IMG/VR virus record: IMGVR_UViG_3300050821_018642
Location: 5,133 to 69,132 of that record
Length of the DNA: 64,000 bases
Direction: 5' to 3' (one strand)
Source of the DNA: a virus
Shown here: in pieces, positions 1 to 64,000 of the stretch
How the letters are laid out: each line of letters begins with the position of its first letter
How positions within the stretch are numbered: the stretch's first letter is position 1
Program-made: the position numbers and the translations under genes
Notes under the pieces: model-generated
Databases searched by the model: none
Told to the model about the DNA's origin: nothing
Seen by the model: the letters and a program-made list of their open reading frames with translations, nothing else

Positions 1-1
1 G

Positions 2-403
2 AGCACGGATATCACGAACGTCAATCTTGCCGGACCTAGCACCGCCGACGCGCCGTCGTTAACCGACAACTCTGCCGCTGTGGTAACGTCGGCCTGGGTG
101 AAGTCGCTACTGGCCACCGTCAGCTTTCCCGGTACCATCAGCGGAAACGGTTACGTGATACTTCCGAACGGGCTGATCATACAATGGGGCGTGGCCGCTG
201 GTGCGGGCGGCACTGGCACTCCCGTCAGCTTCCCATTGACGTTTCCCAGTGCGGCGTTCACGGTGGTAGTTTCGGCACTACAGAATAGCGGCGGATCGTC
301 ATCGATTTTCAGCTCGGCAGCCGGATTGTCGCAATCCGGATTCCACATGATAACGGTTGGCACGCCAGTACAGCAATCCGGATGGATTGCGATCGGCTAC
401 TAA
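2..403 (+). CDS. tail fibre protein, C-terminal part (5' end lies outside window)
   Basis: Frame is open from the window edge; Gly/Ser/Thr-rich; C-terminal motif GYVILPNGLIIQWG recalls phage tail-fibre C-terminal domains. Confidence 0.55.
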   Translation, partial: STDITNVNLAGPSTADAPSLTDNSAAVVTSAWVKSLLATVSFPGTISGNGYVILPNGLIIQWGVAAGAGGTGTPVSFPLTFPSAAFTVVVSALQNSGGSSSIFSSAAGLSQSGFHMITVGTPVQQSGWIAIGY

Positions 404-404
404 C

Positions 405-995
405 ATGCTGGATATGAGCAGCGTCGTAGCCGACGCCGAACTGGAGGCTCCAAAGCCGTTCTTGATACTAAGGTCCGCCGGGCAGTGGACGCAGAATGGC
501 TTTGCGGCGTCGAACACCGTCACCATCCAACAAGTGGGTCCCGTGCAGCGTGCCGGGGACAAGGAACTTGAGGAGATACCGCAGGCCGACCGGGTGCACG
601 CCATCATGGCGTTCTGGTGCTTGATACCGATATACATCACGCGCGGCAAGGCTCCTACCACCGCCGCGCAAGGCGTAACACCAGAGGGCGCGTATCCCGG
701 CACCGTGTACACCGTCGATCCGGCTCCGCCGCCCGGTACGCAAGGCAGTCTGTACAAGAATGGAATATTCCAGACCCTCGGAATCGACTACCAGTATTCC
801 AGCGGCGTCGTAACTATGCTATACACCACCTCGGAAACGGATCGTCTTTACTACACCTGGACCAACAACACGGCCGGATCGGCTTTCAGTGACATCATGC
901 AGTACGACTCAGAACAGTACCGCGTGCTGGCCGTGAAACATTATCCAGGTTCTGGGTTCTACAAGGCGCTGGGTACGAGGTTGTCGACGATATGA
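405..995 (+). CDS. virion fibre-associated protein (hypothetical)
   Basis: ATG 2 nt after upstream stop; motif PGTVYTV...LYKNGIFQTLGIDYQYSSG also found in ORF 11805..12212. Confidence 0.4.
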   Translation: MLDMSSVVADAELEAPKPFLILRSAGQWTQNGFAASNTVTIQQVGPVQRAGDKELEEIPQADRVHAIMAFWCLIPIYITRGKAPTTAAQGVTPEGAYPGTVYTVDPAPPPGTQGSLYKNGIFQTLGIDYQYSSGVVTMLYTTSETDRLYYTWTNNTAGSAFSDIMQYDSEQYRVLAVKHYPGSGFYKALGTRLSTI

Positions 996-1639
996 GCTCC
1001 CCCACCGCGATTCTATACCCCAACGGTCAGCAATTGCTCAGCAGCGCGCTGACACCGAAAACGATAAACTCCTTCATACTTCAACTCACTTGCGGGATGC
1101 TCGGGATAAACCCGCCCGATTACTCACAGGTGCGCGACAGTTGGCAGACGCAAGGACAGCCGTTCGCGGACGTTGGCACGGACGTGTGCTTCGTGGCGTG
1201 CGTGCCTGAAAACGTGGACTACAGGTTGGTGCGCAATCGCACTTACACAACCGTTCCTGCGCAACCTGGCGTCGAAGAGCAGGTCCAGGAGAACTGGACT
1301 TATACGAAGGGTTGGCGCGTGGATTGGGTATTGTACGGTCCCAACGCCGAGGATCGCGCGCGCATGCTTAAGACCGCGCTGTTCTTGGATTGGGTGAACG
1401 ACGAGCTCAACAACACCAACCTATTCCCGTTGCCGGACACGCCAGAGGTCACGCGCATACCAGAGTTAGTCAACGCTCAATGGTTCGAACGGGCTGACTT
1501 TCACTGCGTCATGTACGAGAATGTCACGGAAACCATCATGGATGGTACCGTACAAAGTGTGGAAATCAAGTTGTTCGATGCTTCGCCAGACGACCCGGTG
1601 GCGGACTTCACCGTGGTCAATCCAACACCAAACGTCTAA
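992..1639 (+). CDS. hypothetical virion protein (neck/tail-completion candidate)
   Basis: ATGA start/stop overlap with upstream gene; sits immediately before the sheath gene. Confidence 0.4.
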   Translation: MSSPTAILYPNGQQLLSSALTPKTINSFILQLTCGMLGINPPDYSQVRDSWQTQGQPFADVGTDVCFVACVPENVDYRLVRNRTYTTVPAQPGVEEQVQENWTYTKGWRVDWVLYGPNAEDRARMLKTALFLDWVNDELNNTNLFPLPDTPEVTRIPELVNAQWFERADFHCVMYENVTETIMDGTVQSVEIKLFDASPDDPVADFTVVNPTPNV

Positions 1640-1651
1640 GGAGTAACCTTC

Positions 1652-3055
1652 ATGTCAACAGTGCCTCCTCTTTCGCTTTCGGACCTCGTAGACATTTCGG
1701 TTACGATAGCTCCGGCGGCTGCTAGTGCCAACCCATTTAACCAGGGATTGTTCGTGGGTCCTTCAGCGGTAATTCCGTCGTACGGCGCGAACAGCCGCCT
1801 GCGCCAGTACACCAGCCTGTTGGGCATACTGGCCGACGGATACACCACCAGCGATCCCGAGTACATCGCTGCGGAGATATACTTCAGCCAGACTCCGGTG
1901 GCGCAGTATCTTTGGCTTGGCCGGCAAGATCTCACCGCCGTATCCACGTTCGTAATAGACGTACCGGGCACCGGCTGGGCCGTCGGCGACGAATTCACGG
2001 TAACGCAAGGCGGAGCCAGCAACATCGTCGGCAGGATCACGGCGGCTGCGGCCGGAGTTCCCAGCGCCATAGCGTTGGTACAGCAGGGTACGGGCGCGGC
2101 TATCGCTGCCGGTTTGCCGACCGTAGCGATCAGCCCATCCGCCGGTACTGGCCTGACCGTTAGCATAACGGCTCTCGGTGAAAGCCTGCTGCAAGCCACC
2201 GTGGCCTGTCGCGCTGCCAGTTCGTTGTGGTACGGAGTGGCCGTCAACAATCCCGCCGATGCGGACAACCTGGCCTTGGCGGAGTGGGCCGACGCCAATT
2301 GGCAGACTTCACGCTACTACGTTTGGTCAGCCGATCCAGGCATCCCGGCTGGCACCACCGGAAATCTCGCGTTGCAGTTGCAGGCGCTGCAACTGCGCGT
2401 GTTCGGCATCTACTCCACCACGCAGGGCGGATTGTATCCGGACAATATCTACGCAGCCGCTGGCGTGATGGGCGTGGATATGGGCTTCAACACCGGGCTG
2501 GCCAACAGCTTCTTCTTCCTTGGTCACAAGCAGATAGCCAACATCGCCGATGAGCCGCTTACGCAGACGCAGTATACCAACATCAAGAACGCCGGATTCA
2601 ATGCGTACTGCAACTTCTCGCCGTACGAGTTGTTAGAGCCTGGAGTCATGTCCAACGGAGCGCCAAGCTTCCTGTGGATGTTCCTGGCTATGTTGGTGAA
2701 CAACCTGCAGATCAACGAGATCAACGTGCTGCAGTCGTTCCCCGCCGTGCCGCAGACCAACGCGGGCGAGCAGCTGCTGATCAACGCGGCCAACGTGGCT
2801 TGCGCCTACCTGGCCAGCATCGGATTCATTTCCGGAGCCGTATGGGAGGGCCTGGCCATCCCGGTTCCTTCTGCCAGCAATCCAGCGTTGGTACCCGGCG
2901 AGGCGTTGCCACTCGGTTATCTTTGTGTGGCTCCGCCTTACGCGCAGCAATCACCCGGCGACAGGGCGGCTGGCAAGGCCATGCCAATCTACGTAATGAT
3001 CACAACGGCTGGCGCGGTGCAGAGCCTCGTCATCGCGGTTTACACGCAACTCTAA
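1652..3055 (+). CDS. tail sheath protein (DUF3383-like)
   Basis: 467-aa ORF with RBS AAGGAG before ATG; directly followed by a tube-like gene; family assigned from remembered sequence features. Confidence 0.5.
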   Translation: MSTVPPLSLSDLVDISVTIAPAAASANPFNQGLFVGPSAVIPSYGANSRLRQYTSLLGILADGYTTSDPEYIAAEIYFSQTPVAQYLWLGRQDLTAVSTFVIDVPGTGWAVGDEFTVTQGGASNIVGRITAAAAGVPSAIALVQQGTGAAIAAGLPTVAISPSAGTGLTVSITALGESLLQATVACRAASSLWYGVAVNNPADADNLALAEWADANWQTSRYYVWSADPGIPAGTTGNLALQLQALQLRVFGIYSTTQGGLYPDNIYAAAGVMGVDMGFNTGLANSFFFLGHKQIANIADEPLTQTQYTNIKNAGFNAYCNFSPYELLEPGVMSNGAPSFLWMFLAMLVNNLQINEINVLQSFPAVPQTNAGEQLLINAANVACAYLASIGFISGAVWEGLAIPVPSASNPALVPGEALPLGYLCVAPPYAQQSPGDRAAGKAMPIYVMITTAGAVQSLVIAVYTQL

Positions 3056-3068
3056 GGAGCGATGCAAA

Positions 3069-3524
3069 ATGGGCTTGGGAGTAACGTATTCGTTTAAGGA
3101 CCTTGTGGGTGCGCTCACCAACGCCGTGTTTGGTGTGTCGTTCCCGTTGAGTGGCGGCAACGTAGGTTTCGGTGCCATGACCATAACGATGTCCACAGAG
3201 CGCACCACGCACGACGTAGCCGCCGACGGCACGGTGATGCTGAGCTACATTGCCGGCGACAATGGAGACGTGGCCATCGAAGTCCAACAGACGTCTCCAC
3301 TACACCACGCACTGTTGTCTCTGTACAATCAGTGCGTGACAGCGGCCAACAACGACGACGTGAGCGGGTGGGGCAGCACTTCCATTTCGTTCAGGACGTT
3401 GCTGGACGGCAGTACGCACCTGGCCACCGGAGTCAGCTTCGGCAAGATCCCGGATAAGCCGTACCAAGCGCAGGGACAGAAGATTACCTGGCGCTTGATG
3501 GCGGCCAATATTATTAACCAGTAA
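3069..3524 (+). CDS. tail tube protein (DUF3277-like)
   Basis: 151 aa; position between sheath and chaperone genes; family assigned from memory. Confidence 0.45.
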   Translation: MGLGVTYSFKDLVGALTNAVFGVSFPLSGGNVGFGAMTITMSTERTTHDVAADGTVMLSYIAGDNGDVAIEVQQTSPLHHALLSLYNQCVTAANNDDVSGWGSTSISFRTLLDGSTHLATGVSFGKIPDKPYQAQGQKITWRLMAANIINQ

Positions 3525-3564
3525 CCGCGAGCGTTTTTCAGGCGCTGCAAGGAGCGCACTACAA

Positions 3565-4032
3565 ATGGCAAACAAGACCAAGAACATCCCGCTTGGCGGG
3601 CACACGTACAGGCTGCGTAAGTTGGGCGTGGACGAGGGCAGTCACATCTTCATGCGCATGATGGGCGCGATCATTGAGGCGCGCAGTAAGCTCGCCCATC
3701 AATCCACCGACGAACCTACCGAGGAAGAAAGCAAGAAGCTGACCGACGAAGAGCGGGCTAAGGTGTTGGTCGGCCTGTCCTTCATGAATGGATTCAGCTT
3801 CGAAGACGCCAAGTTCGCGCGGCACCAGGCCCTGTTGGCGGTGGACCGCGTGGAGACGCTGGCGACCGGAGAAGTTTGCATCCAAATCATGCTGACCGAC
3901 GGTAGGTGGTCGCCAACGCCGGATGGATGGCCGGACCTGGAGGAGGACGCTGCCACCAGGCAGGAATTGGTGGTGGAGGCGTTGACGTTCAGCATCGCGC
4001 CTTTTTTCTCCAAAGCTGGCGCGAAGAGCTGA
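3565..4032 (+). CDS. tail assembly chaperone (gpG-like)
   Basis: RBS AAGGAG; acidic 155-aa protein just upstream of the tape-measure gene; ends a few codons after the slippery site. Confidence 0.55.
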   Translation: MANKTKNIPLGGHTYRLRKLGVDEGSHIFMRMMGAIIEARSKLAHQSTDEPTEEESKKLTDEERAKVLVGLSFMNGFSFEDAKFARHQALLAVDRVETLATGEVCIQIMLTDGRWSPTPDGWPDLEEDAATRQELVVEALTFSIAPFFSKAGAKS

Positions 4033-4244
4033 CGTCGGACGATTCGCCCAGCTACGAACCGATGGCGTTTCCGACGCTCAATCCGCTGCTTTGGCGACCG
4101 GTGGGGGCAAATCTGTGGCGTCAGCATGAGCTGTACGACGGTACTTATGACATGGGCGACCTCGCCGATGTGCTGGAGTACCTGGACGTGAAGGAAGAAA
4201 ACGAACGACGATACGCGCGATGGATGCGCGATCAGAATGGATGA
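3565..4244 (+). CDS. tail assembly chaperone, -1 frameshift fusion product (gpGT-like)
   Basis: Overlapping -1 frame is open from the slippery heptamer T_TTT_TTC (4002-4008) to the stop at 4244, 6 nt before the TMP start. Confidence 0.45.
4002..4008 (+). promoter_or_regulatory. -1 programmed ribosomal frameshift slippery heptamer TTTTTTC
   Basis: X_XXY_YYZ heptamer in the zero frame of 3565..4032, placed at the conserved chaperone-to-TMP position. Confidence 0.5.
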
Positions 4245-4250
4245 CGCTGG

Positions 4251-5819
4251 ATGCCAAACTTCTTGGATGAATACCTTGTAAAACTGGGCACCAGCGTCGA
4301 CCAGGCCGGATTCGCGCGGTTCCATCAAGCATTGCGCGAGGCTTCCAGCGCTGTGGACGCGAACGCCATCAACATGGCGAAGTCGTTGTTCAAGGCGCAG
4401 AACGAGATAGTGGCCGGTTTTGCCGCCATAGGTGGTGCCGCGCTGGGCCTCGTCGACAAAGTGGCTATGGCGGACCAAGAGTACCGCCTGTTCGCTCTGC
4501 ATATGTATATGTCCAAGGATGCCGCGCGCGGACTGAAGATCGCCATGGACGCGCTCGGACAGCCGCTCGAGAACCTCGCTTGGGACCCGGAGCTGCGCGG
4601 TCGTACGTCCAAGCTGCTGCAAGACCAACGCGCGATGGCCCCGCAAGGCGACTTCGACGAGCAGATGCGCAAGATACGGGACGTGCGCTTCGAGTTCACG
4701 CGCATGGAAGTCGAGATACAGTATCTCGGTCTGCACGTGGTACAGGACTTCATGAAAGCGCTGGGAATGGGCTCGGACGATTTGTTGCGCAAGCTGCGCG
4801 AGTTCAACGACTGGGTTACGCATCACCTTCCGCAGATATCGCAGTGGGTGGTGAACAACTTCATGCCGGTTTGGCAGGACATCAAGATGATACTAGGCGA
4901 CGTCGTGAGCATCACGCGCGACCTCGCCACGTTGTTTGACAATATCATCGGATTGATCAGCGGGGATTCCACGCTCACGGGAGTGGCCAACTTCGACAAG
5001 TTCGCGCGCTCCGTGGGCAAGGTGGTGCATTGGTTGGCGCTGGCCGCGCATTTCCTTTTGCAGATAGAAGGAACGTTGATGGGCGTGATAGGTGGAGGCG
5101 CGACGGGCGGAACCGTCGGATCCATCATCGGCGGCATCATGGGCATACCGGGCGGTCCTGCCGGCATTGCCGGCGGAATCCTGGCCGGTGGTGCTACAGG
5201 CACGGCCATCGGGGCAGCCGCCGGAGGCGCAGGTGGAGCCGCGTTCGATTTGATGCGCCACCTTGGCGTAGGTCCGTTCGGTAGCGGTAACTCATCGAAC
5301 GGCGATAATTCGTCGTACGCGCAGATAGCATCCGGCTCGCCTTTGATACAAGCAATGATGGCGCAGGAAAGCGGCGGTCGTCAGAGCGCTGTGTCTAGTA
5401 AGGGTGCCATCGGTTTGATGCAGCTTATACCCGGCACCGCTAGATCTCTAGGCGTAGATCCCAACGACCCGGCACAAAATTTGGCTGGCGGCGTACGCTA
5501 CATGGACATGCTGTTGAAGCAGTACAATAGCGTGCCATTGGCTTTGGCCGCGTACAACGCCGGTCCTGGTAGGATCGATGCGGTACTGGCCGGCAAGGCA
5601 TCATTGCCTGCCGAGACGCAGAATTACGTACGTAGCATCATGGGTAAGATGGGCGCTAAGGGTGATATACAGATAGGCACCGTCACGATACATATCACAC
5701 AGCCCAACGCCAGCCCGCGTCAGATACAAGAGGCAGTCACCAACGGCGTAGTCAACGCGAGGGAGAAGCAGATGCAGCGCAATCTGGCCGAGTTTGCCGA
5801 CCTGAGTCCGAGCTACTGA
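4251..5819 (+). CDS. tape measure protein with C-terminal lytic transglycosylase (SLT) domain
   Basis: Follows the frameshifted chaperones; Gly-zipper segment GGGATGGTVGSIIGGIMGIPGG; SLT signature AQESGGRQ...GLMQL...AYNAGPGR. Confidence 0.65.
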   Translation: MPNFLDEYLVKLGTSVDQAGFARFHQALREASSAVDANAINMAKSLFKAQNEIVAGFAAIGGAALGLVDKVAMADQEYRLFALHMYMSKDAARGLKIAMDALGQPLENLAWDPELRGRTSKLLQDQRAMAPQGDFDEQMRKIRDVRFEFTRMEVEIQYLGLHVVQDFMKALGMGSDDLLRKLREFNDWVTHHLPQISQWVVNNFMPVWQDIKMILGDVVSITRDLATLFDNIIGLISGDSTLTGVANFDKFARSVGKVVHWLALAAHFLLQIEGTLMGVIGGGATGGTVGSIIGGIMGIPGGPAGIAGGILAGGATGTAIGAAAGGAGGAAFDLMRHLGVGPFGSGNSSNGDNSSYAQIASGSPLIQAMMAQESGGRQSAVSSKGAIGLMQLIPGTARSLGVDPNDPAQNLAGGVRYMDMLLKQYNSVPLALAAYNAGPGRIDAVLAGKASLPAETQNYVRSIMGKMGAKGDIQIGTVTIHITQPNASPRQIQEAVTNGVVNAREKQMQRNLAEFADLSPSY

Positions 5820-5821
5820 TT

Positions 5822-6649
5822 ATGAGCTCGCTAAGTTGGCGTCCGCCGCAGTGGTCCAACGGTCCGGCGATGGTTTCCATCACCGTTCCCAGCCCTCCCA
5901 ATTCCAACAGCACGCAATCGCTACAGCCCGACCCCACGGTGCCGGGCGGCTACGTGCTGCAACAACAAGCCACCGGACCTACCACGTACGTGTTTGATGC
6001 GATACTGGACCTGGAGCATGAGCAGCGTTTGGAAAAGACGCACCACCCAGTACAGACCGGAGCGGACCTCAGCAGCCACGCCTACCTGATGCCGGCACGC
6101 GTCACGATGTACATCGGCATGTCGGACGCCATGGACGCCTATTCCAGCGGCAGCGACCCGACGCAGCCTCCGTACATCACGCCGTTCACTGGAAATCCTA
6201 GCAAGAGCGTGTCCGCGTACCAACAGATGATATCGCTACAGTCCGCCCGTGTGCCGCTGACTGTTACCACCAGGTTGCGCACCTACACCAACATGATCGT
6301 GACGTCCGTCGGACCGCGCGAGGATTACAAGACCATAACCGGGCTGCGCATGCGTGTGGAGTTCGAGCAGATATTCACCGCCAGCATAGCATCGGTGCCT
6401 AACAGCGCGCGCAACAACGATACGGCCAGCACCGGACTGGGAGCCGTGAACGCCCAGACGCCCGATCCAACCACCGTAGGCCAGTTCAACGTCAACAACG
6501 CGGCCGACAGTGCCGCCGCAAACGCGGTGCCGTTGAGTAGCCTGTTGGGCTGGGTCAGTACCAATCCTTCTGGCGTGGATGTGCCCGGAGCTGGCGATTA
6601 CAGCAGTAGCAATATCAACAATCTTCAACAATTACCATCGCCACTCTAA
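5822..6649 (+). CDS. baseplate-associated tail protein (hypothetical)
   Basis: ATG 3 nt after TMP stop; position between TMP and hub. Confidence 0.35.
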   Translation: MSSLSWRPPQWSNGPAMVSITVPSPPNSNSTQSLQPDPTVPGGYVLQQQATGPTTYVFDAILDLEHEQRLEKTHHPVQTGADLSSHAYLMPARVTMYIGMSDAMDAYSSGSDPTQPPYITPFTGNPSKSVSAYQQMISLQSARVPLTVTTRLRTYTNMIVTSVGPREDYKTITGLRMRVEFEQIFTASIASVPNSARNNDTASTGLGAVNAQTPDPTTVGQFNVNNAADSAAANAVPLSSLLGWVSTNPSGVDVPGAGDYSSSNINNLQQLPSPL

Positions 6650-6660
6650 AGGCGGCTTAC

Positions 6661-7026
6661 GTGGATCAAACGATACCGCTTACGACGGCTCCGAATCAAT
6701 CGTTCTCAGTGCAGTTGAGCGTCAACAGCAGTCCGCTTACATTGCAGATTACGCTCGGCTACTCTGAAATGGCCGGTTACTGGCAGATGTCCATCAGCGA
6801 CGTGAACGGCAACCTGTTGGTGGCCAGCGTGCCCTTGATAACGGGCTGGTATCCGGCGGCAAACATACTCGGTCAGTACGAATACCTGCAAATCGGCAGC
6901 GCCTATCTGTTGAACACCGGCAATTCCAATACCGACTATCCCGGTCCCAACAACCTGGATCAGTTCTCGTTGCTTTGGGGAGACAACAGCACGTACGTAA
7001 CGCCGACGCACGCGGTGGCCTTGTGA
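6661..7026 (+). CDS. hypothetical small baseplate/tail protein
   Basis: GTG start; 121 aa; in the baseplate block. Confidence 0.3.
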   Translation: MDQTIPLTTAPNQSFSVQLSVNSSPLTLQITLGYSEMAGYWQMSISDVNGNLLVASVPLITGWYPAANILGQYEYLQIGSAYLLNTGNSNTDYPGPNNLDQFSLLWGDNSTYVTPTHAVAL

Positions 7027-8084
7027 GCTCGACTACCAGTAGTATGCCTCTTTGGGGGCAGGCTTGGGAATTGACAGTTACGTACGCCACCGAATCTGGC
7101 GATCCAGACGTACAGACCATAGGATCTAGCGATTGGGAACCGGAGTCGCTACGCATTACGTTCGACGTGTTGCAGGCTATGAACACGGACCCGTTTTGGT
7201 ACGCCGATATCAGCATCTACAATATGAACGACCAGGCCGTCCAAAACACGCTTCTTAACGCCACGTGGGCCACGCTCAAGGCCGGTTTCCAGGTAGGCTC
7301 CAATCTTTACACAACCATCTGGGACGGTCCGGTGTTTCAGTCGTTGTTCACGCGTGAGAACGTGGTGGATCAAAAGGTTACGCTGCACTGCGTGGCGAAT
7401 CCATTGATCATGAGCAGCATAGTCAACTTCAACATCGGACCGGCTTCGCAGGCCCAGCTGGCGGCGAGGTTGGCTAGCGAGGTATCGCTTCCGCCGTTGA
7501 CGCCAGGACAAGGAACCATGAGCCAGCTGGCGTACGATCGAATGTCCGCCAAGCAATATCCGCGCGGTCGCACCGTATACGGCAAAGTCGGCAGGTACAT
7601 CGCGCAATTGGCGGACGACAACTTCATGCAGTCTTGGCGCGACGGCCAGCAGGTGTACGTCAGCGAAGTAAGCAAGAGCGATACCACGCCCGATCTAATT
7701 TACAGCCCACCAATTCCGCCCGGTTACACGGCCCAGCAGCTGGGATTGCCTAACAACACCACCACCAGCATCATCGGTACGCCGCGTCAAATCCAGCAAG
7801 GCGTGATATTCACGGTGCTGCTGGATCCAAGACTGGTAGTCAAGCTGCCTCCGTTGGTGGTGCAGTTGACGCGCACTCAGGTGGCCCTGCTGCAGCGCAC
7901 GCCCAGTATCAACGACTCGCTGCCTACGGTGTTGGACGCCAACTTGAAGTTCTTCGTGGCGCAGGTGCGCCACACGGGCGATACGCGCGGCAATGATTGG
8001 CAAACGGAGATAACCGGCTACAGCACCACTTACGCCGACAATTTGTTGAACGGCATCTTCGCGCCGAATTCCTTGGGAGGATGA
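7023..8084 (+). CDS. baseplate hub-like protein (gp27/gpD-like candidate)
   Basis: GTGA start/stop overlap at 7023-7026; about 354 aa immediately upstream of the spike gene. Confidence 0.35.
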   Translation: MSSTTSSMPLWGQAWELTVTYATESGDPDVQTIGSSDWEPESLRITFDVLQAMNTDPFWYADISIYNMNDQAVQNTLLNATWATLKAGFQVGSNLYTTIWDGPVFQSLFTRENVVDQKVTLHCVANPLIMSSIVNFNIGPASQAQLAARLASEVSLPPLTPGQGTMSQLAYDRMSAKQYPRGRTVYGKVGRYIAQLADDNFMQSWRDGQQVYVSEVSKSDTTPDLIYSPPIPPGYTAQQLGLPNNTTTSIIGTPRQIQQGVIFTVLLDPRLVVKLPPLVVQLTRTQVALLQRTPSINDSLPTVLDANLKFFVAQVRHTGDTRGNDWQTEITGYSTTYADNLLNGIFAPNSLGG

Positions 8085-8085
8085 A

Positions 8086-8772
8086 ATGTCCACCACGTCC
8101 ACGGCGCAGGCCCAACTTACGGCGTCGCAGGTAAACAGATCAGAATCGGCGCAATGGCGAGACATCATCAGGCGCGCGCTGGCCGACACGCGCGTATCCA
8201 TTCCGGCCTATCTAGCCGAGGACATGGACGCCGCCACGCAGACCGTCACGGTTCAAATAGCGATACAGGAGAAGTCGCGCACGCTCACCGGTCCGCAGTG
8301 GACCAGTATCAAGCCCATCTACTACGTGCCAATACTGGTGCCGCGCGGAGGCGGATCCAGCATCACTTTGCCGTTGAAGCAAGGCGACGAAGGGCTACTG
8401 ATATTTTGCGATTGCTGCTTCGATATTTGGTGGCAGAACGGCAGCGGTGGCGGACCGGTTCAGCAGATAGGAAATCACAGCCATGAGGAGGGCGATTGCG
8501 GGTTCTTCCCCGGCATGTGGAGCCAAAAGAACCTGCTTTCCAACTACTCCACCGATTCGTTGCAAGTGCGCATGGACGATGGATCGGCCATTGTGGACGT
8601 ATCCTCTGGCTCCGTGAAGGTGCAGAACAACGGAGGCACGCCGCTGGCGTTGATGAACGACACGTTCTACCAATGGTACGTGGCGCACATACAGCCATTC
8701 TTGGTGTCGCTAGGCTATAGCGGTCCGCCTGTACCGGCAGGCTCTGAAACAACGATCTTGAAAGGTCAGTAG
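8086..8772 (+). CDS. baseplate central spike protein (gp138 N-terminal / gpV-like)
   Basis: Motifs IPAYL...VTVQIAIQE...IYYVPILVP..GG...LKQGDEGLLIFCD match the spike N-terminal OB-domain family (from memory). Confidence 0.5.
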   Translation: MSTTSTAQAQLTASQVNRSESAQWRDIIRRALADTRVSIPAYLAEDMDAATQTVTVQIAIQEKSRTLTGPQWTSIKPIYYVPILVPRGGGSSITLPLKQGDEGLLIFCDCCFDIWWQNGSGGGPVQQIGNHSHEEGDCGFFPGMWSQKNLLSNYSTDSLQVRMDDGSAIVDVSSGSVKVQNNGGTPLALMNDTFYQWYVAHIQPFLVSLGYSGPPVPAGSETTILKGQ

Positions 8773-8775
8773 ACG

Positions 8776-9168
8776 ATGGCCACAGCGCCTCTAATCACAT
8801 ACCTATTGCTCGATGCCCAGTACGACCCGGTATTCGATCCCAGCAATTCACTCATAGACGCGCAGGCCGTGCAGCAGGCCATACTAACACGCCTGCGATT
8901 GTTCTTGGGCGAGTGGTGGGAGAACATGAACCTCGGCCTTCCCGTGTTCCAATCCATACTAGGACAGTTGGGCAGCGCGCGGTTCCAGGCCGCTACAAAC
9001 CTGGCCATACAACAGCAAATAGAAGGCGTGCCGTACGTGGCTTCTGTCACGTCCATTTCATCGTCGTTCGACGACGGACGATTTTCTTTTTCGGCCACCG
9101 TGCAGACTTCATTCGGCCCGGTAGCCATCACCAATCTACCGGCCAATTCCGCCAGTCTGGATACCTAA
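8776..9168 (+). CDS. baseplate wedge protein gpW/gp25-like
   Basis: 130 aa; RLRLFLGEWWENMNLGLP motif typical of GPW_gp25. Confidence 0.6.
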   Translation: MATAPLITYLLLDAQYDPVFDPSNSLIDAQAVQQAILTRLRLFLGEWWENMNLGLPVFQSILGQLGSARFQAATNLAIQQQIEGVPYVASVTSISSSFDDGRFSFSATVQTSFGPVAITNLPANSASLDT

Positions 9169-9171
9169 GTT

Positions 9172-10590
9172 ATGTCGACGCCTCCGTACGCACCGCCATC
9201 GATCGGACCGGCTGGGCTTACGATAAACACGTACCCATCCATATTAGCAGACAATCTTCAAGCCTACCTGAACATTTTCGGATTGAACCAGTACGTAGCC
9301 CCGGATTCCGCCATTTACCAATTGCTGTCCATCATCAGTTTGAAACAGTCCGATGCAAACCTTGGTCTGCAACTCGCTTACAACCAAGCCAGTCCGCAGA
9401 CCGCCGTCGGAGCCGGTCTGGATCGTATTGTGAAGATGAATGGGTTGGCGCGGTCGTCGTTCACATACTCCACGGCCATACTGACCATAACGGGTTCGGC
9501 GACTGCGGTGTTGGTGAACTGCTTCGCGCAGGACCAAAACGGAAATCTCTGGTCCATTCCAAGTCCGCTGCCTATAACTGGAGGTGCCGTGGACGTGGTG
9601 GCCGTATGCACCACACCGGGCAACGTCACGGCCGAGCCGAACAGCATCAACATCAAAGCGACTCCTTCATTGGGTTGGACCAGCGTCAACAACGCGGCTC
9701 CGGCCACCTCCGGAGATCCGGTCGAAACCGACTCAGAGCTACGCGCGCGCCAAGCCATAAGCGTGGCACTGCCTTCGCGCACCACGCTGCAGACTACCAT
9801 CGCCTCCGTGCTGGCAGTGGCCGGAGTGACGCGCGTGGCACCGGGTTACCCGACGCCTGGAGGTCCGGGCACATCCATCGAAAACCCGACGGGAGCTACA
9901 GACTCGTGGGGCAATCCTCCGCACTCCATCTCCATGGTCGTAGAAGGCGGTACCGATGCCGCTGTGGCTCAGGCCATCTATGGGGCTCGCGGGATAGGCT
10001 GCTATACCAACGGCACCACCGCCGTGGTGGTCGTGGATCCGAACAGCGGCTACTCCATGACTATCAGCTTCTTCAGGCCCACGTACATACCAATAGCCGT
10101 ATTGGTGGCCGTAACTCCGTTGGCCGGGTTCACATCGTCCACACTCGCCGCCATCCAGGCCGGGATAGTGAACTACCTGAACAGTCTATCCATCGGGGAG
10201 ACGGTGGTGTACTCTGAATTGTACGGAGCGGCGTTGACGGCACGTCCGAATCCAGACCAACCCATATTCTCCATCGCTAGCATCAGATCCGCCGCATTGT
10301 CGGCGCAGACTACCGGCAATCTGGTGCTTGGCAGCCCCAACGTCGTGGTGGCCAGCGTGGTCGGACTGGCGAACGGAATGCTGGTGGTGGATGAGACCAA
10401 TCCCGCAGCGCTTCCCGACGGCGTCATGATCATCAACATCAGCGGTAGCACCGTTACGCTGTCAGCCAACGCCTTCCAGAGCCAGACCGGAGATTCGCTT
10501 TCGTTCTTCGCGCTGGGCACCTCGGACATAGCCATGCCAAACTACTACGACGCCGTGGTGGGTCTGGACAGCAACGTACAGGTGGCCTGA
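9172..10590 (+). CDS. baseplate protein J-like
   Basis: 472 aa following the gpW-like gene; ETDSELRARQ motif typical of the baseplate-J family. Confidence 0.6.
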   Translation: MSTPPYAPPSIGPAGLTINTYPSILADNLQAYLNIFGLNQYVAPDSAIYQLLSIISLKQSDANLGLQLAYNQASPQTAVGAGLDRIVKMNGLARSSFTYSTAILTITGSATAVLVNCFAQDQNGNLWSIPSPLPITGGAVDVVAVCTTPGNVTAEPNSINIKATPSLGWTSVNNAAPATSGDPVETDSELRARQAISVALPSRTTLQTTIASVLAVAGVTRVAPGYPTPGGPGTSIENPTGATDSWGNPPHSISMVVEGGTDAAVAQAIYGARGIGCYTNGTTAVVVVDPNSGYSMTISFFRPTYIPIAVLVAVTPLAGFTSSTLAAIQAGIVNYLNSLSIGETVVYSELYGAALTARPNPDQPIFSIASIRSAALSAQTTGNLVLGSPNVVVASVVGLANGMLVVDETNPAALPDGVMIINISGSTVTLSANAFQSQTGDSLSFFALGTSDIAMPNYYDAVVGLDSNVQVA

Positions 10591-11231
10591 TGAGCACGTC
10601 ACCAAATCCCTACTATGGAACCTCGGGCTACGGGCTAGGCGGCTACGGCAACCAACCCATAGAAGCGCTCAACATCGGCTACTACCTATCGTTGCTGACC
10701 AGTCAGTACAAGAACTCTCCGAAGTTGAACGCCTTGCTGTACGTTCTTCTCAAGAAGTTCGACGACGTCACCAATTGCCTGGTAAAGATGGACACGGCAC
10801 TGGACTTGGACAGCGCCGTGGGGGCGCAGCTGGATCTCTTGGGAACCATACCGAACGCCTCCAGGACCGTGGGATTCCAGCCGTCTGACAACGTCAGCCC
10901 GGTACTGGATGACGACACGTACCGCATCTATATCAAGGCCAAGATAGCGCGCAATCAATGGGATGGTACAATAGACAGCCTGTACGGCATCTGGAAGCAA
11001 TTGTTTCCCAGCGGCACCATCGTCATAGAAGACAACCAGAATATGACGGCCACCATCGTGCTTACCGGCGCGTTTACCAGCATACTGCAGGATCTCATCG
11101 TCAACGGCTACATCATACCCAGGCCGGAGGGCGTGCTGTATACCTACGTCTTCGGCGTGTTGCCGTACTTCGGATTTGGCTACTCACCCGGCTTCATCGC
11201 CGGATTCGACACCGGGCATTGGGCGGGGTAA
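10590..11231 (+). CDS. baseplate/tail protein I-like (DUF2612-like)
   Basis: ATGA overlap with the gpJ-like gene; position and size match gpI-type proteins. Confidence 0.4.
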   Translation: MSTSPNPYYGTSGYGLGGYGNQPIEALNIGYYLSLLTSQYKNSPKLNALLYVLLKKFDDVTNCLVKMDTALDLDSAVGAQLDLLGTIPNASRTVGFQPSDNVSPVLDDDTYRIYIKAKIARNQWDGTIDSLYGIWKQLFPSGTIVIEDNQNMTATIVLTGAFTSILQDLIVNGYIIPRPEGVLYTYVFGVLPYFGFGYSPGFIAGFDTGHWAG

Positions 11232-11238
11232 ATAACGA

Positions 11239-11805
11239 ATGGCTTCTACGACACTGTTGCAATGGAATCCCACGCAGGCCAATCAGGAAAGCGACGCGAC
11301 GTATCTCGCCGATTCGCAGCGATCGGGAGGGGCCACCAACCCCTCCTTGTTCGCGTCCGTATTGGCCAACAAGGCGTTCAATCAATGGAGTAACTATTTG
11401 TTCGCGTTGTTCACGGCGTTCGCGAACAAAGGCTTCGGCACCTCCGACGCCAACATCACCACGCTGATATCGCAATGCGCCAACTTCCTGACGACCGCCG
11501 ACGTGAAACCGGACCTTGCATACGTGCTGTACGCGCCGACGTTGGTGTTGGACGCGTCCACGGCCAACGGTTTCCAGATAACGCTCACCGGCAACCTGTC
11601 GTTCACCATCACTGGTTTAACGGTCGGCCAGCCTATCACGCTGGCGTTCACGCAGGACGGGGTAGGAGGACGCGTCGTGACGTTTCCAAGCAACGTCGCT
11701 AGTCCAGGCACCCCGAGCGGGACGCCCAATATCAACAGCGTCCAGACGTTCATCGTGTTGAACGACAATATACTGCATCCCAACGCGCCCATGGTGGTGA
11801 GCTAA
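11239..11805 (+). CDS. tail fibre-associated protein (hypothetical)
   Basis: 188 aa between the baseplate and fibre genes. Confidence 0.35.
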   Translation: MASTTLLQWNPTQANQESDATYLADSQRSGGATNPSLFASVLANKAFNQWSNYLFALFTAFANKGFGTSDANITTLISQCANFLTTADVKPDLAYVLYAPTLVLDASTANGFQITLTGNLSFTITGLTVGQPITLAFTQDGVGGRVVTFPSNVASPGTPSGTPNINSVQTFIVLNDNILHPNAPMVVS

Positions 11806-12212
11806 TGGCTGGCGAGACTACCACTCCCAATATAGGATTGCAGATAGCCGGTTTCGACCAGCCAAATTGGCAGGTTCCCACCAATTACAACTGGAACTTG
11901 CTGGACCTTATTTTCGGCGGCGAGATACAGGTGCCTGCCCTGGACGTCAACGTGCTGACGGTCGCCAGCTTCGTCATCGCCAATTTCGTCGCCAGCGCGG
12001 CGGCGTCGTTCTTCGCCGAGACTCCCGGCGGCACCGTACCAGGAACCGTGTATACGTGCACGTACATACCGGGCGTGGTGCTGGGCGTGTACAAGAACGG
12101 AATCATTCAAAAACCGGGCGTCGGTTACGACTACACGATTTCAGGCAATCAAATCACGTTCTCAACCGCGACCTCTCTCGGAGACAAAATCTATGTCACG
12201 TACTTTCATTAG
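11805..12212 (+). CDS. small fibre protein with YKNG motif
   Basis: Shares GTVPGTVYT...VYKNGIIQKPGVGYDYTISGNQITF with ORF 405..995. Confidence 0.35.
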   Translation: MAGETTTPNIGLQIAGFDQPNWQVPTNYNWNLLDLIFGGEIQVPALDVNVLTVASFVIANFVASAAASFFAETPGGTVPGTVYTCTYIPGVVLGVYKNGIIQKPGVGYDYTISGNQITFSTATSLGDKIYVTYFH

Positions 12213-15200
12213 GCTGATGGCGTCGCTGGCTGTGTTGGTTGGTTGCTGCGGCGCGCAGACTCTCGTCAATCCGGCTACGCAGATCAACTGGCCTTTGATA
12301 ACCGGAGCCGGCACTCCGACGGCGTTGGGATACGGCTGCACCAGCGTCAACTACGGACAGCCGTTCCAGAACACCTCCGTTACGCCCAATACATACTATA
12401 CTTGCGGCTCCGATGGTTGGCAGATACGAGGCGGCAGCAGCGGCGGCGGCATCACGATCGGCTCCACGTTCGTTCCCGGCGGCGGAACGATCACCAATGC
12501 GCCAGGATTCAATTCAGCCACGGCCACGGCCTTGGCGGTCAATCCGGCCACCTGCCCCAGCGGCAGCTACCAATACGGTTCGATGGCCAACGGCAACGCC
12601 TTGTGCAACGCCCTGCCGACGCAGCCCGGTACGCAGTACGTGGGTCCGCAGGCCATCAGCGGGTGCGGCGTGCAATACGTGAGCGGCCTTACCTACACGG
12701 TCGGCGCTTGCACGTACATCATCAACAACACCACGTACAACTCACCGCTTACCAACATCACGCTTCCGGCCTCGGATCCTTCCAATCCGGAAATAGACGT
12801 GTTGTATCTGGACGCCACGCAAACGGTGCAGTACATACAAGGCACTCCGGCAGCCACGCCGCAGCAGCCGACGATCAATCCCGGCACGCAGCTGGCGCTG
12901 ACGTTCGTATTGGTGCCGGCAGGCAGTTCGACTCCAGGCGGTACTACCACCACCAATATCTACCTGAACAACACTGGATGGACCTACTCCGTGGGCACGA
13001 ACGTCAACGGCGCGTCCACCAACAATCCGTACAGCGGCACCTACACCGTGGAATTCGGCTACGGCGGTGCGGCCACCACCACTTCCGATATCATACTTAC
13101 GGATCCTTCTTCTGGCACCGTCAACCTATCCAACTACAACAATCTGATATTTTACGTGCGCAATAAGGCGGCTTGGTCGTCCAGCTGCTCCGTAGTGCTG
13201 CAGTGGTACAACTCTGGGTTCGGCACGGTGGGTCCTGGCATCGTACTGAACAACGGCGCGTTCGGCTTCAACGCATTGTCAAACTTCACTACGTACCAGC
13301 AGGTTTCCATACCCACGACCGCTTTCAGTACCGGCAACACCGCCGTAGCTACGCTCGGTTACTTCGTGACTGGCTCTGGCTGCAGCATGACCGGCTTCTA
13401 TCTGGACGCCGTATCGCTGCAGGGCGGAGTCGGCAACAATCCGCCCGCATCGACGGTGGTCAACTTCAAAGGTACGTGGAGCGCAACGGCCTCTTACAAT
13501 CCGAACGACTTGGTGGTGAGCGGCGGAATAGGCTACGTGGCACTGGTCGGCAATACGGACGTAGCCGTAACCACCACCGCGACATGGGCCTCGCTGGGGG
13601 CCACCGGCGGAGGTGGTAATACCACTTCTACGGGCGGTACTAACAACGTCGTGCCGAAATTCAACGGAGCCAACTCCATCATTAATTCGCTGTACGCGGA
13701 CGACGGCACGAACGGCTCGTATTCCGGCACTGGCGGCTTCACCTCGTCAGCATTCAAGACCAACGGCACAGTCAACGGATTCCTCAACCTAAAGGCCACC
13801 GGTACTCCCGCAACCGCTCCAGGCACTGGCACGTTCCAATTCACCACGCCAAGTTCGATAGCCACTCCGTACGCGCTAGAGGTTCCCGCCACTCCTCCTC
13901 CAGACAGCACGCACATCTATCTGACGTGCACGTTCGCCAATCCCAGCGTTTGTAGTTGGGGCGCTGGCGGCGGTTCGGTAACGCTCACTACGGTCGGTAG
14001 CGGCGGACCGGCTACGTACAGCGGCGGCACGCTGAATATTCCTGTGTACGCCGGATTGATACAGCCGTATCCCGTGGTCGTCAACTCTGGCGACAGCGAC
14101 GGTGTGTACTCACCCACCGCACCGCAGACCTCGCCTTCCTCCGCCAGCGGATGCAACGGCACGGTCTGCAACATCAACGCCGTCAACACGCACGTCGCTG
14201 GCGATTGGGTAACGTTCAACAACGAGGGAGGGACTTGGGGATGCTTGGCCTGGGCTCCGGCCCAGGTACTGTCCACCGGACTGACTGGATCGTCGTTCGA
14301 AGTGTCTGAAGCGCAAGCGATGATACCCACGTACGCCGGATGCACCGGAGTCGTAAGCGGGCTGGGCGTGGGTTCGCTGATACAGGATTCCAACGATCTG
14401 TACGGTCAGCTGGTTGTCCACTATCCGACGTTGTCGGCGCAGGGTACTGCCGTTCCGACGCTGTATCCGTACAGCATCCCGGGCAACACGGCCACGGCCG
14501 ACGCCGCCAACTTCACGGCGCGTTACGGAGCTGTGGCGCCGTCATCTCCGCACGGCGCGTTGTTCATAAACAACGACGGAGCCAACGACTTCAACAATTG
14601 CGAAACCGTGTCCGCCATCGAAACCGCGCTACAGTCCGTTTGGACGCAAGCGCACGCCGCCAATTACGACGTCCTGGATTCCACGCCGATCGGTGGATTC
14701 ACGGCCTTCAATGCTGGCATTGAGTGCAGCCAGAACACCACGATGAATTACGACGCGGTCATGCAGTGGCTTTACGCGCAGAAATGCGTGGACGGCAATA
14801 GCACCGCTTGTTGGGATTACTTGGCCGATTCGGGCGGTACCATCAAGGATTTCAGCAATACCAATATGATCTCGAGCGGCCACCCCACTCCCGCCGCGAA
14901 CACCATTTACGCGGCGGTCATCGACCGCGCCTTGTCCAGCAAGATGGTCACCTACAACTACAATCCTGGTGCTGGCGCGAACGTGCTGCACGGCACGCAG
15001 ATAGTGCAGGTGCCTCCGAACAACGTCACAACCATGGAGACTTGGGCGTTCACCGGCGGCAATCCGTCCTTGAGCATCTGCCAGTACGGCACGGCCATGT
15101 GGATGTCCTACGTCAATACGGGTATAGTAACTTCATACTGCCCGAATTGGCTTACGTTGAACTACAATGGAAGCCAAGGATTCGTCAACGTCGATTCGGG

Positions 15201-16953
15201 ATTGACGCTCGGCTTCGGAGACGCTCAAAACTGCCTGGTGTGCTTCAGCCTGGATCCCAGCGCCAACGGTCCCTACGGCCTCAACGACACGGTCGATCTC
15301 GGGGCCAACGTATATCCCTCGTCGACCGGTCAACTGCACGACACCACGGCGTGGCTGAGCAACGGTGGTTTGAAGTTCCACAATTGGACGGCCGATCCGT
15401 CGGTCCTGACCAACGGCCAAGTTTGGTACAACAGCACCTCGGGGCAGCTGAAGGGCTACTTCGCTGGGACTACGATTTGCATTTCCGGAACTGGTTGCAG
15501 TTCCGGCGCGGCGTTTCCGAGCACTAACGGCCTGGTGTTCAACACCAGCACCACCACTTCGCGCAACGGAACCGCGTCGGACCTAGCCTCGCTGGCGTAC
15601 GTGGCCGACAGCGGGACCACTAACGCTTACGCTGCGGTGCTGGCCTACCCGATATCATCGTACACGGCCGGACTCACGGTCACTATCAATCCTGGATCCA
15701 CCAACACTTCGACCACGCCCACGTTGGCCGTCAGCGGATTGAGCGCCGTCACCATCGTGAAGCCGGTCAGCGGATCCTTGGTTGCCTTGGCCGCCAGCGA
15801 CGTCGTGAGCGGCACGTTGGCCACGTTCAAGTACGACGGCACGCACTTCCAATTGCAGAATGCGCAAACCAGCGCCGCAGCTGGTGTAGCTAGCGTCAAC
15901 GCCACCTCACCATTGACCGCCAACGGCGTTTCCGGATCGGCGCAAACGGGAACGGTGGTCGTAGCCTGCCCCACGTGCTCCGTCGGCAGCGGCACCTCCG
16001 TCGGCCTGCCGGGCGCTGCGTCCCTCGGCTCCGTTACGTTCAACGGCAACGTCGGATTGCTTTGCGCAGATACGTCGGGCAGCGGCACGGCGCAAAGCTG
16101 CACCACCACGCCGAGCATCACGCCTGCGATCGGCACGTGCTTCACTTACACCACCACCACGGCCAACAGCGGCACCGGCCTGACTCTTAATATGGATTCA
16201 TTCGGCGCGAAGAACGTGGCCGTCGCTAGCAGTTCTGGCTGGACAACCACACTAGTAGCGAGCACAAGCATTCCGGCCAACAAACCGATGGTGATGTGCT
16301 ACGACGGTACAAATCTGAATGCGTCAGGCACTGGCTATGCTCCAAGCAGCGGTGGGAGTTATCAATATTCTTCTCTTCCACAACCTGTATACGCAAACTT
16401 CACTCAAGTCAACTTCCAATCCGGTACCACTGTAGGCACGGCTGGCGGAAACATATTTATGACCATTCCTTTTCAGTCGTCTCTGAATTGGCAGCTTCTA
16501 AAGCAAACGACAAATCCGGGGTCAGCACCTTGGAGCGTTCAAGCATTCATCGCGTCCACTCCCAACAGCGCTGCATCTTCTACCACTGCCGGTCTGTACA
16601 TTTCAGATGGTACGAAGCTTGCAGGTATGGAATTGCTTAATGGTAGTACTTTGCGCTTGGAACACATGAACAGCGTCACAAGCGACAGTGGAACAGTAAC
16701 CAGTGTCAGTTTGCCAGCGTTATATAGCCAAGGCCAATACTATCGCATTTGCGATAGTGGCACTACGATCTATTACGAGACTAGTATGGACGGAGCGAAC
16801 TGGTTCACGCTTCCATCGTTTAGCGAAACTGTAGGTTCGTTCATCACACCTACGCAAGTTCTCGTCGGAGGCGTGTCTGTAACTGCTGGTGGACTTGTTA
16901 CCTACGTCAATGTGAAGGGCTGGTCAATCACAAATTCGGCGGTATGTCCATAG
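12193..16953 (+). CDS. large tail fibre/adhesin (1586 aa) with signal-peptide-like N-terminus
   Basis: RBS GGAGA 8 nt before ATG; N-terminus MSRTFIRLMASLAVLVGCCGAQT; Gly/Thr/Ser/Asn-rich beta-rich sequence; codon usage is coherent across the whole length. Confidence 0.55.
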   Translation: MSRTFIRLMASLAVLVGCCGAQTLVNPATQINWPLITGAGTPTALGYGCTSVNYGQPFQNTSVTPNTYYTCGSDGWQIRGGSSGGGITIGSTFVPGGGTITNAPGFNSATATALAVNPATCPSGSYQYGSMANGNALCNALPTQPGTQYVGPQAISGCGVQYVSGLTYTVGACTYIINNTTYNSPLTNITLPASDPSNPEIDVLYLDATQTVQYIQGTPAATPQQPTINPGTQLALTFVLVPAGSSTPGGTTTTNIYLNNTGWTYSVGTNVNGASTNNPYSGTYTVEFGYGGAATTTSDIILTDPSSGTVNLSNYNNLIFYVRNKAAWSSSCSVVLQWYNSGFGTVGPGIVLNNGAFGFNALSNFTTYQQVSIPTTAFSTGNTAVATLGYFVTGSGCSMTGFYLDAVSLQGGVGNNPPASTVVNFKGTWSATASYNPNDLVVSGGIGYVALVGNTDVAVTTTATWASLGATGGGGNTTSTGGTNNVVPKFNGANSIINSLYADDGTNGSYSGTGGFTSSAFKTNGTVNGFLNLKATGTPATAPGTGTFQFTTPSSIATPYALEVPATPPPDSTHIYLTCTFANPSVCSWGAGGGSVTLTTVGSGGPATYSGGTLNIPVYAGLIQPYPVVVNSGDSDGVYSPTAPQTSPSSASGCNGTVCNINAVNTHVAGDWVTFNNEGGTWGCLAWAPAQVLSTGLTGSSFEVSEAQAMIPTYAGCTGVVSGLGVGSLIQDSNDLYGQLVVHYPTLSAQGTAVPTLYPYSIPGNTATADAANFTARYGAVAPSSPHGALFINNDGANDFNNCETVSAIETALQSVWTQAHAANYDVLDSTPIGGFTAFNAGIECSQNTTMNYDAVMQWLYAQKCVDGNSTACWDYLADSGGTIKDFSNTNMISSGHPTPAANTIYAAVIDRALSSKMVTYNYNPGAGANVLHGTQIVQVPPNNVTTMETWAFTGGNPSLSICQYGTAMWMSYVNTGIVTSYCPNWLTLNYNGSQGFVNVDSGLTLGFGDAQNCLVCFSLDPSANGPYGLNDTVDLGANVYPSSTGQLHDTTAWLSNGGLKFHNWTADPSVLTNGQVWYNSTSGQLKGYFAGTTICISGTGCSSGAAFPSTNGLVFNTSTTTSRNGTASDLASLAYVADSGTTNAYAAVLAYPISSYTAGLTVTINPGSTNTSTTPTLAVSGLSAVTIVKPVSGSLVALAASDVVSGTLATFKYDGTHFQLQNAQTSAAAGVASVNATSPLTANGVSGSAQTGTVVVACPTCSVGSGTSVGLPGAASLGSVTFNGNVGLLCADTSGSGTAQSCTTTPSITPAIGTCFTYTTTTANSGTGLTLNMDSFGAKNVAVASSSGWTTTLVASTSIPANKPMVMCYDGTNLNASGTGYAPSSGGSYQYSSLPQPVYANFTQVNFQSGTTVGTAGGNIFMTIPFQSSLNWQLLKQTTNPGSAPWSVQAFIASTPNSAASSTTAGLYISDGTKLAGMELLNGSTLRLEHMNSVTSDSGTVTSVSLPALYSQGQYYRICDSGTTIYYETSMDGANWFTLPSFSETVGSFITPTQVLVGGVSVTAGGLVTYVNVKGWSITNSAVCP

Positions 16954-17013
16954 GCTAGATGTAGCGTACGCGACGTTTTCAATATTGTAAGCGAGGCAGC
17001 AAGGAGATGTAAA

Positions 17014-20000
17014 TTGCGCAAATTCCTGACGGTTCTATTCCTGTTCTGCGTCTTCGGTATGGCGAGGGCGCAGGGAACCTACACCGCCGCGTCGTGCAAC
17101 ACGGCGGACGTGAACGCGGTCATCAACGGACCGACGCACAACGCCGTCAACGGTGACACGATCGTCATCCCGGCGGGCAACTGCACGTGGACCTCTGGCA
17201 TAGCCATTTCTGGCGTCGGAATTTCCATACTTGGTTCTGGCACTCCGAACACCGGTCCTTCGACGTTCGGAGCCGGAACCAGTACCACCGTCATATCTTC
17301 TAACATCTCGGGCGGAGCGTCGGCGCTTTTCAACGTATCTGGACTAAGCTACGGCCAATTCACGCGCATATCGCTCATCAACTTCGCCAGCGAAACCAAT
17401 ACCAACCCCACCACGGGCGTGGGCGCGCTGATATTCAGCGGCACTTGCACCACGAGCGGCTGCGCCAATCTTCGTCTAGACAACCTTACTTTCGGCCCTA
17501 CTTGGAACGGAGCCTATCTTCCCGCCGGATCGATCGTGTTCACATTCGGAATGACTGGCGTGGCGGATCACAACTCCATCAATGGCCCGGACGGTCAGGC
17601 TCCCTACTTCATCAATGCCAACCAGGGTTCTTGGCAGGGAGTCGGCCAATACGGCGACAATTCATGGTACGCGCCAGATACGATGGGCACGGCCCAGGCC
17701 ATGTACTTCGAGAACAACGTATTCGATTCTGGAACCGCGTCCGAAGGAGACTTCGGAGAAACGGTGGCCGGAGGCGGAAGGTATGTTTGTCGCTTCAACA
17801 AATTCAGCGACGTGGCCACCGAAGCCGTTTCTTGCGGCGGTCACGGTACGTCGTCTGGCGGAAGACCGCGCGGAATGCGCCAAATGGAGGCGTACGGAAA
17901 TACGATGGTCTGCACCAGTTCCGCCGGGTGCGAGGGTCCGCTCAGCTTCAACAGCGGCACCGGCTACGTGTTCGGAAACAACTGGAGCTCCACTGGCTCT
18001 GGGTTCTTCAACGGATACTCGTCCATCAACGCGCAAAGATCGGCCGGCACCGGTTGGCCGATTCCCTGGAACGACTGCGACGGCACCGGACCTTACGATT
18101 TGAATTCTGGCGGCTCGGCCGTGGCCTGCATCGATCAACCGGGCAGAGGTACCGCTACCGTACTATTGTCTGGCTTCACTCCGTCGCCAACCGGGTGGGT
18201 AGGCGAACCTATAGCTCCCATCTACGAGTTCACGGATACGGTTACTGGTGGATTCACCACTCCCATGTTCACCGGCAGTTCCACGTTGGCGGCCAACCGC
18301 GACTTCTACTACGAGGGAACCAACCAGGCAGCGCAGACATCCACGAGCGTCCCGTTCAACGGTTCCACCGGCACCGGACACGGAGCCTTGGCCATGATGC
18401 CGACGACGTGCACTACCGGCGTAGGCTACTTCGCCACGGACCAAGGTTCGTGGAATACCAGCGGCAACGGCTTCGGACAGGGAGTGTTTTACAAGTGCAC
18501 GTCCACGAATACGTGGAACGTGGCGTACACTCCGTACACGTATCCGCACCCGCTCACCGCAGCGGCTTCCAACGTATACACCGCCGCGTCGGCCGCTTAC
18601 ACGGATGTGAACGCCGTAATCAACGGTCCCACGCATGTGGCCGTGAACGGCGATATCATCCAGATACCGTGCAGCGGCAACGTCTACGTAACGTGGACCA
18701 ATACGCTCACCATCTCGGCTAGCATCACGCTGACCGCCTTGGGAGCGTCTCCGAACAGCGGACCGTCCACCGTAGGCGCTGGCACGAACTGTCTGACCAT
18801 CATCGACGACGTTACGAGCGGGTGGATGTTCTACCTGACTCCGACCTACGCCGCCGCCAACAATGTCACCACGCTTCAGAACTTCAACATCGATCCGATA
18901 AGCACCACCACCGCGCTGTATACGCCGATCACGATGGAGGGAACCGGAACTTCCAGCGGTATGCCGCAGGTTCGCATCGACAACATCGTCTTCGGCAAGG
19001 CCACGCCCTGGAGCGGAGCCACCAACAGTTCGAACGCCACCCGCATGCTGAACGTCGACAACGTAGTCGGCGTCGCGGACCACAACACCATCGCACCGGG
19101 CAACAACGTATACTTCTACGAAGGCCAAATGTCGTCCTACCTGGGCGTGGGCCAGCTGGGTGACAATTCCTGGGCGCAACCCGATTCGATGGGCGGAGCC
19201 AACAACTGGTTCACAGAAAACAACGTATTCAACACCACCGGTAACGCTTCTTACAACGATTGCACGGAGGGCGGTCCTTCGGTGTCGGAGAGCGGCGGAT
19301 GTCGTGTGGTAAATCGCTTCAACAACATCGTAACCAGCAACAGCTTTCAGATCACCAGTGTCCATGGCCTGGACACTACGGGGCGCGTGCGGTCGGCCCG
19401 GCACACGGAGACCTACGGCAACACCGAGTCTTGCTCTGGTAATTGCCAAGACCTCGCGACATTCCGCGGAGGCACGGGAATGGTCTGGGGCAACAAAGCC
19501 GTCAACGTCAATCCAGGCGGTTCGTATTGGAATCAAATCTTCGATCTCACCACTTACAGATTGGTGTTCAACTCGAACCCGTGGGGTTACTGCGGCGGAT
19601 TGACCTCGTTGGATCCGTTCGACACCGTGGACAACACCGTTTATTACTCAGGCACGATGAGCGCCAGCAACGGCAGCTTGACGATGACCGATTCCAGCAA
19701 GAGCTTCCCCAACTTGATCCCCTTGGGGATGCCTTACTCGGTGTACGATACCACGCAGGGATTCGTATCGCAGGTGGTGTCGAATACGGCCACCACTATC
19801 ACGGTGATGGGCAACATTCCAGAATCCAGTTGGACCGGGTTCAACAACGGCGACGGCTACCAGATAATACGTGCCACGGTATGCATGGACCAGAGCGGAC
19901 GCGGCCAAGGCAACCTCATCTCCGGTTCCACGCCGACGCCGTCAGCTCCCATCAACGAGGCCCTGGACCCCATCTATGAGTGGAACGATTCGTTCCCCGT

Positions 20001-22845
20001 AGGCACTCTGGCGCAACAAGTGTTGCAAAATCCAAAGCAGACTATCGCCAATCGCGATTACTACACAGACAATTGGAAGGGCGGCGGCAATTCCGCTCCG
20101 GTACTACAAACTAGCAACACGGTGCCCTTCAACGGATCCACCACTTGCAACGCCGGAAGCGGCAATTACTCGTGCGGCGTAGGCGTAGGCACGCTGGCCA
20201 ACATACCGACTTCGTGCACCACGGGCGTGGCCTACTGGGCCATGGACCAGGGCAGTTGGAACCACGGCTGCGGCAACGGCGCACAAGGCGTATTGTACAA
20301 ATGCACGTCCACAAATTCTTGGAACGTGGGTTACACGCCATATACTTGTCCGCATCCGTTGGCCGGAGGCACGCCGCAAGCGTCGGTTCCATCTATCAAT
20401 CCGGCGACTGGCACGTACTCTTCTTCACAGACAGTAACCATGGCCTGTGCATCGCCCAGCCCGACCATCTATTACACGATAAACGGCTCCGTACCAACCA
20501 CTAGCTCCACCGTTTACTCCGGCTCGTTCAACGTCACGTCCACCACCAACGTACAGGCGATTTGCACGGCCTCGGGATACACGCAATCCAATACGGCCCA
20601 ATCCATCATAACGATAGGCACGCCGCAGACGGCCACACCCGTCGTATCGCCGGCAACCGGCACGTATCCGCGCGCGCAGACCGTAACCATTACCGACGCC
20701 ACCGGCGGATCCACCATTTACTACACCACCAACGGGACCACGCCAACCACCGGTTCCACGCAATATACCGGATCGTTCGCGCTGTCAACCACCGCGAACG
20801 TGCAGGCCATAGCCGTAGCTTCTGGCTATTCGCAAAGCGCAGTAGGTAGCTCCAACATCACCATCACGTCCGCGATTACGATCGACGGAGGAGGCACCGC
20901 GCATTGCTTCGCGGTGGGCACAAGCTGCGCGACCGGCACGGCGGTCGCCGGGGACGCCATCTTAGTGGACGCTTCGGATCGCAACGGCACGATTACTAGC
21001 ATCTCAGACGGTACAAATACCTATCATCAACTGAGCTACGTACAGGACGCGGCAAACCCGGCTTGGGGTGGTCAGTGGGTTGCTTGCAACGTCGCAGCTG
21101 GTACATACACTGTCACAGTGAACGGTACTGGTGGCGCATACGAATGGGTCAATGTACACGCCAAGGTGCTAGCGAATACGTTGGCCAATTCCGTTTGTTA
21201 CGACACTGGTCCGGTCACACAAACCAGCGTATCCACCAGTTCCACACCGACGTGTGGTAGTGTCCAGGCACCAACTGGAAATTCAGAATGGGTAGAAGCT
21301 TACCTAGTTCCAGATGGAGCCTTCGCATCATCCACGGCCGGAGCCAATTACACCATTCTGGACGCCGTATTGGGCGGCGTCAACAATTCGGCCATCCCAG
21401 AGTACTGGAATCAGACCACGGCTACCGCAACTAACGGACCGCAGACCATAGCTAGCTCCGTAGATTACTTGAACGTCTGCACCGCCATACTACCCGTCGC
21501 AGCGGTAACACCAACGTGCGCCATTCCGACGCAGCTGGGACCGCCGTACAGCTACTCTGGCAACGGACCAGGACCGGGCGGCGCTTATTACGTTCCGCCC
21601 GCCGTGAGCGTGGGCTTCAACTCCGCCACGCCTGGATGCACGTTGCACGCCACGTTCAACGGTACCACCGCTAGCTGCGCCAGTCCAGTGTACGGCGGTA
21701 CGTCGTCGCTTACCGCCACGACGCCCATAAGCACCATCGCTTGCGGCGCTGGGTTCAATCCTTCCGCCAACAGCGGCGGAGTGTGGGATATAATCAACAC
21801 CGTAGCGGCTACGCCGACCCTGTCGCCTATCACCGGCACTTACGGCTCGGCGCAGACGGTTACGATAAGCGACACCACTCCTTCTTCCACCATCTACTAC
21901 ACGACGAACGGAAACATACCAACCACTTCCAGCGCCGTGTACACAGCGTCACTCACGGTCAGTTCTAACACCGTGGTCAATGCGATAGCCGCTGCGTCCG
22001 GCTATGCGAACTCGGCCGTGGGAAGCGCTACTTACACGATACTCGCTGCCACGCCAGCATTCTCGCCGGCAGGTGGTATGTACGCCACGTCGCAAGTGGT
22101 CACAATTACCACCACGACGCCTTCAGCCACCATCTACTATACCACCAACGGCAGCACGCCTACTACTTCCAGCGCCGTATACACAACACCGTTGACGGTG
22201 AGCTCCAGCCAAACATTACGCGCGATAACGGTGGCCACCAACTACGCCCAGAGCGCAGTCGGCAACGCCACTTACACTATCGGAACTGTAGTGGCTACGC
22301 CGTCCCTGTCGCCAGCTAGTGGATCATACACTTCCGCTCAGACGGTTACGATAACGGACGGCACCATCGGCTCCACCATCTACTACACCACTAACGGCAC
22401 CGTGCCTACGACGGCTAGCACCGTATACACAGCGCCGTTCACTGTAAGCGTAACCAGCACCGTGAACGCCATAGCCACGGCCAGCGGATACGTACAAAGT
22501 GCCGTCGGGAGCGCCACTTACACCATAGCGACTCCGGCCGCCACGCCCACGTTCTCACCAGTGGCGGGCACCTACGGATCTGCGCAGACCGTGACCATAA
22601 GCGATACCACGCCTTCGCCTACCATCCACTACACCACCGACGGCAGCACGCCCACTACCTCCAGTCCGGTTTACAGTACGCCGCTGACCATAGCCTCTAC
22701 AGCCACTGTGAAGGCTATAGCAACCGCCAGCGGATACACGCAAAGCGCAGTAGGAACGGCGCTGTACACCATCAACTCGACGCCAGCGCCGCCGACGTTG
22801 ACTGGTGGTACTACTACCATGGGTGGTTCGGCTAATCATAATTGA
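17014..22845 (+). CDS. giant secreted fibre/depolymerase-like protein (1943 aa) with six chitobiase-C-like repeats
   Basis: RBS AAGGAG 7 nt before TTG start; signal peptide MRKFLTVLFLFCVFGMARA|QG; two paralogous ~500-aa modules followed by six ~80-aa CHB_HEX_C-like repeats (TIYYTTNG...P). Confidence 0.6.
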   Translation: MRKFLTVLFLFCVFGMARAQGTYTAASCNTADVNAVINGPTHNAVNGDTIVIPAGNCTWTSGIAISGVGISILGSGTPNTGPSTFGAGTSTTVISSNISGGASALFNVSGLSYGQFTRISLINFASETNTNPTTGVGALIFSGTCTTSGCANLRLDNLTFGPTWNGAYLPAGSIVFTFGMTGVADHNSINGPDGQAPYFINANQGSWQGVGQYGDNSWYAPDTMGTAQAMYFENNVFDSGTASEGDFGETVAGGGRYVCRFNKFSDVATEAVSCGGHGTSSGGRPRGMRQMEAYGNTMVCTSSAGCEGPLSFNSGTGYVFGNNWSSTGSGFFNGYSSINAQRSAGTGWPIPWNDCDGTGPYDLNSGGSAVACIDQPGRGTATVLLSGFTPSPTGWVGEPIAPIYEFTDTVTGGFTTPMFTGSSTLAANRDFYYEGTNQAAQTSTSVPFNGSTGTGHGALAMMPTTCTTGVGYFATDQGSWNTSGNGFGQGVFYKCTSTNTWNVAYTPYTYPHPLTAAASNVYTAASAAYTDVNAVINGPTHVAVNGDIIQIPCSGNVYVTWTNTLTISASITLTALGASPNSGPSTVGAGTNCLTIIDDVTSGWMFYLTPTYAAANNVTTLQNFNIDPISTTTALYTPITMEGTGTSSGMPQVRIDNIVFGKATPWSGATNSSNATRMLNVDNVVGVADHNTIAPGNNVYFYEGQMSSYLGVGQLGDNSWAQPDSMGGANNWFTENNVFNTTGNASYNDCTEGGPSVSESGGCRVVNRFNNIVTSNSFQITSVHGLDTTGRVRSARHTETYGNTESCSGNCQDLATFRGGTGMVWGNKAVNVNPGGSYWNQIFDLTTYRLVFNSNPWGYCGGLTSLDPFDTVDNTVYYSGTMSASNGSLTMTDSSKSFPNLIPLGMPYSVYDTTQGFVSQVVSNTATTITVMGNIPESSWTGFNNGDGYQIIRATVCMDQSGRGQGNLISGSTPTPSAPINEALDPIYEWNDSFPVGTLAQQVLQNPKQTIANRDYYTDNWKGGGNSAPVLQTSNTVPFNGSTTCNAGSGNYSCGVGVGTLANIPTSCTTGVAYWAMDQGSWNHGCGNGAQGVLYKCTSTNSWNVGYTPYTCPHPLAGGTPQASVPSINPATGTYSSSQTVTMACASPSPTIYYTINGSVPTTSSTVYSGSFNVTSTTNVQAICTASGYTQSNTAQSIITIGTPQTATPVVSPATGTYPRAQTVTITDATGGSTIYYTTNGTTPTTGSTQYTGSFALSTTANVQAIAVASGYSQSAVGSSNITITSAITIDGGGTAHCFAVGTSCATGTAVAGDAILVDASDRNGTITSISDGTNTYHQLSYVQDAANPAWGGQWVACNVAAGTYTVTVNGTGGAYEWVNVHAKVLANTLANSVCYDTGPVTQTSVSTSSTPTCGSVQAPTGNSEWVEAYLVPDGAFASSTAGANYTILDAVLGGVNNSAIPEYWNQTTATATNGPQTIASSVDYLNVCTAILPVAAVTPTCAIPTQLGPPYSYSGNGPGPGGAYYVPPAVSVGFNSATPGCTLHATFNGTTASCASPVYGGTSSLTATTPISTIACGAGFNPSANSGGVWDIINTVAATPTLSPITGTYGSAQTVTISDTTPSSTIYYTTNGNIPTTSSAVYTASLTVSSNTVVNAIAAASGYANSAVGSATYTILAATPAFSPAGGMYATSQVVTITTTTPSATIYYTTNGSTPTTSSAVYTTPLTVSSSQTLRAITVATNYAQSAVGNATYTIGTVVATPSLSPASGSYTSAQTVTITDGTIGSTIYYTTNGTVPTTASTVYTAPFTVSVTSTVNAIATASGYVQSAVGSATYTIATPAATPTFSPVAGTYGSAQTVTISDTTPSPTIHYTTDGSTPTTSSPVYSTPLTIASTATVKAIATASGYTQSAVGTALYTINSTPAPPTLTGGTTTMGGSANHN
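20380..20870 (+). repeat. intragenic tandem repeats 1-2 (chitobiase/hexosaminidase C-terminal-like, ~80 aa each)
   Basis: Units share P(A/T)TG(T/S)Y...QTVT(I/M)....TIYYTTNG..PTT.S..Y...(F/L).(V/L). Confidence 0.55.
21800..22775 (+). repeat. intragenic tandem repeats 3-6 (chitobiase/hexosaminidase C-terminal-like)
   Basis: Four consecutive ~80-aa units, each ending GY.QSAVG.ATYTI. Confidence 0.55.
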
Positions 22846-22861
22846 CAAGGAGATGCCCTCG

Positions 22862-23248
22862 ATGCGAATCATTTGCATTGCGTTGTCGTTCCTCATCGCG
22901 ACCATGGTGTGTCGTTCGCAAAACGCCGTAACGCTCAGTGGAACCGCGCCCGCGTCCTGTAGCGGTCAATCTTGCTCGTTTGTATTCAGTCGTGTGACGT
23001 TAGTTACTGGCTCCGTGGCCTGCCCTGGCAATACCAGTACCACGTACAAGCCACTGAACGCCTCGTCGCCGTCTTGCTCGCCATTGTACCTGGATACTAC
23101 GGCTGCGGGACTTACAACCTGCTACGTAATGCGCGTGATGCAGAATGGCGCGGTCGTAGGCCAACCATCCAACAGTGTCGGACCGTTCGTACTGCCGAAG
23201 GTCGCGGCGGCATCTAGTAAACAAATCGCAAAGGAGACGAAGCAATGA
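22862..23248 (+). CDS. small secreted Cys-rich protein
   Basis: RBS AAGGAG 9 nt before ATG 22862; signal peptide MRIICIALSFLIATMVC; sits between the fibre and holin genes. Confidence 0.4.
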   Translation: MRIICIALSFLIATMVCRSQNAVTLSGTAPASCSGQSCSFVFSRVTLVTGSVACPGNTSTTYKPLNASSPSCSPLYLDTTAAGLTTCYVMRVMQNGAVVGQPSNSVGPFVLPKVAAASSKQIAKETKQ

Positions 23249-23481
23249 ATTTTCTAAAGCAATTGTGGCTGAGCGTACGTAGCAATCCGTATTTCGTGGC
23301 GGCGTACAGCGCCGCCGGAGGAGCCGTCGTAGACCTGCTGTACGACGAACTTCAAACCGGGCAGATGGATTTTTCGCGAGCCGGTATTCACAAACTGCTG
23401 ACCGCCGCTGGCGGCGCTGTATTGGTGGCTTTGATGCATCTGTACCGTCCCGCGCCCCAAGTAGCCGCTTCGAAGAAGTAG
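23245..23481 (+). CDS. putative holin
   Basis: 78 aa with two hydrophobic segments; RBS AAGGAG; precedes the lysis enzymes. Confidence 0.4.
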   Translation: MNFLKQLWLSVRSNPYFVAAYSAAGGAVVDLLYDELQTGQMDFSRAGIHKLLTAAGGAVLVALMHLYRPAPQVAASKK

Positions 23482-23490
23482 GAGAATACG

Positions 23491-24180
23491 ATGCCGAGAT
23501 TTAGAGGAGCACTACCATCACCGAGGCACCGCCTTGCAGCTGCGCATCCACACGTGGCTACCACACTTACACCGCCGCAGTTTTTGTGGCAGCCAAAACA
23601 AATCTCAATGTGGGGCAACGACACCTACGGTGATTGCACCGTGGCCGAGGAAGCCTTCGCGAAGAGCGCTACTGCTGACATCTTCGTTCCAGACGCTGAA
23701 GTAATTCAGTGGGCTCAGCAGAACGGTGCTATTAATGGCGATACCCTCATCGATGTCTTGGATAAGATGGGAACTGGCGGTTTCGTACTCGGCAGCAGTA
23801 CGTACGACGACGGTCCGGCGGTGTCCGTGGATTGGACCGTGGCTGCCAACATCCAGAATGCCATTTCACAAGGTCCTGTGAAGATCGGCGTAGCCGCTGC
23901 GCAACTGGAAAACGTCGTACCGGAGCCACCGATCAACGGCTGGTTGGCTACCGGATTCACACAGGATCAGAATCTGGATCACTGTGTGTCGTTGTGCGGT
24001 TACGGATCCATCGCCTGGCTGCTGGAGCAATTGGGCGGCACGCTGCCGAGCGGCGTGGACGGTACGCAGCCTGGTTACGGTCTGTTCACGTGGGATTCCA
24101 TCGGCGTGTTGGACGTACCTAGCCTACTGGCGATTTGCGGCGAGGCGTGGTTGAGAAATCCCACCACGCTCGTGAAATGA
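23491..24180 (+). CDS. papain-like cysteine peptidase (Cys/His dyad)
   Basis: RBS AGGAGAA; YGDCTVAEEA (nucleophile Cys context) and LDHCVSLCGYG (His followed by GYG as in papain/C39). Confidence 0.4.
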   Translation: MPRFRGALPSPRHRLAAAHPHVATTLTPPQFLWQPKQISMWGNDTYGDCTVAEEAFAKSATADIFVPDAEVIQWAQQNGAINGDTLIDVLDKMGTGGFVLGSSTYDDGPAVSVDWTVAANIQNAISQGPVKIGVAAAQLENVVPEPPINGWLATGFTQDQNLDHCVSLCGYGSIAWLLEQLGGTLPSGVDGTQPGYGLFTWDSIGVLDVPSLLAICGEAWLRNPTTLVK

Positions 24181-24698
24181 AGTACGAAGACCTACGCTCG
24201 ACGATTCGAACCGGCGACGTGCTGGGTTATCACGGTACCGAGTGGACTGGGCGCATCATTGAGTTCTTAACGGGCAAGAAAGACCCTACGGCCTGGAGCC
24301 ACGTCGCGTTGTTCTACTGGAACAGCCTAGGACTGTGGTTGGCCCAAGAATACGAGGGCGTCGGGTTCGGATGCTATCCGGCTTCGCAGCTGATTGGCAA
24401 ATTCATTCGGGAGCACGGCACTTGCTACTTGGGGCGCGCTCCCGAATCGGTCACAGGCAGGGCTGGATCGGTGCTGAACTTCATAGCTAAATACCGCGTT
24501 ACTCCCAGTCTGCGTCCGTACGGCTACGGTACGTTGTTGCGAGTCCTGCTGGATGAACGCACTAATCCGGATAACGTACAGGCCGTATGCAGCGTATTCG
24601 ACCAACAGGCTTGGGAAGCTTGCGGATACGTGTTCCCGCGCTTGTTCGCGCCGGAAGATTTCAAGACGGTGGTGACTGAAGTAGTTACCATAGAGTAG
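24177..24698 (+). CDS. circularly permuted NlpC/P60-like (YiiX-like) hydrolase
   Basis: ATGA overlap; His in WSHVALFY precedes the Cys in AVCSVFDQQ (C-S-x-F motif of permuted papain-fold amidases). Confidence 0.35.
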   Translation: MKYEDLRSTIRTGDVLGYHGTEWTGRIIEFLTGKKDPTAWSHVALFYWNSLGLWLAQEYEGVGFGCYPASQLIGKFIREHGTCYLGRAPESVTGRAGSVLNFIAKYRVTPSLRPYGYGTLLRVLLDERTNPDNVQAVCSVFDQQAWEACGYVFPRLFAPEDFKTVVTEVVTIE

Positions 24699-24744
24699 TA
24701 GACACCGCCGCTCTCGCGGCCACAACCCGGCAAGGAGCATGCGA

Positions 24745-25305
24745 ATGAAAATGTTTCTGAAGAAGCACTTCACCACAGCCAAGCTTGGCGTAGTAGCGTT
24801 GAATCTTGTTTTGCTGATGGGCTTGTTGGTGATTCCCACCACCACTACTGGATGTAGCGGTAGTCAAGTAGTGAACGAAATCAACGTGGTACTGCAGGAA
24901 GCCGCATCGGTACTAGCCGTAGCCGAACCGAATTCGCCGTGGGTACCTGAGTTGAAGCAAGCCATCGCCGCCCTCATGACCGCTGAGCAACAGTGGCAGA
25001 CCGGCGGAACCGTGCAGATCGTGATTGACGCGCTCAATACCATCGTGGCCATTACCGCAGTGATTCCAATCACGTCCGTGTATTCGCCGCTTATCGACGT
25101 GTTGGTCGCCGGCATAGAGGCTATACTAGCCGCATTGCCGCAATCTAGCACGATGACTGCCGTGCGGGCCACTCCACAGGCCAATCCGCACGTCAACGCT
25201 TACAAGCTGCAACATCACTTCCTGCATTCTCCGGCCGGAAATTTCAAACTCAATTGGAATGATGTTGCTAAGGCGCACAACCTTTACTCGGCTGTGCTGC
25301 AGTAG
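24745..25305 (+). CDS. lipoprotein (spanin candidate)
   Basis: RBS AAGGAG 7 nt before ATG 24745; signal peptide and lipobox-like LVIPTTTTGC. Confidence 0.4.
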   Translation: MKMFLKKHFTTAKLGVVALNLVLLMGLLVIPTTTTGCSGSQVVNEINVVLQEAASVLAVAEPNSPWVPELKQAIAALMTAEQQWQTGGTVQIVIDALNTIVAITAVIPITSVYSPLIDVLVAGIEAILAALPQSSTMTAVRATPQANPHVNAYKLQHHFLHSPAGNFKLNWNDVAKAHNLYSAVLQ

Positions 25306-25307
25306 AT

Positions 25308-25565
25308 ATGGTCAATCAATCTTACACACCAGTCAGTGCCGAGCGCTGGGCGGACATCAAGAATGAGTTCGCCCAGCAAGCAGGCGTGACGATTACCACC
25401 GACACAGGCGCTGCCGTCTCACACGGCGTTCACTTCAGTTGGGCCTATGGTGGAGATGCACTAGCTATTACTGTGGACAGTGTACCGTGGGCTTTGAAGA
25501 TGGTAGGGCTGTCGGAACAGGCCGTACTGGACAAATTTAGTACGTGGATCAACGGAGTTCAGTAG
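25308..25565 (+). CDS. hypothetical protein
   Basis: 85-aa ORF inside the lysis cassette. Confidence 0.35.
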   Translation: MVNQSYTPVSAERWADIKNEFAQQAGVTITTDTGAAVSHGVHFSWAYGGDALAITVDSVPWALKMVGLSEQAVLDKFSTWINGVQ

Positions 25566-25963
25566 TGACCATACAGGACCAGGTAATCGGTGCGCTGTGC
25601 TGTTGGCGTGAGAACCGCGGCGGTGGTGTACTTGGCATGCAGTCGGTGATGAATGTTCTGGTTAATCGTGCGACAAAACGATTGACTGATGTATACACTG
25701 AAGCCACACGCCGATTGCAATTTTCATCCATGACCGCAGCGGGCGATCCAAACCTGATTCTCTATCCATCTCCGCAAGATCCGCAAGGTTGGAGCGCGTG
25801 GTTGGAGGCGTTGACCATCGCAGGTGAAGCAGCTGCCGGTAGCCTGGAAGACATCACCGAGGGCGCTACCAGCTACTACGCCACTTCAATGACTACGCCT
25901 CCGTACTGGGCTTCCAGTATGACCAGAACAGTCACTATCGCAAATCAAATATTCTTCAAGTAA
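25565..25963 (+). CDS. SleB/CwlJ-type cell wall hydrolase (endolysin)
   Basis: GTG overlapping the upstream TAG (TAGTG) with GGAG 7 nt upstream; IGALCCWRENRGGGVLGMQSVMNVLVNRA and QFSSMT match the Hydrolase_2 signature. Confidence 0.55.
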   Translation: MTIQDQVIGALCCWRENRGGGVLGMQSVMNVLVNRATKRLTDVYTEATRRLQFSSMTAAGDPNLILYPSPQDPQGWSAWLEALTIAGEAAAGSLEDITEGATSYYATSMTTPPYWASSMTRTVTIANQIFFK

Positions 25964-25974
25964 ATTTACTGGGG

Positions 25975-26031
25975 CAGCCCAGCGGCGCATCGGCTCGAAT
26001 CATTCGAGTCAAGCGCCGCTGGGCTATTTTT
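25975..26031 (+). terminator. rho-independent terminator of the late (+) operon
   Basis: Stem cagcccagcggcgc / gcgccgctgggct with a nested ctcgaat/attcgag hairpin, followed by ATTTTT. Confidence 0.45.
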
Positions 26032-26104
26032 GCGTCTATAGGGTCCATTTTGGACCAAAAACAACCCCAAATCGCCCTGGCTACGATGGTTTCAGGACTT
26101 TTGG

Positions 26105-26135
26105 AGTGGGTTTAACCACCCAAAACCGGCTGAAT
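26105..26135 (-). terminator. rho-independent terminator of the early (-) operon
   Basis: Stem cggct/agccg just past the last - strand stop; on the - strand it is followed by GTTTTGGGT. Confidence 0.35.
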
Positions 26136-26141
26136 AGCCGT

Positions 26142-26471
26142 TTATAGACGTTGCACAGGCGGAAGGGCTAATACGCCGCGCAATTTGGTTAGGAAGCTCT
26201 GCGCTTTATCCAGGTCTTCCAGACCATTCTTCTGGAGCCAGCGTAGGATGTAGCGACAGATCTGCGACTCCAGGTATGGCATTCTGGCGAAGAGATCCCA
26301 ATGCTGTATCTCCTTACCACAATGTGGGCACTGACCACTGCATGCTGTGTAGTGCGTACCACCGACTTGCTGCACTACCGCTCCTTGCGTTTCCTTTTCC
26401 ACCGCCGCTACCAACATGCGACGCGTACTAGACTTCGTAGATGTCGAATCTTGATGAGCCTTCTTGACCAC
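26142..26471 (-). CDS. DUF3310-like phage protein
   Basis: QVGGTHYTA...CPHCG...HWDLF...PYLESQICRYILRW..KNG.EDL.KA matches my memory of the DUF3310 signature. Confidence 0.45.
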   Translation of the reverse strand: MVKKAHQDSTSTKSSTRRMLVAAVEKETQGAVVQQVGGTHYTACSGQCPHCGKEIQHWDLFARMPYLESQICRYILRWLQKNGLEDLDKAQSFLTKLRGVLALPPVQRL

Positions 26472-26991
26472 AGCATTCCTCCCATGTAGTGTATACAGCG
26501 TGAATGACCTCGGCTTCCAACGGACTCAACGTGTCGTCCGGGAATGTACGACGGATGTAGTCCTTCCACCGTCGTACGCTGAAGTTCACTTTGCGATTCC
26601 CCATAGCGCGCTCGTCGCAACACCAAAGAATACCGTCCAAGCGATCAGCAAGATCCAGTATACGTCGCTCTTCGAGCGTCAACGGAAATAGCAGATCATA
26701 CTTGGACAGAGTATCAGTTTCCAACTTCTCGAATTTTGCTGAAAACTCTGGGCCCATTTCCCACTTGAACGGTGCTGGCATATCACCGGAAGCTTGCTCG
26801 GCTAGATCGTGCGTGGCTGCCATCATCAGTAGATTGGAGCTAGGCATACCATCGCTTAGAAAGAACACCAGCAGAATAACGCCGTGTTGATGTTGTGCGT
26901 TGGTATTACGTAGAATACCCATACGCGTATGGAATCGCGTTACCAGACCGCCTTCGTGTGCGAACTGTATACGCTCTTTGATTGACTTCAC
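26428..26991 (-). CDS. HD-domain phosphohydrolase (YfbR-like 5'-deoxynucleotidase candidate)
   Basis: H...H(x21)HD...E...GD metal-binding motif spacing: HTRMGILRNTNAQHQHGVILLV...ATHDLAEQASGD. Confidence 0.55.
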   Translation of the reverse strand: MKSIKERIQFAHEGGLVTRFHTRMGILRNTNAQHQHGVILLVFFLSDGMPSSNLLMMAATHDLAEQASGDMPAPFKWEMGPEFSAKFEKLETDTLSKYDLLFPLTLEERRILDLADRLDGILWCCDERAMGNRKVNFSVRRWKDYIRRTFPDDTLSPLEAEVIHAVYTTWEECCGQEGSSRFDIYEV

Positions 26992-28094
26992 TTCTGCCTC
27001 CGCTCAATCCACTCATTACACGCGCGCTTCCAATCCGGCGCTTCTATACCGTCAAGACAGGTGAACATACTGTATGAATCTTTCCATTTGCGATACGTCC
27101 AGGTTAGGAACATCGGAATAGCAACGGTCTCCATGAAAGCTGTATTCATGGGCGGTACGTTGAACGCCGCTTCCCACGCCGCTGGTGTCGGGTCGTTGAT
27201 ACCTACAGTATCAGGCGGTTGTGGTTGACGTATAAGACCGCGCGCCCACGTCATGAACTTCGATAGGTCCTCATCGAAGCCGGGTTCCAGCGCCGGACCC
27301 ATGTCTGGAAGCTTACCTAGTGAATCGCTCTCCAGCGCAATTTGTTCCAGCTTCTCTCGGTTAAAGACATCGGTATAGACATGAAAGTTGTTACTAAACT
27401 GCCGATACACACCCATCGGAATGCCGATGCGCATTGCCATGTACTCGTGGAAGAAACTGAAGTGCACGGCGTTGGCTCCGTAGCAACCCCATATGATGTC
27501 ATTGCTGCGATTGCATACGGTAATATTCAACTTCCCACCGCGACAATCCAGATATACGTGCGTATTGCACGGAACATCCAGACCACCGTGGGTGGCTACC
27601 TGTAGGTCGTGGTCATGTAGATCTGGATTGTCGCGATTCATCGTGCGATTCTGATCGTAATCCCCGGCTCCAGGCCAAGCATTCCACATCGTCAGCACAC
27701 ATCGCCTGGATTTAGGGTCTTTCTTTAACTCTGCTATGATGGCCTCCAGCTGGTCCCAGCCGAAGAAGTTGCGCCAACGCCAGCCGTATGCACCCCACGA
27801 TGTAACGCCGTCGTCGCTATAGGCGCGCATCTGCTTAGCGAAGTATTCGACGAACTCTACGTCGTTGGCACCGCTGAGAATCCAGAGCGATTCCATAACG
27901 TGGAAGAAAGGATTTGCATCACGTAGCGGGCTGAATAGCACGCGGCGACGTGGGTTTACGTACTCCGTAAGCACTGGACCCGGTGCAACGATCACCGAGC
28001 CATTGCGCGATTGTTCCTCTACGCCTTCACGTAGAAGATAGTTGATGCCGATCTGTAATGCGGCATTTACATCATCGGTCTTAAAGCTATACAT
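26988..28094 (-). CDS. thymidylate synthase-family enzyme (dUMP hydroxymethylase candidate)
   Basis: Aligns to ThyA along its length: ESLWILSG, YGWRWRNFFGWDQLEAII..LK.DPKSRRCVLTMWN, VPCNTHVYL..GGKL..CNRSNDIIWG.YGAN. His147 of ThyA is replaced by Asn, and there is a ~100-aa C-terminal extension. Start ATG at 28094 has a GAGGAG RBS. Confidence 0.65.
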   Translation of the reverse strand: MYSFKTDDVNAALQIGINYLLREGVEEQSRNGSVIVAPGPVLTEYVNPRRRVLFSPLRDANPFFHVMESLWILSGANDVEFVEYFAKQMRAYSDDGVTSWGAYGWRWRNFFGWDQLEAIIAELKKDPKSRRCVLTMWNAWPGAGDYDQNRTMNRDNPDLHDHDLQVATHGGLDVPCNTHVYLDCRGGKLNITVCNRSNDIIWGCYGANAVHFSFFHEYMAMRIGIPMGVYRQFSNNFHVYTDVFNREKLEQIALESDSLGKLPDMGPALEPGFDEDLSKFMTWARGLIRQPQPPDTVGINDPTPAAWEAAFNVPPMNTAFMETVAIPMFLTWTYRKWKDSYSMFTCLDGIEAPDWKRACNEWIERRQK

Positions 28095-28965
28095 ACGTCT
28101 CCTCGCTCGGTGTGAAGTGCTGCTTCGCTCTACGTCCAAGGTATTTTACCTTGAAGTACTTTCCTATTTCGCAAAGTGTGTTCTGCGTGTCTTGGGCCGA
28201 CAGACCGTGCAGTTCGCTCGGTAGCTTCGGGAGTGCTGTATCCATCAACTTCAGTAACGTGCTGTGCCACTCTTCTTCATTCCAACGCTCTGTGACGTCG
28301 CGACCCGTTACCCAGTTCAAACCACGTCGCGAGCCTGGACCACTAGCGGCAAAGGTATGCCAGTCGTCAGCGTTCTTGCCGGCCGGAGTGTACTTGACAT
28401 CGCCCACTACCTGCGCTGCCATAAAGCCAGCACCGAATCCGTGGAACTGCATCAGCGAATTATGTAGTCCACGTAGTGATGTACAGGTACGCAGCTCTTC
28501 GCCCAGCGCTTTGCGTCCTGACCACAATGGACCCAGTACGCACGTAGACAGGTAGCTAGCCTTGCTTTGACCTTTGGTAGCGCCAACTGCATTTATCATA
28601 TACGCATTATTGTAGGCGCAAAGACCGCGCTCACGTCGTGCATCCATGATACGTACGAAGCGCTGCGGATTCCAGCGTTCTGGGTAGCCTAGTTCCTCCA
28701 TAGTGGCTGGTAGATTCACCAGCCGTGCAAGGCACATAGCGAATACCACGGTATCATAATCCGTGGCGTGCGGAAGAAGCCATGATCCGTGTATCCATTT
28801 AGTAACGCGGTCGTCGTTACGACGCACGTTCGTAAAGCGGTACTTCTGAAGTATTGGATCCTTGGTCCAGGGTGCTGGTTTACCTTCCAGACGACGTTGA
28901 TGGATGTTCCACCGCTCCGTTACGAAGTCAGTGAATTCCCTAAGCCTTGGAAACAGCTTGCTCAT
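28087..28965 (-). CDS. uncharacterised protein, candidate DNA-modification enzyme
   Basis: 292 aa with no P-loop; translationally coupled between the ThyA-homologue and the nucleotidyltransferase. Confidence 0.4.
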   Translation of the reverse strand: MSKLFPRLREFTDFVTERWNIHQRRLEGKPAPWTKDPILQKYRFTNVRRNDDRVTKWIHGSWLLPHATDYDTVVFAMCLARLVNLPATMEELGYPERWNPQRFVRIMDARRERGLCAYNNAYMINAVGATKGQSKASYLSTCVLGPLWSGRKALGEELRTCTSLRGLHNSLMQFHGFGAGFMAAQVVGDVKYTPAGKNADDWHTFAASGPGSRRGLNWVTGRDVTERWNEEEWHSTLLKLMDTALPKLPSELHGLSAQDTQNTLCEIGKYFKVKYLGRRAKQHFTPSEETYV

Positions 28966-29692
28966 ACGCCTCCAGTTGCTCTGGGGTGCCTACCACATGA
29001 AATTCCTTCTCCGGTATTTCGTGGAGAAGTACGTCGCCCATACGCAGCATATAACTGTGTACTGGAGCTAGGTAGAACTCGCCATTCGTGGAGTTGTCGT
29101 AGAATACCATAGCCGCGATTGCAGCACGTAGCCTACTCCACGTCTTAAATACGTGGACGCCGCACGTAGCCATGTCGCTGATAGGCTGCTTCTCCACGAT
29201 GCGTGTAACTTCTTGGCCTTCATACTCCACGAAGCTGTAACGCGCGCTACCGTCCGTCGGCTTGAACGTCAGCACCATGGATACGGTGGAACTGAGCGGA
29301 TGTGTGAAGTGCGCCTCCGCGTGCGCTACAAACGCCTTGATAAGCGCTGGATCGATGATACTGTCACAATCCATTACCAGCACCGGCTGGTCTTCGTCCA
29401 GGACGGCTGCGGCTGCAAGAAGCGTCATAGCCGCGCCGCGCTGCGTATGCTGTACGCCGATGATCTTAGGTACGCAATCCTCCGGCGCTTCCGTCCATAC
29501 ATCATGTCGAATGGATTGTGGACATAGTACGATGGCTTCGTGAATTTCCGTACCCAAAGACACAGCCATAGCCTGTCTAAGTGCATACCATATCATAGCA
29601 TGCCCGTTGACCGGTATGAGCGGTTTCATCTGTGTATAGCCAGCGCTTGCAAAGCGATCGCCGCGCCCAGCGGCTAGGATTACTACTTGCAT
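28940..29692 (-). CDS. sugar-1-phosphate (or phospho-alcohol) nucleotidyltransferase
   Basis: N-terminal MQVVILAAGRGDRF...KPLIPVNGHAMI NTP_transferase signature; RBS GGAGGA 6 nt before ATG 29692. Confidence 0.6.
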   Translation of the reverse strand: MQVVILAAGRGDRFASAGYTQMKPLIPVNGHAMIWYALRQAMAVSLGTEIHEAIVLCPQSIRHDVWTEAPEDCVPKIIGVQHTQRGAAMTLLAAAAVLDEDQPVLVMDCDSIIDPALIKAFVAHAEAHFTHPLSSTVSMVLTFKPTDGSARYSFVEYEGQEVTRIVEKQPISDMATCGVHVFKTWSRLRAAIAAMVFYDNSTNGEFYLAPVHSYMLRMGDVLLHEIPEKEFHVVGTPEQLEAYEQAVSKA

Positions 29693-30495
29693 TTGACTTC
29701 CTCCATTCGTTCTTCGAGATTCATTGCGAGGTTCAGTGCCCACTCCCTGGCATGTGGCTGTACCTTGTACAGCCGTACCAGGTGTGTAACGAGGTAGTAA
29801 GCGCAAAGTTCCAGGTTAAGCCGCTCCACTTGTAAGAACGCTTTGATCATCTCGCGTTCCACAACGTCACAGCTAGTGGTACAAGCTATGCTGTCATAAC
29901 CGAAGAACGACTGCAGAAGCTTGCCGCCGTCCAATTCAGCCTCTAGCGGAAGCGGTCTTGTGGATGGATCAATCCACAAGCCACCAGCCATGATGTTCTC
30001 CAGCGTAGGATCACCGTGTACATTCTTCACCATACGGTTTCCAGTTATCCAGCGTGCTCCGCCTTTCCACGTCTGTTTTAGTACTTCACGAAGCGCAGGT
30101 TCTGTTGCCAATTCAAGCTGCTCTTCGTAATCGTACGCACGATCACGCTCAGCTCCGCCTACCCAGTGTGGTACCTTCCACAACACTGATAAGCGTACAA
30201 GTGCATTAGCCGTGTCTTCCATCGTAGCTGGTCCAAGCATAGGCATGAAGTAAGAACACGCATTTTCGTCGGAATCACCGAATTCTACTTCCACGAATAT
30301 TTCTGGGAAATGTCGCATCTTTACAGCTTGACGCACCACTCCCGGTCCGCTCTTGCGTATCCATGGTTCCAGCGTCGCTCCGGAGTTACGCTTCACTTTG
30401 TTATCTATCACCACCACGTTCTCCTGTTCTCCGTACAAGTATTCTTCACAGTCCTTACACAACCCAGATGCCTCCATACAACGTGGACAGCTCAC
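29683..30495 (-). CDS. APH/choline-kinase-fold kinase (anomeric sugar kinase candidate) with N-terminal zinc ribbon
   Basis: Catalytic loop VHGDPTLENIM (HGDxxxxN) and LWIDPS; CPRC...CKDC at the N-terminus; GTGA overlap with the upstream gene. Confidence 0.5.
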   Translation of the reverse strand: MSCPRCMEASGLCKDCEEYLYGEQENVVVIDNKVKRNSGATLEPWIRKSGPGVVRQAVKMRHFPEIFVEVEFGDSDENACSYFMPMLGPATMEDTANALVRLSVLWKVPHWVGGAERDRAYDYEEQLELATEPALREVLKQTWKGGARWITGNRMVKNVHGDPTLENIMAGGLWIDPSTRPLPLEAELDGGKLLQSFFGYDSIACTTSCDVVEREMIKAFLQVERLNLELCAYYLVTHLVRLYKVQPHAREWALNLAMNLEERMEEVKCK

Positions 30496-31352
30496 TTCTT
30501 CACTCCGCTGGACTCGTAGGCCTTCTTCCAGGCCACCACCACTTCCTTGCGCTTGATGGAGCCCTTGTAATCGCGGTCCACCACTTTGACGAACGGCGCG
30601 TGCAGCTTCTGTAGTACGAAGCACTGTGCGTCGCTGTACTCCATGGAGCGCTCGCCCGAGCAGCCTCCGGCCGCACCGAAGCTTCCGTATTCGTTGTTCA
30701 GGAGCTCCACGAAGCTGTGACCCTGTTCGCCTTTACGCAGCATACTCAGTACAACGTGGAAGTCCTCGCGCAGCCCGACGGCATCGAATCGAATCTTGTA
30801 CTTCTTGTAGCGCTCCGGGTCTACACCGAAGGCGTACATCATCCGGCCGTTGATATGCCACGATTCCTTCTGCTTGTCGCTGTGGCGTCGGTGCGCTATA
30901 CCGAGCATGGCCGGTGCGTGAGTGCCGTAGCGGGCGTCCAGTTGCTCAAATAGCTTCAGCAGCACGGCGTCTTTGGGGTAGCGCCGCATCATCAAGGCGG
31001 TCCCGGTTGGAGCTCCAGGCTTGATGCCGTAGGCCTGTCGGTCTTCCTCCCATACACGCCACTTGGGTGGGCACCGTTCGAAGAACGCAATGTCGTCGTC
31101 CATCATAAACAGGAGACGATCTCCGTTCTTCGGTAGGTTCGTCATGATCCAGTGACGTTTGGCCGCGATGGACTTTGTGCCCTTCGCTAGAACCACCTCA
31201 TTGTCTGGGTACAGCGCTTGTAGCGCCTTGGCTTCTTCCGGAAGCGACGGAACCAGTACCACTTCCTTCTGTAACGACGTAGGCAGTGCGCCCAGCGTGA
31301 TCTGTTTGTTTACGCGTCCATGCGTAGGTATGACAAGCGTGATGTTCTTCAC
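30492..31352 (-). CDS. GT-A-like glycosyltransferase
   Basis: N-terminal ITLVIPTHGR and DxD-like FMMDDDIAF; RBS AAGGAG. Confidence 0.45.
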   Translation of the reverse strand: MKNITLVIPTHGRVNKQITLGALPTSLQKEVVLVPSLPEEAKALQALYPDNEVVLAKGTKSIAAKRHWIMTNLPKNGDRLLFMMDDDIAFFERCPPKWRVWEEDRQAYGIKPGAPTGTALMMRRYPKDAVLLKLFEQLDARYGTHAPAMLGIAHRRHSDKQKESWHINGRMMYAFGVDPERYKKYKIRFDAVGLREDFHVVLSMLRKGEQGHSFVELLNNEYGSFGAAGGCSGERSMEYSDAQCFVLQKLHAPFVKVVDRDYKGSIKRKEVVVAWKKAYESSGVKK

Positions 31353-31461
31353 AGGCTAAAGCTCCTTGCTGAATTTAAGAAATGTATCCAGAGACACGAA
31401 TGCCGCCCGATACGCTGGGCGGCATTGTAGATTACAGAAAACTAATTCTGACTTTCTGGTC

Positions 31462-33498
31462 TTAGACTACCTTGATGTAGCCCTGCTTCGCGAGCCACGC
31501 GATCTCGATGCGGCGACCCGGCTTGGGGTTCTTCTTGTCTTTGTCCAGCTTGGCCTGCGCCTCGCTTACTGTCTTGCTGCTGAGCGCGGCGTTCACCTGA
31601 GCGAAGCAGAAAGTTCCTTCGCGAAGCTCGTTCTTCTTTTTGAGCGCCTTGATCTCGCGATCCGCGACGACGCGCTCGACCTTTTCCTTTGGAGCCTTCT
31701 TGGTTGCTTCTTTCTTCGAAGGAACTGCGACTGGTCCCTTCTTACCGGTCTTGGCGGGAGGAGCAAACTTTGCGGACTTGATGGATACGGCTGCTGATGC
31801 TGTCATGGCTACGATCTCCTTGCAGTGGTTTAGAACTGCGGTTAGGTGGCGCGCGGCCACTGGCGTTACTGCTACCGAAGGTACAATGGGATTCAGTAAC
31901 TGGTTCGCGGCTTTAATCAGCTCATCTACTTCTCTGGTAATCGGCCGCAATCTGTTCAGTTTCTCGTTCGGGATTACCCCACAGGCAACCCTCACACCAT
32001 TATTATACACGCAAATTGCGCCTTGTGAATTTGCGGGCTCCAACTGCATCATGGCGATACCGTTAGTTGGGTCTTCCAGAAGACGTATAGAATCCTTGTC
32101 CAAGACTACCTCCGCATCCGGCTTAGGCACCGGGTACTGTTCAGCCGTCACGGCTAGTGAGTAGATCACTTCGCGACGAGCAGCGTTATCATAAGCGGCA
32201 CGTGCCTTCTTGCTCATGGGCGTGCCGGTGTCCAGGATGGTGCCCGGGACGGTACGCTCCATGACGGTAGCGCGTTTCACCTGAGCTATCTGGGCCTTCT
32301 CCGCACGTGTAGCCGCACTCTTCAGGGTGCGAATCTTAGTGCTGACTTCCTTACAGCGCTTTGCGAATGCCGTAGACTTCGCTGCAGCGGAGCGTCCTTC
32401 TACGCCTATCGCACTGTAGAATGCCTCGGTGAGATTATTGATGCCGCATTCTTTGGCTAGTATACGATCGCGTTTGAAAAGCTGCTTCAGAAGCGCCATC
32501 CGCTTACCGTAATACTTGTCGCCGCGTAGAAGGTCCAGATCGAAGCGCTGAAGCGTCAATCCGCCTAGCATCTCGACGGCTCGTACCACGTGGGACGGTA
32601 CGCCGTCTATCGTTTCTACGCGTACATTCTGTGGCGACAGTAGGCCTTTCGCAGCCAGGTCCAACACGGAACGCCCCTCGGCTACAGCAGCTTCAGTCTT
32701 CGCCTGATCAGCGGCCAATCGCTTAGCACGACGCTGGTCCGACGCCAGCGCCTTATTGCAGAGACTCTTAGTAGCCGTTGAAGCCAGCGTAGCCTGCAGT
32801 TCCTTCACGCTAGTTCCGCCGCGCTCCAGTCCATTCTTCGCCATCAGCTTGTAGCCAGCACCCGGGACGTACATCACGGCGCGTCCATCCGCATGACTGT
32901 AACCATACGCTACGCGCTTACCGGTACCGCCCGGCTGCGCACTTTCCTGTGCCTGAATGAACGTGAACCTGGACTTGATCAGTTCCGCGTTAATAGCGTC
33001 CTCCGGCGGTACCAGCTTCGCTGGTGCAGGCTTCTTCTTGGAAACCGTCGCGCTGAGTTCGGTGAGACGCTCGGCCTTATCGTCTTGCTCCTTGGCTTCT
33101 TCCAGTGCTTCTATCTTCGCGGGATCATCAGCCAACGTACGACGTCCAGTCGTCGGATCTACTTTACGCGTTCTAGCGTATTCCAGAACTGGATCATCAA
33201 CACCTAGATTGACCGCTGTATGCCCATTCGACGCGTGCTTGGCCTCCAGGAATTGGCTACGCAGTTTCTGCGCCGTCGCCATGTTGGTTTTCAGGCGTCC
33301 GGCCAGTACGTTCATGGGTGTATCCGCCTTGGTGGTCAGGATCTCCACGCATTTTGTATAGAGATCATCACCGGCTGCGGCTACTACGACGGCTGCGGCC
33401 TCACTACTGACTAACGGTAGACCATCGTACTTGGAAAGTACTGGTGCGTTAACATTGGACTTCGCGACGTCGGCCTTTACAGCAACTTTCTTTGTCAT
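31462..33498 (-). CDS. large hypothetical protein (678 aa)
   Basis: Long Lys/Ala-rich ORF with coherent codon usage; RBS inside a conserved stem-loop. Confidence 0.5.
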   Translation of the reverse strand: MTKKVAVKADVAKSNVNAPVLSKYDGLPLVSSEAAAVVVAAAGDDLYTKCVEILTTKADTPMNVLAGRLKTNMATAQKLRSQFLEAKHASNGHTAVNLGVDDPVLEYARTRKVDPTTGRRTLADDPAKIEALEEAKEQDDKAERLTELSATVSKKKPAPAKLVPPEDAINAELIKSRFTFIQAQESAQPGGTGKRVAYGYSHADGRAVMYVPGAGYKLMAKNGLERGGTSVKELQATLASTATKSLCNKALASDQRRAKRLAADQAKTEAAVAEGRSVLDLAAKGLLSPQNVRVETIDGVPSHVVRAVEMLGGLTLQRFDLDLLRGDKYYGKRMALLKQLFKRDRILAKECGINNLTEAFYSAIGVEGRSAAAKSTAFAKRCKEVSTKIRTLKSAATRAEKAQIAQVKRATVMERTVPGTILDTGTPMSKKARAAYDNAARREVIYSLAVTAEQYPVPKPDAEVVLDKDSIRLLEDPTNGIAMMQLEPANSQGAICVYNNGVRVACGVIPNEKLNRLRPITREVDELIKAANQLLNPIVPSVAVTPVAARHLTAVLNHCKEIVAMTASAAVSIKSAKFAPPAKTGKKGPVAVPSKKEATKKAPKEKVERVVADREIKALKKKNELREGTFCFAQVNAALSSKTVSEAQAKLDKDKKNPKPGRRIEIAWLAKQGYIKVV

Positions 33499-33609
33499 GT
33501 GTGTATGCGGTCCTTTCTAACCGCTGCACTACTTACCTTGTTAGAAAAGCTATGAACAGCGCAATCGCGCACAGCGCGAGCATCAAGCGTTCGTACCGTT
33601 CCTGACGAG

Positions 33610-34653
33610 TCACTTCCCCAGTCCTTTCTTCGGTGTACCGGCAGAAACCTGTCCGTCTAGCCCGATGTCGTCGCCCTTGGCGCGTCCAGCCCGGTACGCG
33701 CCAGAGTTCAGCCGCGCCTCGCGCCGTTCGTCCTCGCGATCCTGACGACGCCAGTAGGATTCACTGAAGCGCTCGTTACGACGCGCCTCTTTAGCTTCTT
33801 CGCGTTCGCGCTTGGCTTTCTGCGCGGGCGTCTCCAGCGCTCGCTTGGCAGCTAGCTCAGCGTCGCGTATGCGCTGGCGTTCCGCTACCGCTTCATCAGA
33901 CCAGTACTTCTCCGCCTCCGCTTCACGAGCTAGCTTCTTAGCCCACGCACCGGCTCCATATTGATGGTCGTAGTTTCCAGCCGCCTCCTTACGGGCGAGG
34001 TCGGCGACCTGGATGGCGGTGGTGTAGGCCTTTTCACCTTGAGTAGCGTAATCGGCCGTTTTCATAGCCTCAGCTTTCGCCTTGACGCGTTCTACGAGCC
34101 GGTCCGCGCAGCCTTCACGCCAAAGATTGGCATTACGACTCAGGCGCTCGTTCTGTGGATACGGTAGCAAACGCTCGATGGTATCCAGCAGGTAATCCAC
34201 CATGATCATTACAGCGGTGGTGTTGGCTATGCGGCCGAGAACCTTGTGGCGCTTGACGCGAATTTCCGCGCGTCCATTCTCGTCGTAGTCCTCGTAAGGC
34301 TTACGATTCTTTGGCGGGATGTAGGTCAGCTCCCGCGTCTCATCGACCCAGTAGACGCAGAAGTTGGCTTCGGCCAGGACGCGTACAAGCGCTTGTTGCC
34401 ACTTGTACATCGCGCTTCGCTTGGACTGAGCGTAGTCGCGCTTGGATTCAGCTTCACGCGCTGCGGTGCCACCGGCTACCACCTTGTCCTGGACGGTAGC
34501 CAGGTCAAGGTTGTACTGCGCCAATAGCTCCTGGGCGCGCGCCATCGCGGCAGCGGCTTCCTGCTCGTTTCCTTCGGACCGTGCGCCGAGGTTCAGTAGA
34601 AGCTGAATCTTACGTACGATGGAATCAGAGGGTGGTACGTTCATCGTTGCCAT
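33610..34653 (-). CDS. DUF2786-like phage protein
   Basis: N-terminus VRKIQLLLNLGARSEGNEQEAAAAMARAQELLAQYNL resembles the DUF2786 N-terminal helix; Arg/Glu-rich C-terminus. Confidence 0.4.
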   Translation of the reverse strand: MATMNVPPSDSIVRKIQLLLNLGARSEGNEQEAAAAMARAQELLAQYNLDLATVQDKVVAGGTAAREAESKRDYAQSKRSAMYKWQQALVRVLAEANFCVYWVDETRELTYIPPKNRKPYEDYDENGRAEIRVKRHKVLGRIANTTAVMIMVDYLLDTIERLLPYPQNERLSRNANLWREGCADRLVERVKAKAEAMKTADYATQGEKAYTTAIQVADLARKEAAGNYDHQYGAGAWAKKLAREAEAEKYWSDEAVAERQRIRDAELAAKRALETPAQKAKREREEAKEARRNERFSESYWRRQDREDERREARLNSGAYRAGRAKGDDIGLDGQVSAGTPKKGLGK

Positions 34654-34654
34654 T

Positions 34655-35485
34655 TTACCGCACCGCCATTTCTGCGTTGTTGAGTTCGCGTTGGAAACCG
34701 TTCCACTCGTTGACGCTCATGTTGTTGGAAATCGTAATTTCCTTGACACTGTAACGCTTTCGTTCGCCAGTAAGCGGAAGGAATTCCACGGTCTTCATCT
34801 TCTTGTAGTCAGCGGCGTTCACGTATCCCCACACCGACCCACCACAGAAGTGGTGTACAGCCGGAATTAGATTCGCGTTGTTCTTTAGGTAGCCGAGCCA
34901 ACTAGCTTGACCGATCTTCTGTTCGTCGGCCGCGCGCTCTTCGCGGCAAGCCACGCCGTGAGCCTGACCAATACGCAGCCGTTCATCGCGGTCGGTAACG
35001 CCGTGCAGCTTATAGGCGAGTGTACCCGGGACGTGAGGATTCTGAGGAGTGGGCGCTTCCACGTACGCCCGGATTCCATCTAGCGCTGCGATGAACTGGC
35101 TAGTGTAGCCAATCACGCCGTTCCACGTCAGGTACATGTCAAAGAGTTCTTCGACGGTGGAATTCTCCATCACGAAGTCGGCGTCATCATGCGGCCGATT
35201 TTCTTCCAGGAACTCGCGGATATCGCTATCGACGTTGGATGGAAGCGAGGATGACTTGGATACCGTCTTCTTCTCTACAGGTACATCCAGTTCCAGTGCT
35301 TCTGGAGTAGCCCACGCTTGCACTCCGCCGTAGCCCTTCTTGACGACGATGTGACCGTCGCGGCGAAGGTGGACGACTTCCGTATGGATCGTAGCGCCAC
35401 CATGACGGTAAATTACCTTGTCGCCCTTCTTGAACTTCGAGGTCGTTTTCTGGCTAACTGCTTGATTCTGCTTGGATTGCTTCAT
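34655..35485 (-). CDS. hypothetical protein
   Basis: 276 aa; RBS stem-loop GCCGTTAGAAAGGACGGC upstream of the ATG. Confidence 0.5.
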   Translation of the reverse strand: MKQSKQNQAVSQKTTSKFKKGDKVIYRHGGATIHTEVVHLRRDGHIVVKKGYGGVQAWATPEALELDVPVEKKTVSKSSSLPSNVDSDIREFLEENRPHDDADFVMENSTVEELFDMYLTWNGVIGYTSQFIAALDGIRAYVEAPTPQNPHVPGTLAYKLHGVTDRDERLRIGQAHGVACREERAADEQKIGQASWLGYLKNNANLIPAVHHFCGGSVWGYVNAADYKKMKTVEFLPLTGERKRYSVKEITISNNMSVNEWNGFQRELNNAEMAVR

Positions 35486-35486
35486 T

Positions 35487-35504
35487 TGTCAGGCCGTCCT
35501 TTCT
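35487..35504 (-). promoter_or_regulatory. conserved RBS-containing stem-loop GCCGTTAGAAAGGACGGC
   Basis: AGGA in the loop, 12 nt before the ATG; paralogous copies at 33504..33521 and 40553..40570. Confidence 0.35.
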
Positions 35505-35600
35505 AACGGCTACCTAAATTATAACTCGGATTTCTGGCCAAGAAAAGGTTTATTTTCTGGCCTTTAGGCCCAACTTTGCGATGCAAAGTCTACTACGGTT

Positions 35601-35930
35601 TCAGGCGTTTCGCGCGGCGCACTCCGTACAGCGTGTAGTCAGGTCACGTAGCGCCGAGTACCTGTCCACGCGTACAGCGCTGTACAAGCGTAGCGTACGT
35701 ACATGGACGTGACGTAGCGGACTACGATGACGGTAGCCGCGCCGCTGAAGTTCGCGTACAAGCGCTGCGTGTCGACGCTCCAGGCTCTTGGGCTCCACGC
35801 AATTATGCGCAATGAAGCCTTCAATACGCCTTCCACGGCGTAGATGCCCAACGAACATGTGCAGTTCCACGTGCTCACCGAGTAGATGTTTGCGGCACAT
35901 CACACGCGGGTCCACCATCCACATTCTCAT
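35601..35930 (-). CDS. pyrimidine-dimer DNA glycosylase-like protein (Pyr_excise-like)
   Basis: Strong RBS AAGGAGG; N-terminus MRMWMVDPRVMCRKHLLGEHVELH resembles the MRLWSLHP..L...L..E family. Confidence 0.4.
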   Translation of the reverse strand: MRMWMVDPRVMCRKHLLGEHVELHMFVGHLRRGRRIEGFIAHNCVEPKSLERRHAALVRELQRRGYRHRSPLRHVHVRTLRLYSAVRVDRYSALRDLTTRCTECAARNA

Positions 35931-36056
35931 TATTCCTCCTTACTACGGATACGACTGTCGACATCAGTAGTACGCCTCCAAGTATACAGAGCTCGAACAG
36001 ATGTTCTCTACACTGTACGCACACATCCAGATGACGATGGAAACGTTCACCGGCGG

Positions 36057-36404
36057 TCATGGTAGCTTCACTTTCTGCGTGCAATACCCGACGATGCGTC
36101 CATCCGTGTACAGCGCCGTTACGGAGAAGCTTATCTTCTTCCACACACAATACGCCACCAAGTATGGAGTGAACAATCCCATCGATGAGTGATTGACGCA
36201 GCCGTCGCGTTCGAATGCTTCCACCGTCATGCGTACGTTGGAGGCCGTAGGGTACACTCGCCGTACGCCTGGAAACGTCGGTGATTGCCACGGACTTGTT
36301 ACGCGGTAGCGCTTTCGTCCGTCGGCCTTGAGAATTTCCTCGATACCGAGTACGGGAATTTCCTTTGGCCAACGTATGGCGTATATCGGTTTTCCTGTCT
36401 TCAT
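36057..36404 (-). CDS. hypothetical protein
   Basis: Trimmed to the internal ATG with a GGAGGAAGA RBS; the longer track ORF has an Arg-rich junk-like N-terminus. Confidence 0.35.
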   Translation of the reverse strand: MKTGKPIYAIRWPKEIPVLGIEEILKADGRKRYRVTSPWQSPTFPGVRRVYPTASNVRMTVEAFERDGCVNHSSMGLFTPYLVAYCVWKKISFSVTALYTDGRIVGYCTQKVKLP

Positions 36405-36661
36405 TCTTCCTCCACTCTGTCCGGGTGCTCGAAGACGTTGAACTCGATTCCGGCCGCGCTCAACAGGACATCCAGCTTGTGCTCCGTTACGGATCGCTCC
36501 GCCGCGCTGTCGCTGTACACGTCGTCTTCGAATCCGCACGTACAGGACAACGACAGACGACGCTCGGAGTCGATCGGATTTCCTTTGCGCGAGAAGTACT
36601 GGATGGTCCTCCACTGTCGGTTCACCGTATGGATAATCTTTGGCGGTTTCTTAGCACTCAC
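36401..36661 (-). CDS. hypothetical protein
   Basis: 86-aa ORF coupled to its neighbours. Confidence 0.3.
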   Translation of the reverse strand: MSAKKPPKIIHTVNRQWRTIQYFSRKGNPIDSERRLSLSCTCGFEDDVYSDSAAERSVTEHKLDVLLSAAGIEFNVFEHPDRVEEE

Positions 36662-36836
36662 AATGATCTCCTAGCTTTTGAAACCAGCAGTCCGCCGGTT
36701 TACCGTTACGCAGCACTTCTATCCATCCACTCCACGTACCTTTGCCGGCTCGCACGGTAATTATGTCGCCGGTCTTTTTAGCGTCGCGCTTCATGCGTTG
36801 AAGCGTGCAGTAATTGCAAGGCGTGAGTTCACTCAT
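36651..36836 (-). CDS. small zinc-ribbon protein
   Basis: CNYC...CWF..GDHCEC. Confidence 0.3.
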   Translation of the reverse strand: MSELTPCNYCTLQRMKRDAKKTGDIITVRAGKGTWSGWIEVLRNGKPADCWFQKLGDHCEC

Positions 36837-37021
36837 TCCACCTCCTTCAGTATCGCGATGTAGAAACGATCAGCCCACTTCTTGGTATACGAAGCGTCTT
36901 CTTCCGCCTTCAATTCCTTCGCACGACGGAATGCCGTGGCGCGATTCGGCCGCGTATCGACGACCCAGTAGTCGTCGCCTTTGGCTTCGCGGCGTAGGAT
37001 GCTGTACTCTAGAATTGGCAT
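36833..37021 (-). CDS. hypothetical small protein
   Basis: Trimmed to the ATG just downstream of the upstream stop. Confidence 0.3.
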   Translation of the reverse strand: MPILEYSILRREAKGDDYWVVDTRPNRATAFRRAKELKAEEDASYTKKWADRFYIAILKEVE

Positions 37022-37025
37022 TGTA

Positions 37026-37874
37026 CTACCTCCTAGCGATGAATAGTTTCTTACTCGGTGGCTTAAATGGTTTCTCTGCTGGCCCTTTGATGTATGAATC
37101 AACAAATACAGCTCGCAATTCTTTGCGATCAGGTCCACAACGGTACTTGTGCCAATGTTCTTCTACCATCCATCTACAGGTGTAGTCACGATTAGCAGAG
37201 CCTTCACTTTCAGAGTGTTGTAACCGACGCAAAGTCACTACACGATACTCAGCAGGTAGGACATAACCTTTACGTTTTGCCAATGTGCGGCCTATAGACG
37301 TAGATTGCTGTCGTTCGATGGTGGCCAGTTTCTGTGCCATTAAATGAATTATGGCAGCAAACAATCTCAATCGTTTAGACTCACTACTAGCTGATTGTAA
37401 AGGTTTATTTAAAAAGCCTGTAGATTGTAGTAAATGTATTGCACCAACTTTCGCACTGATGTTTGTATACAGAAAGTGTATTGCATTCCAAGGATCTTGT
37501 TCCACAACACCAACAGTAGATGCTGTACACCACAATAAAGTATCTACTGGTTGGCCGTCAAGTAAAGTTGTTCTAGGTAAGTATAAAGCGCCTATAGGTG
37601 ACAAGAATTCTTCCTCTGCCAATACAAACTCCGGAGGCATAGTTTCAGCAGCACGTTCAGCTAACAATAGAAATTCCTCACTTAGAAAGAACTTCTCACC
37701 ATTTTGTAGTACCAGCCCAGCCATTGTGATGTAAGCACGCTGAACATTTGTAGAGTTATCGCCAGTTGCTCTAGGCGGCGGGAGCGCTTTCTGCAGTATT
37801 ACGTTAAACACAGATGTTTTCTCAAAAGCATTCAGTATACTAGCCAGCATTACGCCATCATCCTTTCCGCACAC
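37026..37874 (-). CDS. hypothetical protein encoded in a low-GC island
   Basis: 282-aa ORF; a sampled 100-nt stretch is 33% G+C against ~60% in the flanks. Confidence 0.5.
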   Translation of the reverse strand: MCGKDDGVMLASILNAFEKTSVFNVILQKALPPPRATGDNSTNVQRAYITMAGLVLQNGEKFFLSEEFLLLAERAAETMPPEFVLAEEEFLSPIGALYLPRTTLLDGQPVDTLLWCTASTVGVVEQDPWNAIHFLYTNISAKVGAIHLLQSTGFLNKPLQSASSESKRLRLFAAIIHLMAQKLATIERQQSTSIGRTLAKRKGYVLPAEYRVVTLRRLQHSESEGSANRDYTCRWMVEEHWHKYRCGPDRKELRAVFVDSYIKGPAEKPFKPPSKKLFIARR

Positions 37875-38356
37875 TCCGGGCCGATTCCGCGCTCGACAGA
37901 TTCAGGTACGGTAAGCTTACGGCCGCAGCGTCCGCACGTTCCCTCATGCCAGAACTCCATAGTCTTGCATGATTCACCGCCCTTCGCCATACGCGCTAGA
38001 AAGAAGGTGAACGCCTTCCAGGAAGGTGCGTCGACCGTCATGCGGCTATTCTTGGTGGCATGGAAGCCGGTGTTGTCGATCAGCCCCATGTAGGCATAAT
38101 CGTTCACATTGTCCGCGCCGCGTAAGAGACTTACGAAGTAAGTTTGTCCGTACTTAGCTACGCGGTCCGCATCGTTATCCTTCGGCTTACGTACCTTGTA
38201 CGTATACCTAGCTCGTGTCTGTACAGACACGAGCGTGAACGTAGCATTACCACCGAATACGAAGCGCCAGATGTCATCCCATTTCTCAAGTCGACCACGT
38301 TGACGATCAGGATCTACTTGGAAAGTGCGTGGTTCTTCAACTATAGATGAATTCAT
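37850..38356 (-). CDS. hypothetical protein with C-terminal zinc ribbon
   Basis: 168 aa; CKTMEFWHEGTCGRCGRK. Confidence 0.4.
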   Translation of the reverse strand: MNSSIVEEPRTFQVDPDRQRGRLEKWDDIWRFVFGGNATFTLVSVQTRARYTYKVRKPKDNDADRVAKYGQTYFVSLLRGADNVNDYAYMGLIDNTGFHATKNSRMTVDAPSWKAFTFFLARMAKGGESCKTMEFWHEGTCGRCGRKLTVPESVERGIGPECAERMMA

Positions 38357-38582
38357 GGCACGCTCCTCCCTTGTAAGCGCGCACGATGCGGCTCAACGGT
38401 CCGAACGAATCGCGCTCGCCCATGTGGAACGTGACGCGTTCGTAGCCGGCAGCTTCCAAGGCAGGCTTGGCCACCAAGTCCTCCCACTGCCAGTAGAACT
38501 CACCGCAGTAATCGTGCCCGGCGGCCAACGATTGCGGTATGACGTCGAATAAGTCTTTGTATCTACTACGCACCTTGGGCAT
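38337..38582 (-). CDS. hypothetical protein
   Basis: 81-aa ORF in the coupled early block. Confidence 0.3.
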   Translation of the reverse strand: MPKVRSRYKDLFDVIPQSLAAGHDYCGEFYWQWEDLVAKPALEAAGYERVTFHMGERDSFGPLSRIVRAYKGGACHEFIYS

Positions 38583-38817
38583 CGAGCATGTCCTCCTTCA
38601 GAGTATAGCTGACCAGCTCCTTTGGCCCGTCAACTACGCAAGCCACGAATAAGTCGCGGTTGTTGAATGCTGGGTGATTCATAAACAACCAAAGCGCGTG
38701 CTTGGCGTCAGAAGCTTGCACTTCCCATTTACTCGTCTGACGAGGGAACCTATTGCTGCGCAAAAAGACTACGGTGAACGGCTTAAGCACTGAGCTCATG
38801 TCGCCTCCATGCTCCAC
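38566..38817 (-). CDS. hypothetical protein
   Basis: 83-aa ORF. Confidence 0.3.
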   Translation of the reverse strand: MEHGGDMSSVLKPFTVVFLRSNRFPRQTSKWEVQASDAKHALWLFMNHPAFNNRDLFVACVVDGPKELVSYTLKEDMLDAQGA

Positions 38818-39130
38818 TGGGTGATGGCATGTAAACCGCGTGGACGTCCTTCTTGACGCTGCGCCCTGTCAGCGATACGCGATGGGACACCCAATTGCCG
38901 CTGTACGCATCCAGGTTCTCGATCCATACCGTAGGGTCGACGAAGTACAGCGGCACGTACTTACCCTTGAGTTCGCGCGCTTCGCGGCGGTCGCGGTCGC
39001 GCCTCTTGGCCTTGCGCTGCCGCGACGAGTCTGGATGCGGGTGCGGCGCGCCGAAGAAGAGCTCCGTCAACATGCCCTGGATGAACAGCTTGTGGCAGAC
39101 TTCCGGGTGTATCTCAATCACTTTCATCAT
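38783..39130 (-). CDS. hypothetical protein
   Basis: 115-aa ORF. Confidence 0.3.
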   Translation of the reverse strand: MMKVIEIHPEVCHKLFIQGMLTELFFGAPHPHPDSSRQRKAKRRDRDRREARELKGKYVPLYFVDPTVWIENLDAYSGNWVSHRVSLTGRSVKKDVHAVYMPSPSGAWRRHELSA

Positions 39131-39296
39131 CGTCCTCCGTATCCACGAAACCCAGGTCCGCGTTCAGCCGCTCCACGGCGTCGGCTTTCAGCATCAAGCG
39201 TTTTGCACCGGCTGGGATGTCCAGGCACGCGTCGTTCAACAGACCCTCCGTGATGTCGTCGTACGTAAGTACGAGTACGTTACCAGTCAGTATCAT
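39114..39296 (-). CDS. hypothetical acidic small protein
   Basis: 60 aa with a DTEDDDESD tail. Confidence 0.25.
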   Translation of the reverse strand: MILTGNVLVLTYDDITEGLLNDACLDIPAGAKRLMLKADAVERLNADLGFVDTEDDDESD

Positions 39297-39625
39297 AGCA
39301 CCACCTTCGCGCAGTTGACCGTCAAGTCCTCGTACTTCTCACTGATCAAGTCGCACGCCGTATGCATAGCGTGCCACAGGTTATCCAGCACTCGGTATTG
39401 GCTAGTGCCGTGCATGCGGTCTCGCTGCTCCATTATCTTCAACGAGGTGTCGAAGTTACGGAACGGCCAGACTACATCTATCTTGCGATCCAGTGGCTTG
39501 GACCGCAGTAGCAACTGCGCTAGGAATCCGTTCTCACGCGCGGTACCGAACTTGGTTTCATCGCCTATCTTGCACCCGGCCATGACACATACGCAGTCGT
39601 AGTGCAGCTTCGCCAACTCCACCAA
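39293..39625 (-). CDS. hypothetical protein
   Basis: 110-aa ORF. Confidence 0.3.
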   Translation of the reverse strand: MVELAKLHYDCVCVMAGCKIGDETKFGTARENGFLAQLLLRSKPLDRKIDVVWPFRNFDTSLKIMEQRDRMHGTSQYRVLDNLWHAMHTACDLISEKYEDLTVNCAKVVL

Positions 39626-39689
39626 GGCGTGAGCCTCCTCGCGGTGAAGGAGACCTTGAGTTCCACATGGTAGGAATACTCCAGGTAGT

Positions 39690-39962
39690 TCACGGCTGTA
39701 CCTCCTCGATGCCGCAGGACGTGAACGTCATGTCGTCTCCGCTGGAGCTGAACGTCACGGTCTTGCCGTCGTCCAGCGTCAGTATGTAGGTTCCCTCGTT
39801 GGTCGGATCGTAGTCCACAACGTTGATGGTGCGTCCGACCAACACGCGCAGTCGCTTTACCTCAGCCTTCGCCGCCCTATTCGCGTCGCGCTTCGCAGCT
39901 TCCACGGCGCGCAATTCCTCGCGCCGACGTTTCATAACAGATTTCATCGCCGGATAAGTCAC
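39690..39962 (-). CDS. hypothetical basic protein
   Basis: GTG start with AAGGAGG 6 nt upstream; the longer track ORF has a junk-like N-terminus. Confidence 0.3.
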   Translation of the reverse strand: MTYPAMKSVMKRRREELRAVEAAKRDANRAAKAEVKRLRVLVGRTINVVDYDPTNEGTYILTLDDGKTVTFSSSGDDMTFTSCGIEEVQP

Positions 39963-40089
39963 AGACGGCCTCCTTGCACGAGGTGCGTCTCTACATATGC
40001 CACCACTACTTGCGTCACCATGAACACCACACGGATGGTTACGAGTCCTACTACGAACGGTACGATGCGCTGCGCCCAGCGCGCGGCGT

Positions 40090-40302
40090 TCACGCAGCAC
40101 CTCCGGTGACAAGGCAGCCCCACATCAAAACAGGGGAGGCAATCGGATGCAGTTTGACGTTCGTCATCAATTCAAAGTCCGACCCACAAGGTACGTAGGA
40201 CACGCTGATAATGGAGTCTTCGACGTACAGCGCATCTTCGTAACCAGCCGGAACATACCTAGTGCCTTCTTCGAGTATGAGTTGCTCCAGAAGAGTCGTC
40301 AT
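40090..40302 (-). CDS. hypothetical protein
   Basis: Trimmed to the ATG overlapping the upstream stop. Confidence 0.3.
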   Translation of the reverse strand: MTTLLEQLILEEGTRYVPAGYEDALYVEDSIISVSYVPCGSDFELMTNVKLHPIASPVLMWGCLVTGGAA

Positions 40303-40544
40303 GCGCTCACCGCCTTCATCGCGCCGATGTGTCGAATGCCGGTATCCAGCGTTATGACGCTGTAGCCGGAACGTAGAAGATCCAGCTGCGCTTCTGCGGC
40401 TCCACGTGAGCCCCATGTGGTGGACGGAACCACACCGTTGTAAACAAGCATCCAGTGTCCCCTGAGACAGAACACTTCGTTGGGAAGTAGCTTCACTTTC
40501 GCGGCTACGTCGTAGTCGCGGTTTACCTTTCTGGTTGTCTTCAT
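40299..40544 (-). CDS. hypothetical protein
   Basis: Start moved to the Met at 40544 because a promoter-like TATAAT plus a conserved RBS stem-loop lie inside the longer ORF. Confidence 0.35.
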   Translation of the reverse strand: MKTTRKVNRDYDVAAKVKLLPNEVFCLRGHWMLVYNGVVPSTTWGSRGAAEAQLDLLRSGYSVITLDTGIRHIGAMKAVSA

Positions 40545-40578
40545 GATGGATAGCGGTCCTTTCCGAGCCGCTGTATTC

Positions 40579-40598
40579 ATTATAAACCAGCTGGTTTA
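40579..40598 (-). promoter_or_regulatory. promoter-like TATAAT overlapping perfect palindrome TAAACCAGCTGGTTTA
   Basis: Seen in sequence; a similar element lies at 57082..57101. Confidence 0.35.
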
Positions 40599-40609
40599 TT
40601 GCGTACGAA

Positions 40610-42109
40610 TTACCTACGTTTAACAGGCATCTTGCGCTTGTACTTCTTCTCGGCGTACTCCTTCATGGCGTCCAGAAAATCTTTCTGCTCCGTTCCCTTG
40701 CGCTTAAGATTTCGCATCTTTGCCACGTCTACAGTGTCGTCAGTGTAGAAAAGATGACGCATGACAAATTCAGCTTTATTACCCTGACGCCATACACGAC
40801 GAAACGCCTGATCGAAGTGATCGTAGTCGTCCGGTATAAAGAAGAACCCAACGTGACGCGCATTGAACTTCTGGAGATTCAGTGCATGTCCGGCCGAAGC
40901 TGGGTGGATCATCATCAACGGTAGCTGGCCCTTGTTCCAGGCTTCGATGTAGTCGGATGCTTGACCTCGCGTCGTCTTACTATTGATACAAGGAATATTC
41001 TTACCAAGAGCCTTGCGAATAGCGTCCACGTCGTGGTGGAAGCCTATGCAGAGTAGTAACGGTTCACCCTGCAGTTCGTTGTACAAGTCTACGACGGCGT
41101 CCACCTTGGCAGTATGTACGATCTTGTATGGACGCTCGCCGCTGTAGCGTTCGTCGTCGCTGTCTCGAGCGTCCAGGTATACAGCGCCATTGGCTATCTG
41201 CATACACTTGGCACGCGCCGAAGCACTGGAAGTCAGCGGCGCTGTGAATAGCGTACTCATGAGACTTTCCTCAATGGAGTCATACTCCTTCTGCACGCTG
41301 GCCGGCAACTCCACACGATGGTCGCGCTCCAACACCTTTGGAAGCTTCAAGTAATCGGCTGCATCCAGACGCAGAACTAGCGGAGCTACTAGCTTGTTGA
41401 TTTCCTTATCCTTACCTGGTACTAACTGCCATTCGTGCATCTGATAGCCAGTCTGGAAGAAGAAGTTATTGCGGTAATGCGAGATATACGAACCTAGTGC
41501 AGCTCCACGATCCAGGATGAAGATCTGTCCGAATAAGTCCAGGTAGTTACGCGGGCGCGGCGAGCCGGTCAGGATGTGCCGACGCTTGAAGTAGCCCTTC
41601 TCCACCAACGGCCGAAGACAACGGAAGCGTACCGTGGTGGGGTCCTTCCACCGCGACGACTCATCAATGATTAGCTCGTCGGCCTCCAGCATGTTGAGTC
41701 GCTTCTTACTGTCAGTGAGCCACTGGAAGCCTTCCGGATTGATCAGCGCGATAGGTTGATTGGTAAGCGTGCGTAGTGCGCGCTCCTTTCCAGGTCCATG
41801 AAGTAGAGCGATGTTGAGATCGTTGAAATCCTCCCAGCTACTTATCTGCTCCGGCCACACGTCGTATATAGCGCGTAGTGGTGCGACGATTAGTACGCGC
41901 TTTGTCAGGCGTTTCTTTAGAAGTATCTTTATGGATGCGAGGCTTATGCTCGTTTTCCCAAGTCCTGGATCTAGAAGTAGGCCGCTTTGTGCGAACTCCA
42001 GTACGAACTTCAGAGCTCGCTCTTGATACGCGTGCGGATTCCATGGCTCGGCGTTTGACTTCCACCCATTCATCTTCAGTGCTAACGACGCAGGTACTAT
42101 ATCCGTCAT
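40610..42109 (-). CDS. SNF2-family helicase
   Basis: Motif I LLLDPGLGKT, DESS (DExx box), and a C-terminal helicase domain. Confidence 0.75.
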   Translation of the reverse strand: MTDIVPASLALKMNGWKSNAEPWNPHAYQERALKFVLEFAQSGLLLDPGLGKTSISLASIKILLKKRLTKRVLIVAPLRAIYDVWPEQISSWEDFNDLNIALLHGPGKERALRTLTNQPIALINPEGFQWLTDSKKRLNMLEADELIIDESSRWKDPTTVRFRCLRPLVEKGYFKRRHILTGSPRPRNYLDLFGQIFILDRGAALGSYISHYRNNFFFQTGYQMHEWQLVPGKDKEINKLVAPLVLRLDAADYLKLPKVLERDHRVELPASVQKEYDSIEESLMSTLFTAPLTSSASARAKCMQIANGAVYLDARDSDDERYSGERPYKIVHTAKVDAVVDLYNELQGEPLLLCIGFHHDVDAIRKALGKNIPCINSKTTRGQASDYIEAWNKGQLPLMMIHPASAGHALNLQKFNARHVGFFFIPDDYDHFDQAFRRVWRQGNKAEFVMRHLFYTDDTVDVAKMRNLKRKGTEQKDFLDAMKEYAEKKYKRKMPVKRR

Positions 42110-42356
42110 CTTTCAATTTCTCCCTGTGCCAACGCTGTAACTTCTCACGTCCTGGTGATGTCTTTCCTTTAGGATCTTTGAACTCCACGATGAGTGGACG
42201 TCCTCCCGGTACCCAAAATACATGGTCGGGAAAACCAGCAGGATCGGTAACTTTACTTACTGTCCACCCATCGTTACGAGCATCTGCAACGCATTCACGT
42301 TCCAACTTGGATTCACGAGCGCGAGGGCGACGCATCTTCCAATTCTCCGCACCCAA
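41838..42356 (-). CDS. VRR-NUC domain nuclease (reading frame runs ~270 nt into the helicase gene)
   Basis: PAGFPDHVFWVPGGRPLIVEFKDPKGKTSPGREKLQRWHREKLKDDGYSTCVV is a VRR-NUC signature; the C-terminal ~70 aa are low-complexity. Confidence 0.5.
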   Translation of the reverse strand: MGAENWKMRRPRARESKLERECVADARNDGWTVSKVTDPAGFPDHVFWVPGGRPLIVEFKDPKGKTSPGREKLQRWHREKLKDDGYSTCVVSTEDEWVEVKRRAMESARVSRASSEVRTGVRTKRPTSRSRTWENEHKPRIHKDTSKETPDKARTNRRTTTRYIRRVAGADK

Positions 42357-42519
42357 TGCATTTACCGTCTTGGAAGTCGTGTCTAGTGCATGCTACCGAC
42401 GGTTTCACTTCTGGCTTACACTTACCAGCGTGACCTATTGGCTCCATGCAGTAAGTGTTACTGAGCATACGCCCGTGTTCATCGACAATGGTAGGTATAA
42501 CCTTTTGACATAGAATCAT
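42313..42519 (-). CDS. small zinc-ribbon protein
   Basis: Cys-rich 68-aa ORF. Confidence 0.3.
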   Translation of the reverse strand: MILCQKVIPTIVDEHGRMLSNTYCMEPIGHAGKCKPEVKPSVACTRHDFQDGKCIGCGELEDASPSRS

Positions 42520-43163
42520 AGCACGTCATCGTTTCCGGGCGCATACTCAACCCTGGGTTTACTTACGTCCACAAGTGCAGCCTTAACTGCCTTCTTCCAC
42601 TCCGCGTTGCCGGCTTCGCGGTCCTTCAGGTCCGCCCAGATAGATTGTAACCACCGTGCTTGATGCTGTGCGTCGGCTAGTGCGTTATGGCGCGTACCCT
42701 GGAACGCGGGCTCCGGCGTGCTGGCATGCTGCACCTTCATGGTGCGGAAACATTGACTGTTGTAGTACTTCCACGGCAACAAGATATTACATGCCTTGTA
42801 GGCGCACCCGAGTAGCACGTTGTCGAAGTCCGATCCATTACCCCATAACTTCGCACCTGATGGGAAGAACTCCGTAGCGAACTCTGTCAGTGCCCACGCA
42901 ATGTGATCACCGCCTGTCTTGGCCGCTTCAAATACGCGCCGCGCTGCTGGTTCTTGTTTTTCCCACCAGTCCAGCGTGGCTGTGTCGAACGTCAGTCCAG
43001 CTTGCCGGCAAGAAGTCATGGATATCACCGGCACCTCGAAGTTACGCCAGTCACGCTCCGCCATACCTGGTGCGAATGCCACTGCGCCTATGGCAATGAT
43101 ACCGCTTCCAGGCGCAGTCCCGACCGTCTCGAGGTCAAGCATTACATCGGTGTATGCAGTCAT
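42516..43163 (-). CDS. DEDDh 3'-5' exonuclease (DnaQ-like)
   Basis: Exo I MLDLETVG, Exo II WGNGSDFDNVLL, Exo III HNALADA. Confidence 0.6.
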   Translation of the reverse strand: MTAYTDVMLDLETVGTAPGSGIIAIGAVAFAPGMAERDWRNFEVPVISMTSCRQAGLTFDTATLDWWEKQEPAARRVFEAAKTGGDHIAWALTEFATEFFPSGAKLWGNGSDFDNVLLGCAYKACNILLPWKYYNSQCFRTMKVQHASTPEPAFQGTRHNALADAQHQARWLQSIWADLKDREAGNAEWKKAVKAALVDVSKPRVEYAPGNDDVL

Positions 43164-43342
43164 CGCGCCAGCCCCAGGTCGTGCTTGAACTTGATCCAAC
43201 GCAACTCTTCTTCAGCGGTCAGTATACGCGGTCCACCGTCGCCTGTCACGTACGGACGTGCGCCGTCTTCTTGCACGACCGTCAAGGCCGGTTTGCCATC
43301 GCGTTCTGTTATATTCCAACACTGCGATCTGCCCACGGTCAT
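43160..43342 (-). CDS. hypothetical small protein
   Basis: 60-aa ORF. Confidence 0.25.
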   Translation of the reverse strand: MTVGRSQCWNITERDGKPALTVVQEDGARPYVTGDGGPRILTAEEELRWIKFKHDLGLAR

Positions 43343-43551
43343 TTCGACACTCCCATTCTGATGTAGTTGACGGCCAACTTCTTGGCTTCCGCCAGCACCG
43401 CCGCGTCCTCCTTAGTTACACGTCCCAGCGCTCCGAATATGGTGGCGTCGTACGACGACTTCTCCACTTGGTCGGCTACGAATTCCAAGATATTACGTGT
43501 CGCGCTCTTGAGATCAGGCGCTGGCTTCTTTGCTGCTTTCTTTGTTGCCAT
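43339..43551 (-). CDS. hypothetical basic small protein
   Basis: 70 aa; MATKKAAKKPAP. Confidence 0.3.
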   Translation of the reverse strand: MATKKAAKKPAPDLKSATRNILEFVADQVEKSSYDATIFGALGRVTKEDAAVLAEAKKLAVNYIRMGVSK

Positions 43552-43719
43552 GTGTAAGCCTCGCTTCTATTTGTTGGTTGTGGATGGTAGCAATGTGCAA
43601 TCCTACGGGCCACTTCGTGGCGTACGCCACAATTACGTAGCTACCATCAGCTTGTACTGCGTAGATAGGATAAGCCGTCCTAATCATCACAGTCGCTTCA
43701 ATATCACTTTGTATCCACT

Positions 43720-44478
43720 TCACATCTTCTCCGGGCACGGGCCTCCTTTGGACTTCGCAAACTTACACCACTGACAATGCCGCCCGGTGCGAGTCTTGAA
43801 CGTGGTGTCCGTCATCATCTGACGGGTACGCGCTATCCACTCATTCTGTAGCGGCTTCAGGTTCTTCATGGTGAATTTCTCCGTGGCTGACTGGCCGGTA
43901 TCAGCGTACACATGCTGCGCCGTTAGCTGCACGGCTTTGTCACCACCAGCCAGCTGACCTATCTGCACCAGTCGTAGACCGCCCAGCGCGTACAGGCTAC
44001 GCTGCTGCTTATGCTCTGGATGCACGCGCCCAGTCTTCCAATCGATGATGTCCACCGTGGGCGGAGTAACTGTATCCGCGCAGATGTCGGTCTTGATACG
44101 CAGCCACGCAGCTTTCCAGTCGCGCCAATCTACCGGATTCCACTTCTTGTCGAAGGCCCACTCCTGCTCTGTACGCGCTTTGGCTGCGCGCATACGCATA
44201 AGCTGTTCCTTTATTGGCTCCATCTCCGGAGTAAGCTTCGGTACCTTACCTTTACCGCTTACAATGCTTGCAGCCGTGTCATGTACACGATTGCCCTTTA
44301 CGAACGCAGGATTCTCCGGCTCCTGGATGCGTATGCGCATGATTTTATCCAGGCACACGCTGAACGGGCAGTTGATGTATTGCTGGTAGACAGAATACGA
44401 CCAAGACGTTAGAGTTGCAAAGCGTCTCTTAGCCAATTGATGCTTCCTTCTCCGCCACGGCGGATGTTTCGGTTTCAT
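43720..44478 (-). CDS. Cas4/RecB-like PD-(D/E)xK nuclease with 4-Cys cluster
   Basis: N-terminal S.S..Y..CP and C-terminal CQWCKF...C; VDIIDWKTG core. Confidence 0.55.
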   Translation of the reverse strand: MKPKHPPWRRRKHQLAKRRFATLTSWSYSVYQQYINCPFSVCLDKIMRIRIQEPENPAFVKGNRVHDTAASIVSGKGKVPKLTPEMEPIKEQLMRMRAAKARTEQEWAFDKKWNPVDWRDWKAAWLRIKTDICADTVTPPTVDIIDWKTGRVHPEHKQQRSLYALGGLRLVQIGQLAGGDKAVQLTAQHVYADTGQSATEKFTMKNLKPLQNEWIARTRQMMTDTTFKTRTGRHCQWCKFAKSKGGPCPEKM

Positions 44479-44902
44479 CCACGGTATACACCGCTACGTG
44501 ATCGTCCAGGTGACCCAGCGCCATCGGGATAAGCCACCGTAAGTTCGGCATTACGTTACTTGGTAATCCTTTGACGTAGAACGGGCCGACTATTTCGTCC
44601 TCCGTTGTAGCGCCGTGATTGACTACAACATCGTTGAAGCAGTGGAAGAATACAACGTTGAAGCCGTCGCCACGCAGAACCAAGAACTTATCCCAGATAT
44701 ACTTGGCCGTGTCGACGCCAGTTTCCTCCTTGAACTCGCGACACATAGCTTCGATTGGCAGTTCGCCTGATTCTATCTTACCGCCAACGCCGTTCCACTT
44801 ATCCACCATGTGGGGAACGTTTGCTGGTGCGCGTTTCTTCTTGATTAGAAGAACACGCGTCTTATCGCTGCTGAATGCGAATCCTACTACGTACTCTTTC
44901 AT
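44429..44902 (-). CDS. Nudix hydrolase
   Basis: Nudix box GGKIESGELPIEAMCREFKEETGV; AAGGAG RBS 9 nt before ATG 44902. Confidence 0.6.
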   Translation of the reverse strand: MKEYVVGFAFSSDKTRVLLIKKKRAPANVPHMVDKWNGVGGKIESGELPIEAMCREFKEETGVDTAKYIWDKFLVLRGDGFNVVFFHCFNDVVVNHGATTEDEIVGPFYVKGLPSNVMPNLRWLIPMALGHLDDHVAVYTVDETETSAVAEKEASIG

Positions 44903-45036
44903 CTTCATCTTCTCCTTCTTTGTTCGTTCTGCGTATACTGCGTCACTCTCCACGTACGCACCATGACCAGGCTCGAAGAAGTCAGGTACGTACACTGCGT
45001 CCGGATGACTGGCCGGCAACATCCGTCTGGAAAGAT

Positions 45037-45585
45037 TCACGGCTTAACTCCTTGTGTACTTACATCTCCGTTGTAACGACCTCGTTTTGCATACGACGCC
45101 CACTCCGGTACGGACGTATGCTTGAAGAATACCATCTGACCTATCTTATCACCCTGGCGTAGCTTGACTGTATGACGTCTAGTCATGTTCTTCAACTCCA
45201 GGGTAAGCACCGAGCCATGCCAACCTGCATCACACCACCCGGCATTTGCGTGATCTACGCCGGTACGCGCTAGTGACGACTTCAGCTTGTACTCAGCGCT
45301 GATCCAATCAGGTAGGTTGAATACCTGCTCGCTCTGCGCCAGTATGAACTCACCCGGTTCCAGGCTGTAGTAATCGTCGTCCGCATCAGCAAACATCCAT
45401 TCACGCATTCCAAGTAATGATTCACGTTTTCGAATGTCAACAACATGCTCGTTACGTGATTCATACAGTATCTTGTTTCCAAGCGTGATGTCGATGGACG
45501 TCGAATTTACGTGTTCTGGTAAGGAGTTAGTGATGACTCCGGCCTTCTGCAACTCGAGAAGCTCTGTGTAACTTAGTAGACTCAT
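45037..45585 (-). CDS. dcd: dCTP deaminase family protein
   Basis: SIDITLG, GWCDAGWHG..TLE and GQMVFF motifs; AAGGAGG RBS. Confidence 0.6.
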   Translation of the reverse strand: MSLLSYTELLELQKAGVITNSLPEHVNSTSIDITLGNKILYESRNEHVVDIRKRESLLGMREWMFADADDDYYSLEPGEFILAQSEQVFNLPDWISAEYKLKSSLARTGVDHANAGWCDAGWHGSVLTLELKNMTRRHTVKLRQGDKIGQMVFFKHTSVPEWASYAKRGRYNGDVSTQGVKP

Positions 45586-47522
45586 GCTACCTCCTTGAAT
45601 TTTTCCAGGAATCCCCAATTGGGCCCTACTTCACCGTCGCTCAACATTGGGATGTCTGTTTCAATGCTAAGCATGCATTCCTTCATGATTTTCTGTTCTT
45701 CCTTCATAGCTTTAGGTGGGCAGCTGAAGTTGATCTCGTCATAGACAGTTACCACGAACCTACCGCGACGCTTAGGATGACTATCATACCTGATTAGTGT
45801 CTCCTTAGTAACGTCTGCACCACTTCCTTGTAGCAGATAGTTCAATAATTTGTACTCATAGGTCATATCACGCCCGTAGAACTCACTGTACGTTGGCGGT
45901 TCGCAGTAGTACAACCTACCGCCCCACGTCCTGATGGGCGCGCCGTTAGGCCCATAACTCTTATCACGAGCCAGTTCCTTGAGCTGATCATCCAGTTCCT
46001 TGATGGACGGAACCGCTGCGTTGATGGCTCGCTGGATGATCTGCGCTACCGGCTTATCCTCTTCAGGAAGATGCAAGGCGTCCATCAGTCCGCTCAGACC
46101 CTGTCCGTACACACGACCGAACACGCAGGTCTTAGCCGTATCTCGATCGAAGCTATCACGTAGCATAGCCTCAATCAAGCGTCGCTCGGCCTCAGCACGC
46201 ACATTCTCATGTATGTCGAACTTAGGGTCATTAAGAAAGCCTTGCATTACCTGGCCTTCTTCGAAGTGACCGAAGAGCCTTAATTCTTGCTGATTGAAAT
46301 CGCGCTTTCCCCATTGCTCGCCATTGTCAGGTAAACAGTACTGACGCATATAAGGTAGCTCCGGTACCCTTAGCCAAGCTGGATGTACATACCCGGAGCT
46401 AGCCGCGCGCTTCCATTTTTTAGGAATGTTCAGGAAGTTCGGTCTGGAGCATATAATCCGACCACTTCGTGCGCCAGACATATCCTTACCGCCATTGCGC
46501 GAACTACGCACCTGCGACCAGTTAGGGAACAGCGATCCGTGACCGACTGTACCTAGTTCCAACCAAGGCTCAGCGAACATATTGATACACGTCGCCATCT
46601 GTCCACGGTACTGAAGAGCGTGATACACACGCTTATCCTTGAAGCGGTCCAGTATCAGGTACTTCTTACTGACACTGAGCTGCCCCTTGGGCGTGCGTTT
46701 GAATTCAGTAACAATACCTTTGTTGTAAAGTGCCTCACCCAGCTGGCGGTCGCTATCGATGTTATCGATGCCGAGGCGCTTCCTGAGCCACACATCAGCC
46801 TTTTCAACTCCGGCCTTCATCGCCGGCAGATCGCGCTCTAGGCCGTCCACGTCCGTACGCATACCTACACGTGCGTTACGTAGTAGGATTGGCATTAAAC
46901 GACGATCGCGGTCGTACGCCTTACCCATCTCCGCATCTATAATGCGTGGATACAGAAGGTTGAATAGCCTACCAGTGCGTACTAGATCTCCCTTGTGGTA
47001 TGGCTTCACTATTTGATACGGGCACATCCATAGATACTGACCCCATTCACTAGGCTTCTTCTTAGCCTCCGGAACATTGGCTAGTACCCACTCCTTGACG
47101 CGATCCTGCTCCTCCGGCGGGATACCGAGTAACCGTTCTGCCGTAGGCTTCAACGCTAGCGACTCAGCGTGCGGATCATCCAGGAACGTCAGATACATAG
47201 TATCATAGGTACGTTCCCATGGTAAAATTGGTAAATCCCAGTGCGCCTCAGCCACATCATGGTCGAATGATCCATACTGTGTAAGTATTGGATAGCGGCT
47301 GTTGTACGCCTTGACTAGCTCACCGCGCCCCTGCTTCTCCGTGCAGTTATTACCGTGAGCCTTAGTACCATCGCCGTGACCCCACGCCATCAATATGTAA
47401 TCCGACCGGTCAGGCCACTTGAGTGCCAGCGACACCGCTTTGGGTGGGTAGTTAGGACGAGGTAGAATACCCTTAGTCTCAAAATCGAAGATTATACAAT
47501 CGGGAGCCTTAGTGCGTGGCAC
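45582..47522 (-). CDS. DNA polymerase I family (3'-5' exonuclease plus polymerase; no 5' nuclease domain)
   Basis: Exo I IFDFET; motif A region RRLMPIL; motif B R....K...FGRVYG; motif C VYDEINF; GTG start with GGAG RBS. Confidence 0.85.
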   Translation of the reverse strand: MPRTKAPDCIIFDFETKGILPRPNYPPKAVSLALKWPDRSDYILMAWGHGDGTKAHGNNCTEKQGRGELVKAYNSRYPILTQYGSFDHDVAEAHWDLPILPWERTYDTMYLTFLDDPHAESLALKPTAERLLGIPPEEQDRVKEWVLANVPEAKKKPSEWGQYLWMCPYQIVKPYHKGDLVRTGRLFNLLYPRIIDAEMGKAYDRDRRLMPILLRNARVGMRTDVDGLERDLPAMKAGVEKADVWLRKRLGIDNIDSDRQLGEALYNKGIVTEFKRTPKGQLSVSKKYLILDRFKDKRVYHALQYRGQMATCINMFAEPWLELGTVGHGSLFPNWSQVRSSRNGGKDMSGARSGRIICSRPNFLNIPKKWKRAASSGYVHPAWLRVPELPYMRQYCLPDNGEQWGKRDFNQQELRLFGHFEEGQVMQGFLNDPKFDIHENVRAEAERRLIEAMLRDSFDRDTAKTCVFGRVYGQGLSGLMDALHLPEEDKPVAQIIQRAINAAVPSIKELDDQLKELARDKSYGPNGAPIRTWGGRLYYCEPPTYSEFYGRDMTYEYKLLNYLLQGSGADVTKETLIRYDSHPKRRGRFVVTVYDEINFSCPPKAMKEEQKIMKECMLSIETDIPMLSDGEVGPNWGFLEKFKEVA

Positions 47523-47531
47523 AGCGTTCTC

Positions 47532-47834
47532 CTAGAGTTCAAGTGCAGGTAAGCCAGCAAGTCGTTCACTTAGACGCAAATTCGCCAGTCGTATATCTTC
47601 CTTCAACGACTTGGCAACTTCCTTGTGTAAGTCCCGATGCCACGTATCATGTACGTCCAGGTTATGTTGATCCACCTGCGCGCCGCAAGTTATACAAGCG
47701 TACACTACGCCACCGTTATAAGACGTTTCTTCACCCTGGTGGAAACGAGCCATTACATTTGAGTGACGATCTACTCCATCATCACAGGCTCCAGCGTGTC
47801 CACCACTTCCCTTGTCGCACTCACCGTAGCTCAC
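47532..47834 (-). CDS. small zinc-ribbon protein
   Basis: GTGA overlap start with AAGGAGG RBS; Cys pairs CDKG...C and CITC. Confidence 0.3.
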   Translation of the reverse strand: MSYGECDKGSGGHAGACDDGVDRHSNVMARFHQGEETSYNGGVVYACITCGAQVDQHNLDVHDTWHRDLHKEVAKSLKEDIRLANLRLSERLAGLPALEL

Positions 47835-48058
47835 GACGCCTCCTTCTTCAATGCTTCTAGTTCGTTCGCCCGTCGTACGGCGCTTAGACGGCCGTAGATA
47901 CGCTTGATACGCGTCTTCCGACCGTCCGCCGTAGCTGCTGCCAGCCAGCACTGAAGTTCCACTTCATCCGTACACTCCAAGAGTACACGGTTCAGTTCCG
48001 GCCAGTTCAACGCAAGTACTTCTTCGACTGTCATGCGATAACGCTCGTACCGCGCCAC
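47831..48058 (-). CDS. hypothetical protein
   Basis: 75-aa ORF. Confidence 0.3.
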   Translation of the reverse strand: MARYERYRMTVEEVLALNWPELNRVLLECTDEVELQCWLAAATADGRKTRIKRIYGRLSAVRRANELEALKKEAS

Positions 48059-48213
48059 CGACGCTTGCGATCTATAGCTTTCCTCTTCGTATATTTACGC
48101 TTGACTGGTGTGTCGCCACGTAATATACTTGCCACCTTCTCCATGCGAGTGGCCATTTCTCGATGATGCGCAGCTTCCTTCAACAACGATGCTACAATCT
48201 TTTCCCTGTCCAT
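48031..48213 (-). CDS. hypothetical protein
   Basis: 60 aa; GGAGGA RBS. Confidence 0.3.
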   Translation of the reverse strand: MDREKIVASLLKEAAHHREMATRMEKVASILRGDTPVKRKYTKRKAIDRKRRWRGTSVIA

Positions 48214-48413
48214 TTAGATATCCTCCTACGAAGTAGTAGGACGCCGCTGCCAAGGCGACGTCCTTCGTTAGATCGAGCGTTACTACTGCTTCTTTACAGC
48301 AGCCTGGACAAATGGTTTACACATTTCCAGTAATTGCGCTGCTATGTCGAAGAACTTAGCAACTGCTAAGTCACGCTTCACTTGCGCTGCGTTAGTATAT
48401 GCGCTTGCCATTG

Positions 48414-49214
48414 TTACTTCTTCGCCTTTACACCGGCGAACTTCTTGCTCTTACCAGCAGCGCTCTTCGGCGCTGTCTTCTTATCAGACGGCGCTGGATA
48501 CGGCGTCTGTAATACATCCTGAATCTTCAGGAAGCGCTTCTCCAATGCCGTGAGGATATCATCGTCCTCGATGAGTTCCACCATCTTGAATTCCAGGCGA
48601 ATCTGCGTAGCTTCATCGTCCTGGCTGTCAATCTGGGTGACCACGGCCCACGGCGGACGCCCGTACTCTTCTTCCAGCATGGACACGTAGGTCTTGTAGC
48701 GCTTGAGGTTGGTTGGTGAGATGCCTGCGGTAGCGATCTCTGACGAAGCAGCAGTAGCGCCGTCCTCCACGTCCTTGGATAGTAACACGCCCAATCGCAG
48801 CGTATTAGCGCAAGCCTTGCCTTTACCGACCTTGGCCGTGCCAAAAACGTTCTTCTCACAATCGGCACACAGAACAGACTGTTTTTCCTTGACCGTAGCG
48901 TGCGGTGCCATGGATGGATCATCGGCAACGATCGCGAATGCGTAGCAGTCAGGTGGCTGCTTATTATCCTTGTCGTAACCGGCCTTGAACCACCGATTAT
49001 GCGCGCAGCTGCCTAGGATGATACAATCCAGCTTGGAACCGCTGATCTTAGTGCCGCCAACGCTGACACTGTTATGGCCCCAGCTGATTCCAATACCACC
49101 GCCGCCAATGCTCTTGACTTGCTCAGTAGTCTCCTTGGCGTACTGCGCGAACTTCTCTTTCCACGGCACGATTGCTGTGGACTTACCTTTTGCTGCCGTT
49201 TTCTTAGGTGCCAT
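48414..49214 (-). CDS. basic zinc-binding protein (nucleic-acid-binding candidate)
   Basis: Lys-rich termini, CxxC..CxxC cysteines and an acidic segment. Confidence 0.4.
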   Translation of the reverse strand: MAPKKTAAKGKSTAIVPWKEKFAQYAKETTEQVKSIGGGGIGISWGHNSVSVGGTKISGSKLDCIILGSCAHNRWFKAGYDKDNKQPPDCYAFAIVADDPSMAPHATVKEKQSVLCADCEKNVFGTAKVGKGKACANTLRLGVLLSKDVEDGATAASSEIATAGISPTNLKRYKTYVSMLEEEYGRPPWAVVTQIDSQDDEATQIRLEFKMVELIEDDDILTALEKRFLKIQDVLQTPYPAPSDKKTAPKSAAGKSKKFAGVKAKK

Positions 49215-49275
49215 TACGTTCCATTCTCCTTGCTACGGTTGTGGCTCTTCGCCGGTTACCTGTAAGTACCTACGT

Positions 49276-49707
49276 TCATTGCCCAGAATCGAATGAACCA
49301 CCAGAATCACTACTTGACGACGAGTCGTAAGATGACGAACCGGAATCGCTACTTGACATATCGCTCGATGTATCGCTCGATGTATCGCTCGATGTATCCG
49401 TAGCAGGCGCGTCGAACATTCCCTCGACACCGGCTCCGCTGAAGGCTCCGCCGTCGAATCCCTGGAACCCTGGAGCCTCATCAGCTACCGCTGCGGCGGT
49501 AGATGCTACAACGCTGGCGCTCGGTCCGCTGTCCAGGATGGACTCAGCCGCTAATACACCCAGCGCCGTACTAGCGAAGTTGTCATCGTCATCATTGGTG
49601 GTAGACGCGTTACGTGCCCGTAACGAGGCTTCTTCGTGTCGTTGCCGATGTTCGCGGCAACTGACGCAATCAGTGTGAAAATGCAAGTGGTGAAAACAAT
49701 GATCCAT
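49276..49707 (-). CDS. acidic Ser/Asp-rich low-complexity protein
   Basis: Excellent RBS AAGGAG 8 nt before ATG; Cys/His-rich N-terminus; contains 3.3 copies of a 12-nt tandem repeat encoding TSSD. Confidence 0.5.
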   Translation of the reverse strand: MDHCFHHLHFHTDCVSCREHRQRHEEASLRARNASTTNDDDDNFASTALGVLAAESILDSGPSASVVASTAAAVADEAPGFQGFDGGAFSGAGVEGMFDAPATDTSSDTSSDTSSDMSSSDSGSSSYDSSSSSDSGGSFDSGQ

Positions 49708-49719
49708 GTCCGTTTCTCC

Positions 49720-50334
49720 TTAGTAAATTGATGGTAGTACTTCTTCCACATCCGGAACTCCCAGGATGTGATCAACGCGTGAATGCGCGTTCTTCAAAAA
49801 CACGGTTAGTACGGACTCCGCCGCCGCGTAACTAGTCCCTGCTTGGCGGGCAAGCCAGTTCACCTCCGTCTCTTCTAAGGTGCGTTCGTCTTGCATACGC
49901 AGAATCGCTATAGCATCCTGCAACTGACGAACGCGCGTCGTCGCTTCATCCTCCTTAGGCAGCATCTTACTGTACGGTAAGGGCCACAGTAGCGTGACCC
50001 GTCGGTTGTAGGCTTTGGCGGCGTCGCGTAGGTTATCCGGGACCAGCTCCGTCGGGATTAGCTGTCCCAGAGTTCCATACTGCGCCACACGGTCCAGGTG
50101 CTCACGAGCCAGCCGTTGCAGCTTCTGATAATTCGCACCGACTTCGCGCATCATCACGTACTGCATAGCAACCATGTAGCCGTAGTTGTACTGAGCCAGC
50201 CATTCCGCCGCCAGGGCTACATCTATCTCCCGAGCACATTGCAGCTCTGTCAACACCACCCGTCTGTGCAGCAAAATGCACGCTCCTAAAAGGCCGAGTA
50301 CACATCCGCCGGCAAAAAATAAGAAGTACATCAT
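49720..50334 (-). CDS. membrane-anchored hypothetical protein
   Basis: N-terminal TM segment MMYFLFFAGGCVLGLLGACILL. Confidence 0.4.
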   Translation of the reverse strand: MMYFLFFAGGCVLGLLGACILLHRRVVLTELQCAREIDVALAAEWLAQYNYGYMVAMQYVMMREVGANYQKLQRLAREHLDRVAQYGTLGQLIPTELVPDNLRDAAKAYNRRVTLLWPLPYSKMLPKEDEATTRVRQLQDAIAILRMQDERTLEETEVNWLARQAGTSYAAAESVLTVFLKNAHSRVDHILGVPDVEEVLPSIY

Positions 50335-50873
50335 TTCTTCTTACCTCCCAGTTTCGTGCAAGATACTTTCTTCGCCACGAACTTACCAACGCCCGGGACC
50401 TGCTTCTTTGCATCCCACCGTTCCACGATGGCCTTGCGGTTGGGAGCACGGTTTAGCAGTTCGAACGACCTGGTCTTGCGAATGTGCTCGTAGAACTTAT
50501 CCCAGTCGTCAATGGTGGGTATTACGCTGTCCGTAATCTGGACGCGCGCCTGCATACCCTGGACGCCGCTACTTTCGCCCACGGCCAGCGTATCGATGAA
50601 GTGCGTCTCCACCACTTTGATGGACGGACCCAACACGTCGATGAACGGCGCTGACAACGAGCTCAGCTGTTTACCCACCTGTTCCAGGTCGTACAGTAGG
50701 TCAGCCAATGAACCGACAGGCAACTTCTTAGGGTCCAGCTTGCTGAGTATAAGTGTGAGACGCTTCACGGCCGGAGCCAGCGCCTTATTGGCTACGCCCA
50801 ACTCCTTGAGAATGGAAACATCCGGAGCACTATTCGTCTTCATCGTCGCCCTCTTCATCGTAGTTATCGTCAT
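50331..50873 (-). CDS. hypothetical protein
   Basis: 180-aa ORF. Confidence 0.4.
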   Translation of the reverse strand: MTITTMKRATMKTNSAPDVSILKELGVANKALAPAVKRLTLILSKLDPKKLPVGSLADLLYDLEQVGKQLSSLSAPFIDVLGPSIKVVETHFIDTLAVGESSGVQGMQARVQITDSVIPTIDDWDKFYEHIRKTRSFELLNRAPNRKAIVERWDAKKQVPGVGKFVAKKVSCTKLGGKKK

Positions 50874-51198
50874 TGACTATAGTTACTTCGAATGCGTGCA
50901 GTACGTAGTTACCGCCATCTTGCAACAGCGTTCCAATATAGTCTACGTCACTATCTCGATATGGCAGCAACTGGCCAGTTTCCACCAAGATGAACATTCG
51001 CTTGGTAGTTTTGCGCTTGCCATCAGCCAGAGCCCATAAGCAGGATTGTGAATTCTGCTGTTGTACGCACAATAACTCCGCACCACGTGGCATATCCACC
51101 GTCTGTAGTGCACCCTGCGTAAGAACGTACTTAAAGACTTTGAACTCGCGCACCCTGAACTCCCTTCGTAGGTGTAAAGTTACTGCGTTTACTACCAA
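50830..51198 (-). CDS. hypothetical protein with acidic tail
   Basis: 122-aa ORF; start uncertain. Confidence 0.3.
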   Translation of the reverse strand: MVVNAVTLHLRREFRVREFKVFKYVLTQGALQTVDMPRGAELLCVQQQNSQSCLWALADGKRKTTKRMFILVETGQLLPYRDSDVDYIGTLLQDGGNYVLHAFEVTIVNDDNYDEEGDDEDE

Positions 51199-51469
51199 TG
51201 TGTCCGATGTCCGTGCGTAGTATTACCTTCGGACTCAGCTCTCGTTGACGCGCCGTGACGGTAGCGCTCAACTTGGCTATGTAGCGGTTAAGCGCCGTCT
51301 CGCACGAATCCATCGCGGCCGGAATGGCGTGCCAGCGGTCCTTGACGCGCAGACCGTTGATGAACGCCTGCCAACGATGCTCCACAGGGCTCCAGGTTAG
51401 TTGGAACGCTTCATCCTGCCACTGCGCCACGTACTCCAGCGCCGTGACACGTTTCCATTTCAATAGCAT
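51131..51469 (-). CDS. hypothetical protein
   Basis: 112-aa ORF. Confidence 0.3.
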   Translation of the reverse strand: MLLKWKRVTALEYVAQWQDEAFQLTWSPVEHRWQAFINGLRVKDRWHAIPAAMDSCETALNRYIAKLSATVTARQRELSPKVILRTDIGHIGSKRSNFTPTKGVQGARVQSL

Positions 51470-51659
51470 TCACTTCCTCCTTGTAAGTACACTCAAGCTA
51501 CGCATCTTCACGCAGTACACTCAATTCACGGCTCCTTTAAGATGTAGTCGTTCGTCCGCAGTTACAAAGTAACCACGCCTAGTCTCCACCTATATACTGC
51601 GACCAGTCGGAGTGACGCAGTATCGCGCTGGTCGCGGAGCCGTGAATGGAGGGTACCTA

Positions 51660-51935
51660 TCATGAAATTCCAAATCCGTAATCAATCAAAGCAATCAGGT
51701 GCGCATCTTCTTCGCCCCTAGACTCCAGATTAAGCGTATCTGACTTACCACTACACGAACCATCGAGCAAGCAAAATTCACCAGCCGACAACGGCTTTAC
51801 GTCTGTGAAACCGTGCTTTCGCAGTGCCGTGCTCATTGCAGCGGCCATCGTGACGTGCACCAATAGGTTGTGGAATATGAACGGTATCTCGCACATTAGA
51901 CCGCCCCGCTTCGCGCTCAGCACCACGTACTTCAT
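51660..51935 (-). CDS. hypothetical protein
   Basis: Trimmed to the ATG overlapping the upstream stop. Confidence 0.3.
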   Translation of the reverse strand: MKYVVLSAKRGGLMCEIPFIFHNLLVHVTMAAAMSTALRKHGFTDVKPLSAGEFCLLDGSCSGKSDTLNLESRGEEDAHLIALIDYGFGIS

Positions 51936-52138
51936 ACCCGACCCTTCGGATCGCGCAGCAGCCCTTCCGAGTACCGCTCGATATCCACCAGCGCGCACCG
52001 TATGTCGCCTACTAGTTCTCCCCTGACCTGCGCGTCGCGCAAACCCGTGAATATGGCCTCCATGGCGCTCTTGGCCGTGGCCAGTTTGTCGGCGTCCAGC
52101 ACCACCTCGATGGTCAGCCGTTGCTTCTGATCACTCAC
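51932..52138 (-). CDS. hypothetical protein
   Basis: 68-aa ORF. Confidence 0.3.
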   Translation of the reverse strand: MSDQKQRLTIEVVLDADKLATAKSAMEAIFTGLRDAQVRGELVGDIRCALVDIERYSEGLLRDPKGRV

Positions 52139-52260
52139 TTCGCCGCCTCCTTGACACTGTGAATAGCGGCGTACCTACCTTCACCGCACAAAGCGCATTT
52201 CTGCGTGTAACTTATTGGTACGCTGACAATCGGCTTTGGTTTGAATACATGAGGCTTCAT
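52135..52260 (-). CDS. small zinc-ribbon protein
   Basis: Trimmed to MKPHVF...CALCGEGRY. Confidence 0.25.
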   Translation of the reverse strand: MKPHVFKPKPIVSVPISYTQKCALCGEGRYAAIHSVKEAAK

Positions 52261-52493
52261 CACTTCGCAACCTCCGTATTCACGCAGGAAATCGCCGCGC
52301 CAGATTGAGTAAAACCATCTGGAACCAAGCCGTAACAGGTAATGTGGTTGAGGTCGTCCTGCAACTGCCAAAGCGTGAACGAACCGGTGCGTCCGAAGTC
52401 GCGCGTCCGTATTCCGTGCGTCTGACCGATCAAAACGCCGATGTAAAGACCGAGCACCGCGATCAACACGGTCCAGCGCCAGTTCCACTTCAT
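52260..52493 (-). CDS. small membrane protein
   Basis: N-terminal TM segment WTVLIAVLGLYIGVLIG. Confidence 0.3.
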   Translation of the reverse strand: MKWNWRWTVLIAVLGLYIGVLIGQTHGIRTRDFGRTGSFTLWQLQDDLNHITCYGLVPDGFTQSGAAISCVNTEVAK

Positions 52494-52756
52494 TTCGCCT
52501 CCTTCACAGAACCATCGGCGTTAAGCACCGTGGTACTAACCACCTGCGCTTGATGCGGTACATCGCCCATCGCTTTGCGCAACGTACCTAGTAAGTTGTC
52601 CACGGTCACACCAGCGCGCAGTGGTACTTCTAACTCGATAACGTAGCGTTTGCGCGGTACGTTCATACGCGCCTTACTCTTGTGATACTCACGAACTCGC
52701 TGAGCTGCGCGTGCTGCATCTACGTCGTAACCTACATACGAACTCATATCTGTCAT
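52490..52756 (-). CDS. hypothetical protein
   Basis: 88-aa ORF coupled to the ligase gene. Confidence 0.3.
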   Translation of the reverse strand: MTDMSSYVGYDVDAARAAQRVREYHKSKARMNVPRKRYVIELEVPLRAGVTVDNLLGTLRKAMGDVPHQAQVVSTTVLNADGSVKEAK

Positions 52757-53691
52757 AAGAGCTCCTCAAACTTACAAGTACAGATTCGCGGTGCATCCTT
52801 GGCACCGGCCAGTTGGTGTTTGTAACGCACCACCTTGCCTACCTGCCGCTGCCACCAGTCGAACCCCTTGTCACGTAGCAAGTTGGTGGGAACCGTGAGG
52901 CTGAACTTCGCCTTGGTATCAATCTCTACTACATCCACCTTACCTATACGCTTGAAGTCTACTACCATCCCGGACTTCTTGCTGCTGCGTTTGCCGGTGG
53001 AAGTGCGCTCCTCATTCTTGTTATGCTCCAGGTAGCGTGGTGCGATAATACGTGCCTCTCCGTAATCGAAGCGCTTCAGCTTCACGAGGTAGAACTCGTT
53101 CACGGTGGAACGATTGTCCTTGCCCGGCTTCTGCGGGTAAGCTGGACCGTCCGCGCGCCGTAGCATTACGCCCTCATAGCCCTTCGCCAAGCACTTCGCC
53201 TCGAACGCCTCCAGCTGCTTACGGTTCTTGATCAGCGTCTGAGGAACGATACGCAACTGGCCGTGATTACGCCAAACGTTCAGCCCAGAATACATAGAGC
53301 TGATGGTTGGAAAAGCGCCGTATGCCCCGAACACATGGAACGCTCCGTGCTTGAAGAATTCCCACGCAGCCTCCTTGGACCCGCTGTTGACGCAATTCTG
53401 CGTCCTGTTAAAGACGTCCGAAGCCCACGGCGAACCCACCACTATCTCGCCGTCCAGGCCCTCCAGCTTGCCACTAGCGAACATTTCTTGCACGGTCGAA
53501 TTGCGATAGACGGTGCCCTTGCGGCTGACGCCTTGGTTGTTCTGGCCCATGATCCTGAAGCCGTCGATCTTGGGCGATCCCCACAACGGATACGGCAGCG
53601 CGTCCAGGTCCGCCGTGACCGGAAGCAATGCAGCCAACAACGGTTTCCAAAGCAGTTTCAACGTCCTTCTCCTTGCACCGTAGCGAACCAA
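52753..53691 (-). CDS. ATP-dependent DNA ligase
   Basis: Motif I SPKIDGFR (KxDGxR), III LDGEIVV, IV EGVMLR, V LVKLK. Confidence 0.7.
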   Translation of the reverse strand: MVRYGARRRTLKLLWKPLLAALLPVTADLDALPYPLWGSPKIDGFRIMGQNNQGVSRKGTVYRNSTVQEMFASGKLEGLDGEIVVGSPWASDVFNRTQNCVNSGSKEAAWEFFKHGAFHVFGAYGAFPTISSMYSGLNVWRNHGQLRIVPQTLIKNRKQLEAFEAKCLAKGYEGVMLRRADGPAYPQKPGKDNRSTVNEFYLVKLKRFDYGEARIIAPRYLEHNKNEERTSTGKRSSKKSGMVVDFKRIGKVDVVEIDTKAKFSLTVPTNLLRDKGFDWWQRQVGKVVRYKHQLAGAKDAPRICTCKFEELL

Positions 53692-53882
53692 ATACGGTGA
53701 ATCTCTTCAGTACTCACGCCGCACAACTCAGACGCGCGACGCTCAATCCACGGGACAATCGGCCCTAGCTCCACGTAGCCTTCAGAATCCGGTGCTAAGT
53801 GATCTTGAGCGTGGTCCTGTCGTGCGTACTCTCGCTCAGCTTGTTGCACGGCATCCATAACAGACAATCTTTCGTCGCTCAT
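53658..53882 (-). CDS. hypothetical protein
   Basis: 74-aa ORF. Confidence 0.25.
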   Translation of the reverse strand: MSDERLSVMDAVQQAEREYARQDHAQDHLAPDSEGYVELGPIVPWIERRASELCGVSTEEIHRIWFATVQGEGR

Positions 53883-53883
53883 T

Positions 53884-54132
53884 TCACTCCCACACGCGAA
53901 CCGAAAAGCGCTTCATGTACCTATCGACCGGGAAGCATCCGGCGTCGCGTATCAGACCTTCTACCAATCCACGCATACGCGATCCGAACGCCTCGCTGCC
54001 ACATACGAACACGATGCTGGTGCCGCTGGTTAATTGCAGCGCTAGCTTCACGGCTTGACGATAGGTCTTACCGCCCTGCTCGCTCACGCCCGCCGTCCTT
54101 TGCGGTCCTGCACTCTCATCTTGCTGAACCAC
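53884..54132 (-). CDS. hypothetical protein
   Basis: 82-aa ORF. Confidence 0.25.
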   Translation of the reverse strand: MVQQDESAGPQRTAGVSEQGGKTYRQAVKLALQLTSGTSIVFVCGSEAFGSRMRGLVEGLIRDAGCFPVDRYMKRFSVRVWE

Positions 54133-54329
54133 CAGCCCAAACCCACGAGACCGGCGCAGCCGAACGCAGTCGCTAGCGACAGCGCTATCAACGTGTTGTA
54201 GACCGTATCAACATCAATCGTCGCCATAATTCCTCCATACGTTGCGGTCTTGGAACAAAGAGCCCAAGGCCAAGGCTAACAGCATACATCCCACCACCAG
54301 TAGGACGTCAATCAAAATTTCATAAAGTC

Positions 54330-54668
54330 TCACACGACTTCCTCTTCCTTCTTCCACCAACGTTCCAGGAACCGCCACTCCGCGCGATTTGGTAGCTTCT
54401 CCGTAAGACCGCGACCGCCAAATTTGGCCCATGCATGGTGCGCGAGCGTCTCGCGCTTCAAGGTGTTCAGATACCGTCTGAGCCCGCGCCTGGTGCCGAA
54501 CTCCGCCGGACCTATACGCCTGCGCCGCTGCTGTCGCGCGGTGATGCCGGTGGCCTGCCGCTCGTGCCGGCTCATGGCTACGCTGCGGCGCAGCGGCGCG
54601 CCCGTGGGGTCGTTGTGTACACGCTGCGCGTTCAATGTACGCTTAAGCGCACCCATTATCTTGTTCAT
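54330..54668 (-). CDS. hypothetical basic protein
   Basis: 112-aa Arg-rich ORF. Confidence 0.25.
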   Translation of the reverse strand: MNKIMGALKRTLNAQRVHNDPTGAPLRRSVAMSRHERQATGITARQQRRRRIGPAEFGTRRGLRRYLNTLKRETLAHHAWAKFGGRGLTEKLPNRAEWRFLERWWKKEEEVV

Positions 54669-54991
54669 TTCTTCACTCTCCTGGCTTCCGGGTTCATACT
54701 ACATACAGCAGCGTGGCCGCGCAACGGCTCTCTGGACTTGTGACCGCACCCATACGGGCACACGTAAGAACCTTGAGTACCGACGATTAGCGTCGTACCA
54801 CGTTTCTCCGCCTTACGTTGACGAAATCGTTTCGGCTTATAGCCGGTAGTCCACTTGAAACGCGCCGTCCTAGGATTGCGCATTTTACACTTACTAAGAA
54901 CCCTGCGTTTGTGCTCCTCGAGAGCTTCAGTAACGAAGTCCCATTCATCGTTCTTGATGCTCCACATCCACAGGGTCCAGGTTACACTCAC
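54665..54991 (-). CDS. hypothetical protein with CPYGCGH motif
   Basis: 108-aa ORF. Confidence 0.3.
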   Translation of the reverse strand: MSVTWTLWMWSIKNDEWDFVTEALEEHKRRVLSKCKMRNPRTARFKWTTGYKPKRFRQRKAEKRGTTLIVGTQGSYVCPYGCGHKSREPLRGHAAVCSMNPEARRVKK

Positions 54992-55279
54992 TCCACATCC
55001 TCCTCTTCCACTACCTTGGGCGCGCCAGAATTAGCGCGAATCAGCAGTATTGCAACAACGAACGCCACCAGCCAACCCAATGCCTCGATTACACGTATCA
55101 CCTTGGGCCTCTCGCTCAGTAATTTACTAGAAAGTCTCCTTCTTTACTGATAACTACTTCATCAGTAGTTACAAGTTCCAACATTCTGTCACCTTCGCGA
55201 TAATCATACTGATACTCAGCGCGTTTAACTATTGCATCTTGCGGTAGCTTCTTTAGTAATTCGATGTATTCAGCTACTG

Positions 55280-64000: not shown

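Follow-up and report, generated by a model that had tools for sequence, protein, structure and literature searches.

Phages are known to carry sugars on the cytosines of their DNA, but to our knowledge a sugar on thymidine has not yet been chemically demonstrated for any phage. Whether a phage might encode such a modification is the question raised by a minus-strand operon at 26428-31352 of the 64,000-nucleotide stretch analysed here (the window), which belongs to an uncultured, metagenome-only phage. A first-pass annotation had read this region as six contiguous, translationally coupled genes for the synthesis of 5-hmdU and its subsequent decoration. Our analysis upholds the proposal of a thymidine (5-hmdU) hypermodification operon, with a DNA glycosyltransferase and a kinase/nucleotidyltransferase pair that plausibly activates the donor.

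Organization and conservation of the operon

An ORF check of the window confirmed six overlapping minus-strand ORFs, and their contiguity and coupling are borne out by coordinates, overlaps and an independent gene call. In 5' to 3' order along the operon they encode a glycosyltransferase (GT), a kinase, a nucleotidyltransferase (NTase), a 292-aa protein, a thymidylate-synthase (ThyA) homologue and an HD hydrolase; the successive junctions overlap by 4, 10, 26, 8 and 4 nt, and a GGAG-type ribosome-binding site lies ahead of every start. The independent gene call comes from an identical ENA contig and agrees on all six products (286, 270, 250, 292, 368 and 187 aa). Hairpins border the operon at 31353-31461 and 25964-26141, and a small minus-strand ORF of 109 aa (26142-26471), which overlaps the HD gene and was also called on the identical contig, probably closes the operon; the syntenic ORF of relatives has weak matches to DUF3310.

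The cassette recurs with its gene order unchanged in related metagenomic contigs, at least eight in number (L004-L010 and L015), and this recurrence indicates that it is more than a chance assembly. Protein identities to the window range from 39 to 72% across the cassettes of L004-L010; L015, whose copy is identical to the window, is not included in this range. The operon comprises a constant triad, composed of the 292-aa protein (family PF18723), the ThyA homologue and the HD hydrolase, and upstream of it a variable slot, which here contains the GT-kinase-NTase trio. In the sister phages L012 and L014 and in phage M6, the same slot holds modules of P-loop 5-HMUDK and amino-acid:DNA transferase (AADT), and comparison with these three slots found homologues of 5-HMUDK and AADT (PF18724) to be absent from the cassette type of the window; the cassette likewise contains no PLP enzyme and no radical-SAM tailoring enzyme. 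Since the trio occupies the 5-HMUDK/AADT slot, it appears tied to 5-hmdU DNA and not to a cell-surface target.

Predicted functions of the gene products

The ThyA homologue (26988-28094, minus strand; 368 aa from an ATG, or, less likely, 383 aa from a TTG) matches PF00303 (E 7e-14) and phrog_5131 (E 2e-106) and shows 42% identity to M6 gp58 in an alignment that covers 100% of the protein. Cys146, Asn177 and Asp169 (E. coli numbering) are present together with H147N, Q165N and C168N, and position 143, read from 'GGLDVPCN', is Asp in place of the Leu143 of the water-access position. Asn177, H147N and a C-terminal extension of about 100 aa had all been recognised in the first-pass annotation and were confirmed, and its assignment to the dUMP hydroxymethylase type is supported by the residue signature and by orthology to M6 gp58. 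The diagnostic residues, for which the rules were taken from PMC13326640, are common to M6 gp58, PhiJL001 gp24 and RSL1 ORF230, and the DNA modification of M6 derives from 5-hmdU (PMC8989533). We thus predict a dUMP hydroxymethylase making 5-hmdUMP. A function as 5-hydroxy-dCMP synthase was considered and rejected, because Cys146, the uracil-specifying Asn177 and Asp169 are retained.

The HD-domain hydrolase (26428-26991, minus strand, 187 aa), syntenic to M6 gp59, is YfbR-like as had been supposed, with a match to PF12917 (E 8e-9; 35.8 bits, cut-off 25.9 bits); it further matches phrog_6047 (E 1e-33) and, among PDB sequences, YfbR (E 0.009) and DatZ (E 0.22), with the common motif 'HDxxE..GDxPxPxK'. 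It is predicted to hydrolyse (d)NMPs or dNTPs and to bias the pyrimidine pool, e.g. as a dTMP/dTTP sink. Outside the operon, a dCTP-deaminase-like gene (45037-45618, minus strand; PF22769, E 8e-30) and a NUDIX gene (44429-45040, minus strand; PF00293, E 1e-11) lie immediately downstream of the gene for DNA polymerase A (45582-47522; PF00476, E 1e-38), and their probable role in the pathway is dUMP supply and pool control. The window encodes no dNMP kinase, sugar isomerase (including arabinose-5-phosphate isomerase), epimerase or HAD phosphatase, so that host enzymes must fill these gaps; the window ORFs that were scanned did not reveal a dioxygenase.

The 292-aa protein (28087-28965, minus strand), listed as unknown in the first-pass annotation, belongs to PF18723 (HMUDK_hel, formerly aGPT-Pplase clade 1; E 2e-42). 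The aGPT-Pplase-like role suggested for it thus holds for the family, and fails for a catalytic amino-acid:DNA transferase, a role that belongs to PF18724 (aGPT-Pplase2). Its fold is of the DNA-glycosylase-like helix-hairpin-helix (HhH) type, its gene is a constant companion of the ThyA-like and HD genes, and its probable task is to bind or to flip 5-hmdU within DNA. Invariant residues of the protein, C265-E266 and Asp, suggest catalysis, while our best explanation assigns it no step.

Among the genes of the variable slot, the GT (30492-31352, minus strand, 286 aa) was placed by Pfam search in the TAGT family PF20691 (E 5.7e-15; 56 bits, cut-off 27.5 bits), which specifies the predicted GT-A glycosyltransferase as one of a DNA-glycosylating family. 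It also matches phrog_842 (E 4e-36), has a DxD-type motif ('MMDDDIAF'), and is 61-72% identical to its counterparts in L004-L010, 35% to RSL1 ORF237 and 31% to PhiJL001 gp22. PF20691 includes the T2/T6 HMC glucosyltransferase, and a fold similar to that of JGT, the glucosyltransferase of base J, is seen in the GT-A enzymes that accompany phage TET dioxygenases. The window enzyme is predicted to be a DNA 5-hmdU O-glycosyltransferase.

The NTase (28940-29692, minus strand, 250 aa) is of the sugar-1-phosphate type, as proposed earlier: it matches PF00483 (E 9e-14), PF12804 (E 2e-12) and NCBIfam models that include GlmU, RmlA and MurU types, carries the signature 'LAAGRGDRF...MKPL', and has as top PDB sequence matches 4evw (NDP-sugar pyrophosphorylase) and 7whr (deposited as nucleotidyl transferase family protein). 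It is 31% identical to RSL1 ORF235, and sequence comparison detected no similarity to RB69 gp53. The kinase (29683-30495, minus strand; 270 aa from a GTG at 30495 or 264 aa from an ATG at 30477) has no matches in Pfam, PHROG or NCBIfam, and its proposed APH fold is instead corroborated by an AlphaFold2 model (pLDDT 87.5, pTM 0.84), for which the best Foldseek matches are APH(3'), CcrZ, LicA, FN3K and choline/ethanolamine kinases, and by motifs. The catalytic core of the APH/LicA/CcrZ fold (HGDxxxxN...D) is intact, HGDxxxEN and WxDPS are unvaried among homologues, and five of 36 distant relatives match PF01636 (APH). The core motif is common to the APH domain of RSL1 ORF236 (E 4e-5) and to the RB69 gp52 kinase (E 5e-4), the latter being a weak link with an hhalign probability of 32%. 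Members of this kinase family, distant ones included, are seen exclusively next to genes for ThyA homologues, TAGT or NTases. We predict an anomeric sugar or sugar-phosphate kinase, although the fold alone does not decide between a small molecule and DNA as substrate.

Relationship to known modification systems

Among known systems, the operon is close to the thymidine hypermodification clusters of M6/YuA-like phages (Mesyanzhinovviridae), ViI, PaMx11 and SH-Ab 15599, which make 5-NedU, 5-NeOmdU, 5-AcNmdU and dapT (PMC5889632, PMC8989533, PMC13458397). The M6 type shares with the window the core of PF18723 protein (gp55), dUMP hydroxymethylase (gp58) and HD hydrolase (gp59), the context of family-A polymerase and deaminase, and the incorporation of 5-hmdU before replication with decoration afterwards. 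It differs in possessing a P-loop 5-hmdU DNA kinase, AADT, PLP and radical-SAM enzymes where the window has a TAGT GT, an APH-fold kinase and an NTase, and accordingly in its product, an amino-acid-derived side chain rather than the glycoside expected here.

Another close system is the arabinosyl-5-hydroxycytosine pathway of RB69, DLP3 and HY126, partly proven biochemically for cytosine, in which a ThyA homologue serves as 5hodCMP synthase, AfhE is a fusion of NTase and kinase, AfhF is the phosphatase, and arabinosyltransferases act on DNA (PMC13326640). Here too, a ThyA homologue adjoins an APH-fold kinase with the same core motif, a sugar-1-phosphate NTase and DNA glycosyltransferase(s), and the NDP-sugar donor is phage-made, as predicted for the window. 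However, the ThyA homologue of these phages (N177D, D169N) acts on cytosine, whereas Asn177 and Asp169 of the window enzyme point to uracil; NTase and kinase are fused in that order, whereas the window has separate genes in the order kinase-NTase; the GTs are GT-B instead of GT-A (TAGT); and the window lacks the arabinose-5-phosphate isomerase and HAD phosphatase. A distant member of the kinase family in L017 lies in a cluster ThyA(N177D)-kinase-HAD-NTase, an arrangement that parallels the UDP-arabinose route by AfhE/AfhF proven for HY126 and RB69.

The same gene order is found in the Ralstonia phage RSL1 (ORF230-238), with TAGT ORF237, APH-domain ORF236, NTase ORF235, PF18723 ORF231 and ThyA ORF230, and RSL1 provides the best phage-database match for both the GT and the NTase of the window. 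Because RSL1 additionally encodes two more TAGT-like GTs, a sulfotransferase and an APS kinase, its glycan is likely larger and possibly sulfated. PhiJL001, a phage of Alphaproteobacteria, combines PF18723, TAGT, Nmad5, ThyA and HD genes (gp19-gp25), but has neither the kinase nor the NTase. RSL1 and PhiJL001 belong to other phage types, with no DNA-level similarity to the window found for either, and both are sequenced, yet the literature searched yielded no account of the DNA chemistry of either. A metagenome survey by Pyle et al. likewise found GT-A enzymes neighbouring ThyS and 'APH phosphotransferase'. Given these precedents, and the same logic on cytosine in RB69, DLP3 and HY126, the earlier statement that the combination is undescribed was too strong.

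In its predicted product, an O-glycosylated 5-hydroxymethyluracil made in DNA by a GT-A enzyme with phage relatives of JGT-like fold, the window resembles base J of kinetoplastids (thymidine hydroxylases JBP1/2 and JGT) and the phage TET/5mYOX-GT clusters (PMC8256090; bioRxiv 10.1101/2023.12.21.572611; PMC13229309). The hydroxymethyl group of the window phage, however, is predicted to be introduced before replication via the ThyA homologue and not through oxidation of T in DNA; replacement of T would probably be global, not site-specific, and the supply of sugar donor is phage-encoded, unlike in the base J and TET-GT systems.

A proposed two-stage pathway and its alternatives

We propose, with a probability of about 0.6, that the operon directs a two-stage hypermodification of thymidine. 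Judged by orthology, the dCTP-deaminase-like and NUDIX genes would yield dUMP before replication, which the ThyA homologue would convert to 5-hydroxymethyl-dUMP; cellular kinases would raise this to the triphosphate, to be inserted instead of T by the phage family-A polymerase, with the HD hydrolase trimming competing nucleotides. After replication, as families and synteny suggest, the APH-fold kinase would phosphorylate a sugar or sugar-phosphate at C1, the NTase would convert the product to an NDP-sugar, and the lone TAGT enzyme would link the sugar to DNA through the 5-hydroxymethyl oxygen of 5-hmdU, giving a base-J-like product. A point against this pathway is that PhiJL001 has the GT without kinase and NTase, so that glycosylation in itself does not require these two.

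Alternatively, the kinase (or the NTase) might act on DNA itself, at the 5-hydroxymethyl group of 5-hmdU, replacing the missing P-loop 5-HMUDK, after which the PF18723 protein, through its Cys-Glu pair, would displace the leaving group with a nucleophile, and the GT would glycosylate the product or leftover 5-hmdU. The lack of 5-HMUDK and AADT in this cassette type would fit, C265-E266 is reminiscent of the Cys and Glu that AADTs require (PMC8989533; PMC11472151), and in SP10 a DNA kinase is fused to a PF18723-type domain (PMC5889632). Nevertheless we consider this course unlikely: PF18723 occurs whatever the cassette, including PhiJL001, whose genes examined contain no kinase by Pfam or Walker-A motif; the M6 orthologue gp55 was omitted from the minimal lysate mix that yielded N-alpha-glycinylthymidine (PMC8989533); the kinase is always accompanied by the NTase and sometimes by a HAD phosphatase, a signature of NDP-sugar synthesis; and known APH-fold enzymes use small molecules. 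Doubtful to a greater degree is a decoration with phospho-alcohols, in which a choline/ethanolamine-kinase-like kinase and a LicC/IspD-type cytidylyltransferase would make a CDP-alcohol, CDP-glycerol or CDP-ribitol, the group being added to 5-hmdU or DNA. The LicA/LicC pairing is an established precedent, the fold matches include LicA as well as choline and ethanolamine kinases, and the NTase also matches NTP_transf_3 and, weakly, IspD; its top matches, however, are sugar-1-phosphate enzymes, a LicD- or TagF-type phosphotransferase is absent, and the sole transferase of the operon is a TAGT GT-A enzyme, whose characterised relatives use NDP-sugars.

It is very improbable that the trio acts on host envelope glycans or virion proteins and merely adjoins genes of nucleotide metabolism. 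GT-A enzymes and NDP-sugar genes are indeed common in phage moron or serotype-conversion loci. Moreover, about 65% of the GT matches in the survey of Pyle et al. have no modification enzyme nearby. Against this, the trio is translationally coupled to the PF18723, ThyA and HD genes, its GT falls in the DNA-specific TAGT family, its slot otherwise holds proven DNA-modifying modules, and no member of its kinase family was found away from ThyA homologues or TAGT. Hardly credible, finally, is an ordinary or dCMP-acting thymidylate synthase and a modified base of other origin than 5-hmdU, despite the 'thymidylate synthase' annotation in most related phage records and the CMP hydroxymethylase MilA as top PDB sequence match: position 177 is Asn where MilA (as aligned) and the L017 enzyme (by motif inspection) have Asp, Asp143 and H147N are unlike true thymidylate synthases, and both the orthology to the M6-type enzyme and the dCTP-deaminase-like gene in the window speak for dUMP.

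By analogy with other phage hypermodifications, the glycosylation proposed here would probably guard the DNA against restriction and other nucleases, and the cassette would represent an uncharacterised thymidine branch of phage DNA glycosylation.

Structure and setting of the operon

The window carries plus-strand structural genes up to ~26 kb, followed by a long minus-strand module of replication and nucleotide metabolism genes. Six overlapping minus-strand ORFs, which the first-pass annotation had placed at 26428-31352, are found at exactly these coordinates and encode a glycosyltransferase (GT), a kinase, a nucleotidyltransferase (NTase), a 292-aa protein, a homologue of thymidylate synthase (ThyA) and an HD hydrolase. 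Consecutive genes overlap by 4, 10, 26, 8 and 4 nt, a GGAG-type ribosome-binding site precedes every gene start, and an independent gene call on an identical ENA contig returned the same six products. A seventh ORF of 109 aa (26142-26471, minus strand) overlaps the HD gene. The gene order of the operon is repeated in the related metagenomic contigs L004-L010 and L015, with protein identities of 39-72% (except in L015, an identical copy of the window); because the order recurs at such identities, we regard the ORFs as real and selected rather than as chance products. A megablast search with the 4.9-kb region gave no match among 50,697 phage records, so that no close cultured relative is present there. 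GC-rich hairpins are located upstream of the GT gene (31353-31461; 'GCCGCCCAGCGTATCGGGCGGC') and between the convergent modules (25964-26141; 'CCCAGCGGCGC...GCGCCGCTGGG'), and these are likely terminators bounding the operon.

Several other minus-strand genes of the window deserve mention. An 864-aa protein (61357-63951) matches the Major Vault Protein shoulder (PF11978, E 2.5e-21) and a Vault_3 repeat (E 4e-10), domains that are unusual in a phage genome. A 238-aa protein (58160-58876) matches PF18909 (E 1e-11), a domain found at the N terminus of MazZ-like dATP/dGTP diphosphohydrolases, and may be a further enzyme shaping the nucleotide pool; the scanned window ORFs yielded no adenylosuccinate-synthetase-type (PurZ-like) domain. 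A T4 endonuclease V-like pyrimidine-dimer glycosylase (35601-35930, PF03013), a DnaJ-domain protein (57634-58065) and an Rv2179c-like 3'-5' exoribonuclease (42516-43199) have no obvious tie to the cluster.

Protein families of the operon

The ThyA homologue matches PF00303 (E 7e-14) and, when aligned to E. coli ThyA, whose numbering is used here, keeps the catalytic C146 together with the phosphate-binding R21, R126, R127 and R166. According to the diagnostic-residue rules of PMC13326640, Asn at position 177 specifies uracil and Asp specifies cytosine. The alignment bears out both the dUMP-specifying Asn and the replacement of H147 by Asn that had been noted previously, and further substitutions are Q165N and C168N. 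Asp occupies the position equivalent to 177 in MilA (by alignment) and in the enzyme of contig L017 (by motif inspection). In known hydroxymethylases Leu143 is replaced by a water-admitting, acidic residue (PMC13326640); the present protein has Asp143, a register read manually from 'GGLDVPCN' by counting back from Pro145-Cys146, as MAFFT mis-gapped this stretch. This diagnostic signature is common to M6 gp58, PhiJL001 gp24, RSL1 ORF230 and Sonora. A role as 5-hydroxy-pyrimidine synthase was considered and rejected, since D169N marks 5-hydroxy-dCMP synthases (PMC13326640) and Asp169 is retained here. The homologue is 42% identical to gp58 of Pseudomonas phage M6 over its whole length, including the C-terminal extension, and 5-hmdU is the source of the modified base of M6 (PMC8989533); judged by this identity, the product would be 5-hmdUMP. 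The alternative reading as a standard thymidylate synthase or as an enzyme acting on dCMP, against which Asn177, Asp143 and H147N speak, appears to us scarcely credible.

The 292-aa protein, previously labelled 'unknown', belongs to PF18723 ('HMUDK_hel'; E 2e-42), whose profile it matches in full length (positions 4-275 of 281; 146 bits, cut-off 25), and has a helix-hairpin-helix DNA-glycosylase-like fold. An aGPT-Pplase-like role had been raised as well: the family does correspond to the JGI 'aGPT pyrophosphorylase clade 1', but the protein is not the catalytic amino-acid:DNA transferase (AADT, PF18724). In M6 the two families are represented by different proteins, gp55 (PF18723) and gp51 (PF18724); none of the six operon proteins matches PF18724, and gp51 as a query finds nothing in the window. 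All 41 PF18723 homologues compared retain the GPGS hairpin, D189 and the C265-E266 pair. As an hhalign comparison of the PF18723 alignment with gp51 was not significant, we do not claim that this Cys-Glu pair is equivalent to the catalytic pair of AADT. M6 gp55 was not part of the minimal lysate mixture from which N-alpha-glycinylthymidine was obtained (PMC8989533). PF18723 owes its name to a pairing or fusion with the P-loop 5-hmdU DNA kinase (5-HMUDK), and this association is absent from the window: tblastn with the M6 gp54 and Sonora kinases gave no match in the window or in L004-L010, and the operon kinase, NTase and GT possess no Walker-A motif. In the literature consulted, no role is assigned to PF18723.

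Searches of the kinase against Pfam, PHROG and NCBIfam and by phmmer against the PDB returned nothing meaningful, with no match to PF01636, and tblastn against phages gave a single marginal match. Because sequence searches were silent, its fold was taken from a structure model (pLDDT 87.5). Foldseek matched this model to APH(3'), LicA and CcrZ with probabilities of 0.99-1.0 and TM of about 0.45-0.55, and also to FN3K and choline/ethanolamine kinases. These matches, together with a core HGD(P)T.EN (HGDxxxEN) ... W.DPS that is invariant across homologues and contains the Brenner motif HxDxxxxN and the metal-binding Asp, support the APH-fold kinase proposed in the first-pass annotation. An exhaustive profile search recovered 520 cluster representatives of the family, and PF01636 (APH) was reached by 5 of 36 distant members. 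The motif HGDPxxxNxM...IDP...D.xKxL...GYD is common to the kinase, the RB69 gp52 kinase (E 5e-4) and the APH domain of RSL1 ORF236 (E 4e-5). In the loci examined the family always lies beside genes for ThyA homologues, TAGT or NTases; a role for it was likewise not found in the literature consulted. The kinase of the window has an N-terminal extension (30420-30495, minus strand) with two CxxC pairs ('SCPRCMEASGLCKDC'), while most homologues start at 'MIID..RNSGATLEP' without it; the extension could represent a small added element resembling a zinc ribbon, or an untranslated leader if the true start is located further downstream.

The remaining three proteins likewise fall into the families expected for them. 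The GT is of GT-A type, as proposed, and belongs to the TAGT family (PF20691; 56 bits, cut-off 27.5); it displays a DxD-type metal/NDP-sugar motif (DDD in 'MMDDDIAF'); its family and synteny suggest that it may transfer a sugar to a hydroxymethylpyrimidine in DNA, or to a sugar on one. The NTase belongs to the sugar-1-phosphate type in a generic sense, as it matches PF00483 (52 bits, cut-off 21.2) and presents the N-terminal G-x-G-x-R...K signature as 'LAAGRGDRF...QMKPL'. The HD hydrolase matches PF12917 (35.8 bits, cut-off 25.9), which favours a YfbR-like phosphohydrolase at the level of sequence. Its 'THDLAEQASGDMPAPFK' aligns with 'YHDASEVLTGDLPTPVK' of YfbR (the HD...D metal-binding motif), HDxxE..GDxPxPxK is common to it and E. 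coli YfbR, and it bears a weak likeness to the phage dATP triphosphohydrolase DatZ, which also belongs to the HD superfamily.

A constant core and a variable slot

The relatives share a backbone consisting of a DUF2786 protein, a large protein of 520-720 aa, a variable slot, and the genes for PF18723, ThyA and HD, followed by lysis and structural genes on the opposite strand. The slot is occupied by TAGT, kinase and NTase in the window, L004-L010 and L015; by a GATase-AADT fusion, a P-loop 5-HMUDK homologue and an acetyltransferase in L012; by GT-like, HNH and SPASM-domain genes in L013; and by two GT-like genes (TAGT), radical-SAM, a split AADT-like gene and a P-loop kinase in L014. Similarly, phage M6 has AADT, a PLP enzyme, radical-SAM and a P-loop kinase ahead of gp55, gp58 and gp59, and in PhiJL001 the order is PF18723, TAGT, Nmad5, ThyA, HD. 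PF18723-ThyA-HD is thus a constant '5-hmdU core', the GT-kinase-NTase trio is one exchangeable decoration module, and the locus works as a hot-swap site for hypermodification cassettes. This interchangeability beside a constant 5-hmdU core ties the trio to DNA and argues against a non-DNA target of the three enzymes, which we consider very improbable. In contig L009, an extra HAD/NT5C-like gene (6480-7010) lies between GT and kinase, and a GIY-YIG/NUMOD3 homing-endonuclease gene (9304-10113) is inserted between PF18723 and ThyA.

Candidate pathway and relation to known systems

We consider it highly probable that the operon serves 5-hmdU-based DNA hypermodification. Our full model, pre-replicative formation of 5-hmdU followed by O-glycosylation from an NDP-sugar made by the kinase and the NTase, is given a probability of roughly 0.6. 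Before replication, as orthology suggests, dUMP would be supplied by the products of dCTP-deaminase-like and NUDIX genes (44429-45618, minus strand) directly downstream of DNA polymerase A (PolA, 45582-47522), a likely source for the hydroxymethylase. The ThyA homologue would then make 5-hmdUMP, host kinases would convert it to the triphosphate, as was proposed for phage 15599 (PMC13458397), and PolA would incorporate it, with the HD enzyme clearing competing nucleotides. After replication, families and synteny suggest that the kinase would generate a sugar-1-phosphate and the NTase an NDP-sugar, from which the single TAGT would move the sugar to 5-hmdU in DNA. Among the window ORFs scanned (most of those of at least about 100 aa that do not belong to the plus-strand structural module at 1-26000, and a few shorter ones) we found no isomerase, epimerase or HAD, nor any further sugar-metabolism, dNMP-kinase, TET/JBP or PurZ genes.

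Alternatively, the kinase or the NTase could activate 5-hmdU on DNA, with PF18723 as the transferase. The missing P-loop kinase and AADT and the invariant Cys-Glu of PF18723 speak for this possibility, but PF18723 is found in every cassette type and the NTase always accompanies the kinase, and we regard it as unlikely. A new 5-hmdU activation, in which the hydroxymethyl group of the polymer is the direct target of the APH-fold kinase (or of the NTase) and PF18723 couples a sugar-derived nucleophile by means of its Cys-Glu pair, seems rather improbable; if true, the linkage would not be that of a plain O-glycoside, and the constant partner PF18723 would gain a function. Decoration with a CDP-alcohol, to be weighed beside the choline/ethanolamine kinases among the matches of the kinase model on one side and the TAGT match of the GT on the other, is likewise rather improbable.

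The general kind of system to which the O-glycosylation model belongs, a ThyA homologue with one or more DNA GTs and a phage-encoded NDP-sugar supply, is established for cytosine in T-even phages, RB69, DLP3 and HY126. In addition, a metagenome survey had already recorded ThyS and 'APH phosphotransferase' as neighbours of GT-A enzymes (bioRxiv 10.1101/2023.12.21.572611), and ORF230-238 of RSL1 have the same gene order as the window, with additional GTs, a sulfotransferase and an APS kinase. The earlier description of the gene combination as 'undescribed' is therefore overstated. The literature consulted contained no publication on the DNA chemistry of PhiJL001 or RSL1, and none showing glycosylated 5-hmdU in any phage. 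The RSL1 region (163104-171498) comprises ThyA, PF18723, three TAGT-like GTs, an NTase, an NTase/APH protein, a galactose-3-O-sulfotransferase-like protein and the APS kinase, and this suggests that a pyrimidine of RSL1 DNA may bear a sulfated glycan.

The AfhE/AfhF route to UDP-arabinose has been demonstrated for HY126, and RB69 and DLP3 are inferred to use it as well (PMC13326640). The route employs an NTase-kinase fusion, whereas the genes of the window are separate and in opposite order, and no HAD or SIS protein corresponding to its HAD 5-phosphatase and arabinose-5-phosphate isomerase was present among the scanned window ORFs. Direct homology of the NTase to AfhE was rejected, as BLASTP revealed no similarity to RB69 gp53. 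Base J (JBP and JGT) differs in depending on an Fe/2-oxoglutarate thymidine hydroxylase, while the Pfam-scanned window ORFs contain no TET/JBP domain. A cluster in L017 (5144-9275) combines a dCMP-type ThyA (Asp177), a distant kinase homologue, a HAD phosphatase, an NTase and a 415-aa protein, with dCMP deaminase and PolA adjoining; by analogy it would represent the AfhE/AfhF UDP-arabinose route in split form, and it is probably an uncharacterised Afh-type cytosine glycosylation pathway.

The comparative result may outweigh the single locus in usefulness, because a fixed PF18723-ThyA-HD triad next to an interchangeable cassette, whether for glycosylation, for amino-acid transfer, with radical-SAM enzymes or of mixed content, provides a simple mining rule for new DNA chemistries; the operon enzymes are also candidate tools for 5hmU labelling. 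If confirmed, this would be the first demonstration in phage DNA of glycosylated 5-hydroxymethyluracil, a nucleotide akin to base J, made via a pre-replicative ThyA route and a phage-made sugar donor, and it would extend the proven sugar hypermodifications of cytosine to thymidine. Such modifications bear on the resistance of phages to restriction and to glycosylase-based defences.

Follow-up and report, generated by a model that had tools for sequence, protein, structure and literature searches.

Hairpins and genes at the locus

Three hairpins, each preceding a gene, have been identified on the minus strand of an uncultivated phage, within the 64,000-nt stretch of DNA analysed (the window). 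Hairpins and associated genes are the following:

31462..33498, minus strand: 678-aa gene behind copy 1, function unknown
33507..33524, minus strand: hairpin copy 1 (c1 type), GCGGTTAGAAAGGACCGC, stem GCGGT(U)/(G)ACCGC
33533..33613, minus strand: hydrophobic 26-aa small ORF, MTRQERYERLMLALCAIALFIAFLTR, whose GTG overlaps the TGA of a 347-aa gene (GTGA)
34655..35485, minus strand: 276-aa gene behind copy 2
35493..35510, minus strand: hairpin copy 2 (c2 type), GCCGTTAGAAAGGACGGC, stem GCCGT(U)/(G)ACGGC
40299..40544, minus strand: 81-aa gene behind copy 3, called start 40544
40552..40572, minus strand: hairpin copy 3 (c3 type), AGCGG ctcggaaagga CCGCT, 11-nt loop

All three stem-loops are real. 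The sequences quoted in the original prediction were all found on the minus strand, though copy 1, placed at 33504-33521, is 3 nt away at 33524..33507, and copy 2, placed at 35487-35504, is 6 nt away at 35510..35493. The quoted sequence of copy 3, GCGGCTCGGAAAGGACCGC, is 19 nt in length and spans 40571..40553. The spacing from AGGA to ATG, given as an identical 12 nt, measures 12, 11 and 12 nt in copies 1, 2 and 3, the start codons being at 33498, 35485 and 40544. The expected 5-bp stem pairs in copies 1 and 2, but copy 3, as bracketed (GCGGC/ACCGC), contains a C.A mismatch. The stems of copies 1 and 2, GCGGT/ACCGC and GCCGT/ACGGC, differ by a compensatory G-C to C-G swap. A U.G pair lengthens both to 6 bp around an AGAAAG loop, and in this form they fold at -7.8 kcal/mol, with z about -4 (ViennaRNA). 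In copy 1 the purine tract GAAAGGA occupies the 3' edge of the loop. According to pairing probabilities GAAAG is unpaired (p about 1), and the AGGA said to be carried by the loop is only half in it, its final G and A being base-paired in copies 1 and 2 through weak U.G and U-A pairs. The hairpins are followed at their 3' side by AUACACAC, CUGACAA or AUCCAUC.

Copy 1 lies 8 nt past the stop of the 26-aa ORF and 8 nt ahead of the ATG of the 678-aa gene, 3' of which a thymidine-hypermodification gene cluster is found. Given the position of the 26-aa ORF, copy 1 is therefore inside an operon. Small ORFs similar to the 26-aa ORF occur in L001 and L027. Neither copy 1 nor eight orthologous sites, all 5' of the homologous gene, have a recognisable promoter; they are internal to operons, with a stop codon 4-29 nt before them. 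The eight orthologous sites retain the hairpin with compensatory stem changes.

Recurrence and covariation of the hairpin

The recurrence of the hairpin is above chance. A degenerate pattern tolerating up to 2 mismatches gave 2 matches against 0.18 expected, a number reached in 0 of 100 shuffles. A covariance model trained on type-I copies, and scored at every position of the window, ranked exactly copies 1-3 as the top three (E = 1.3e-7, 2.5e-7 and 0.78), with no other site near. In the window, 19 other gene starts located after an intergenic gap are without such a hairpin, and feature an open AGGAGG or AAGGAG at 4-9 nt. No match to Rfam was found at gathering scores over the whole window, and none at E <= 10 in the 33400-40700 interval. 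The hairpins are not intrinsic terminators, as no U tract follows them and they are absent from the terminator scan. A further element is found in the structural module:

3542..3557, plus strand: fourth, looser hairpin, GCGCT gcaagg AGCGC, without promoter

This hairpin was missed by the type-I covariance model scan of the window. It ends 7 nt 5' of the ATG of the late gene 3565-4032, and is kept, with other stems, in L155 (UCGG/CCGA) and L156 (CGCUU/GGGCG).

Including those from metagenomic relatives, 27 instances were compared in a structure-anchored alignment. Overall, they consist of a G+C-rich stem of 4-8 bp and a purine-rich loop of 6-13 nt. The inner five pairs are standard in 23-27 of the 27 sequences, with 8-13 double-sided changes per pair; three positions outside them pair in just 7-11. 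The covariation score was 0.696; shuffles gave 0.21, with none of 500 attaining the observed value, and slid partners gave 0.05-0.15. Stems of at least 5 bp are formed by 81% of cognate arms, versus 25% of chimeras of non-cognate arms (permutation p < 1e-4). G.U pairs are present among the instances, and covariance-model matches all fall on the coding strand. Pairing kept through double-sided changes, along with the G.U pairs, argues for a selected sense-strand RNA structure, and neither for chance nor for a DNA operator. As judged from the alignment, the pairing itself is under selection.

Promoters and translation initiation

Most of the hairpins are linked to predicted promoters, a feature absent from the original prediction. 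Copies 2 and 3, but not copy 1, have TATAAT 4-7 nt 5' of the stem, as do 18 of the 27 instances overall. The window promoters include the following elements:

35518..35523, minus strand: -10 box of copy 2, consensus TATAAT; the 7th nt 3' of the box is A
35525..35542, minus strand: weak stem-loop CTTGG ccagaaat CCGAG, ending 1 nt 5' of the -10 box and followed by TTATAATTT
35549..35556, minus strand: A-tract AAAATAAA, 5' of a weak -35 (TTTTCT)
40579..40584, minus strand: -10 box of the copy 3 promoter, consensus TATAAT
40582..40599, unstranded: ATAAACCAGCTGGTTTAT, a perfect palindrome of 18 bp separating the helicase stop from the -10 box, into which it reaches by 3 nt

The 7th nt after the -10 box (TATAAT; TATACT in one case) is a purine in all 18 promoter-linked cases, and marks the predicted start, +1 being set solely by the -10 spacing. 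The stems of copies 2 and 3, and those of 16 relatives, start at -2 to +1 of this position, and the hairpin therefore makes up almost the entire predicted leader of 21-30 nt, which points to a role as 5'-terminal stem-loop. The copy 2 stem begins 1 nt past the predicted start (predicted leader, 26 nt), the copy 3 stem at the predicted +1, an A (predicted leader, 28 nt). The A-tract, conserved in the c2-type promoters of relatives, resembles an UP element, and may function as such. The stem-loop at 35525..35542 is terminator-like and forms a composite with the copy 2 promoter. The palindrome forms a stem-loop having the copy 3 -10 box as U-rich tail, retained with covariation in the c3-type cassettes of relatives. 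The 81-aa ORF is open upstream to an ATG at 40580, within the same -10 box. Nearly all the intergenic TATAAT boxes in the clade bear the hairpin; the exceptions among -10-like boxes between genes number three, two of them TATAAT and one TAAAAT, at window position 57087, L029 6574 and L033 6838. The label of early genes plausibly fits sigma-70-type promoters located in the replication module.

The position of the SD is constrained as well. Without exception, the GAA(A/G)GGA purine tract closes the loop on its 3' side, directly against the 3' arm. GG and ATG are 11-13 nt apart in 22 of the 27 instances, and the length of the arm is anticorrelated to that of the linker (rho = -0.51, p = 0.006). 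The linker is A/C-rich; taken together with the first codons it is unstructured and contains 49% A, versus 31% in 216 other genes (p = 1e-13), which is the signature of an initiation region made for use, not silencing. The SD-AUG spacing at the hairpins exceeds the norm of this phage by 4-5 nt. Covariation over the 27 instances, and the constrained position of the tract relative to stem and ATG, point to an element which is shared at the RNA level and belongs to the region where translation starts, bearing out that part of the original prediction. The accompanying idea, that the RBS is occluded until opened by some factor, finds no support in this form: most of the tract (GAAAG) lies open in the loop, the final GA alone is covered, by the weak pairs U.G and U-A, and the surroundings are A-rich and unstructured.

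Proposed role, rival readings and known counterparts

At roughly even odds (about 0.5), the hairpin serves as the leader transcribed from a compact promoter-leader cassette, in which a 5'-terminal protective stem-loop is fused to a structured RBS. Such a cassette is of a known general kind, and not a new regulatory principle. The 5'-terminal pairing would leave 0-1 unpaired 5' nucleotides, so hindering decay that depends on the 5' end (RppH followed by RNase E), and the loop would present GAAAG to the 30S subunit, with just two weak inner pairs to melt. A shielded 5' end and an accessible GAAAG would make the message long-lived and translatable. A -7.8 kcal/mol hairpin which pairs the last two SD bases, combined with a long SD-AUG spacing, could equally well lower translation. 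At promoter-less sites (copy 1, late gene 3565) the hairpin may provide a self-contained, insulated RBS after an untranslated gap, and may also shield a 5' end generated by processing. Since no recognisable promoter accompanies the nine c1-type sites or the late-gene sites, 5'-end protection cannot account for everything, and a processing step would be needed there.

Phages with proteins just 35-50% identical have the same loop, UAGAAAGGA, on differing stems, and this loop is conserved beyond the needs of a plain SD. This, along with the pairing of the last GA of the SD in a -7.8 kcal/mol stem, the long SD-AUG spacing, and the presence of the same hairpin at promoter-less sites, where a pure 5'-end role is insufficient, favours the notion of a translational operator, in which the hairpin represses translation, or binds a phage or host RNA-binding protein co-regulating the hairpin-led genes, on the model of the MS2 coat-replicase, T4 gp43 and RegA operators or of CsrA/RsmA at GGA hairpins. 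Yet the loop differs in other members (CUGAAGGGA, AAUAAGGAG, GCAAGG), A-rich unstructured surroundings suggest high rather than repressed initiation, and no candidate RNA-binding protein or trans-acting factor was found among ten neighbouring gene products (PHROGs; five also Pfam), further neighbours being covered by precomputed Pfam hits only. CsrA sites are usually paired or multiple, with at least two GGA per target, one over the SD, and GGA at the loop centre. In contrast, the phage leaders, 21-30 nt long, carry a single GGA where the loop meets the stem (its GA is paired in copies 1 and 2), and do not qualify as CsrA/RsmA sites. A translational operator is, on the whole, rather unlikely. 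The location of copy 1 and its eight orthologues inside operons, shortly past a stop codon, and an 8-nt motif directly 5' of their stem, conserved though upstream genes differ, would suggest an RNA processing signal. According to this reading the hairpin (with the conserved RGYAGTRCA just 5' of it at copy 1) would direct an endonuclease, whose cleavage would destroy the message at the SD, in a RegB-like manner, or yield a stable downstream mRNA, in a papBA-like manner. T4 RegB cuts GGAG in early SDs if GGA is unpaired, the fourth base being constrained, and its sites in early intergenic regions read GGAG followed by an A-rich tract (GGAGRAYARAA; PMC3014915). The window copies are not such sites, as they read GGAC, then CGC or GGC of a G+C arm. 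Moreover, GTAGTRC recurs frequently in these genomes, no RegB-like protein was found among the proteins searched, and the promoter-linked majority would be left unexplained; a processing signal is quite improbable, though conceivable at copy 1.

Cassettes, with their conserved promoter, hairpin, SD, ATG and first codons, could also be kept mainly as a homology patch for the swapping of accessory genes, the hairpin having little RNA function. c3-type cassettes are found ahead of at least five unrelated ORFan families, the 276-aa gene and the genes behind the c2-type cassettes of other phages have in common only the first ~7 codons (M-x-Q-x-x-K-N), and L060 holds two cassette copies with identical hairpins on opposite strands. 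As in PeSLs (promoter-early stem-loop cassettes; PMC2839356), a second stem-loop runs into the -10 box of c3-type promoters. However, homologous recombination needs sequence identity, and stems diverge by compensatory changes both within the genome (GCGGT, GCCGT, AGCGG) and between genomes, which argues for selection for pairing, not identity. As a substitute for the promoter-leader reading this is improbable; a recombination role is compatible with it. An inverted repeat overlapping the +1 of two window promoters might, in turn, bind a dimeric repressor and shut the promoters off. Such a DNA-level operator is hardly credible: half-sites differ within one genome and covary rather than being conserved, G.U would be mismatched in DNA, a promoter is missing from one third of the instances, and every instance is found on the downstream gene's sense strand, at a fixed distance from the ATG. 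The pattern of covariation in the alignment speaks strongly against it.

The promoter-leader cassette has several counterparts. The T7 phi10 leader, used in pET vectors, has a +1 stem-loop, credited with mRNA stabilisation, followed by a strong RBS. The phage transcript is likewise predicted to open with a +1 stem-loop, but the T7 leader is longer, belongs to a T7 RNA polymerase transcript, and has the SD outside the hairpin. RppH of E. coli has a preference for unpaired 5' nucleotides similar to that of the B. subtilis enzyme. The latter requires at least two of them in vitro, and 5'-terminal stem-loops stabilise ompA, papA and aprE mRNAs (PMC3997798). The E. coli ompA (hp1) and papA transcripts, and that of B. 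subtilis aprE, carry the hairpin at the very 5' end or no more than 1-2 nt from it, as predicted here, and in papA an internal 5' end produced by processing is shielded by a stem-loop. In these mRNAs the SD is downstream of the hairpin, whereas in the phage element the SD tract is inside it, and the leader is just 21-30 nt. Unlike them, the phage element repeats as a family across a phage clade, and its 5' end is a predicted one.

PeSLs of T4-type phages are repeated composites of AT-rich tract, sigma-70-type promoter, stem-loop, SD and ATG, found ahead of variable ORFan genes (PMC2839356, PMC4122927). The phage cassettes have the same composite parts (TATAAT, AAAATAAA tracts, weak -35 boxes, SD and ATG), are also ahead of variable ORFan genes and, as PeSL cassettes, appear to be located at the edges of variable gene blocks. 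In PeSLs the stem-loop, a terminator or attenuator, is situated between the -35 and -10 boxes or overlaps them; in contrast, the phage hairpin lies 3' of the -10 box, is predicted to be transcribed from +1, has no U tract and bears the SD. It is part of the leader, and does not correspond to the PeSL stem-loop. The cassette resembles a PeSL through the separate upstream stem-loop over the -10 box in c3-type cassettes, as in the commonest PeSL layout. PeSL hosts are T4-like; the phages here are unrelated, siphovirus-like, with 55% G+C. We infer exchange at the phage cassettes from gene content alone, unrelated genes being found behind homologous cassettes.

FourU and ROSE elements, and the RBS hairpins of T4 gene e and mobE, are also local hairpins over the RBS, comparable to copies 1 and 2, where the GA of GGA is paired to two U. 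In those systems no part of the SD is left unpaired, and the helix is either weak or avoided through an alternative transcript; the phage hairpin leaves most of the SD in the loop, and its 4-bp G+C core would be too stable to melt at physiological temperature. With GAAAG unpaired (p about 1), only GA paired, and a G+C core in a -7.8 kcal/mol stem, the element is neither an SD-occluding hairpin nor an RNA thermometer. The MS2 coat protein-replicase, T4 gp43 and RegA operators are small hairpins at or beside the RBS of phage genes, and the gp43 operator (5-bp stem, 8-nt loop) has similar stem and loop dimensions. The gp43 hairpin is upstream of the SD (PMC3014915), unlike the phage hairpin, which holds it; the MS2 hairpin includes the AUG, which in the phage element is found about 12 nt past GG, across the linker.

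Other leaders suggest that +1 hairpins have a value independent of the SD, in favour of the proposed promoter-leader role. L027 has a +1 hairpin without SD on a leader of ~110 nt, and in distant, AXL3-like relatives a hairpin is often placed 5-7 nt past the -10 box, with the SD located further 3'.

Hairpins at the gene starts

The three sequences proposed to form ribosome-binding stem-loops are all present in the window, and all on the - strand, although the coordinates of the original prediction were off by 3 nt for copy 1 and by 6 nt for copy 2.

33524..33507, - strand: copy 1 (type c1), GCGGTTAGAAAGGACCGC, ahead of ATG 33498 of the 678-aa gene
35510..35493, - strand: copy 2 (type c2), GCCGTTAGAAAGGACGGC, ahead of ATG 35485 of the 276-aa gene
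40571..40553, - strand: copy 3 (type c3), GCGGCTCGGAAAGGACCGC, ahead of ATG 40544 of the 81-aa gene

The stems drawn for copies 1 and 2 do form, while copy 3 had been bracketed wrongly, the true pairing being AGCGG/CCGCT (40572..40552). The distance from AGGA to the ATG, taken to be identical, measures 12, 11 and 12 nt. Independently, the public record of this contig calls the same three ATGs as starts. On the - strand, a mechanical ORF for the copy-3 gene begins at ATG 40580 within the -10 box (93 aa); the true start is 40544 (81 aa), and 40580 can mislead automatic annotation. Copies 1 and 2 differ by one compensatory swap (G-C to C-G), and fold in ViennaRNA at -7.8 kcal/mol; the bare hairpins score a z of about -4. 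Their stems comprise 6 bp, including an extra U.G pair, and enclose the loop AGAAAG; GAAAG is unpaired (p ~1), and pairing takes in the final GA of GGA.

A degenerate pattern has 2 matches in the window against 0.18 expected. A covariance model fed with seven type-I copies, and run without filters on the whole 64 kb, ranks exactly the three copies first (E = 1.3e-7, 2.5e-7 and 0.78). The 19 other gene starts examined after an intergenic gap in the window carry an open AGGAGG or AAGGAG at 4-9 nt, and no enclosing hairpin. Related loci were collected from IMG/VR and JGI metagenomes, from 24 homologues of the 678-aa protein and from the contigs encoding seven of them (clade loci L001, L002/L004, L005, L027-L033, L060, L155 and L156). 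The collection yields 27 hairpin instances, each directly 5' of a start codon, and the minimum free energy fold recovers the hairpin in all of them. Stems vary widely in sequence: GCGG/CCGC, GCCGU/ACGGC, GCGCU/AGCGC, AGUGCU/AGCACU, GGCCG/CGGCC, CUCGG/CCGAG, CUAGGCAU/GUGCCUAG, GGUCGU/ACGACC and UCCGG/CCGGA.

Since unequal loop lengths throw the 5' arms out of register in plain MAFFT alignments (A2, A3), covariation was scored on an alignment (A6) in which the closing pair is the anchor, loops are masked and flanks are artificial. The inner five pairs are standard in 23-27 of the 27 sequences, with 8-13 double-sided changes each, whereas the next three outward positions, which serve as internal control, pair in only 7-11. 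The covariation score is 0.696, against 0.21 for column shuffles (0/500 reach the observed value) and 0.05-0.15 for slid partners. Because every hairpin is fitted individually in A6, chimeras were also built, joining the 5' part of one instance to the 3' part of another and re-optimising the stems: stems of at least 5 bp form in 25% of non-cognate and 81% of cognate combinations (permutation p < 1e-4). G.U pairs are present in the stems, and 100% of the model matches fall on the coding strand. Covariation, chimeras, G.U pairs and strand together exclude both chance and an operator in duplex DNA. Judged from these comparisons, the hairpin structure is under selection, and the element is a sense-strand RNA structure integral to the initiation region.

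Constraints are evident on the translation side as well. The purine tract GAA(A/G)GGA is flush with the 3' arm in all instances, and GG and the ATG are 11-13 nt apart in 22 of 27 (range 7-14). Longer 3' arms go with shorter linkers (rho = -0.51, p = 0.006), and the first 21 coding nt contain 49% A, versus 31% in 216 other genes called at these loci (p = 1e-13).

Promoter-linked and promoter-less sites

Promoters were overlooked in the original prediction. A consensus TATAAT lies 7 nt 5' of the stem of copy 2 and 6 nt 5' of that of copy 3.

35523..35518, - strand: -10 box TATAAT of copy 2
40584..40579, - strand: -10 box TATAAT of copy 3
40599..40582: 18-bp perfect palindrome ATAAACCAGCTGGTTTAT, overlapping the -10 box of copy 3

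Clade-wide, 18 instances come with a promoter. The seventh nucleotide past the -10 box is a purine in 18/18, the stem starts at -2 to +1 of this nucleotide in 18/18, and the predicted leader spans 21-30 nt, mostly 25-26. In two thirds of the instances the hairpin sits where the transcript is predicted to begin. Promoters of the c2 type share a AAAATAAA tract and a weak -35 box. Those of the c3 type feature a second stem-loop overlapping the -10 box; covarying counterparts of the window palindrome were found in 7 of 8 relatives, with arms such as TAAACC/GGTTTA, ACCGCCT/AGGCGGT and TTAAACTA/TAGTTTAG. The palindrome over the copy-3 -10 box recalls the composite terminator-promoter layout of PeSL, the promoter-early stem-loop cassettes of T4-type phages. 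A consensus scan for promoters and terminators missed the cassettes, owing to their weak -35 boxes.

A third intergenic TATAAT (57082-57087, - strand) precedes a 308-aa gene (ATG 57050) with a 25-nt leader devoid of a hairpin. Locus L027 has a +1 hairpin without Shine-Dalgarno (SD) on a long leader, and relatives resembling phage AXL3 often have a hairpin 5-7 nt past the -10 box, with the SD further 3'. Both favour a role of +1 hairpins in their own right. Among distant relatives the promoter TTGAAAATAGGTGTTTACA-N17-TAGAAT/TATGAT/TATAAT is highly conserved and the RBS context CTTGCTGAGG conserved; sites are found in L003 (AXL3) at 13500, L007 at 4256, L008 at 4096 and 11458, L012 (several), L017 at 3291 and L022 at 1289 and 8149. 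In L012 an 11-bp inverted repeat joins the promoter spacer (AAGGTGGTTGG) with +17..+27 (CCAACCACCTT), a DNA-level feature of which the window shows no example. Within the hypermodification cluster of L027 (15748-15770), the TATAAT of an inserted GIY-YIG/NUMOD3 homing-endonuclease gene lies only 5 nt ahead of the ATG, so that its transcript should be nearly leaderless.

Copy 1 lies 8 nt past the stop of a 26-aa hydrophobic ORF, itself GTGA-coupled to a 347-aa DUF2786 gene. The eight orthologous c1-type sites 5' of 678-aa homologues lie 4-29 nt past a stop codon, and have no -10 box. RGYAGTRCA is conserved directly 5' of c1-type stems though the upstream genes differ, and neither pairing nor a -10 box accounts for it. 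The shorter GTAGTRC was rejected as a specific copy-1 motif, being a frequent word across these genomes.

33525-33533, - strand: RGYAGTRCA; also at L001 2558, L027 9963, L031 ~9965, L032 ~9890-9900 and L033 ~9965
3542-3557, + strand: looser member ahead of a structural-module gene; two relatives keep the hairpin, with other stems

The 155-aa late protein found no relatives as query, its 467-aa neighbour did. In L028 (15437-15454) a promoter-less hairpin with the SD in the loop, TGCAC caaaagga GTGCA atcg ATG, precedes a dCMP deaminase gene and follows a terminator-like GGCGG aaa GCCGCC.

A proposed stabiliser joined to a ribosome-binding site

Most likely, the element operates as a 5'-terminal stabiliser that incorporates a structured RBS, set in a PeSL-like cassette. 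Since 0-1 nucleotides are unpaired at the 5' end, we infer that the transcripts would be poor substrates for RppH and for 5'-end-dependent entry of RNase E. A 25-nt leader would be too short to host a 5' hairpin plus a separate SD; the SD would therefore sit in the loop, maximally 3', hence the long yet constant spacing to the ATG. Exposed GAAAG, together with the A-rich unstructured linker and codons, may ensure efficient de novo initiation, plausibly needed because hairpin-led genes follow untranslated gaps, unlike most neighbouring genes, which are coupled by overlapping stop and start codons. At promoter-less sites, the weakest step of this explanation, the hairpin may insulate the RBS or shield a processed 5' end.

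Protection by 5' stem-loops is established for the ompA, papA and aprE leaders (PMC3997798, citing Emory 1992, Bouvet 1992, Bricker 1999 and Hambraeus 2002); the element would resemble them as a 5'-terminal stabiliser, here apparently fused to a structured RBS. The surrounding cassette resembles T4-type PeSL (PMC2839356, PMC4122927), but the hairpin differs from the PeSL stem-loop: it is part of the transcript, sits 3' of the -10 box with the SD inside it, and lacks a U tract. No comparable leader hairpin is found in the ONT-cappable-seq paper on Pseudomonas phages (PMC10914365). Proteins encoded behind c2-type cassettes have only M-x-Q-x-x-K-N in common. Cassettes of the c3 type always reside just 3' of the helicase, and are followed by at least five unrelated small-gene families.

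The main alternative is a repressive or protein-bound operator, akin to the occlusion of the RBS originally suggested. A very conserved loop, the paired GA of the SD, a stable stem and a long SD-ATG spacing would all suit it; yet the loop does vary among instances, and no binding protein emerged from Pfam and PHROGs searches of neighbouring genes. A role in recombination, as for PeSL, is compatible with the stabiliser explanation, but leaves the compensatory stem changes unaccounted for. Processing of the RegB or papBA kind can be envisaged for the c1 type alone. Readings as a terminator, thermometer, CsrA site, RegB site or DNA operator were each rejected on specific tests. It is doubtful that the hairpin goes beyond a passive structure to act as a dedicated recognition module. 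In one version, a phage or host RNA-binding protein would read the hairpin with GAAAGGA at the stem junction, and co-ordinate a small regulon of uncoupled genes from early and late modules. In the other, the SD-anti-SD helix formed in the loop would stack coaxially on the stem, a pseudoknot-like docking on the 30S platform; if true, this would account for the constant position of the SD against the 3' arm and for the tolerance of a 12-nt spacing.

The hairpin, which has no match in Rfam, is an undescribed RNA motif supported by covariation, in a clade of uncultivated siphovirus-like phages with thymidine-hypermodification genes. It points to probable transcription start sites and genuine start codons in genomes known from sequence alone. 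The promoter-leader is a natural part of ~60 bp, including consensus -10, +1 hairpin, SD and A-rich start, and could serve as a testbed for how phages join mRNA stability with translatability. With unrelated genes behind homologous cassettes, the notion of regulatory cassettes at gene-exchange boundaries, born with PeSL, may extend past T4-like phages.

The phage and its relatives

The window phage has 55% G+C, a structural module on the + strand (1-25 kb), and a replication and nucleotide-metabolism module on the - strand. Among 50,697 phage records, neither a near-identity DNA search with 33000-41000 nor tblastn with the 678-aa protein gave a match, and the only relatives are Stenotrophomonas phage AXL3 and Pseudoxanthomonas phage PW916, ~40% identical in the DNA polymerase and SNF2 helicase amino acid sequences. 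No relative that would assign a host was found in GTDB genomes. An exact motif scan of IMG/VR found no match; a looser one (TATAAT-N10-14-TAGAAAGGA) gave 123, nearly all of which arose by chance in AT-rich phages and lacked a G+C stem, and these were discarded. Pfam and PHROGs searches of the hairpin-led and neighbouring genes revealed neither a function nor an RNA-binding candidate.

The thymidine-hypermodification set (26428-31352, - strand) includes TAGT, NTP_transferase, HMUDK_hel (5-hmdU DNA kinase), thymidylate-synthase-like and YfbR-like genes. It is also found 3' of the 678-aa homologue in L027-L034, and sets of relatives add ADDT, aGPT-Pplase, SPASM, dCMP deaminase and DNA methylase; the gene for the uncharacterised 678-aa protein is always directly 5' of the cluster. 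A terminator-like hairpin rich in G+C but with a poor U tract, GCCGCCC agcgtatc GGGCGGC (31402-31423, - strand), lies 40 nt past the stop codon of the 678-aa gene; the next gene (TAGT) has an open AAGGAG and a GTG start. At 61357-63951 (- strand) an 864-aa protein carries Major Vault Protein shoulder and repeat domains (PF11978, 2.5e-21; PF17795, 4e-10), unusual for a phage. Between its gene and the next, at ~61300-61345 (- strand), a strong hairpin resembling an intrinsic terminator (AAGGCACGGAC...GTCCGTGCCTT) is followed by CTTTT. Two structural ORFs on the + strand are very large, at 1586 aa (12193-16953) and 1943 aa (17014-22845), the latter with repeated Fn3_assoc and CHB_HEX_C_1 domains.

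Follow-up and report, generated by a model that had tools for sequence, protein, structure and literature searches.

An AT-rich accessory gene in the replication gene string of an uncultured tailed phage encodes a member of a large family of proteins with a predicted AcrVA2/FinQ-like fold

The gene of interest is an AT-rich gene on the minus strand (37026..37850) of the window, by which we mean the whole 64-kb stretch of DNA analysed here, comprising most of the ~69-kb genome of an uncultured tailed phage. Our preferred reading, to which we assign a probability of roughly 55%, is that this is an accessory gene acquired into a string of early genes, and that its product has the fold of the AcrVA2 and FinQ proteins and, by analogy with these, may act as a target-specific silencer. 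The functional part of this reading (namely, that the window protein works in the manner of AcrVA2 and FinQ) falls somewhat short of even odds when taken by itself. What is new here is that the very large, unannotated phage protein family to which the gene product belongs can be tied, through its fold and one short motif, to the AcrVA2/FinQ silencers, from which its residue set diverges.

The structural genes of the phage, a tail sheath gene among them, lie on the plus strand, and the minus strand carries a long string of genes for replication and nucleotide metabolism. This string includes genes encoding an SNF2 helicase, a DUF6011 protein, a denV-like glycosylase and a DUF2786/DUF7168 protein; a thymidine-hypermodification set (TAGT, HMUDK_hel and a thymidylate-synthase-like gene) is also found on the minus strand. 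No close cultured phage was found when the 4 kb surrounding the AT-rich gene were compared, by megablast, with 50,697 phage records. The AT-rich gene has a conserved neighbour on either side: upstream, the gene for the DUF6011-containing protein (37850..38356, minus strand, 168 aa; PF19474, E = 2.6e-15; phrog_20259) and, further downstream, that for the denV-like pyrimidine-dimer DNA glycosylase (35601..35930, minus strand, 109 aa; PF03013, E = 7.6e-15). These two genes are the left and right anchors, respectively, of the indel described below.

A preliminary description of this region reported an intact, 282-aa open reading frame in the same orientation as the operon, and a check against the list of open reading frames finds it at 37026–37874 on the minus strand, counted from a GTG codon at 37874. 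The true start is likely to be the ATG codon at 37850–37848, from which a product of 274 aa is encoded up to the TAG stop codon at 37028–37026. The 274-aa product is called in two public assemblies, and in alignments of the family the N-termini of other members line up with the one that begins at this ATG, A8 and E10 being conserved. The GTG-initiated 5' extension (37851..37874, minus strand) is contained in the 3'-terminal part of the upstream gene, and its translation as part of the AT-rich gene is improbable. The 24-nt overlap previously reported for the 5' end is thus an artefact of choosing the longest reading frame; with the ATG start, the overlap shrinks to the single base that the upstream stop codon (TAA, 37852–37850) shares with the start codon (TAATG). 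Similarly, the gap between the stop codon and the start of the next gene is 4 nt (37025–37022; next ATG at 37021), rather than the 5 nt first given. An AGGAGG (37029..37034, minus strand), supplied by the final two Arg codons of the AT-rich gene, is located 7 nt upstream of the ATG at 37021, and this is likely to be the Shine-Dalgarno sequence of the next gene, with translational coupling as the consequence. Judged from the nucleotide sequence, then, the AT-rich gene is translationally coupled to both of its neighbours, by TAATG upstream and by AGGAGG downstream.

The base composition of the gene sets it apart from the rest of the window. The AT-rich reading frame (37026–37874) contains 42.8% G+C and positions 37381–37480 exactly 33%, in keeping with the sampled value (33%) and the range for the gene (35–45%) that had been estimated from the sequence; the neighbouring genes, put at ~60% in the same estimate, measure 52–59%. 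Across the window the mean is 55.6% (849-nt sliding windows, standard deviation 3.4%), and the sliding-window profile reaches its 64-kb minimum on the AT-rich gene (42.4% at 37001, ~3.9 standard deviations under the mean), bearing out the proposed low-GC island. The deficit is greatest at third codon positions: G+C content by codon position is 52/42/34%, and GC3 is 0.336, compared with 0.623 ± 0.097 in the 84 other open reading frames (z = -3.0). Measured in windows of 100 nt, the G+C fraction changes in a step at each end of the gene, dropping from 0.59 to 0.42 where the stop codon lies (~37025) and rising from 0.46 to 0.54 where the start codon lies (~37850). The island is genuine, gene-sized and beyond what chance would produce.

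The preliminary description regarded the gene as a moron. Morons are accessory genes of lambdoid phages that are transcribed autonomously, and the AT-rich gene resembles them in being accessory, in its deviant composition, in its insertion between conserved genes and in its absence from a relative. Unlike a classical moron, it lacks a promoter and a terminator of its own, is coupled on both sides, and is part of a string of lytic early genes, not of a late or lysogeny region. A consensus scan of 5.2 kb, covering promoters of the sigma-70 type only, gave 4 promoter-like and 6 terminator-like sites (4.1 and 4.6, respectively, were expected from shuffles), with no suitably placed sites around the AT-rich gene. 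This lack of any excess indicates that the gene is embedded in the operon rather than being an autonomous moron, and the label does not apply in its classical sense. The gene was also considered as a homing endonuclease or another kind of selfish insertion, a reading rejected for want of a nuclease domain or a matching fold.

A relative of the window phage, L021, was identified in a helicase-anchored scan of IMG/VR (the helicases are 69–75% identical), and a metagenome scan gave a second contig of the same arrangement, L022; beyond L022, the metagenome scan yielded only L023, a distant contig of 2.7 kb. A scan of viral contigs with the DUF6011 protein as query found no relative. Comparison of the relatives with the window by tblastx synteny shows that in L021 and L022 the denV-like gene follows directly after the DUF6011 gene, such that the conserved genes that flank the AT-rich gene in the window abut, and the AT-rich gene itself is absent. 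In L021, the DUF6011 gene (12413–13015; product 47% identical to that of the window) overlaps the start of the denV-like gene (13012–13356; 64%). The missing portion is a variable block of five genes and 1.9 kb (35931..37850, minus strand), consisting of the AT-rich gene and four small, minus-strand genes of 62 aa (36833–37021), 61 aa (36651–36836), 86 aa (36401–36661) and 115 aa (36057–36404). With 51–56% G+C and a GC3 of 55–74%, the small genes leave the AT-rich gene as the sole AT-rich one of the block; no PHROG or Pfam matches were obtained for those of the small genes that were searched. An indel of five genes, of which one is AT-rich, points to a history more complex than the insertion of a single gene. 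The AT-rich gene is also present in a second assembly (L001), but this matches the window at 100% identity over 19 kb and is hence not an independent observation.

The earlier view of the gene as an accessory gene of foreign composition thus holds: it is a compositional outlier within its own boundaries and is missing from the closest relative phage. It had also been considered that the homologues might prove to be a conserved core gene of similarly low G+C content. Instead, homologues in four other contexts match their own flanks (gene/flank G+C of 53/53% in L002, 67/68% in L003, 47/51% in L006 and 56/49% in L005), and low G+C content is therefore not a property of the family. Together, the third-position bias, the absence from the relative and the flank-matching homologues favour horizontal acquisition, with a lower-G+C phage gene pool as the probable donor; both the donor and the direction of transfer are what we infer from these sequence features. 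The acquisition cannot be called recent, as previously described, because it is not datable (the relative is merely 65–75% identical in conserved proteins).

Could the gene instead be an old resident, held at low G+C content by selection (for instance on expression level, mRNA structure or the density of modified thymidines), with the relative having lost the block? L021 is a divergent phage and the one independent relative, so that the indel may reflect loss in the L021 lineage; further, the coupling of the gene to its neighbours is seamless, and the phage has a thymidine-hypermodification cluster, such that T content could matter. Set against these points, the deficit is concentrated at third codon positions (GC3 of 0.34 versus 0.62), as a foreign mutational bias predicts, the composition changes in a step at the start codon and at the stop codon, G+C content is normal in the four small genes that vary together with the AT-rich one, and homologues elsewhere match their own flanks. 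We consider long residence very unlikely, and continue with acquisition.

The protein encoded by the AT-rich gene belongs to phrog_15934 (E = 2.5e-19, residues 162–275 of the 282-aa reading frame), with the match covering only the C-terminal 120 positions of the profile. The same family is matched by 32 of 32 aligned relatives (best E = 2.1e-32), and is listed in PHROGs v4 without functional annotation. The preliminary description saw no recognisable domain in the protein, which is correct with regard to Pfam, but not with regard to PHROGs. Searches of Pfam, NCBIfam and PDB sequences gave nothing significant for the window protein, and neither did Pfam searches with the 32 relatives or comparisons of family profiles with the PDB. 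A phmmer search of 1.84 billion representative sequences returned 2,514 relatives at E <= 1e-3 (225 at E <= 1e-10). The family encompasses at least 2,514 clusters at 50% identity, a size that excludes an orphan gene. Its members are mostly 280–340 aa long and can be aligned over their full length. The window protein is a divergent member, with at most 41% identity to any other protein found; in a word-indexed protein search it retrieves itself alone, while the profile of family alignment A1 retrieves four proteins.

Members of the family come almost entirely from uncultured phages, with a few from actinophages and Acidobacteriaceae MAGs. The only tblastn matches were ORF29 of Corynebacterium phage phi16 and, with the typical family member P0015 as query, gp103 of Streptomyces phage Yara; a scan of species-representative genomes for the P0015 clade gave two loci only, both in Acidobacteriaceae MAGs. 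The genes sit amid small genes of unknown function in the early regions of phages and prophages. In the window, L003 and L006, the family gene lies within lytic early/replication strings, and phi16 ORF29 is found near an integrase gene and a putative superinfection-exclusion gene. Recurrent gene neighbours were looked for across the family loci, and none emerged.

Three segments of the family alignment can be described by consensus sequences: (i) the N-terminal segment, 'G(D/E)xF...F..LV..A...P.D..F', (ii) a central helix, '...LMAQ.L', and (iii) the C-terminal module, 'VVTLRR ... W.CQW.VRGHWR.Q.Y ... YIKGP.DKPLKP'. In the window protein, the conserved C-terminal module corresponds to residues 204–263 (37062..37241, minus strand; alignments A1 and A2), contains V-V-T-L-R-R, the W.V..HW motif and Y-I-K-G-P-x-x-K-P-x-K, and is the part that matches phrog_15934 and most phmmer matches. 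Within it, residues 227–237 (W-M-V-E-E-H-W-H-K-Y-R; 37140..37172, minus strand) make up the most highly conserved strand-turn motif of the family, as seen in the alignments. W227, V229, H232 and W233 are invariant or almost so, with H232 and W233 conserved in at least 96% of the family. Invariant residues in the full-length alignment are W107, L207, R208, W227, V229, H232, K255, G256 and P257; the window protein retains all of these, together with R209, W233, P261, K263 and R274. It departs from the family consensus at E230, E231, H234 and Y236 (consensus R, G, R and Q), reading E-E-H-W-H-K-Y where most members read R-G-H-W-R-x-Q, and in this way bears the rarer, AcrVA2-like variant H-W-H-x-Y.

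Structure prediction, one of the checks that the preliminary description had proposed, was carried out with P0015, the query that gave an alignment usable for this purpose. The AlphaFold2 model, built on an alignment of 119 sequences, has a pLDDT of 81 and a pTM of 0.78. A Foldseek search of the PDB with this model gave one fold match, to AcrVA2 (7ci2_A; E = 3.9e-5, probability 1.0), the next match having E > 1. The match spans ~200 residues, and two independent models agree in finding no other such match in the PDB; as far as predicted models can tell, the overall AcrVA2 fold (PDB 7CI1) is shared by the family. AcrVA2, a prophage anti-CRISPR of Moraxella bovoculi (PDB 7CI1/7CI2), is of similar size (~270–330 aa) and, like the window gene, is encoded on a mobile element among early/accessory genes.

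A comparison of sequences places the most conserved part of the family in correspondence with that of AcrVA2 and FinQ. A set of 13 AcrVA2/FinQ sequences, drawn from plasmids, phages and PDB alignments, has a C-terminus that reads '...(V/I)R.Y ... about 20 aa ... RPH(I/L)RRxHWHxYWxG......h.W.P'; FinQ, a fertility inhibitor of IncI plasmids, has this superfamily motif at its C-terminus (KRPHIRRGHWHTYW). In hhalign comparisons of the two families, the central helix, the LRR/VRR and the GHW motif fall in register, with GHW(R/H) of the family set against RRGHWH of AcrVA2/FinQ. AcrVA2 and the family accordingly have in common, in register, a C-terminal '(V/L)RR ... about 20 aa ... x-x-G-H-W-H-x-Y'. 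The profile-profile score of the C-terminal region is 21.9, as compared with 11.8 ± 2.3 for a column-shuffled null (0 of 200 shuffles reach 21.9). In addition, an HMM of the AcrVA2/FinQ sequences matches five members of the phage family (P0132, P0144, P0126, P0045 and P0065; E = 2e-6 to 6e-4; best shuffled control 6.2 bits) at a motif of the complete AcrVA2 type, GHWHxYWxG...RWLxP. The members of this bridging subclade are phmmer relatives of the window protein (E ~1e-12 to 1e-15).

Outside the C-terminal region, the likeness is slight. Identity between AcrVA2 and the family is 9–12%, and the N-terminal and middle parts show no detectable sequence similarity: the score of their profile comparison is not significant (23 of 150 shuffles reach it). 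By eye, 'TF(F/Y)MD..F..LV...(P)DD' of the family resembles 'IY(Q/R)(L/F)D..I......PDD', of which hhalign aligned the PDD tetrapeptide alone. In AcrVA2, the N-terminal residues W79 and D89 are conserved, and their mutation leads to a moderate loss of function. Full-length hhalign between the families is weak (probability 3%, P = 0.014), and hhalign against a single AcrVA2-like sequence was misaligned. HMM-to-sequence comparisons gave ~0 bits, both for the family HMM (alignment A2) against the AcrVA2/FinQ sequences and for the AcrVA2/FinQ HMM against the six-frame reading frames of the window, and the A2 profile found nothing among PDB sequences at E <= 10.

The AcrVA2 counterpart of residues 227–237 is H286-I-R-R-G-H291-W-H-G-Y-W. 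Two of its residues, H286 and R288, correspond to the invariant W227 and V229 of the family, so the HxR feature of the superfamily motif P-H-[IL]-R-R-x-H-W-H-x-[YF]-W is not kept; H291 corresponds to H232, which is kept and, in the window protein, is followed by W-H-x-Y. The lack of conservation of H286 and R288 identifies the family as a divergent sister of AcrVA2 rather than as an ortholog, and we place phrog_15934, with good confidence, in the AcrVA2/FinQ superfamily as a remote branch. From sequence motifs, the family also appears to lie outside the set of ~1,800 homologues that Marino et al. collected by PSI-BLAST: within the part of their Supplementary Table 2 covered by the comparison, GHWH occurs 318 times, and YIKGP, YVKGP, VTLRR, HWRNQ, HWRQQ and GHWR do not occur (three rounds of PSI-BLAST being the homologue criterion; bioRxiv 10.1101/2022.11.29.518452).

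The consequences for function depend on what is known of AcrVA2 and FinQ. AcrVA2 binds the N-terminal Cas12a polypeptide and brings about translation-dependent loss of cas12a mRNA; the C-terminal residues H286, R288 and H291 are needed for this down-regulation, and not for binding (bioRxiv 10.1101/2022.11.29.518452). FinQ, in turn, reduces F tra mRNA (bioRxiv 10.1101/2022.11.29.518452). The route by which AcrVA2 has mRNA destroyed is not established (bioRxiv 10.1101/2022.11.29.518452; PMC13131331). Homologues of AcrVA2 occur on plasmids and in phages from many classes of bacteria, for the most part without Cas12a being present, which hints at targets other than Cas12a; the homologues have been proposed to silence different targets (bioRxiv 10.1101/2022.11.29.518452). 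Applied to the window phage, the AcrVA2 precedent would lead to the following sequence of events: (i) a phage gene of lower G+C content was spliced into the polycistronic early/replication string and coupled to its neighbours, with which it would be expressed early, (ii) the variable N-terminal and middle part of its product recognises one particular protein of a host defence or a rival element, perhaps while it is still a nascent chain, and (iii) the conserved C-terminal module triggers loss of the mRNA encoding the recognised protein. To our knowledge, AcrVA2 so far stands alone among bacterial proteins in recognising a nascent polypeptide and removing the corresponding mRNA.

The anti-defence role envisaged in the preliminary description is plausible, because the sole structural relative in the PDB is an anti-CRISPR; the silencing mechanism assumed by analogy is weakened by the replacement of the residues equivalent to AcrVA2 H286 and R288. 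No anti-Cas12a activity is claimed for the window protein, whose likeness to AcrVA2 is one of fold and motif. The same replacements raise the prospect that the fold has been kept for another function, in which mRNA decay plays no part and the protein acts as a stoichiometric binder or inhibitor of a host protein, or as an RNA- or ribosome-binding regulator of early phage genes. Both of the replaced residues are essential in AcrVA2, and in the family an invariant W and an invariant V stand in their place; sequence similarity is confined to ~30 C-terminal residues; and the family has conserved sequences of its own that AcrVA2 and FinQ lack, namely the YIKGPxDKPLKP with which its members end and, in the P0015 clade, a basic helix (DRATRRRAER). 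On the other hand, the fold match extends well beyond the motif and singles out AcrVA2 for both models, the family retains, in register, the equivalent of H291, the Trp that follows it and the LRR/VRR upstream, and the bridging subclade carries the full AcrVA2-type GHWHxYWxG. We regard a different function, the foremost of the competing readings, as unlikely on balance, while giving it real weight.

A further alternative retains the silencing mechanism and changes its target, making the protein a FinQ-like weapon against a competing phage, plasmid or prophage, with a function in superinfection or competition. FinQ, itself a member of the superfamily, inhibits transfer of the F plasmid, roles in conflicts between mobile elements were proposed by Marino et al. 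(bioRxiv 10.1101/2022.11.29.518452), and the position of phi16 ORF29 near genes for an integrase and putative superinfection exclusion would suit such a role. The genes of the window, L003 and L006, however, lie in lytic early/replication strings and not in a lysogeny module, and no target in a rival element can be named; this alternative strikes us as quite improbable. A toxin or abortive-infection function had been suggested for the gene, and genes of foreign composition and unknown function do sometimes encode toxins, but nothing points in this direction here. A PADLOC search gave no match for the window protein or for two of three family members (the third, P0008, had a non-significant match to PDC-M61A, E = 0.053), and no toxin-like fold was matched. 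That the gene is a non-functional relic is argued against by a reading frame of 274 codons that has stayed intact in DNA of 42% G+C, with the invariant residues of the family conserved. A toxin, an abortive-infection gene or a relic are all readings that we consider scarcely credible.

Beyond the window gene, a more far-reaching proposition can be put forward tentatively, and we are inclined to doubt it in its full form: that phrog_15934 is an unrecognised major branch of AcrVA2/FinQ, whose members would carry out nascent-chain-directed silencing of diverse genes of host defence or rival elements by means of a different C-terminal residue set, W-x-V-R-G-H-W-R, LRR and YIKGPxDKP, with the window copy as a freshly transferred cassette. 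If the link to AcrVA2/FinQ is correct, thousands of phage proteins would share the AcrVA2 fold while differing at two of its three essential residues. Comparison of the families would then reveal which residues are mechanistic, with H291/H232, the LRR and the Trp as the set in common. There would be many more candidates for programmable gene silencers that are specific to a polypeptide, and a large block of phage dark matter would gain a testable function. For the window phage, an exchanged accessory gene would be marked as a candidate counter-defence factor.

L021, the nearest relative phage from IMG/VR, lacks the 1.9-kb block at 35931–37850. Beyond this block, the interval between the SNF2 helicase and DUF6011 genes (window 38357–40609, minus strand) spans about 2.25 kb and holds about nine small genes, whereas the same interval in L021 (11489–12412) is just about 0.9 kb long; similarity between the two is almost nil. 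The early region is strongly mosaic outside the 35931–37850 block as well. L021 also carries, downstream of its denV-like gene, an ORF (13925–14752, plus strand) that encodes about 25 tandem copies of a six-residue unit, G-x-S-I-[EK]-A, with all three frames open on each strand. Its sole match in the window is weak: 43 residues at 37865–37993 (33% identity, 28 bits).

A tblastn search with the DUF6011 neighbour (37850–38356, minus strand) matched 351 phage records—chiefly mycobacteriophages, but also jumbo phages of Caulobacter, Brevundimonas, Rhizobium, Sinorhizobium and Agrobacterium. The conserved part of this protein is its C-terminal CxxC...GIGPEC motif.

Besides the gene under study, the window contains two more ORFs of low G+C, both on the minus strand: a 61-aa ORF at 55116–55301 (G+C 39%, GC3 32%) and a 238-aa ORF at 58160–58876 (G+C 47%, GC3 43%). 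The latter weakly matches the MazG-like dATP/dGTP pyrophosphohydrolase family phrog_801 (E = 1.1e-8). These two ORFs may be further acquired cassettes.

In the structural module, which includes two giant plus-strand ORFs of 1,586 aa (12193–16953) and 1,943 aa (17014–22845), top cultured-phage matches are no more than 25–29% identical; a tail-sheath homologue at 1652–3055 suggests that the phage is contractile-tailed. A thymidine-hypermodification gene set lies on the minus strand (26988–31352, also about 43700–46000). It comprises a thymidylate-synthase-like gene (26988–28139), a 5-hmdU DNA kinase helical domain (PF18723; 28087–28965), an NTP_transferase and a TAGT (PF20691; 30492–31352), while genes for a dCMP deaminase (DCD), a NUDIX protein and a PDDEXK protein are located upstream. 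A hypermodified thymine is probably present in the DNA of this phage.

An AcrVA2/FinQ homologue is found in the jumbo Erwinia phage RisingSun (L018, 101–1102); its GenBank label, 'putative mycothiosynthase', looks like a mis-annotation. Among cultured phages, tblastn found phrog_15934 members only in Corynebacterium phage phi16 (ORF29; L002, 5578–6456), between the lysis genes and an integrase/superinfection-exclusion region, and in Streptomyces phage Yara (gp103; 64116–64373), close to the genome end. The clade of P0015, a typical family member, has only two matches among 185,579 species-representative genomes, both in Acidobacteriaceae MAGs (L024, 3001–3936; L025, 170–325), which hints that much of phrog_15934 belongs to phages of soil or peat Acidobacteriota.

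Follow-up and report, generated by a model that had tools for sequence, protein, structure and literature searches.

The window analysed here, a stretch of 64,000 nt, is a portion of the 69,132-nt contig of an uncultured phage, and its genes lie in two blocks of opposite direction. The structural genes, from position 1 to ~26,000, are read rightward, and the genes for replication and nucleotide metabolism, together with small uncharacterised genes, are read leftward from 64,000 to ~26,100. No tRNA and no Rfam family (at the gathering score) was found in the window. Neither a phage RNA polymerase nor a sigma factor was detected among the ~60 window proteins scanned, nor was a MotA/AsiA-like protein or other activator; an 864-aa protein considered as an RNA polymerase was ruled out, as it has vault-protein domains instead. 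Within the leftward block, we describe three minus-strand sites, S1 (40.58 kb), S2 (57.09 kb) and S3 (35.52 kb), whose features, along with those of two neighbouring elements, are as follows:

40583..40598, S1 dyad, perfect 16-nt palindrome TAAACCAGCTGGTTTA, candidate operator, at about -26 to -11 from the predicted start
40579..40584, minus strand, S1 -10 hexamer TATAAT, no recognisable -35 element
40572, minus strand, S1 predicted transcription start, an A 7 nt past the -10, as judged from the family matrix
40552..40572, minus strand, S1 leader hairpin AGCGG/CCGCT, -9.3 kcal/mol, covariance-model match at 40550-40576 (E=0.047)
40299..40544, minus strand, first gene of the S1 unit, 81 aa
57104..57109, minus strand, S2 -35 hexamer TTGCCA, 16-nt spacer, 11/12 match to the sigma-70 consensus over both hexamers
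57086..57101, S2 dyad TAAACCAGTTAGTTTA, imperfect palindrome, 6/8 symmetric pairs
57082..57087, minus strand, S2 -10 hexamer TATAAT
56124..57050, minus strand, first gene of the S2 unit, 308 aa
57129..57377, minus strand, small orphan of 82 aa with weak LuxR/GerE-like signals, immediately upstream of S2
35550..35557, minus strand, S3 A-rich GAAAATAA, 26 nt before the -10, matching a proximal UP element in position
35518..35523, minus strand, S3 -10 hexamer TATAAT, no dyad adjoining
35493..35510, minus strand, S3 leader hairpin GCCGTT/GACGGC with loop AGAAAG, -8.8 kcal/mol, z -2.7, ATG at 35485 (gene 34655..35485)
33507..33524, minus strand, Shine-Dalgarno hairpin GCGGTT/GACCGC without a TATAAT, upstream of a 678-aa gene, E=1.2e-7, z -4.4

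At S1, the full 20-mer TAAACCAGCTGGTTTATAAT occupies 40598..40579 of the minus strand in the context cgcaa-TAAACCAGCTGGTTTATAAT-gaataCAGCGGctcggaaaggaCCGCTatccatcATG. An initial annotation of this DNA had reported a minus-strand TATAAT at 40584..40579 overlapping a perfect 16-nt palindrome, and we find exactly this arrangement, with 2 bases shared between the two elements. It had also placed the boxes of S1 and S2 ~35 and ~30 nt upstream of their genes, in agreement with the distances that we measure: the S1 TATAAT ends 34 nt before the ATG at 40544, and the S2 20-mer (TAAACCAGTTAGTTTATAAT, 57101..57082) lies 31 nt before the ATG at 57050. The second copy that it listed at 57082-57101 is present, but its palindrome is imperfect. 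A third TATAAT likewise exists upstream of a hairpin with a ribosome-binding site, but it lies at 35523..35518 rather than at 35513..35508, ten bases from where it had been put, and no palindrome adjoins it; the nearest TAAACC is 23 nt upstream and forms part of the A-rich GAAAATAAACC stretch.

The S1 and S2 dyads both lie directly 3' of stop codons. Their flanks are unrelated, and conservation between the two sites is therefore confined to the 20-mer. When the 64 kb were scanned for this 20-mer with up to 3 mismatches, only S1 and S2 were returned (plus the palindrome's own reverse match), against 0.00 expected from 100 shuffles, and the pattern TAAAC-N4-8-GTTTA does not occur in the window beyond these two sites. 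A TAAACC within a gene at 37407, considered as a further site, was rejected as coding sequence. The minus strand of the 64 kb contains only five TATAAT hexamers, three of which lie in intergenic gaps, 31-34 nt before start codons. In IMG/VR, a scan for the exact 20-mer gave only two chance matches, both in AT-rich contigs.

Relatives for comparison came largely from metagenomes. Searched by megablast against 50,697 phage records, the locus gave no DNA-level match, and in amino acid sequence neither the helicase nor the DNA polymerase exceeds 40% identity to its counterpart in Stenotrophomonas phage AXL3 or Pseudoxanthomonas phage PW916, the nearest cultured relatives (39-40% amino acid identity). 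Because protein-level matches peak at 40% identity, the phage has no annotated close relative. Helicase homologues are numerous in metagenomes (2,337 at E≤1e-60, on contigs of up to ~105 kb), and identity reaches 60-79% in the best of them. The comparison set consists of ~15 related uncultured phage contigs fetched via helicase homologues and a second conserved protein, with helicases 52-79% identical to that of the window; the closest relative is L020 (79%), and L085 is another locus on the same contig as L020. These phages encode thymidine-hypermodification enzymes. A further metagenome scan gave back only the phage already found, IMG/VR searches with the 308-aa protein and a 276-aa protein found no relatives, and the GTDB genome scan found no relative and hence no prophage or host clue.

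Across the window's leftward block and 10 related loci (227.6 kb), the coding strand has 39 copies of TATAAT and the opposite strand 10, where composition predicts ~30 per strand. On these counts, the hexamer is avoided except where it is able to act. Of the coding-strand copies, 25 are placed as promoters would be, with a start codon, itself equipped with a ribosome-binding site, 18-50 nt downstream, and every relative with a sizeable fetched stretch has perfect coding-strand TATAAT boxes in its intergenic gaps (the small contigs L019 and L023 have no such boxes). In a matrix of 29 sites, all with a perfect TATAAT as in the three window sites, the hexamer is preceded by G (18/29), G (20/29), K and T (18/29); the next base is never C, and the 5 nt that follow are AT-rich. 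Further downstream, Y is preferred at +6 (21/29), A at +7 (21/29) and G at +8 (20/29), giving the family consensus GGKT-TATAAT-N5-Y-A-G. An A-rich stretch lies 27-33 nt upstream, corresponding to -45 to -39 from the predicted start and thus to the position of a proximal UP element; the A-rich motif of S3 (GAAAATAA) recurs in relatives at 25-27 nt upstream of the -10. A -35 consensus is absent from the matrix, and S1 and S3 have at most 3/6 matches to a -35 hexamer.

The promoter that follows the helicase gene is kept in all relatives, with one extra gene intervening in some (e.g., L004 and L018), and the cultured AXL3 and PW916 have TTTACA-17-TAGAAT at this place. A simple sigma-70 scan of the region overall does not exceed chance (13 sites vs. 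13.0 expected; 7 vs. 12.4), and the case for promoters is built instead on the exact TATAAT and the comparative data. The proposal that TATAAT serves as a -10 element, made in the initial annotation, is borne out by the strand bias, the promoter context, the conserved flanks and the TTGCCA of S2, and we regard this reading as well supported. The S1 sequence is very likely a real phage promoter belonging to a conserved family, and there is a strong probability, judging from these sequence patterns, that the family sites are promoters for the housekeeping polymerase of the host. Because S1 does not have a -35 element, its activity with the host polymerase alone is uncertain. We also asked whether TATAAT might be cut by RNase E between two hairpins, and rejected this reading: a loose preference for AU-rich sequence would not preserve an exact TATAAT at 50-65% GC.

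The majority of the family promoters are followed by a hairpin, whose stem of 5-7 bp begins 5-6 nt after TATAAT, at the predicted start. The loop contains GAAAGGA or GAAGGAG, and the start codon lies 3-9 nt past the stem; at S1, the Shine-Dalgarno sequence GAAAGGA (40563..40557) is in the loop and the ATG is at 40544. We count at least 12 different stem sequences, in each of which pairing is kept while the spacing from TATAAT to the stem stays fixed. RNAalifold on a MAFFT alignment gave no structure, as the loops were misaligned, and a small seed alignment with a covariance model built from five copies was used instead. This model has 13 matches at E≤0.35, of which 12 are on the coding strand; eight lie beyond the seed, and seven of those, including S1, are on the coding strand upstream of genes. 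In the resulting alignment, 98.5% of cells are paired, compensatory changes are seen in 4/5 pairs, and the score is matched by 0/500 shuffles, figures that are somewhat favoured by the alignment having been fitted to the covariance model. When the partner columns are slid, pairing falls to 31-57%.

Hairpin and promoter appear to be separable modules, since each occurs without the other. The hairpin at 33524..33507 and the orthologous sites in L007, L010 and L012 have no promoter, and S2 is a promoter without a hairpin, its leader folding into no stable structure (-3.0 kcal/mol, z +0.96). Stem-loops at the 5' terminus, such as that of the ompA leader, stabilise bacterial mRNAs, and by analogy we infer that the hairpin should stabilise the message.

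The dyad TAAAC-N6-GTTTA has a much narrower distribution than the promoter, being confined to the sub-clade of the window. Its counterparts in relatives are:

L020:11515, S1 ortholog, TAAACTAGCTAGTTTA, perfect palindrome (helicase 79%)
L007:11529, S1 ortholog, TAAACTAGGCGGTTTA
L008:11510, S1 ortholog, TAGACTAGGCAGTTTA
L085:1112..1085, S2 ortholog, TAAACCGGCTAGTTTATAAT, with dyad TAAACCGGCTAGTTTA (same contig as L020)
L008, dyad at the S3-equivalent site, TAAACCGCAGGGTTTA

The dyad is found at 6 sites in 4 phages, always with its arms preserved and 6 nt apart, but with a different centre each time (CAGCTG, CAGTTA, TAGCTA, CGGCTA, TAGGCG and CGCAGG). Conservation of the arms in related phages is the check that the initial annotation had set, and within the near clade, the arms TAAAC-N6-GTTTA are indeed conserved around a variable centre. 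The S1 sites of the window and of L020 are each a perfect 16-mer, and two changes in symmetric positions (C6 to T, G11 to A) distinguish them. Respaced or partial dyads occur in other relatives, as CCTAAC-N7-GTTAGG in L005, TAAACCC-N14-GGGTTTA in L004 and AAAAC-AG-GTTTA in L004/L018; in the L004/L018 lineage, a gap of just 2 nt separates AAAAC from GGTTTATAAT, too unlike the 6-nt spacing to suit the same dimer. Relatives with a helicase identity of 66% or less keep the promoter and have no dyad, and S3 too is a promoter without one; because of these cases, the dyad would not be needed for promoter function.

Several properties of the dyad point to a protein that acts on DNA. Its half-site centres are 11 bp apart, or about one helical turn, and the centre of the whole is near -18.5, a geometry suited to a dimeric helix-turn-helix protein that would exclude polymerase. 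At S2, where a near-consensus promoter has the dyad within its spacer, we recognise the standard layout of a repressible promoter. When any dyad beside the -10 is counted over all 25 family promoters, we observe 9/25 vs. 13.5% in controls (p=0.004), which is a modest enrichment. The right arm is constrained in any case as part of the GGTT(T)ATAAT core, and the left arm alone is independent evidence. The initial annotation had suggested an operator for a dimeric protein overlapping the -10; this stands insofar as the arms are kept in the near clade (L020, L085, L007 and L008), but not for the distant relatives, which keep the promoter without the dyad. As most copies barely fold as RNA, a putative DNA-level operator of a dimeric protein is the best reading of the dyad, plausible though at somewhat less than an even chance. 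Pfam searches found no HTH among the minus-strand proteins of the window, and no candidate for a cognate binding protein emerged, although a small novel protein may fill this role. A 110-aa protein encoded at 39293..39625 had homologues, within the first set of loci compared, in L007 and L008 only, both of which have the dyad.

The reading at the DNA level has to be weighed against two others that also give the dyad a function. One takes it as a promoter element, in which TAAAC (~-26 to -22) and GGTTT (-16 to -12) would be contacted by polymerase, a phage activator or a sigma-remodelling factor in place of a -35. T4 MotA-dependent middle promoters and MerR-type activators work from within the spacer, and the fixed distance from dyad to -10 in 6 sites speaks for such contacts, as does the lack of a -35 element at S1 and its orthologs. 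The conservation of GGTT(T) before TATAAT far outside the clade with the left arm, and the occurrence of AAAAC near GGTTTATAAT in the L004/L018 lineage as well, point the same way. Yet S2 has the dyad despite a good -35 at the optimal 16-nt spacing, MerR-type activation requires spacers of 19-20 nt, and the window proteins scanned showed no sign of an activator, a MotA/AsiA-like protein or a sigma factor. The symmetric double change in L020 preserves the palindrome, which one-sided contact by polymerase would not require. We therefore consider a promoter element unlikely, though not negligibly so. The other reading takes the dyad as RNA, namely as the 3'-end hairpin of the upstream transcript (that of the helicase or LuxR-like operon), acting as a weak intrinsic terminator or 3' stabiliser whose U-tract would be supplied by the TTTATAAT of the promoter that follows, in a compact terminator-promoter junction. 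In its favour, the sites directly follow stop codons. Several sequences also speak for it: L007 combines CCGCCT-TAAACT-AGGCGG with a downstream TTTAT (-12.2 kcal/mol, z -3.7), L004:155 has TAAACCC-N14-GGGTTTAT, and clear GC hairpins stand just before the -10 in L011:17943 and in the Manatee Spring phage. Some arm mismatches are compatible with G:U pairs, being G:T rather than A:C (L008a and L012a) as RNA pairing would predict, and the change from C:G to U:A in L020 keeps the pairing. The folding energies do not bear this out as a general property, however, as 4/7 compact dyads scarcely fold (S2 at -1.2 and L020 at -2.4 kcal/mol), and in L085 and L008a the arms are unpaired in the minimum-energy fold; S1 reaches -6.1 kcal/mol with 2 GC pairs and L008b -7.3 kcal/mol. 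The arms are AT-rich with 1-2 GC pairs, and none passes the terminator scan. By the criterion of a GC-rich stem with a U-tract, S1 and S2 are not intrinsic terminators, and only L007 has a convincing stem. Even there, the stable stem is formed by other bases, with the conserved TAAAC falling in the loop, whereas terminators keep pairing rather than sequence. An RNA hairpin is in our judgement improbable, and what is left beside these three readings falls to a dyad without a separate function.

If the dyad is an operator, the protein nearest at hand is the small orphan at 57129..57377, which the initial annotation had put forward as a LuxR-type regulator. LuxR/GerE-family proteins bind inverted repeats of 16-20 bp as dimers, and the gene for the orphan adjoins S2. 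The label itself is traced to the JGI name (NarL/FixJ-family regulator) and to non-significant matches: the weak top matches are all of LuxR/GerE type, with the C-terminal domain of DosR at E=0.29 (sequence vs. PDB), and Foldseek finds GerE, DosR and LiaR, all at E≥0.55. An AlphaFold2 model made with no alignment has helices in roughly the layout expected of a four-helix HTH, but its confidence is low (pLDDT 58), and there is no Pfam GerE match, or indeed any Pfam match, even at E=10. In a search of 5.8 billion sequences, the only homologue of the orphan was itself, and no LuxR-like sequence was found in the relative loci examined. S2, moreover, is downstream of the LuxR-like gene and not upstream of it. 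In the closest relative, the same interval is flanked by the DnaJ-like gene and the 308-aa gene, both dyad promoters are intact, and the LuxR position is taken by an unrelated 61-aa ORF, whose TAA stop forms the first three bases of the dyad. Because the dyad stands beside an unrelated ORF in this phage, the adjacency of the LuxR-like gene to S2 is probably coincidental. The orphan is probably not the dyad-binding protein; its naming as the regulator is not supported, and we consider a dimeric LuxR-like repressor on the dyad very improbable.

Taken as a whole, the model of sigma-70 promoters at S1-S3, a hairpin at the start of the message and the S1/S2 dyad as operator is one that we judge, on balance, to be probable. 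S1, S2 and S3 would be read by a host housekeeping RNA polymerase of the sigma-70 type and would head three leftward transcription units in the half of the genome devoted to replication and nucleotide metabolism. The core would be a perfect TATAAT after GGKT, with a -35 that is weak or absent except for the TTGCCA of S2 and with an UP-like A-rich stretch in some copies. Transcription would start at the conserved A 7 nt past the -10, and at S1 and S3 that A would be the first base of the hairpin or lie one base before it. A message beginning in this way would be base-paired from the outset and so shielded from decay that needs a free 5' end, with the ribosome site exposed in the loop. In the sub-clade, S1 and S2 would have TAAAC-N6-GTTTA in addition, its right arm fused to the -10, and a putative dimeric protein on the dyad would block polymerase binding and shut off both units. 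Promoter activity, the start site, stabilisation by the hairpin and binding to the dyad are all predicted here from sequence. A more specific version, in which the dyad is the operator of a small phage-encoded repressor of an unrecognised family and combines with the start-locked hairpin into a clade-specific cassette acting at two levels (initiation, and the stability or translation of the mRNA 5' end), is speculative and in our view unlikely to hold in full. If it is true that thymidine modification in TATAAT and GTTTA matters, both polymerase and the regulator could read parental and progeny DNA differently, which would provide a temporal switch.

The model applies to a large clade that is represented only in metagenomes, with over 2,000 helicase homologues and the nearest cultured phage ~40% identical. 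With the series GGKT, TATAAT, 5 nt and a covarying hairpin presenting the ribosome-binding site, operons can be delimited in these phages, and the same series suggests expression parts for their host. The S1 and S2 operons are probably co-regulated, with the dyad as the mark that they share, and its sequence can serve as bait in the search for that regulator. The finding leaves current understanding of phage gene regulation intact.

Among known systems, the dyad promoters can be compared with repressible promoters of other phages. The lambdoid PR/OR1 and the phage 434 operators (ACAA-N6-TTGT) are repressible sigma-70 promoters in which the operator overlaps the -10 or the spacer. The window sites share with them conserved arms of 4-6 bp around a variable 6-bp centre, half-sites about one helical turn apart, a place within the core promoter and at least two copies per genome. 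They differ in arm sequence and in being only two, and they head operons of the replication module in an apparently lytic phage, in a window that has neither a cognate Cro/cI-type gene nor a divergent switch region. A pattern scan of IMG/VR returned TAAACY-N4-RGTTTA in TTGACA-17-TATAAT promoters beside divergent HTH_3 (Cro/C1-type) genes of unrelated phages (L033, L048, L052, L056, L081 and L080); since the search pattern itself demands the dyad, the result shows no more than that sites of this kind are used as operators in other phages. Dyad (5-6-5) and TATAAT are fused there in the register seen in the window, but those promoters differ in their consensus -35 boxes and in the Cro/C1-type gene next to them, and a profile of that gene from the unrelated phages found no homologue in the window. 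The likeness would thus be one of analogy and not homology.

The leader hairpin has parallels of its own. Like the ompA-type 5' stem-loop, it occupies the 5' terminus of the predicted transcript, preceded by 0-1 unpaired bases, although the loop in the window family also holds the ribosome-binding site, and stabilisation is here a prediction. Its nearest described analogue appears to be the SAS of Cluster K mycobacteriophages, a short sequence (together with the ESAS) that recurs across the non-structural genome half just ahead of start codons, at a distance of a few bases (PMC3203893). The SAS consists of a Shine-Dalgarno core flanked by symmetric bases, GGGATAGGAGCCC, and inverted repeats sometimes precede it (PMC3203893). 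It is conserved in sequence, whereas the stem of the window family varies and covaries, and it is not tied to a -10, whereas most hairpins of the window family lie exactly 5 nt after TATAAT. Finally, the post-helicase promoter of AXL3 and PW916, on which we found nothing in the AXL3 literature regarding promoters, differs from S1 in the sequence and length of its palindrome, a good -35 (TTTACA), a -10 of TAGAAT and a ribosome-binding site outside the hairpin loop. It has the same genomic position nonetheless, with a perfect palindrome set against the -10 (GTGTGATCACAC-TAGAAT) and a hairpin beginning ~7 nt past it.

Within the 678-aa gene 31462..33498, part of the minus-strand replication and nucleotide-metabolism block, we observe a promoter-like sequence that agrees with the consensus at 11 of 12 positions:

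32002-32029, minus strand, TTCACA-16-TATAAT inside the coding sequence

The peptide encoded across this sequence reads ...SQGAICVYNNG.... Its Tyr-Asn pair is coded TAT-AAT in 10/10 relatives examined, including one whose genome has 63% GC, and the flanking DNA is near-identical. The invariant codons, together with these flanks, suggest that the TATAAT is maintained either as a conserved internal promoter or by some other constraint at the nucleotide level.

Possible operators are also found in other phages. In the nearest cultured relatives, Stenotrophomonas phage AXL3 (L013) and Pseudoxanthomonas phage PW916 (L014), the promoter just after the helicase gene contains two nested inverted repeats:

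L013:13480-13570, post-helicase promoter of AXL3
L014:3510-3600, post-helicase promoter of PW916

One repeat (TTGTAA...TTACAA) surrounds the -35 element, while the other, a perfect 12-mer (GTGTGATCACAC), abuts TAGAAT; judging from this arrangement, the region looks like an unannotated operator. Four IMG/VR phage contigs with no relationship to the window (L033, L048, L056 and L081), retrieved with a pattern forcing the window's candidate operator dyad (TAAAC-N6-GTTTA), carry small Cro/C1-type (HTH_3) genes divergent from TTGACA-17-TATAAT promoters. The promoter spacer in these contigs is TAAACC-N4-GGTTTA, an additional TAAACC half-site lies near the start of the repressor gene itself, and the gene and promoter region is probably a genetic switch.

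A hairpin presenting the ribosome-binding site, as in the leaders of the leftward block, precedes structural gene 3565..4032:

3536-3561, plus strand, GCGCT-gcaagg-AGCGC

Its match to the leader-hairpin covariance model is weak (E=5), and this copy suggests that the leader hairpin also occurs outside the leftward block.

Several terminator-like hairpins and one 190-nt gap free of ORFs were also identified:

61283-61356, minus strand, strong terminator-like hairpin 3' of the 864-aa gene (AAGGCACGGAC...GTCCGTGCCTT-CTTTT)
31395-31425, minus strand, strong terminator-like hairpin 3' of the 678-aa gene (GCCGCCC...GGGCGGC)
25964-26141, more terminator-like hairpins, where two convergent gene blocks meet
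51470-51659, minus strand, ORF-free gap

Inverted repeats of long range occur in the gap (CATTCACGGCTCC...GGAGCCGTGAAT and GCGACCAG...CTGGTCGC), as do two copies of a direct repeat (TTGAGTGTACT). The gap has no match in Rfam, and may represent a structured RNA or a site related to replication.

The minus strand further encodes the following proteins:

61357-63951, minus strand, 864-aa protein with vault-protein domains
57634-58065, minus strand, DnaJ-domain protein (E=3.8e-7) in the early region
26988-31352, minus strand, thymidine-hypermodification gene set, also present in related loci

The domains matched in the 864-aa protein are the shoulder domain of the Major Vault Protein (E=2.5e-21) and a vault repeat domain (E=4e-10), which are unusual in a phage; the protein has no match in PHROGs. 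The DnaJ-domain protein is kept in relatives, and the AXL3 annotation also lists one. Given the hypermodification genes, both TATAAT and the dyad arms would contain modified T. The window's set comprises a 5-hmdU DNA kinase, a TET-associated glycosyltransferase, a thymidylate-synthase-like protein, a nucleotidyl transferase and a dCTP deaminase, to which relatives add ADDT, radical SAM/SPASM and DUF6011 genes.
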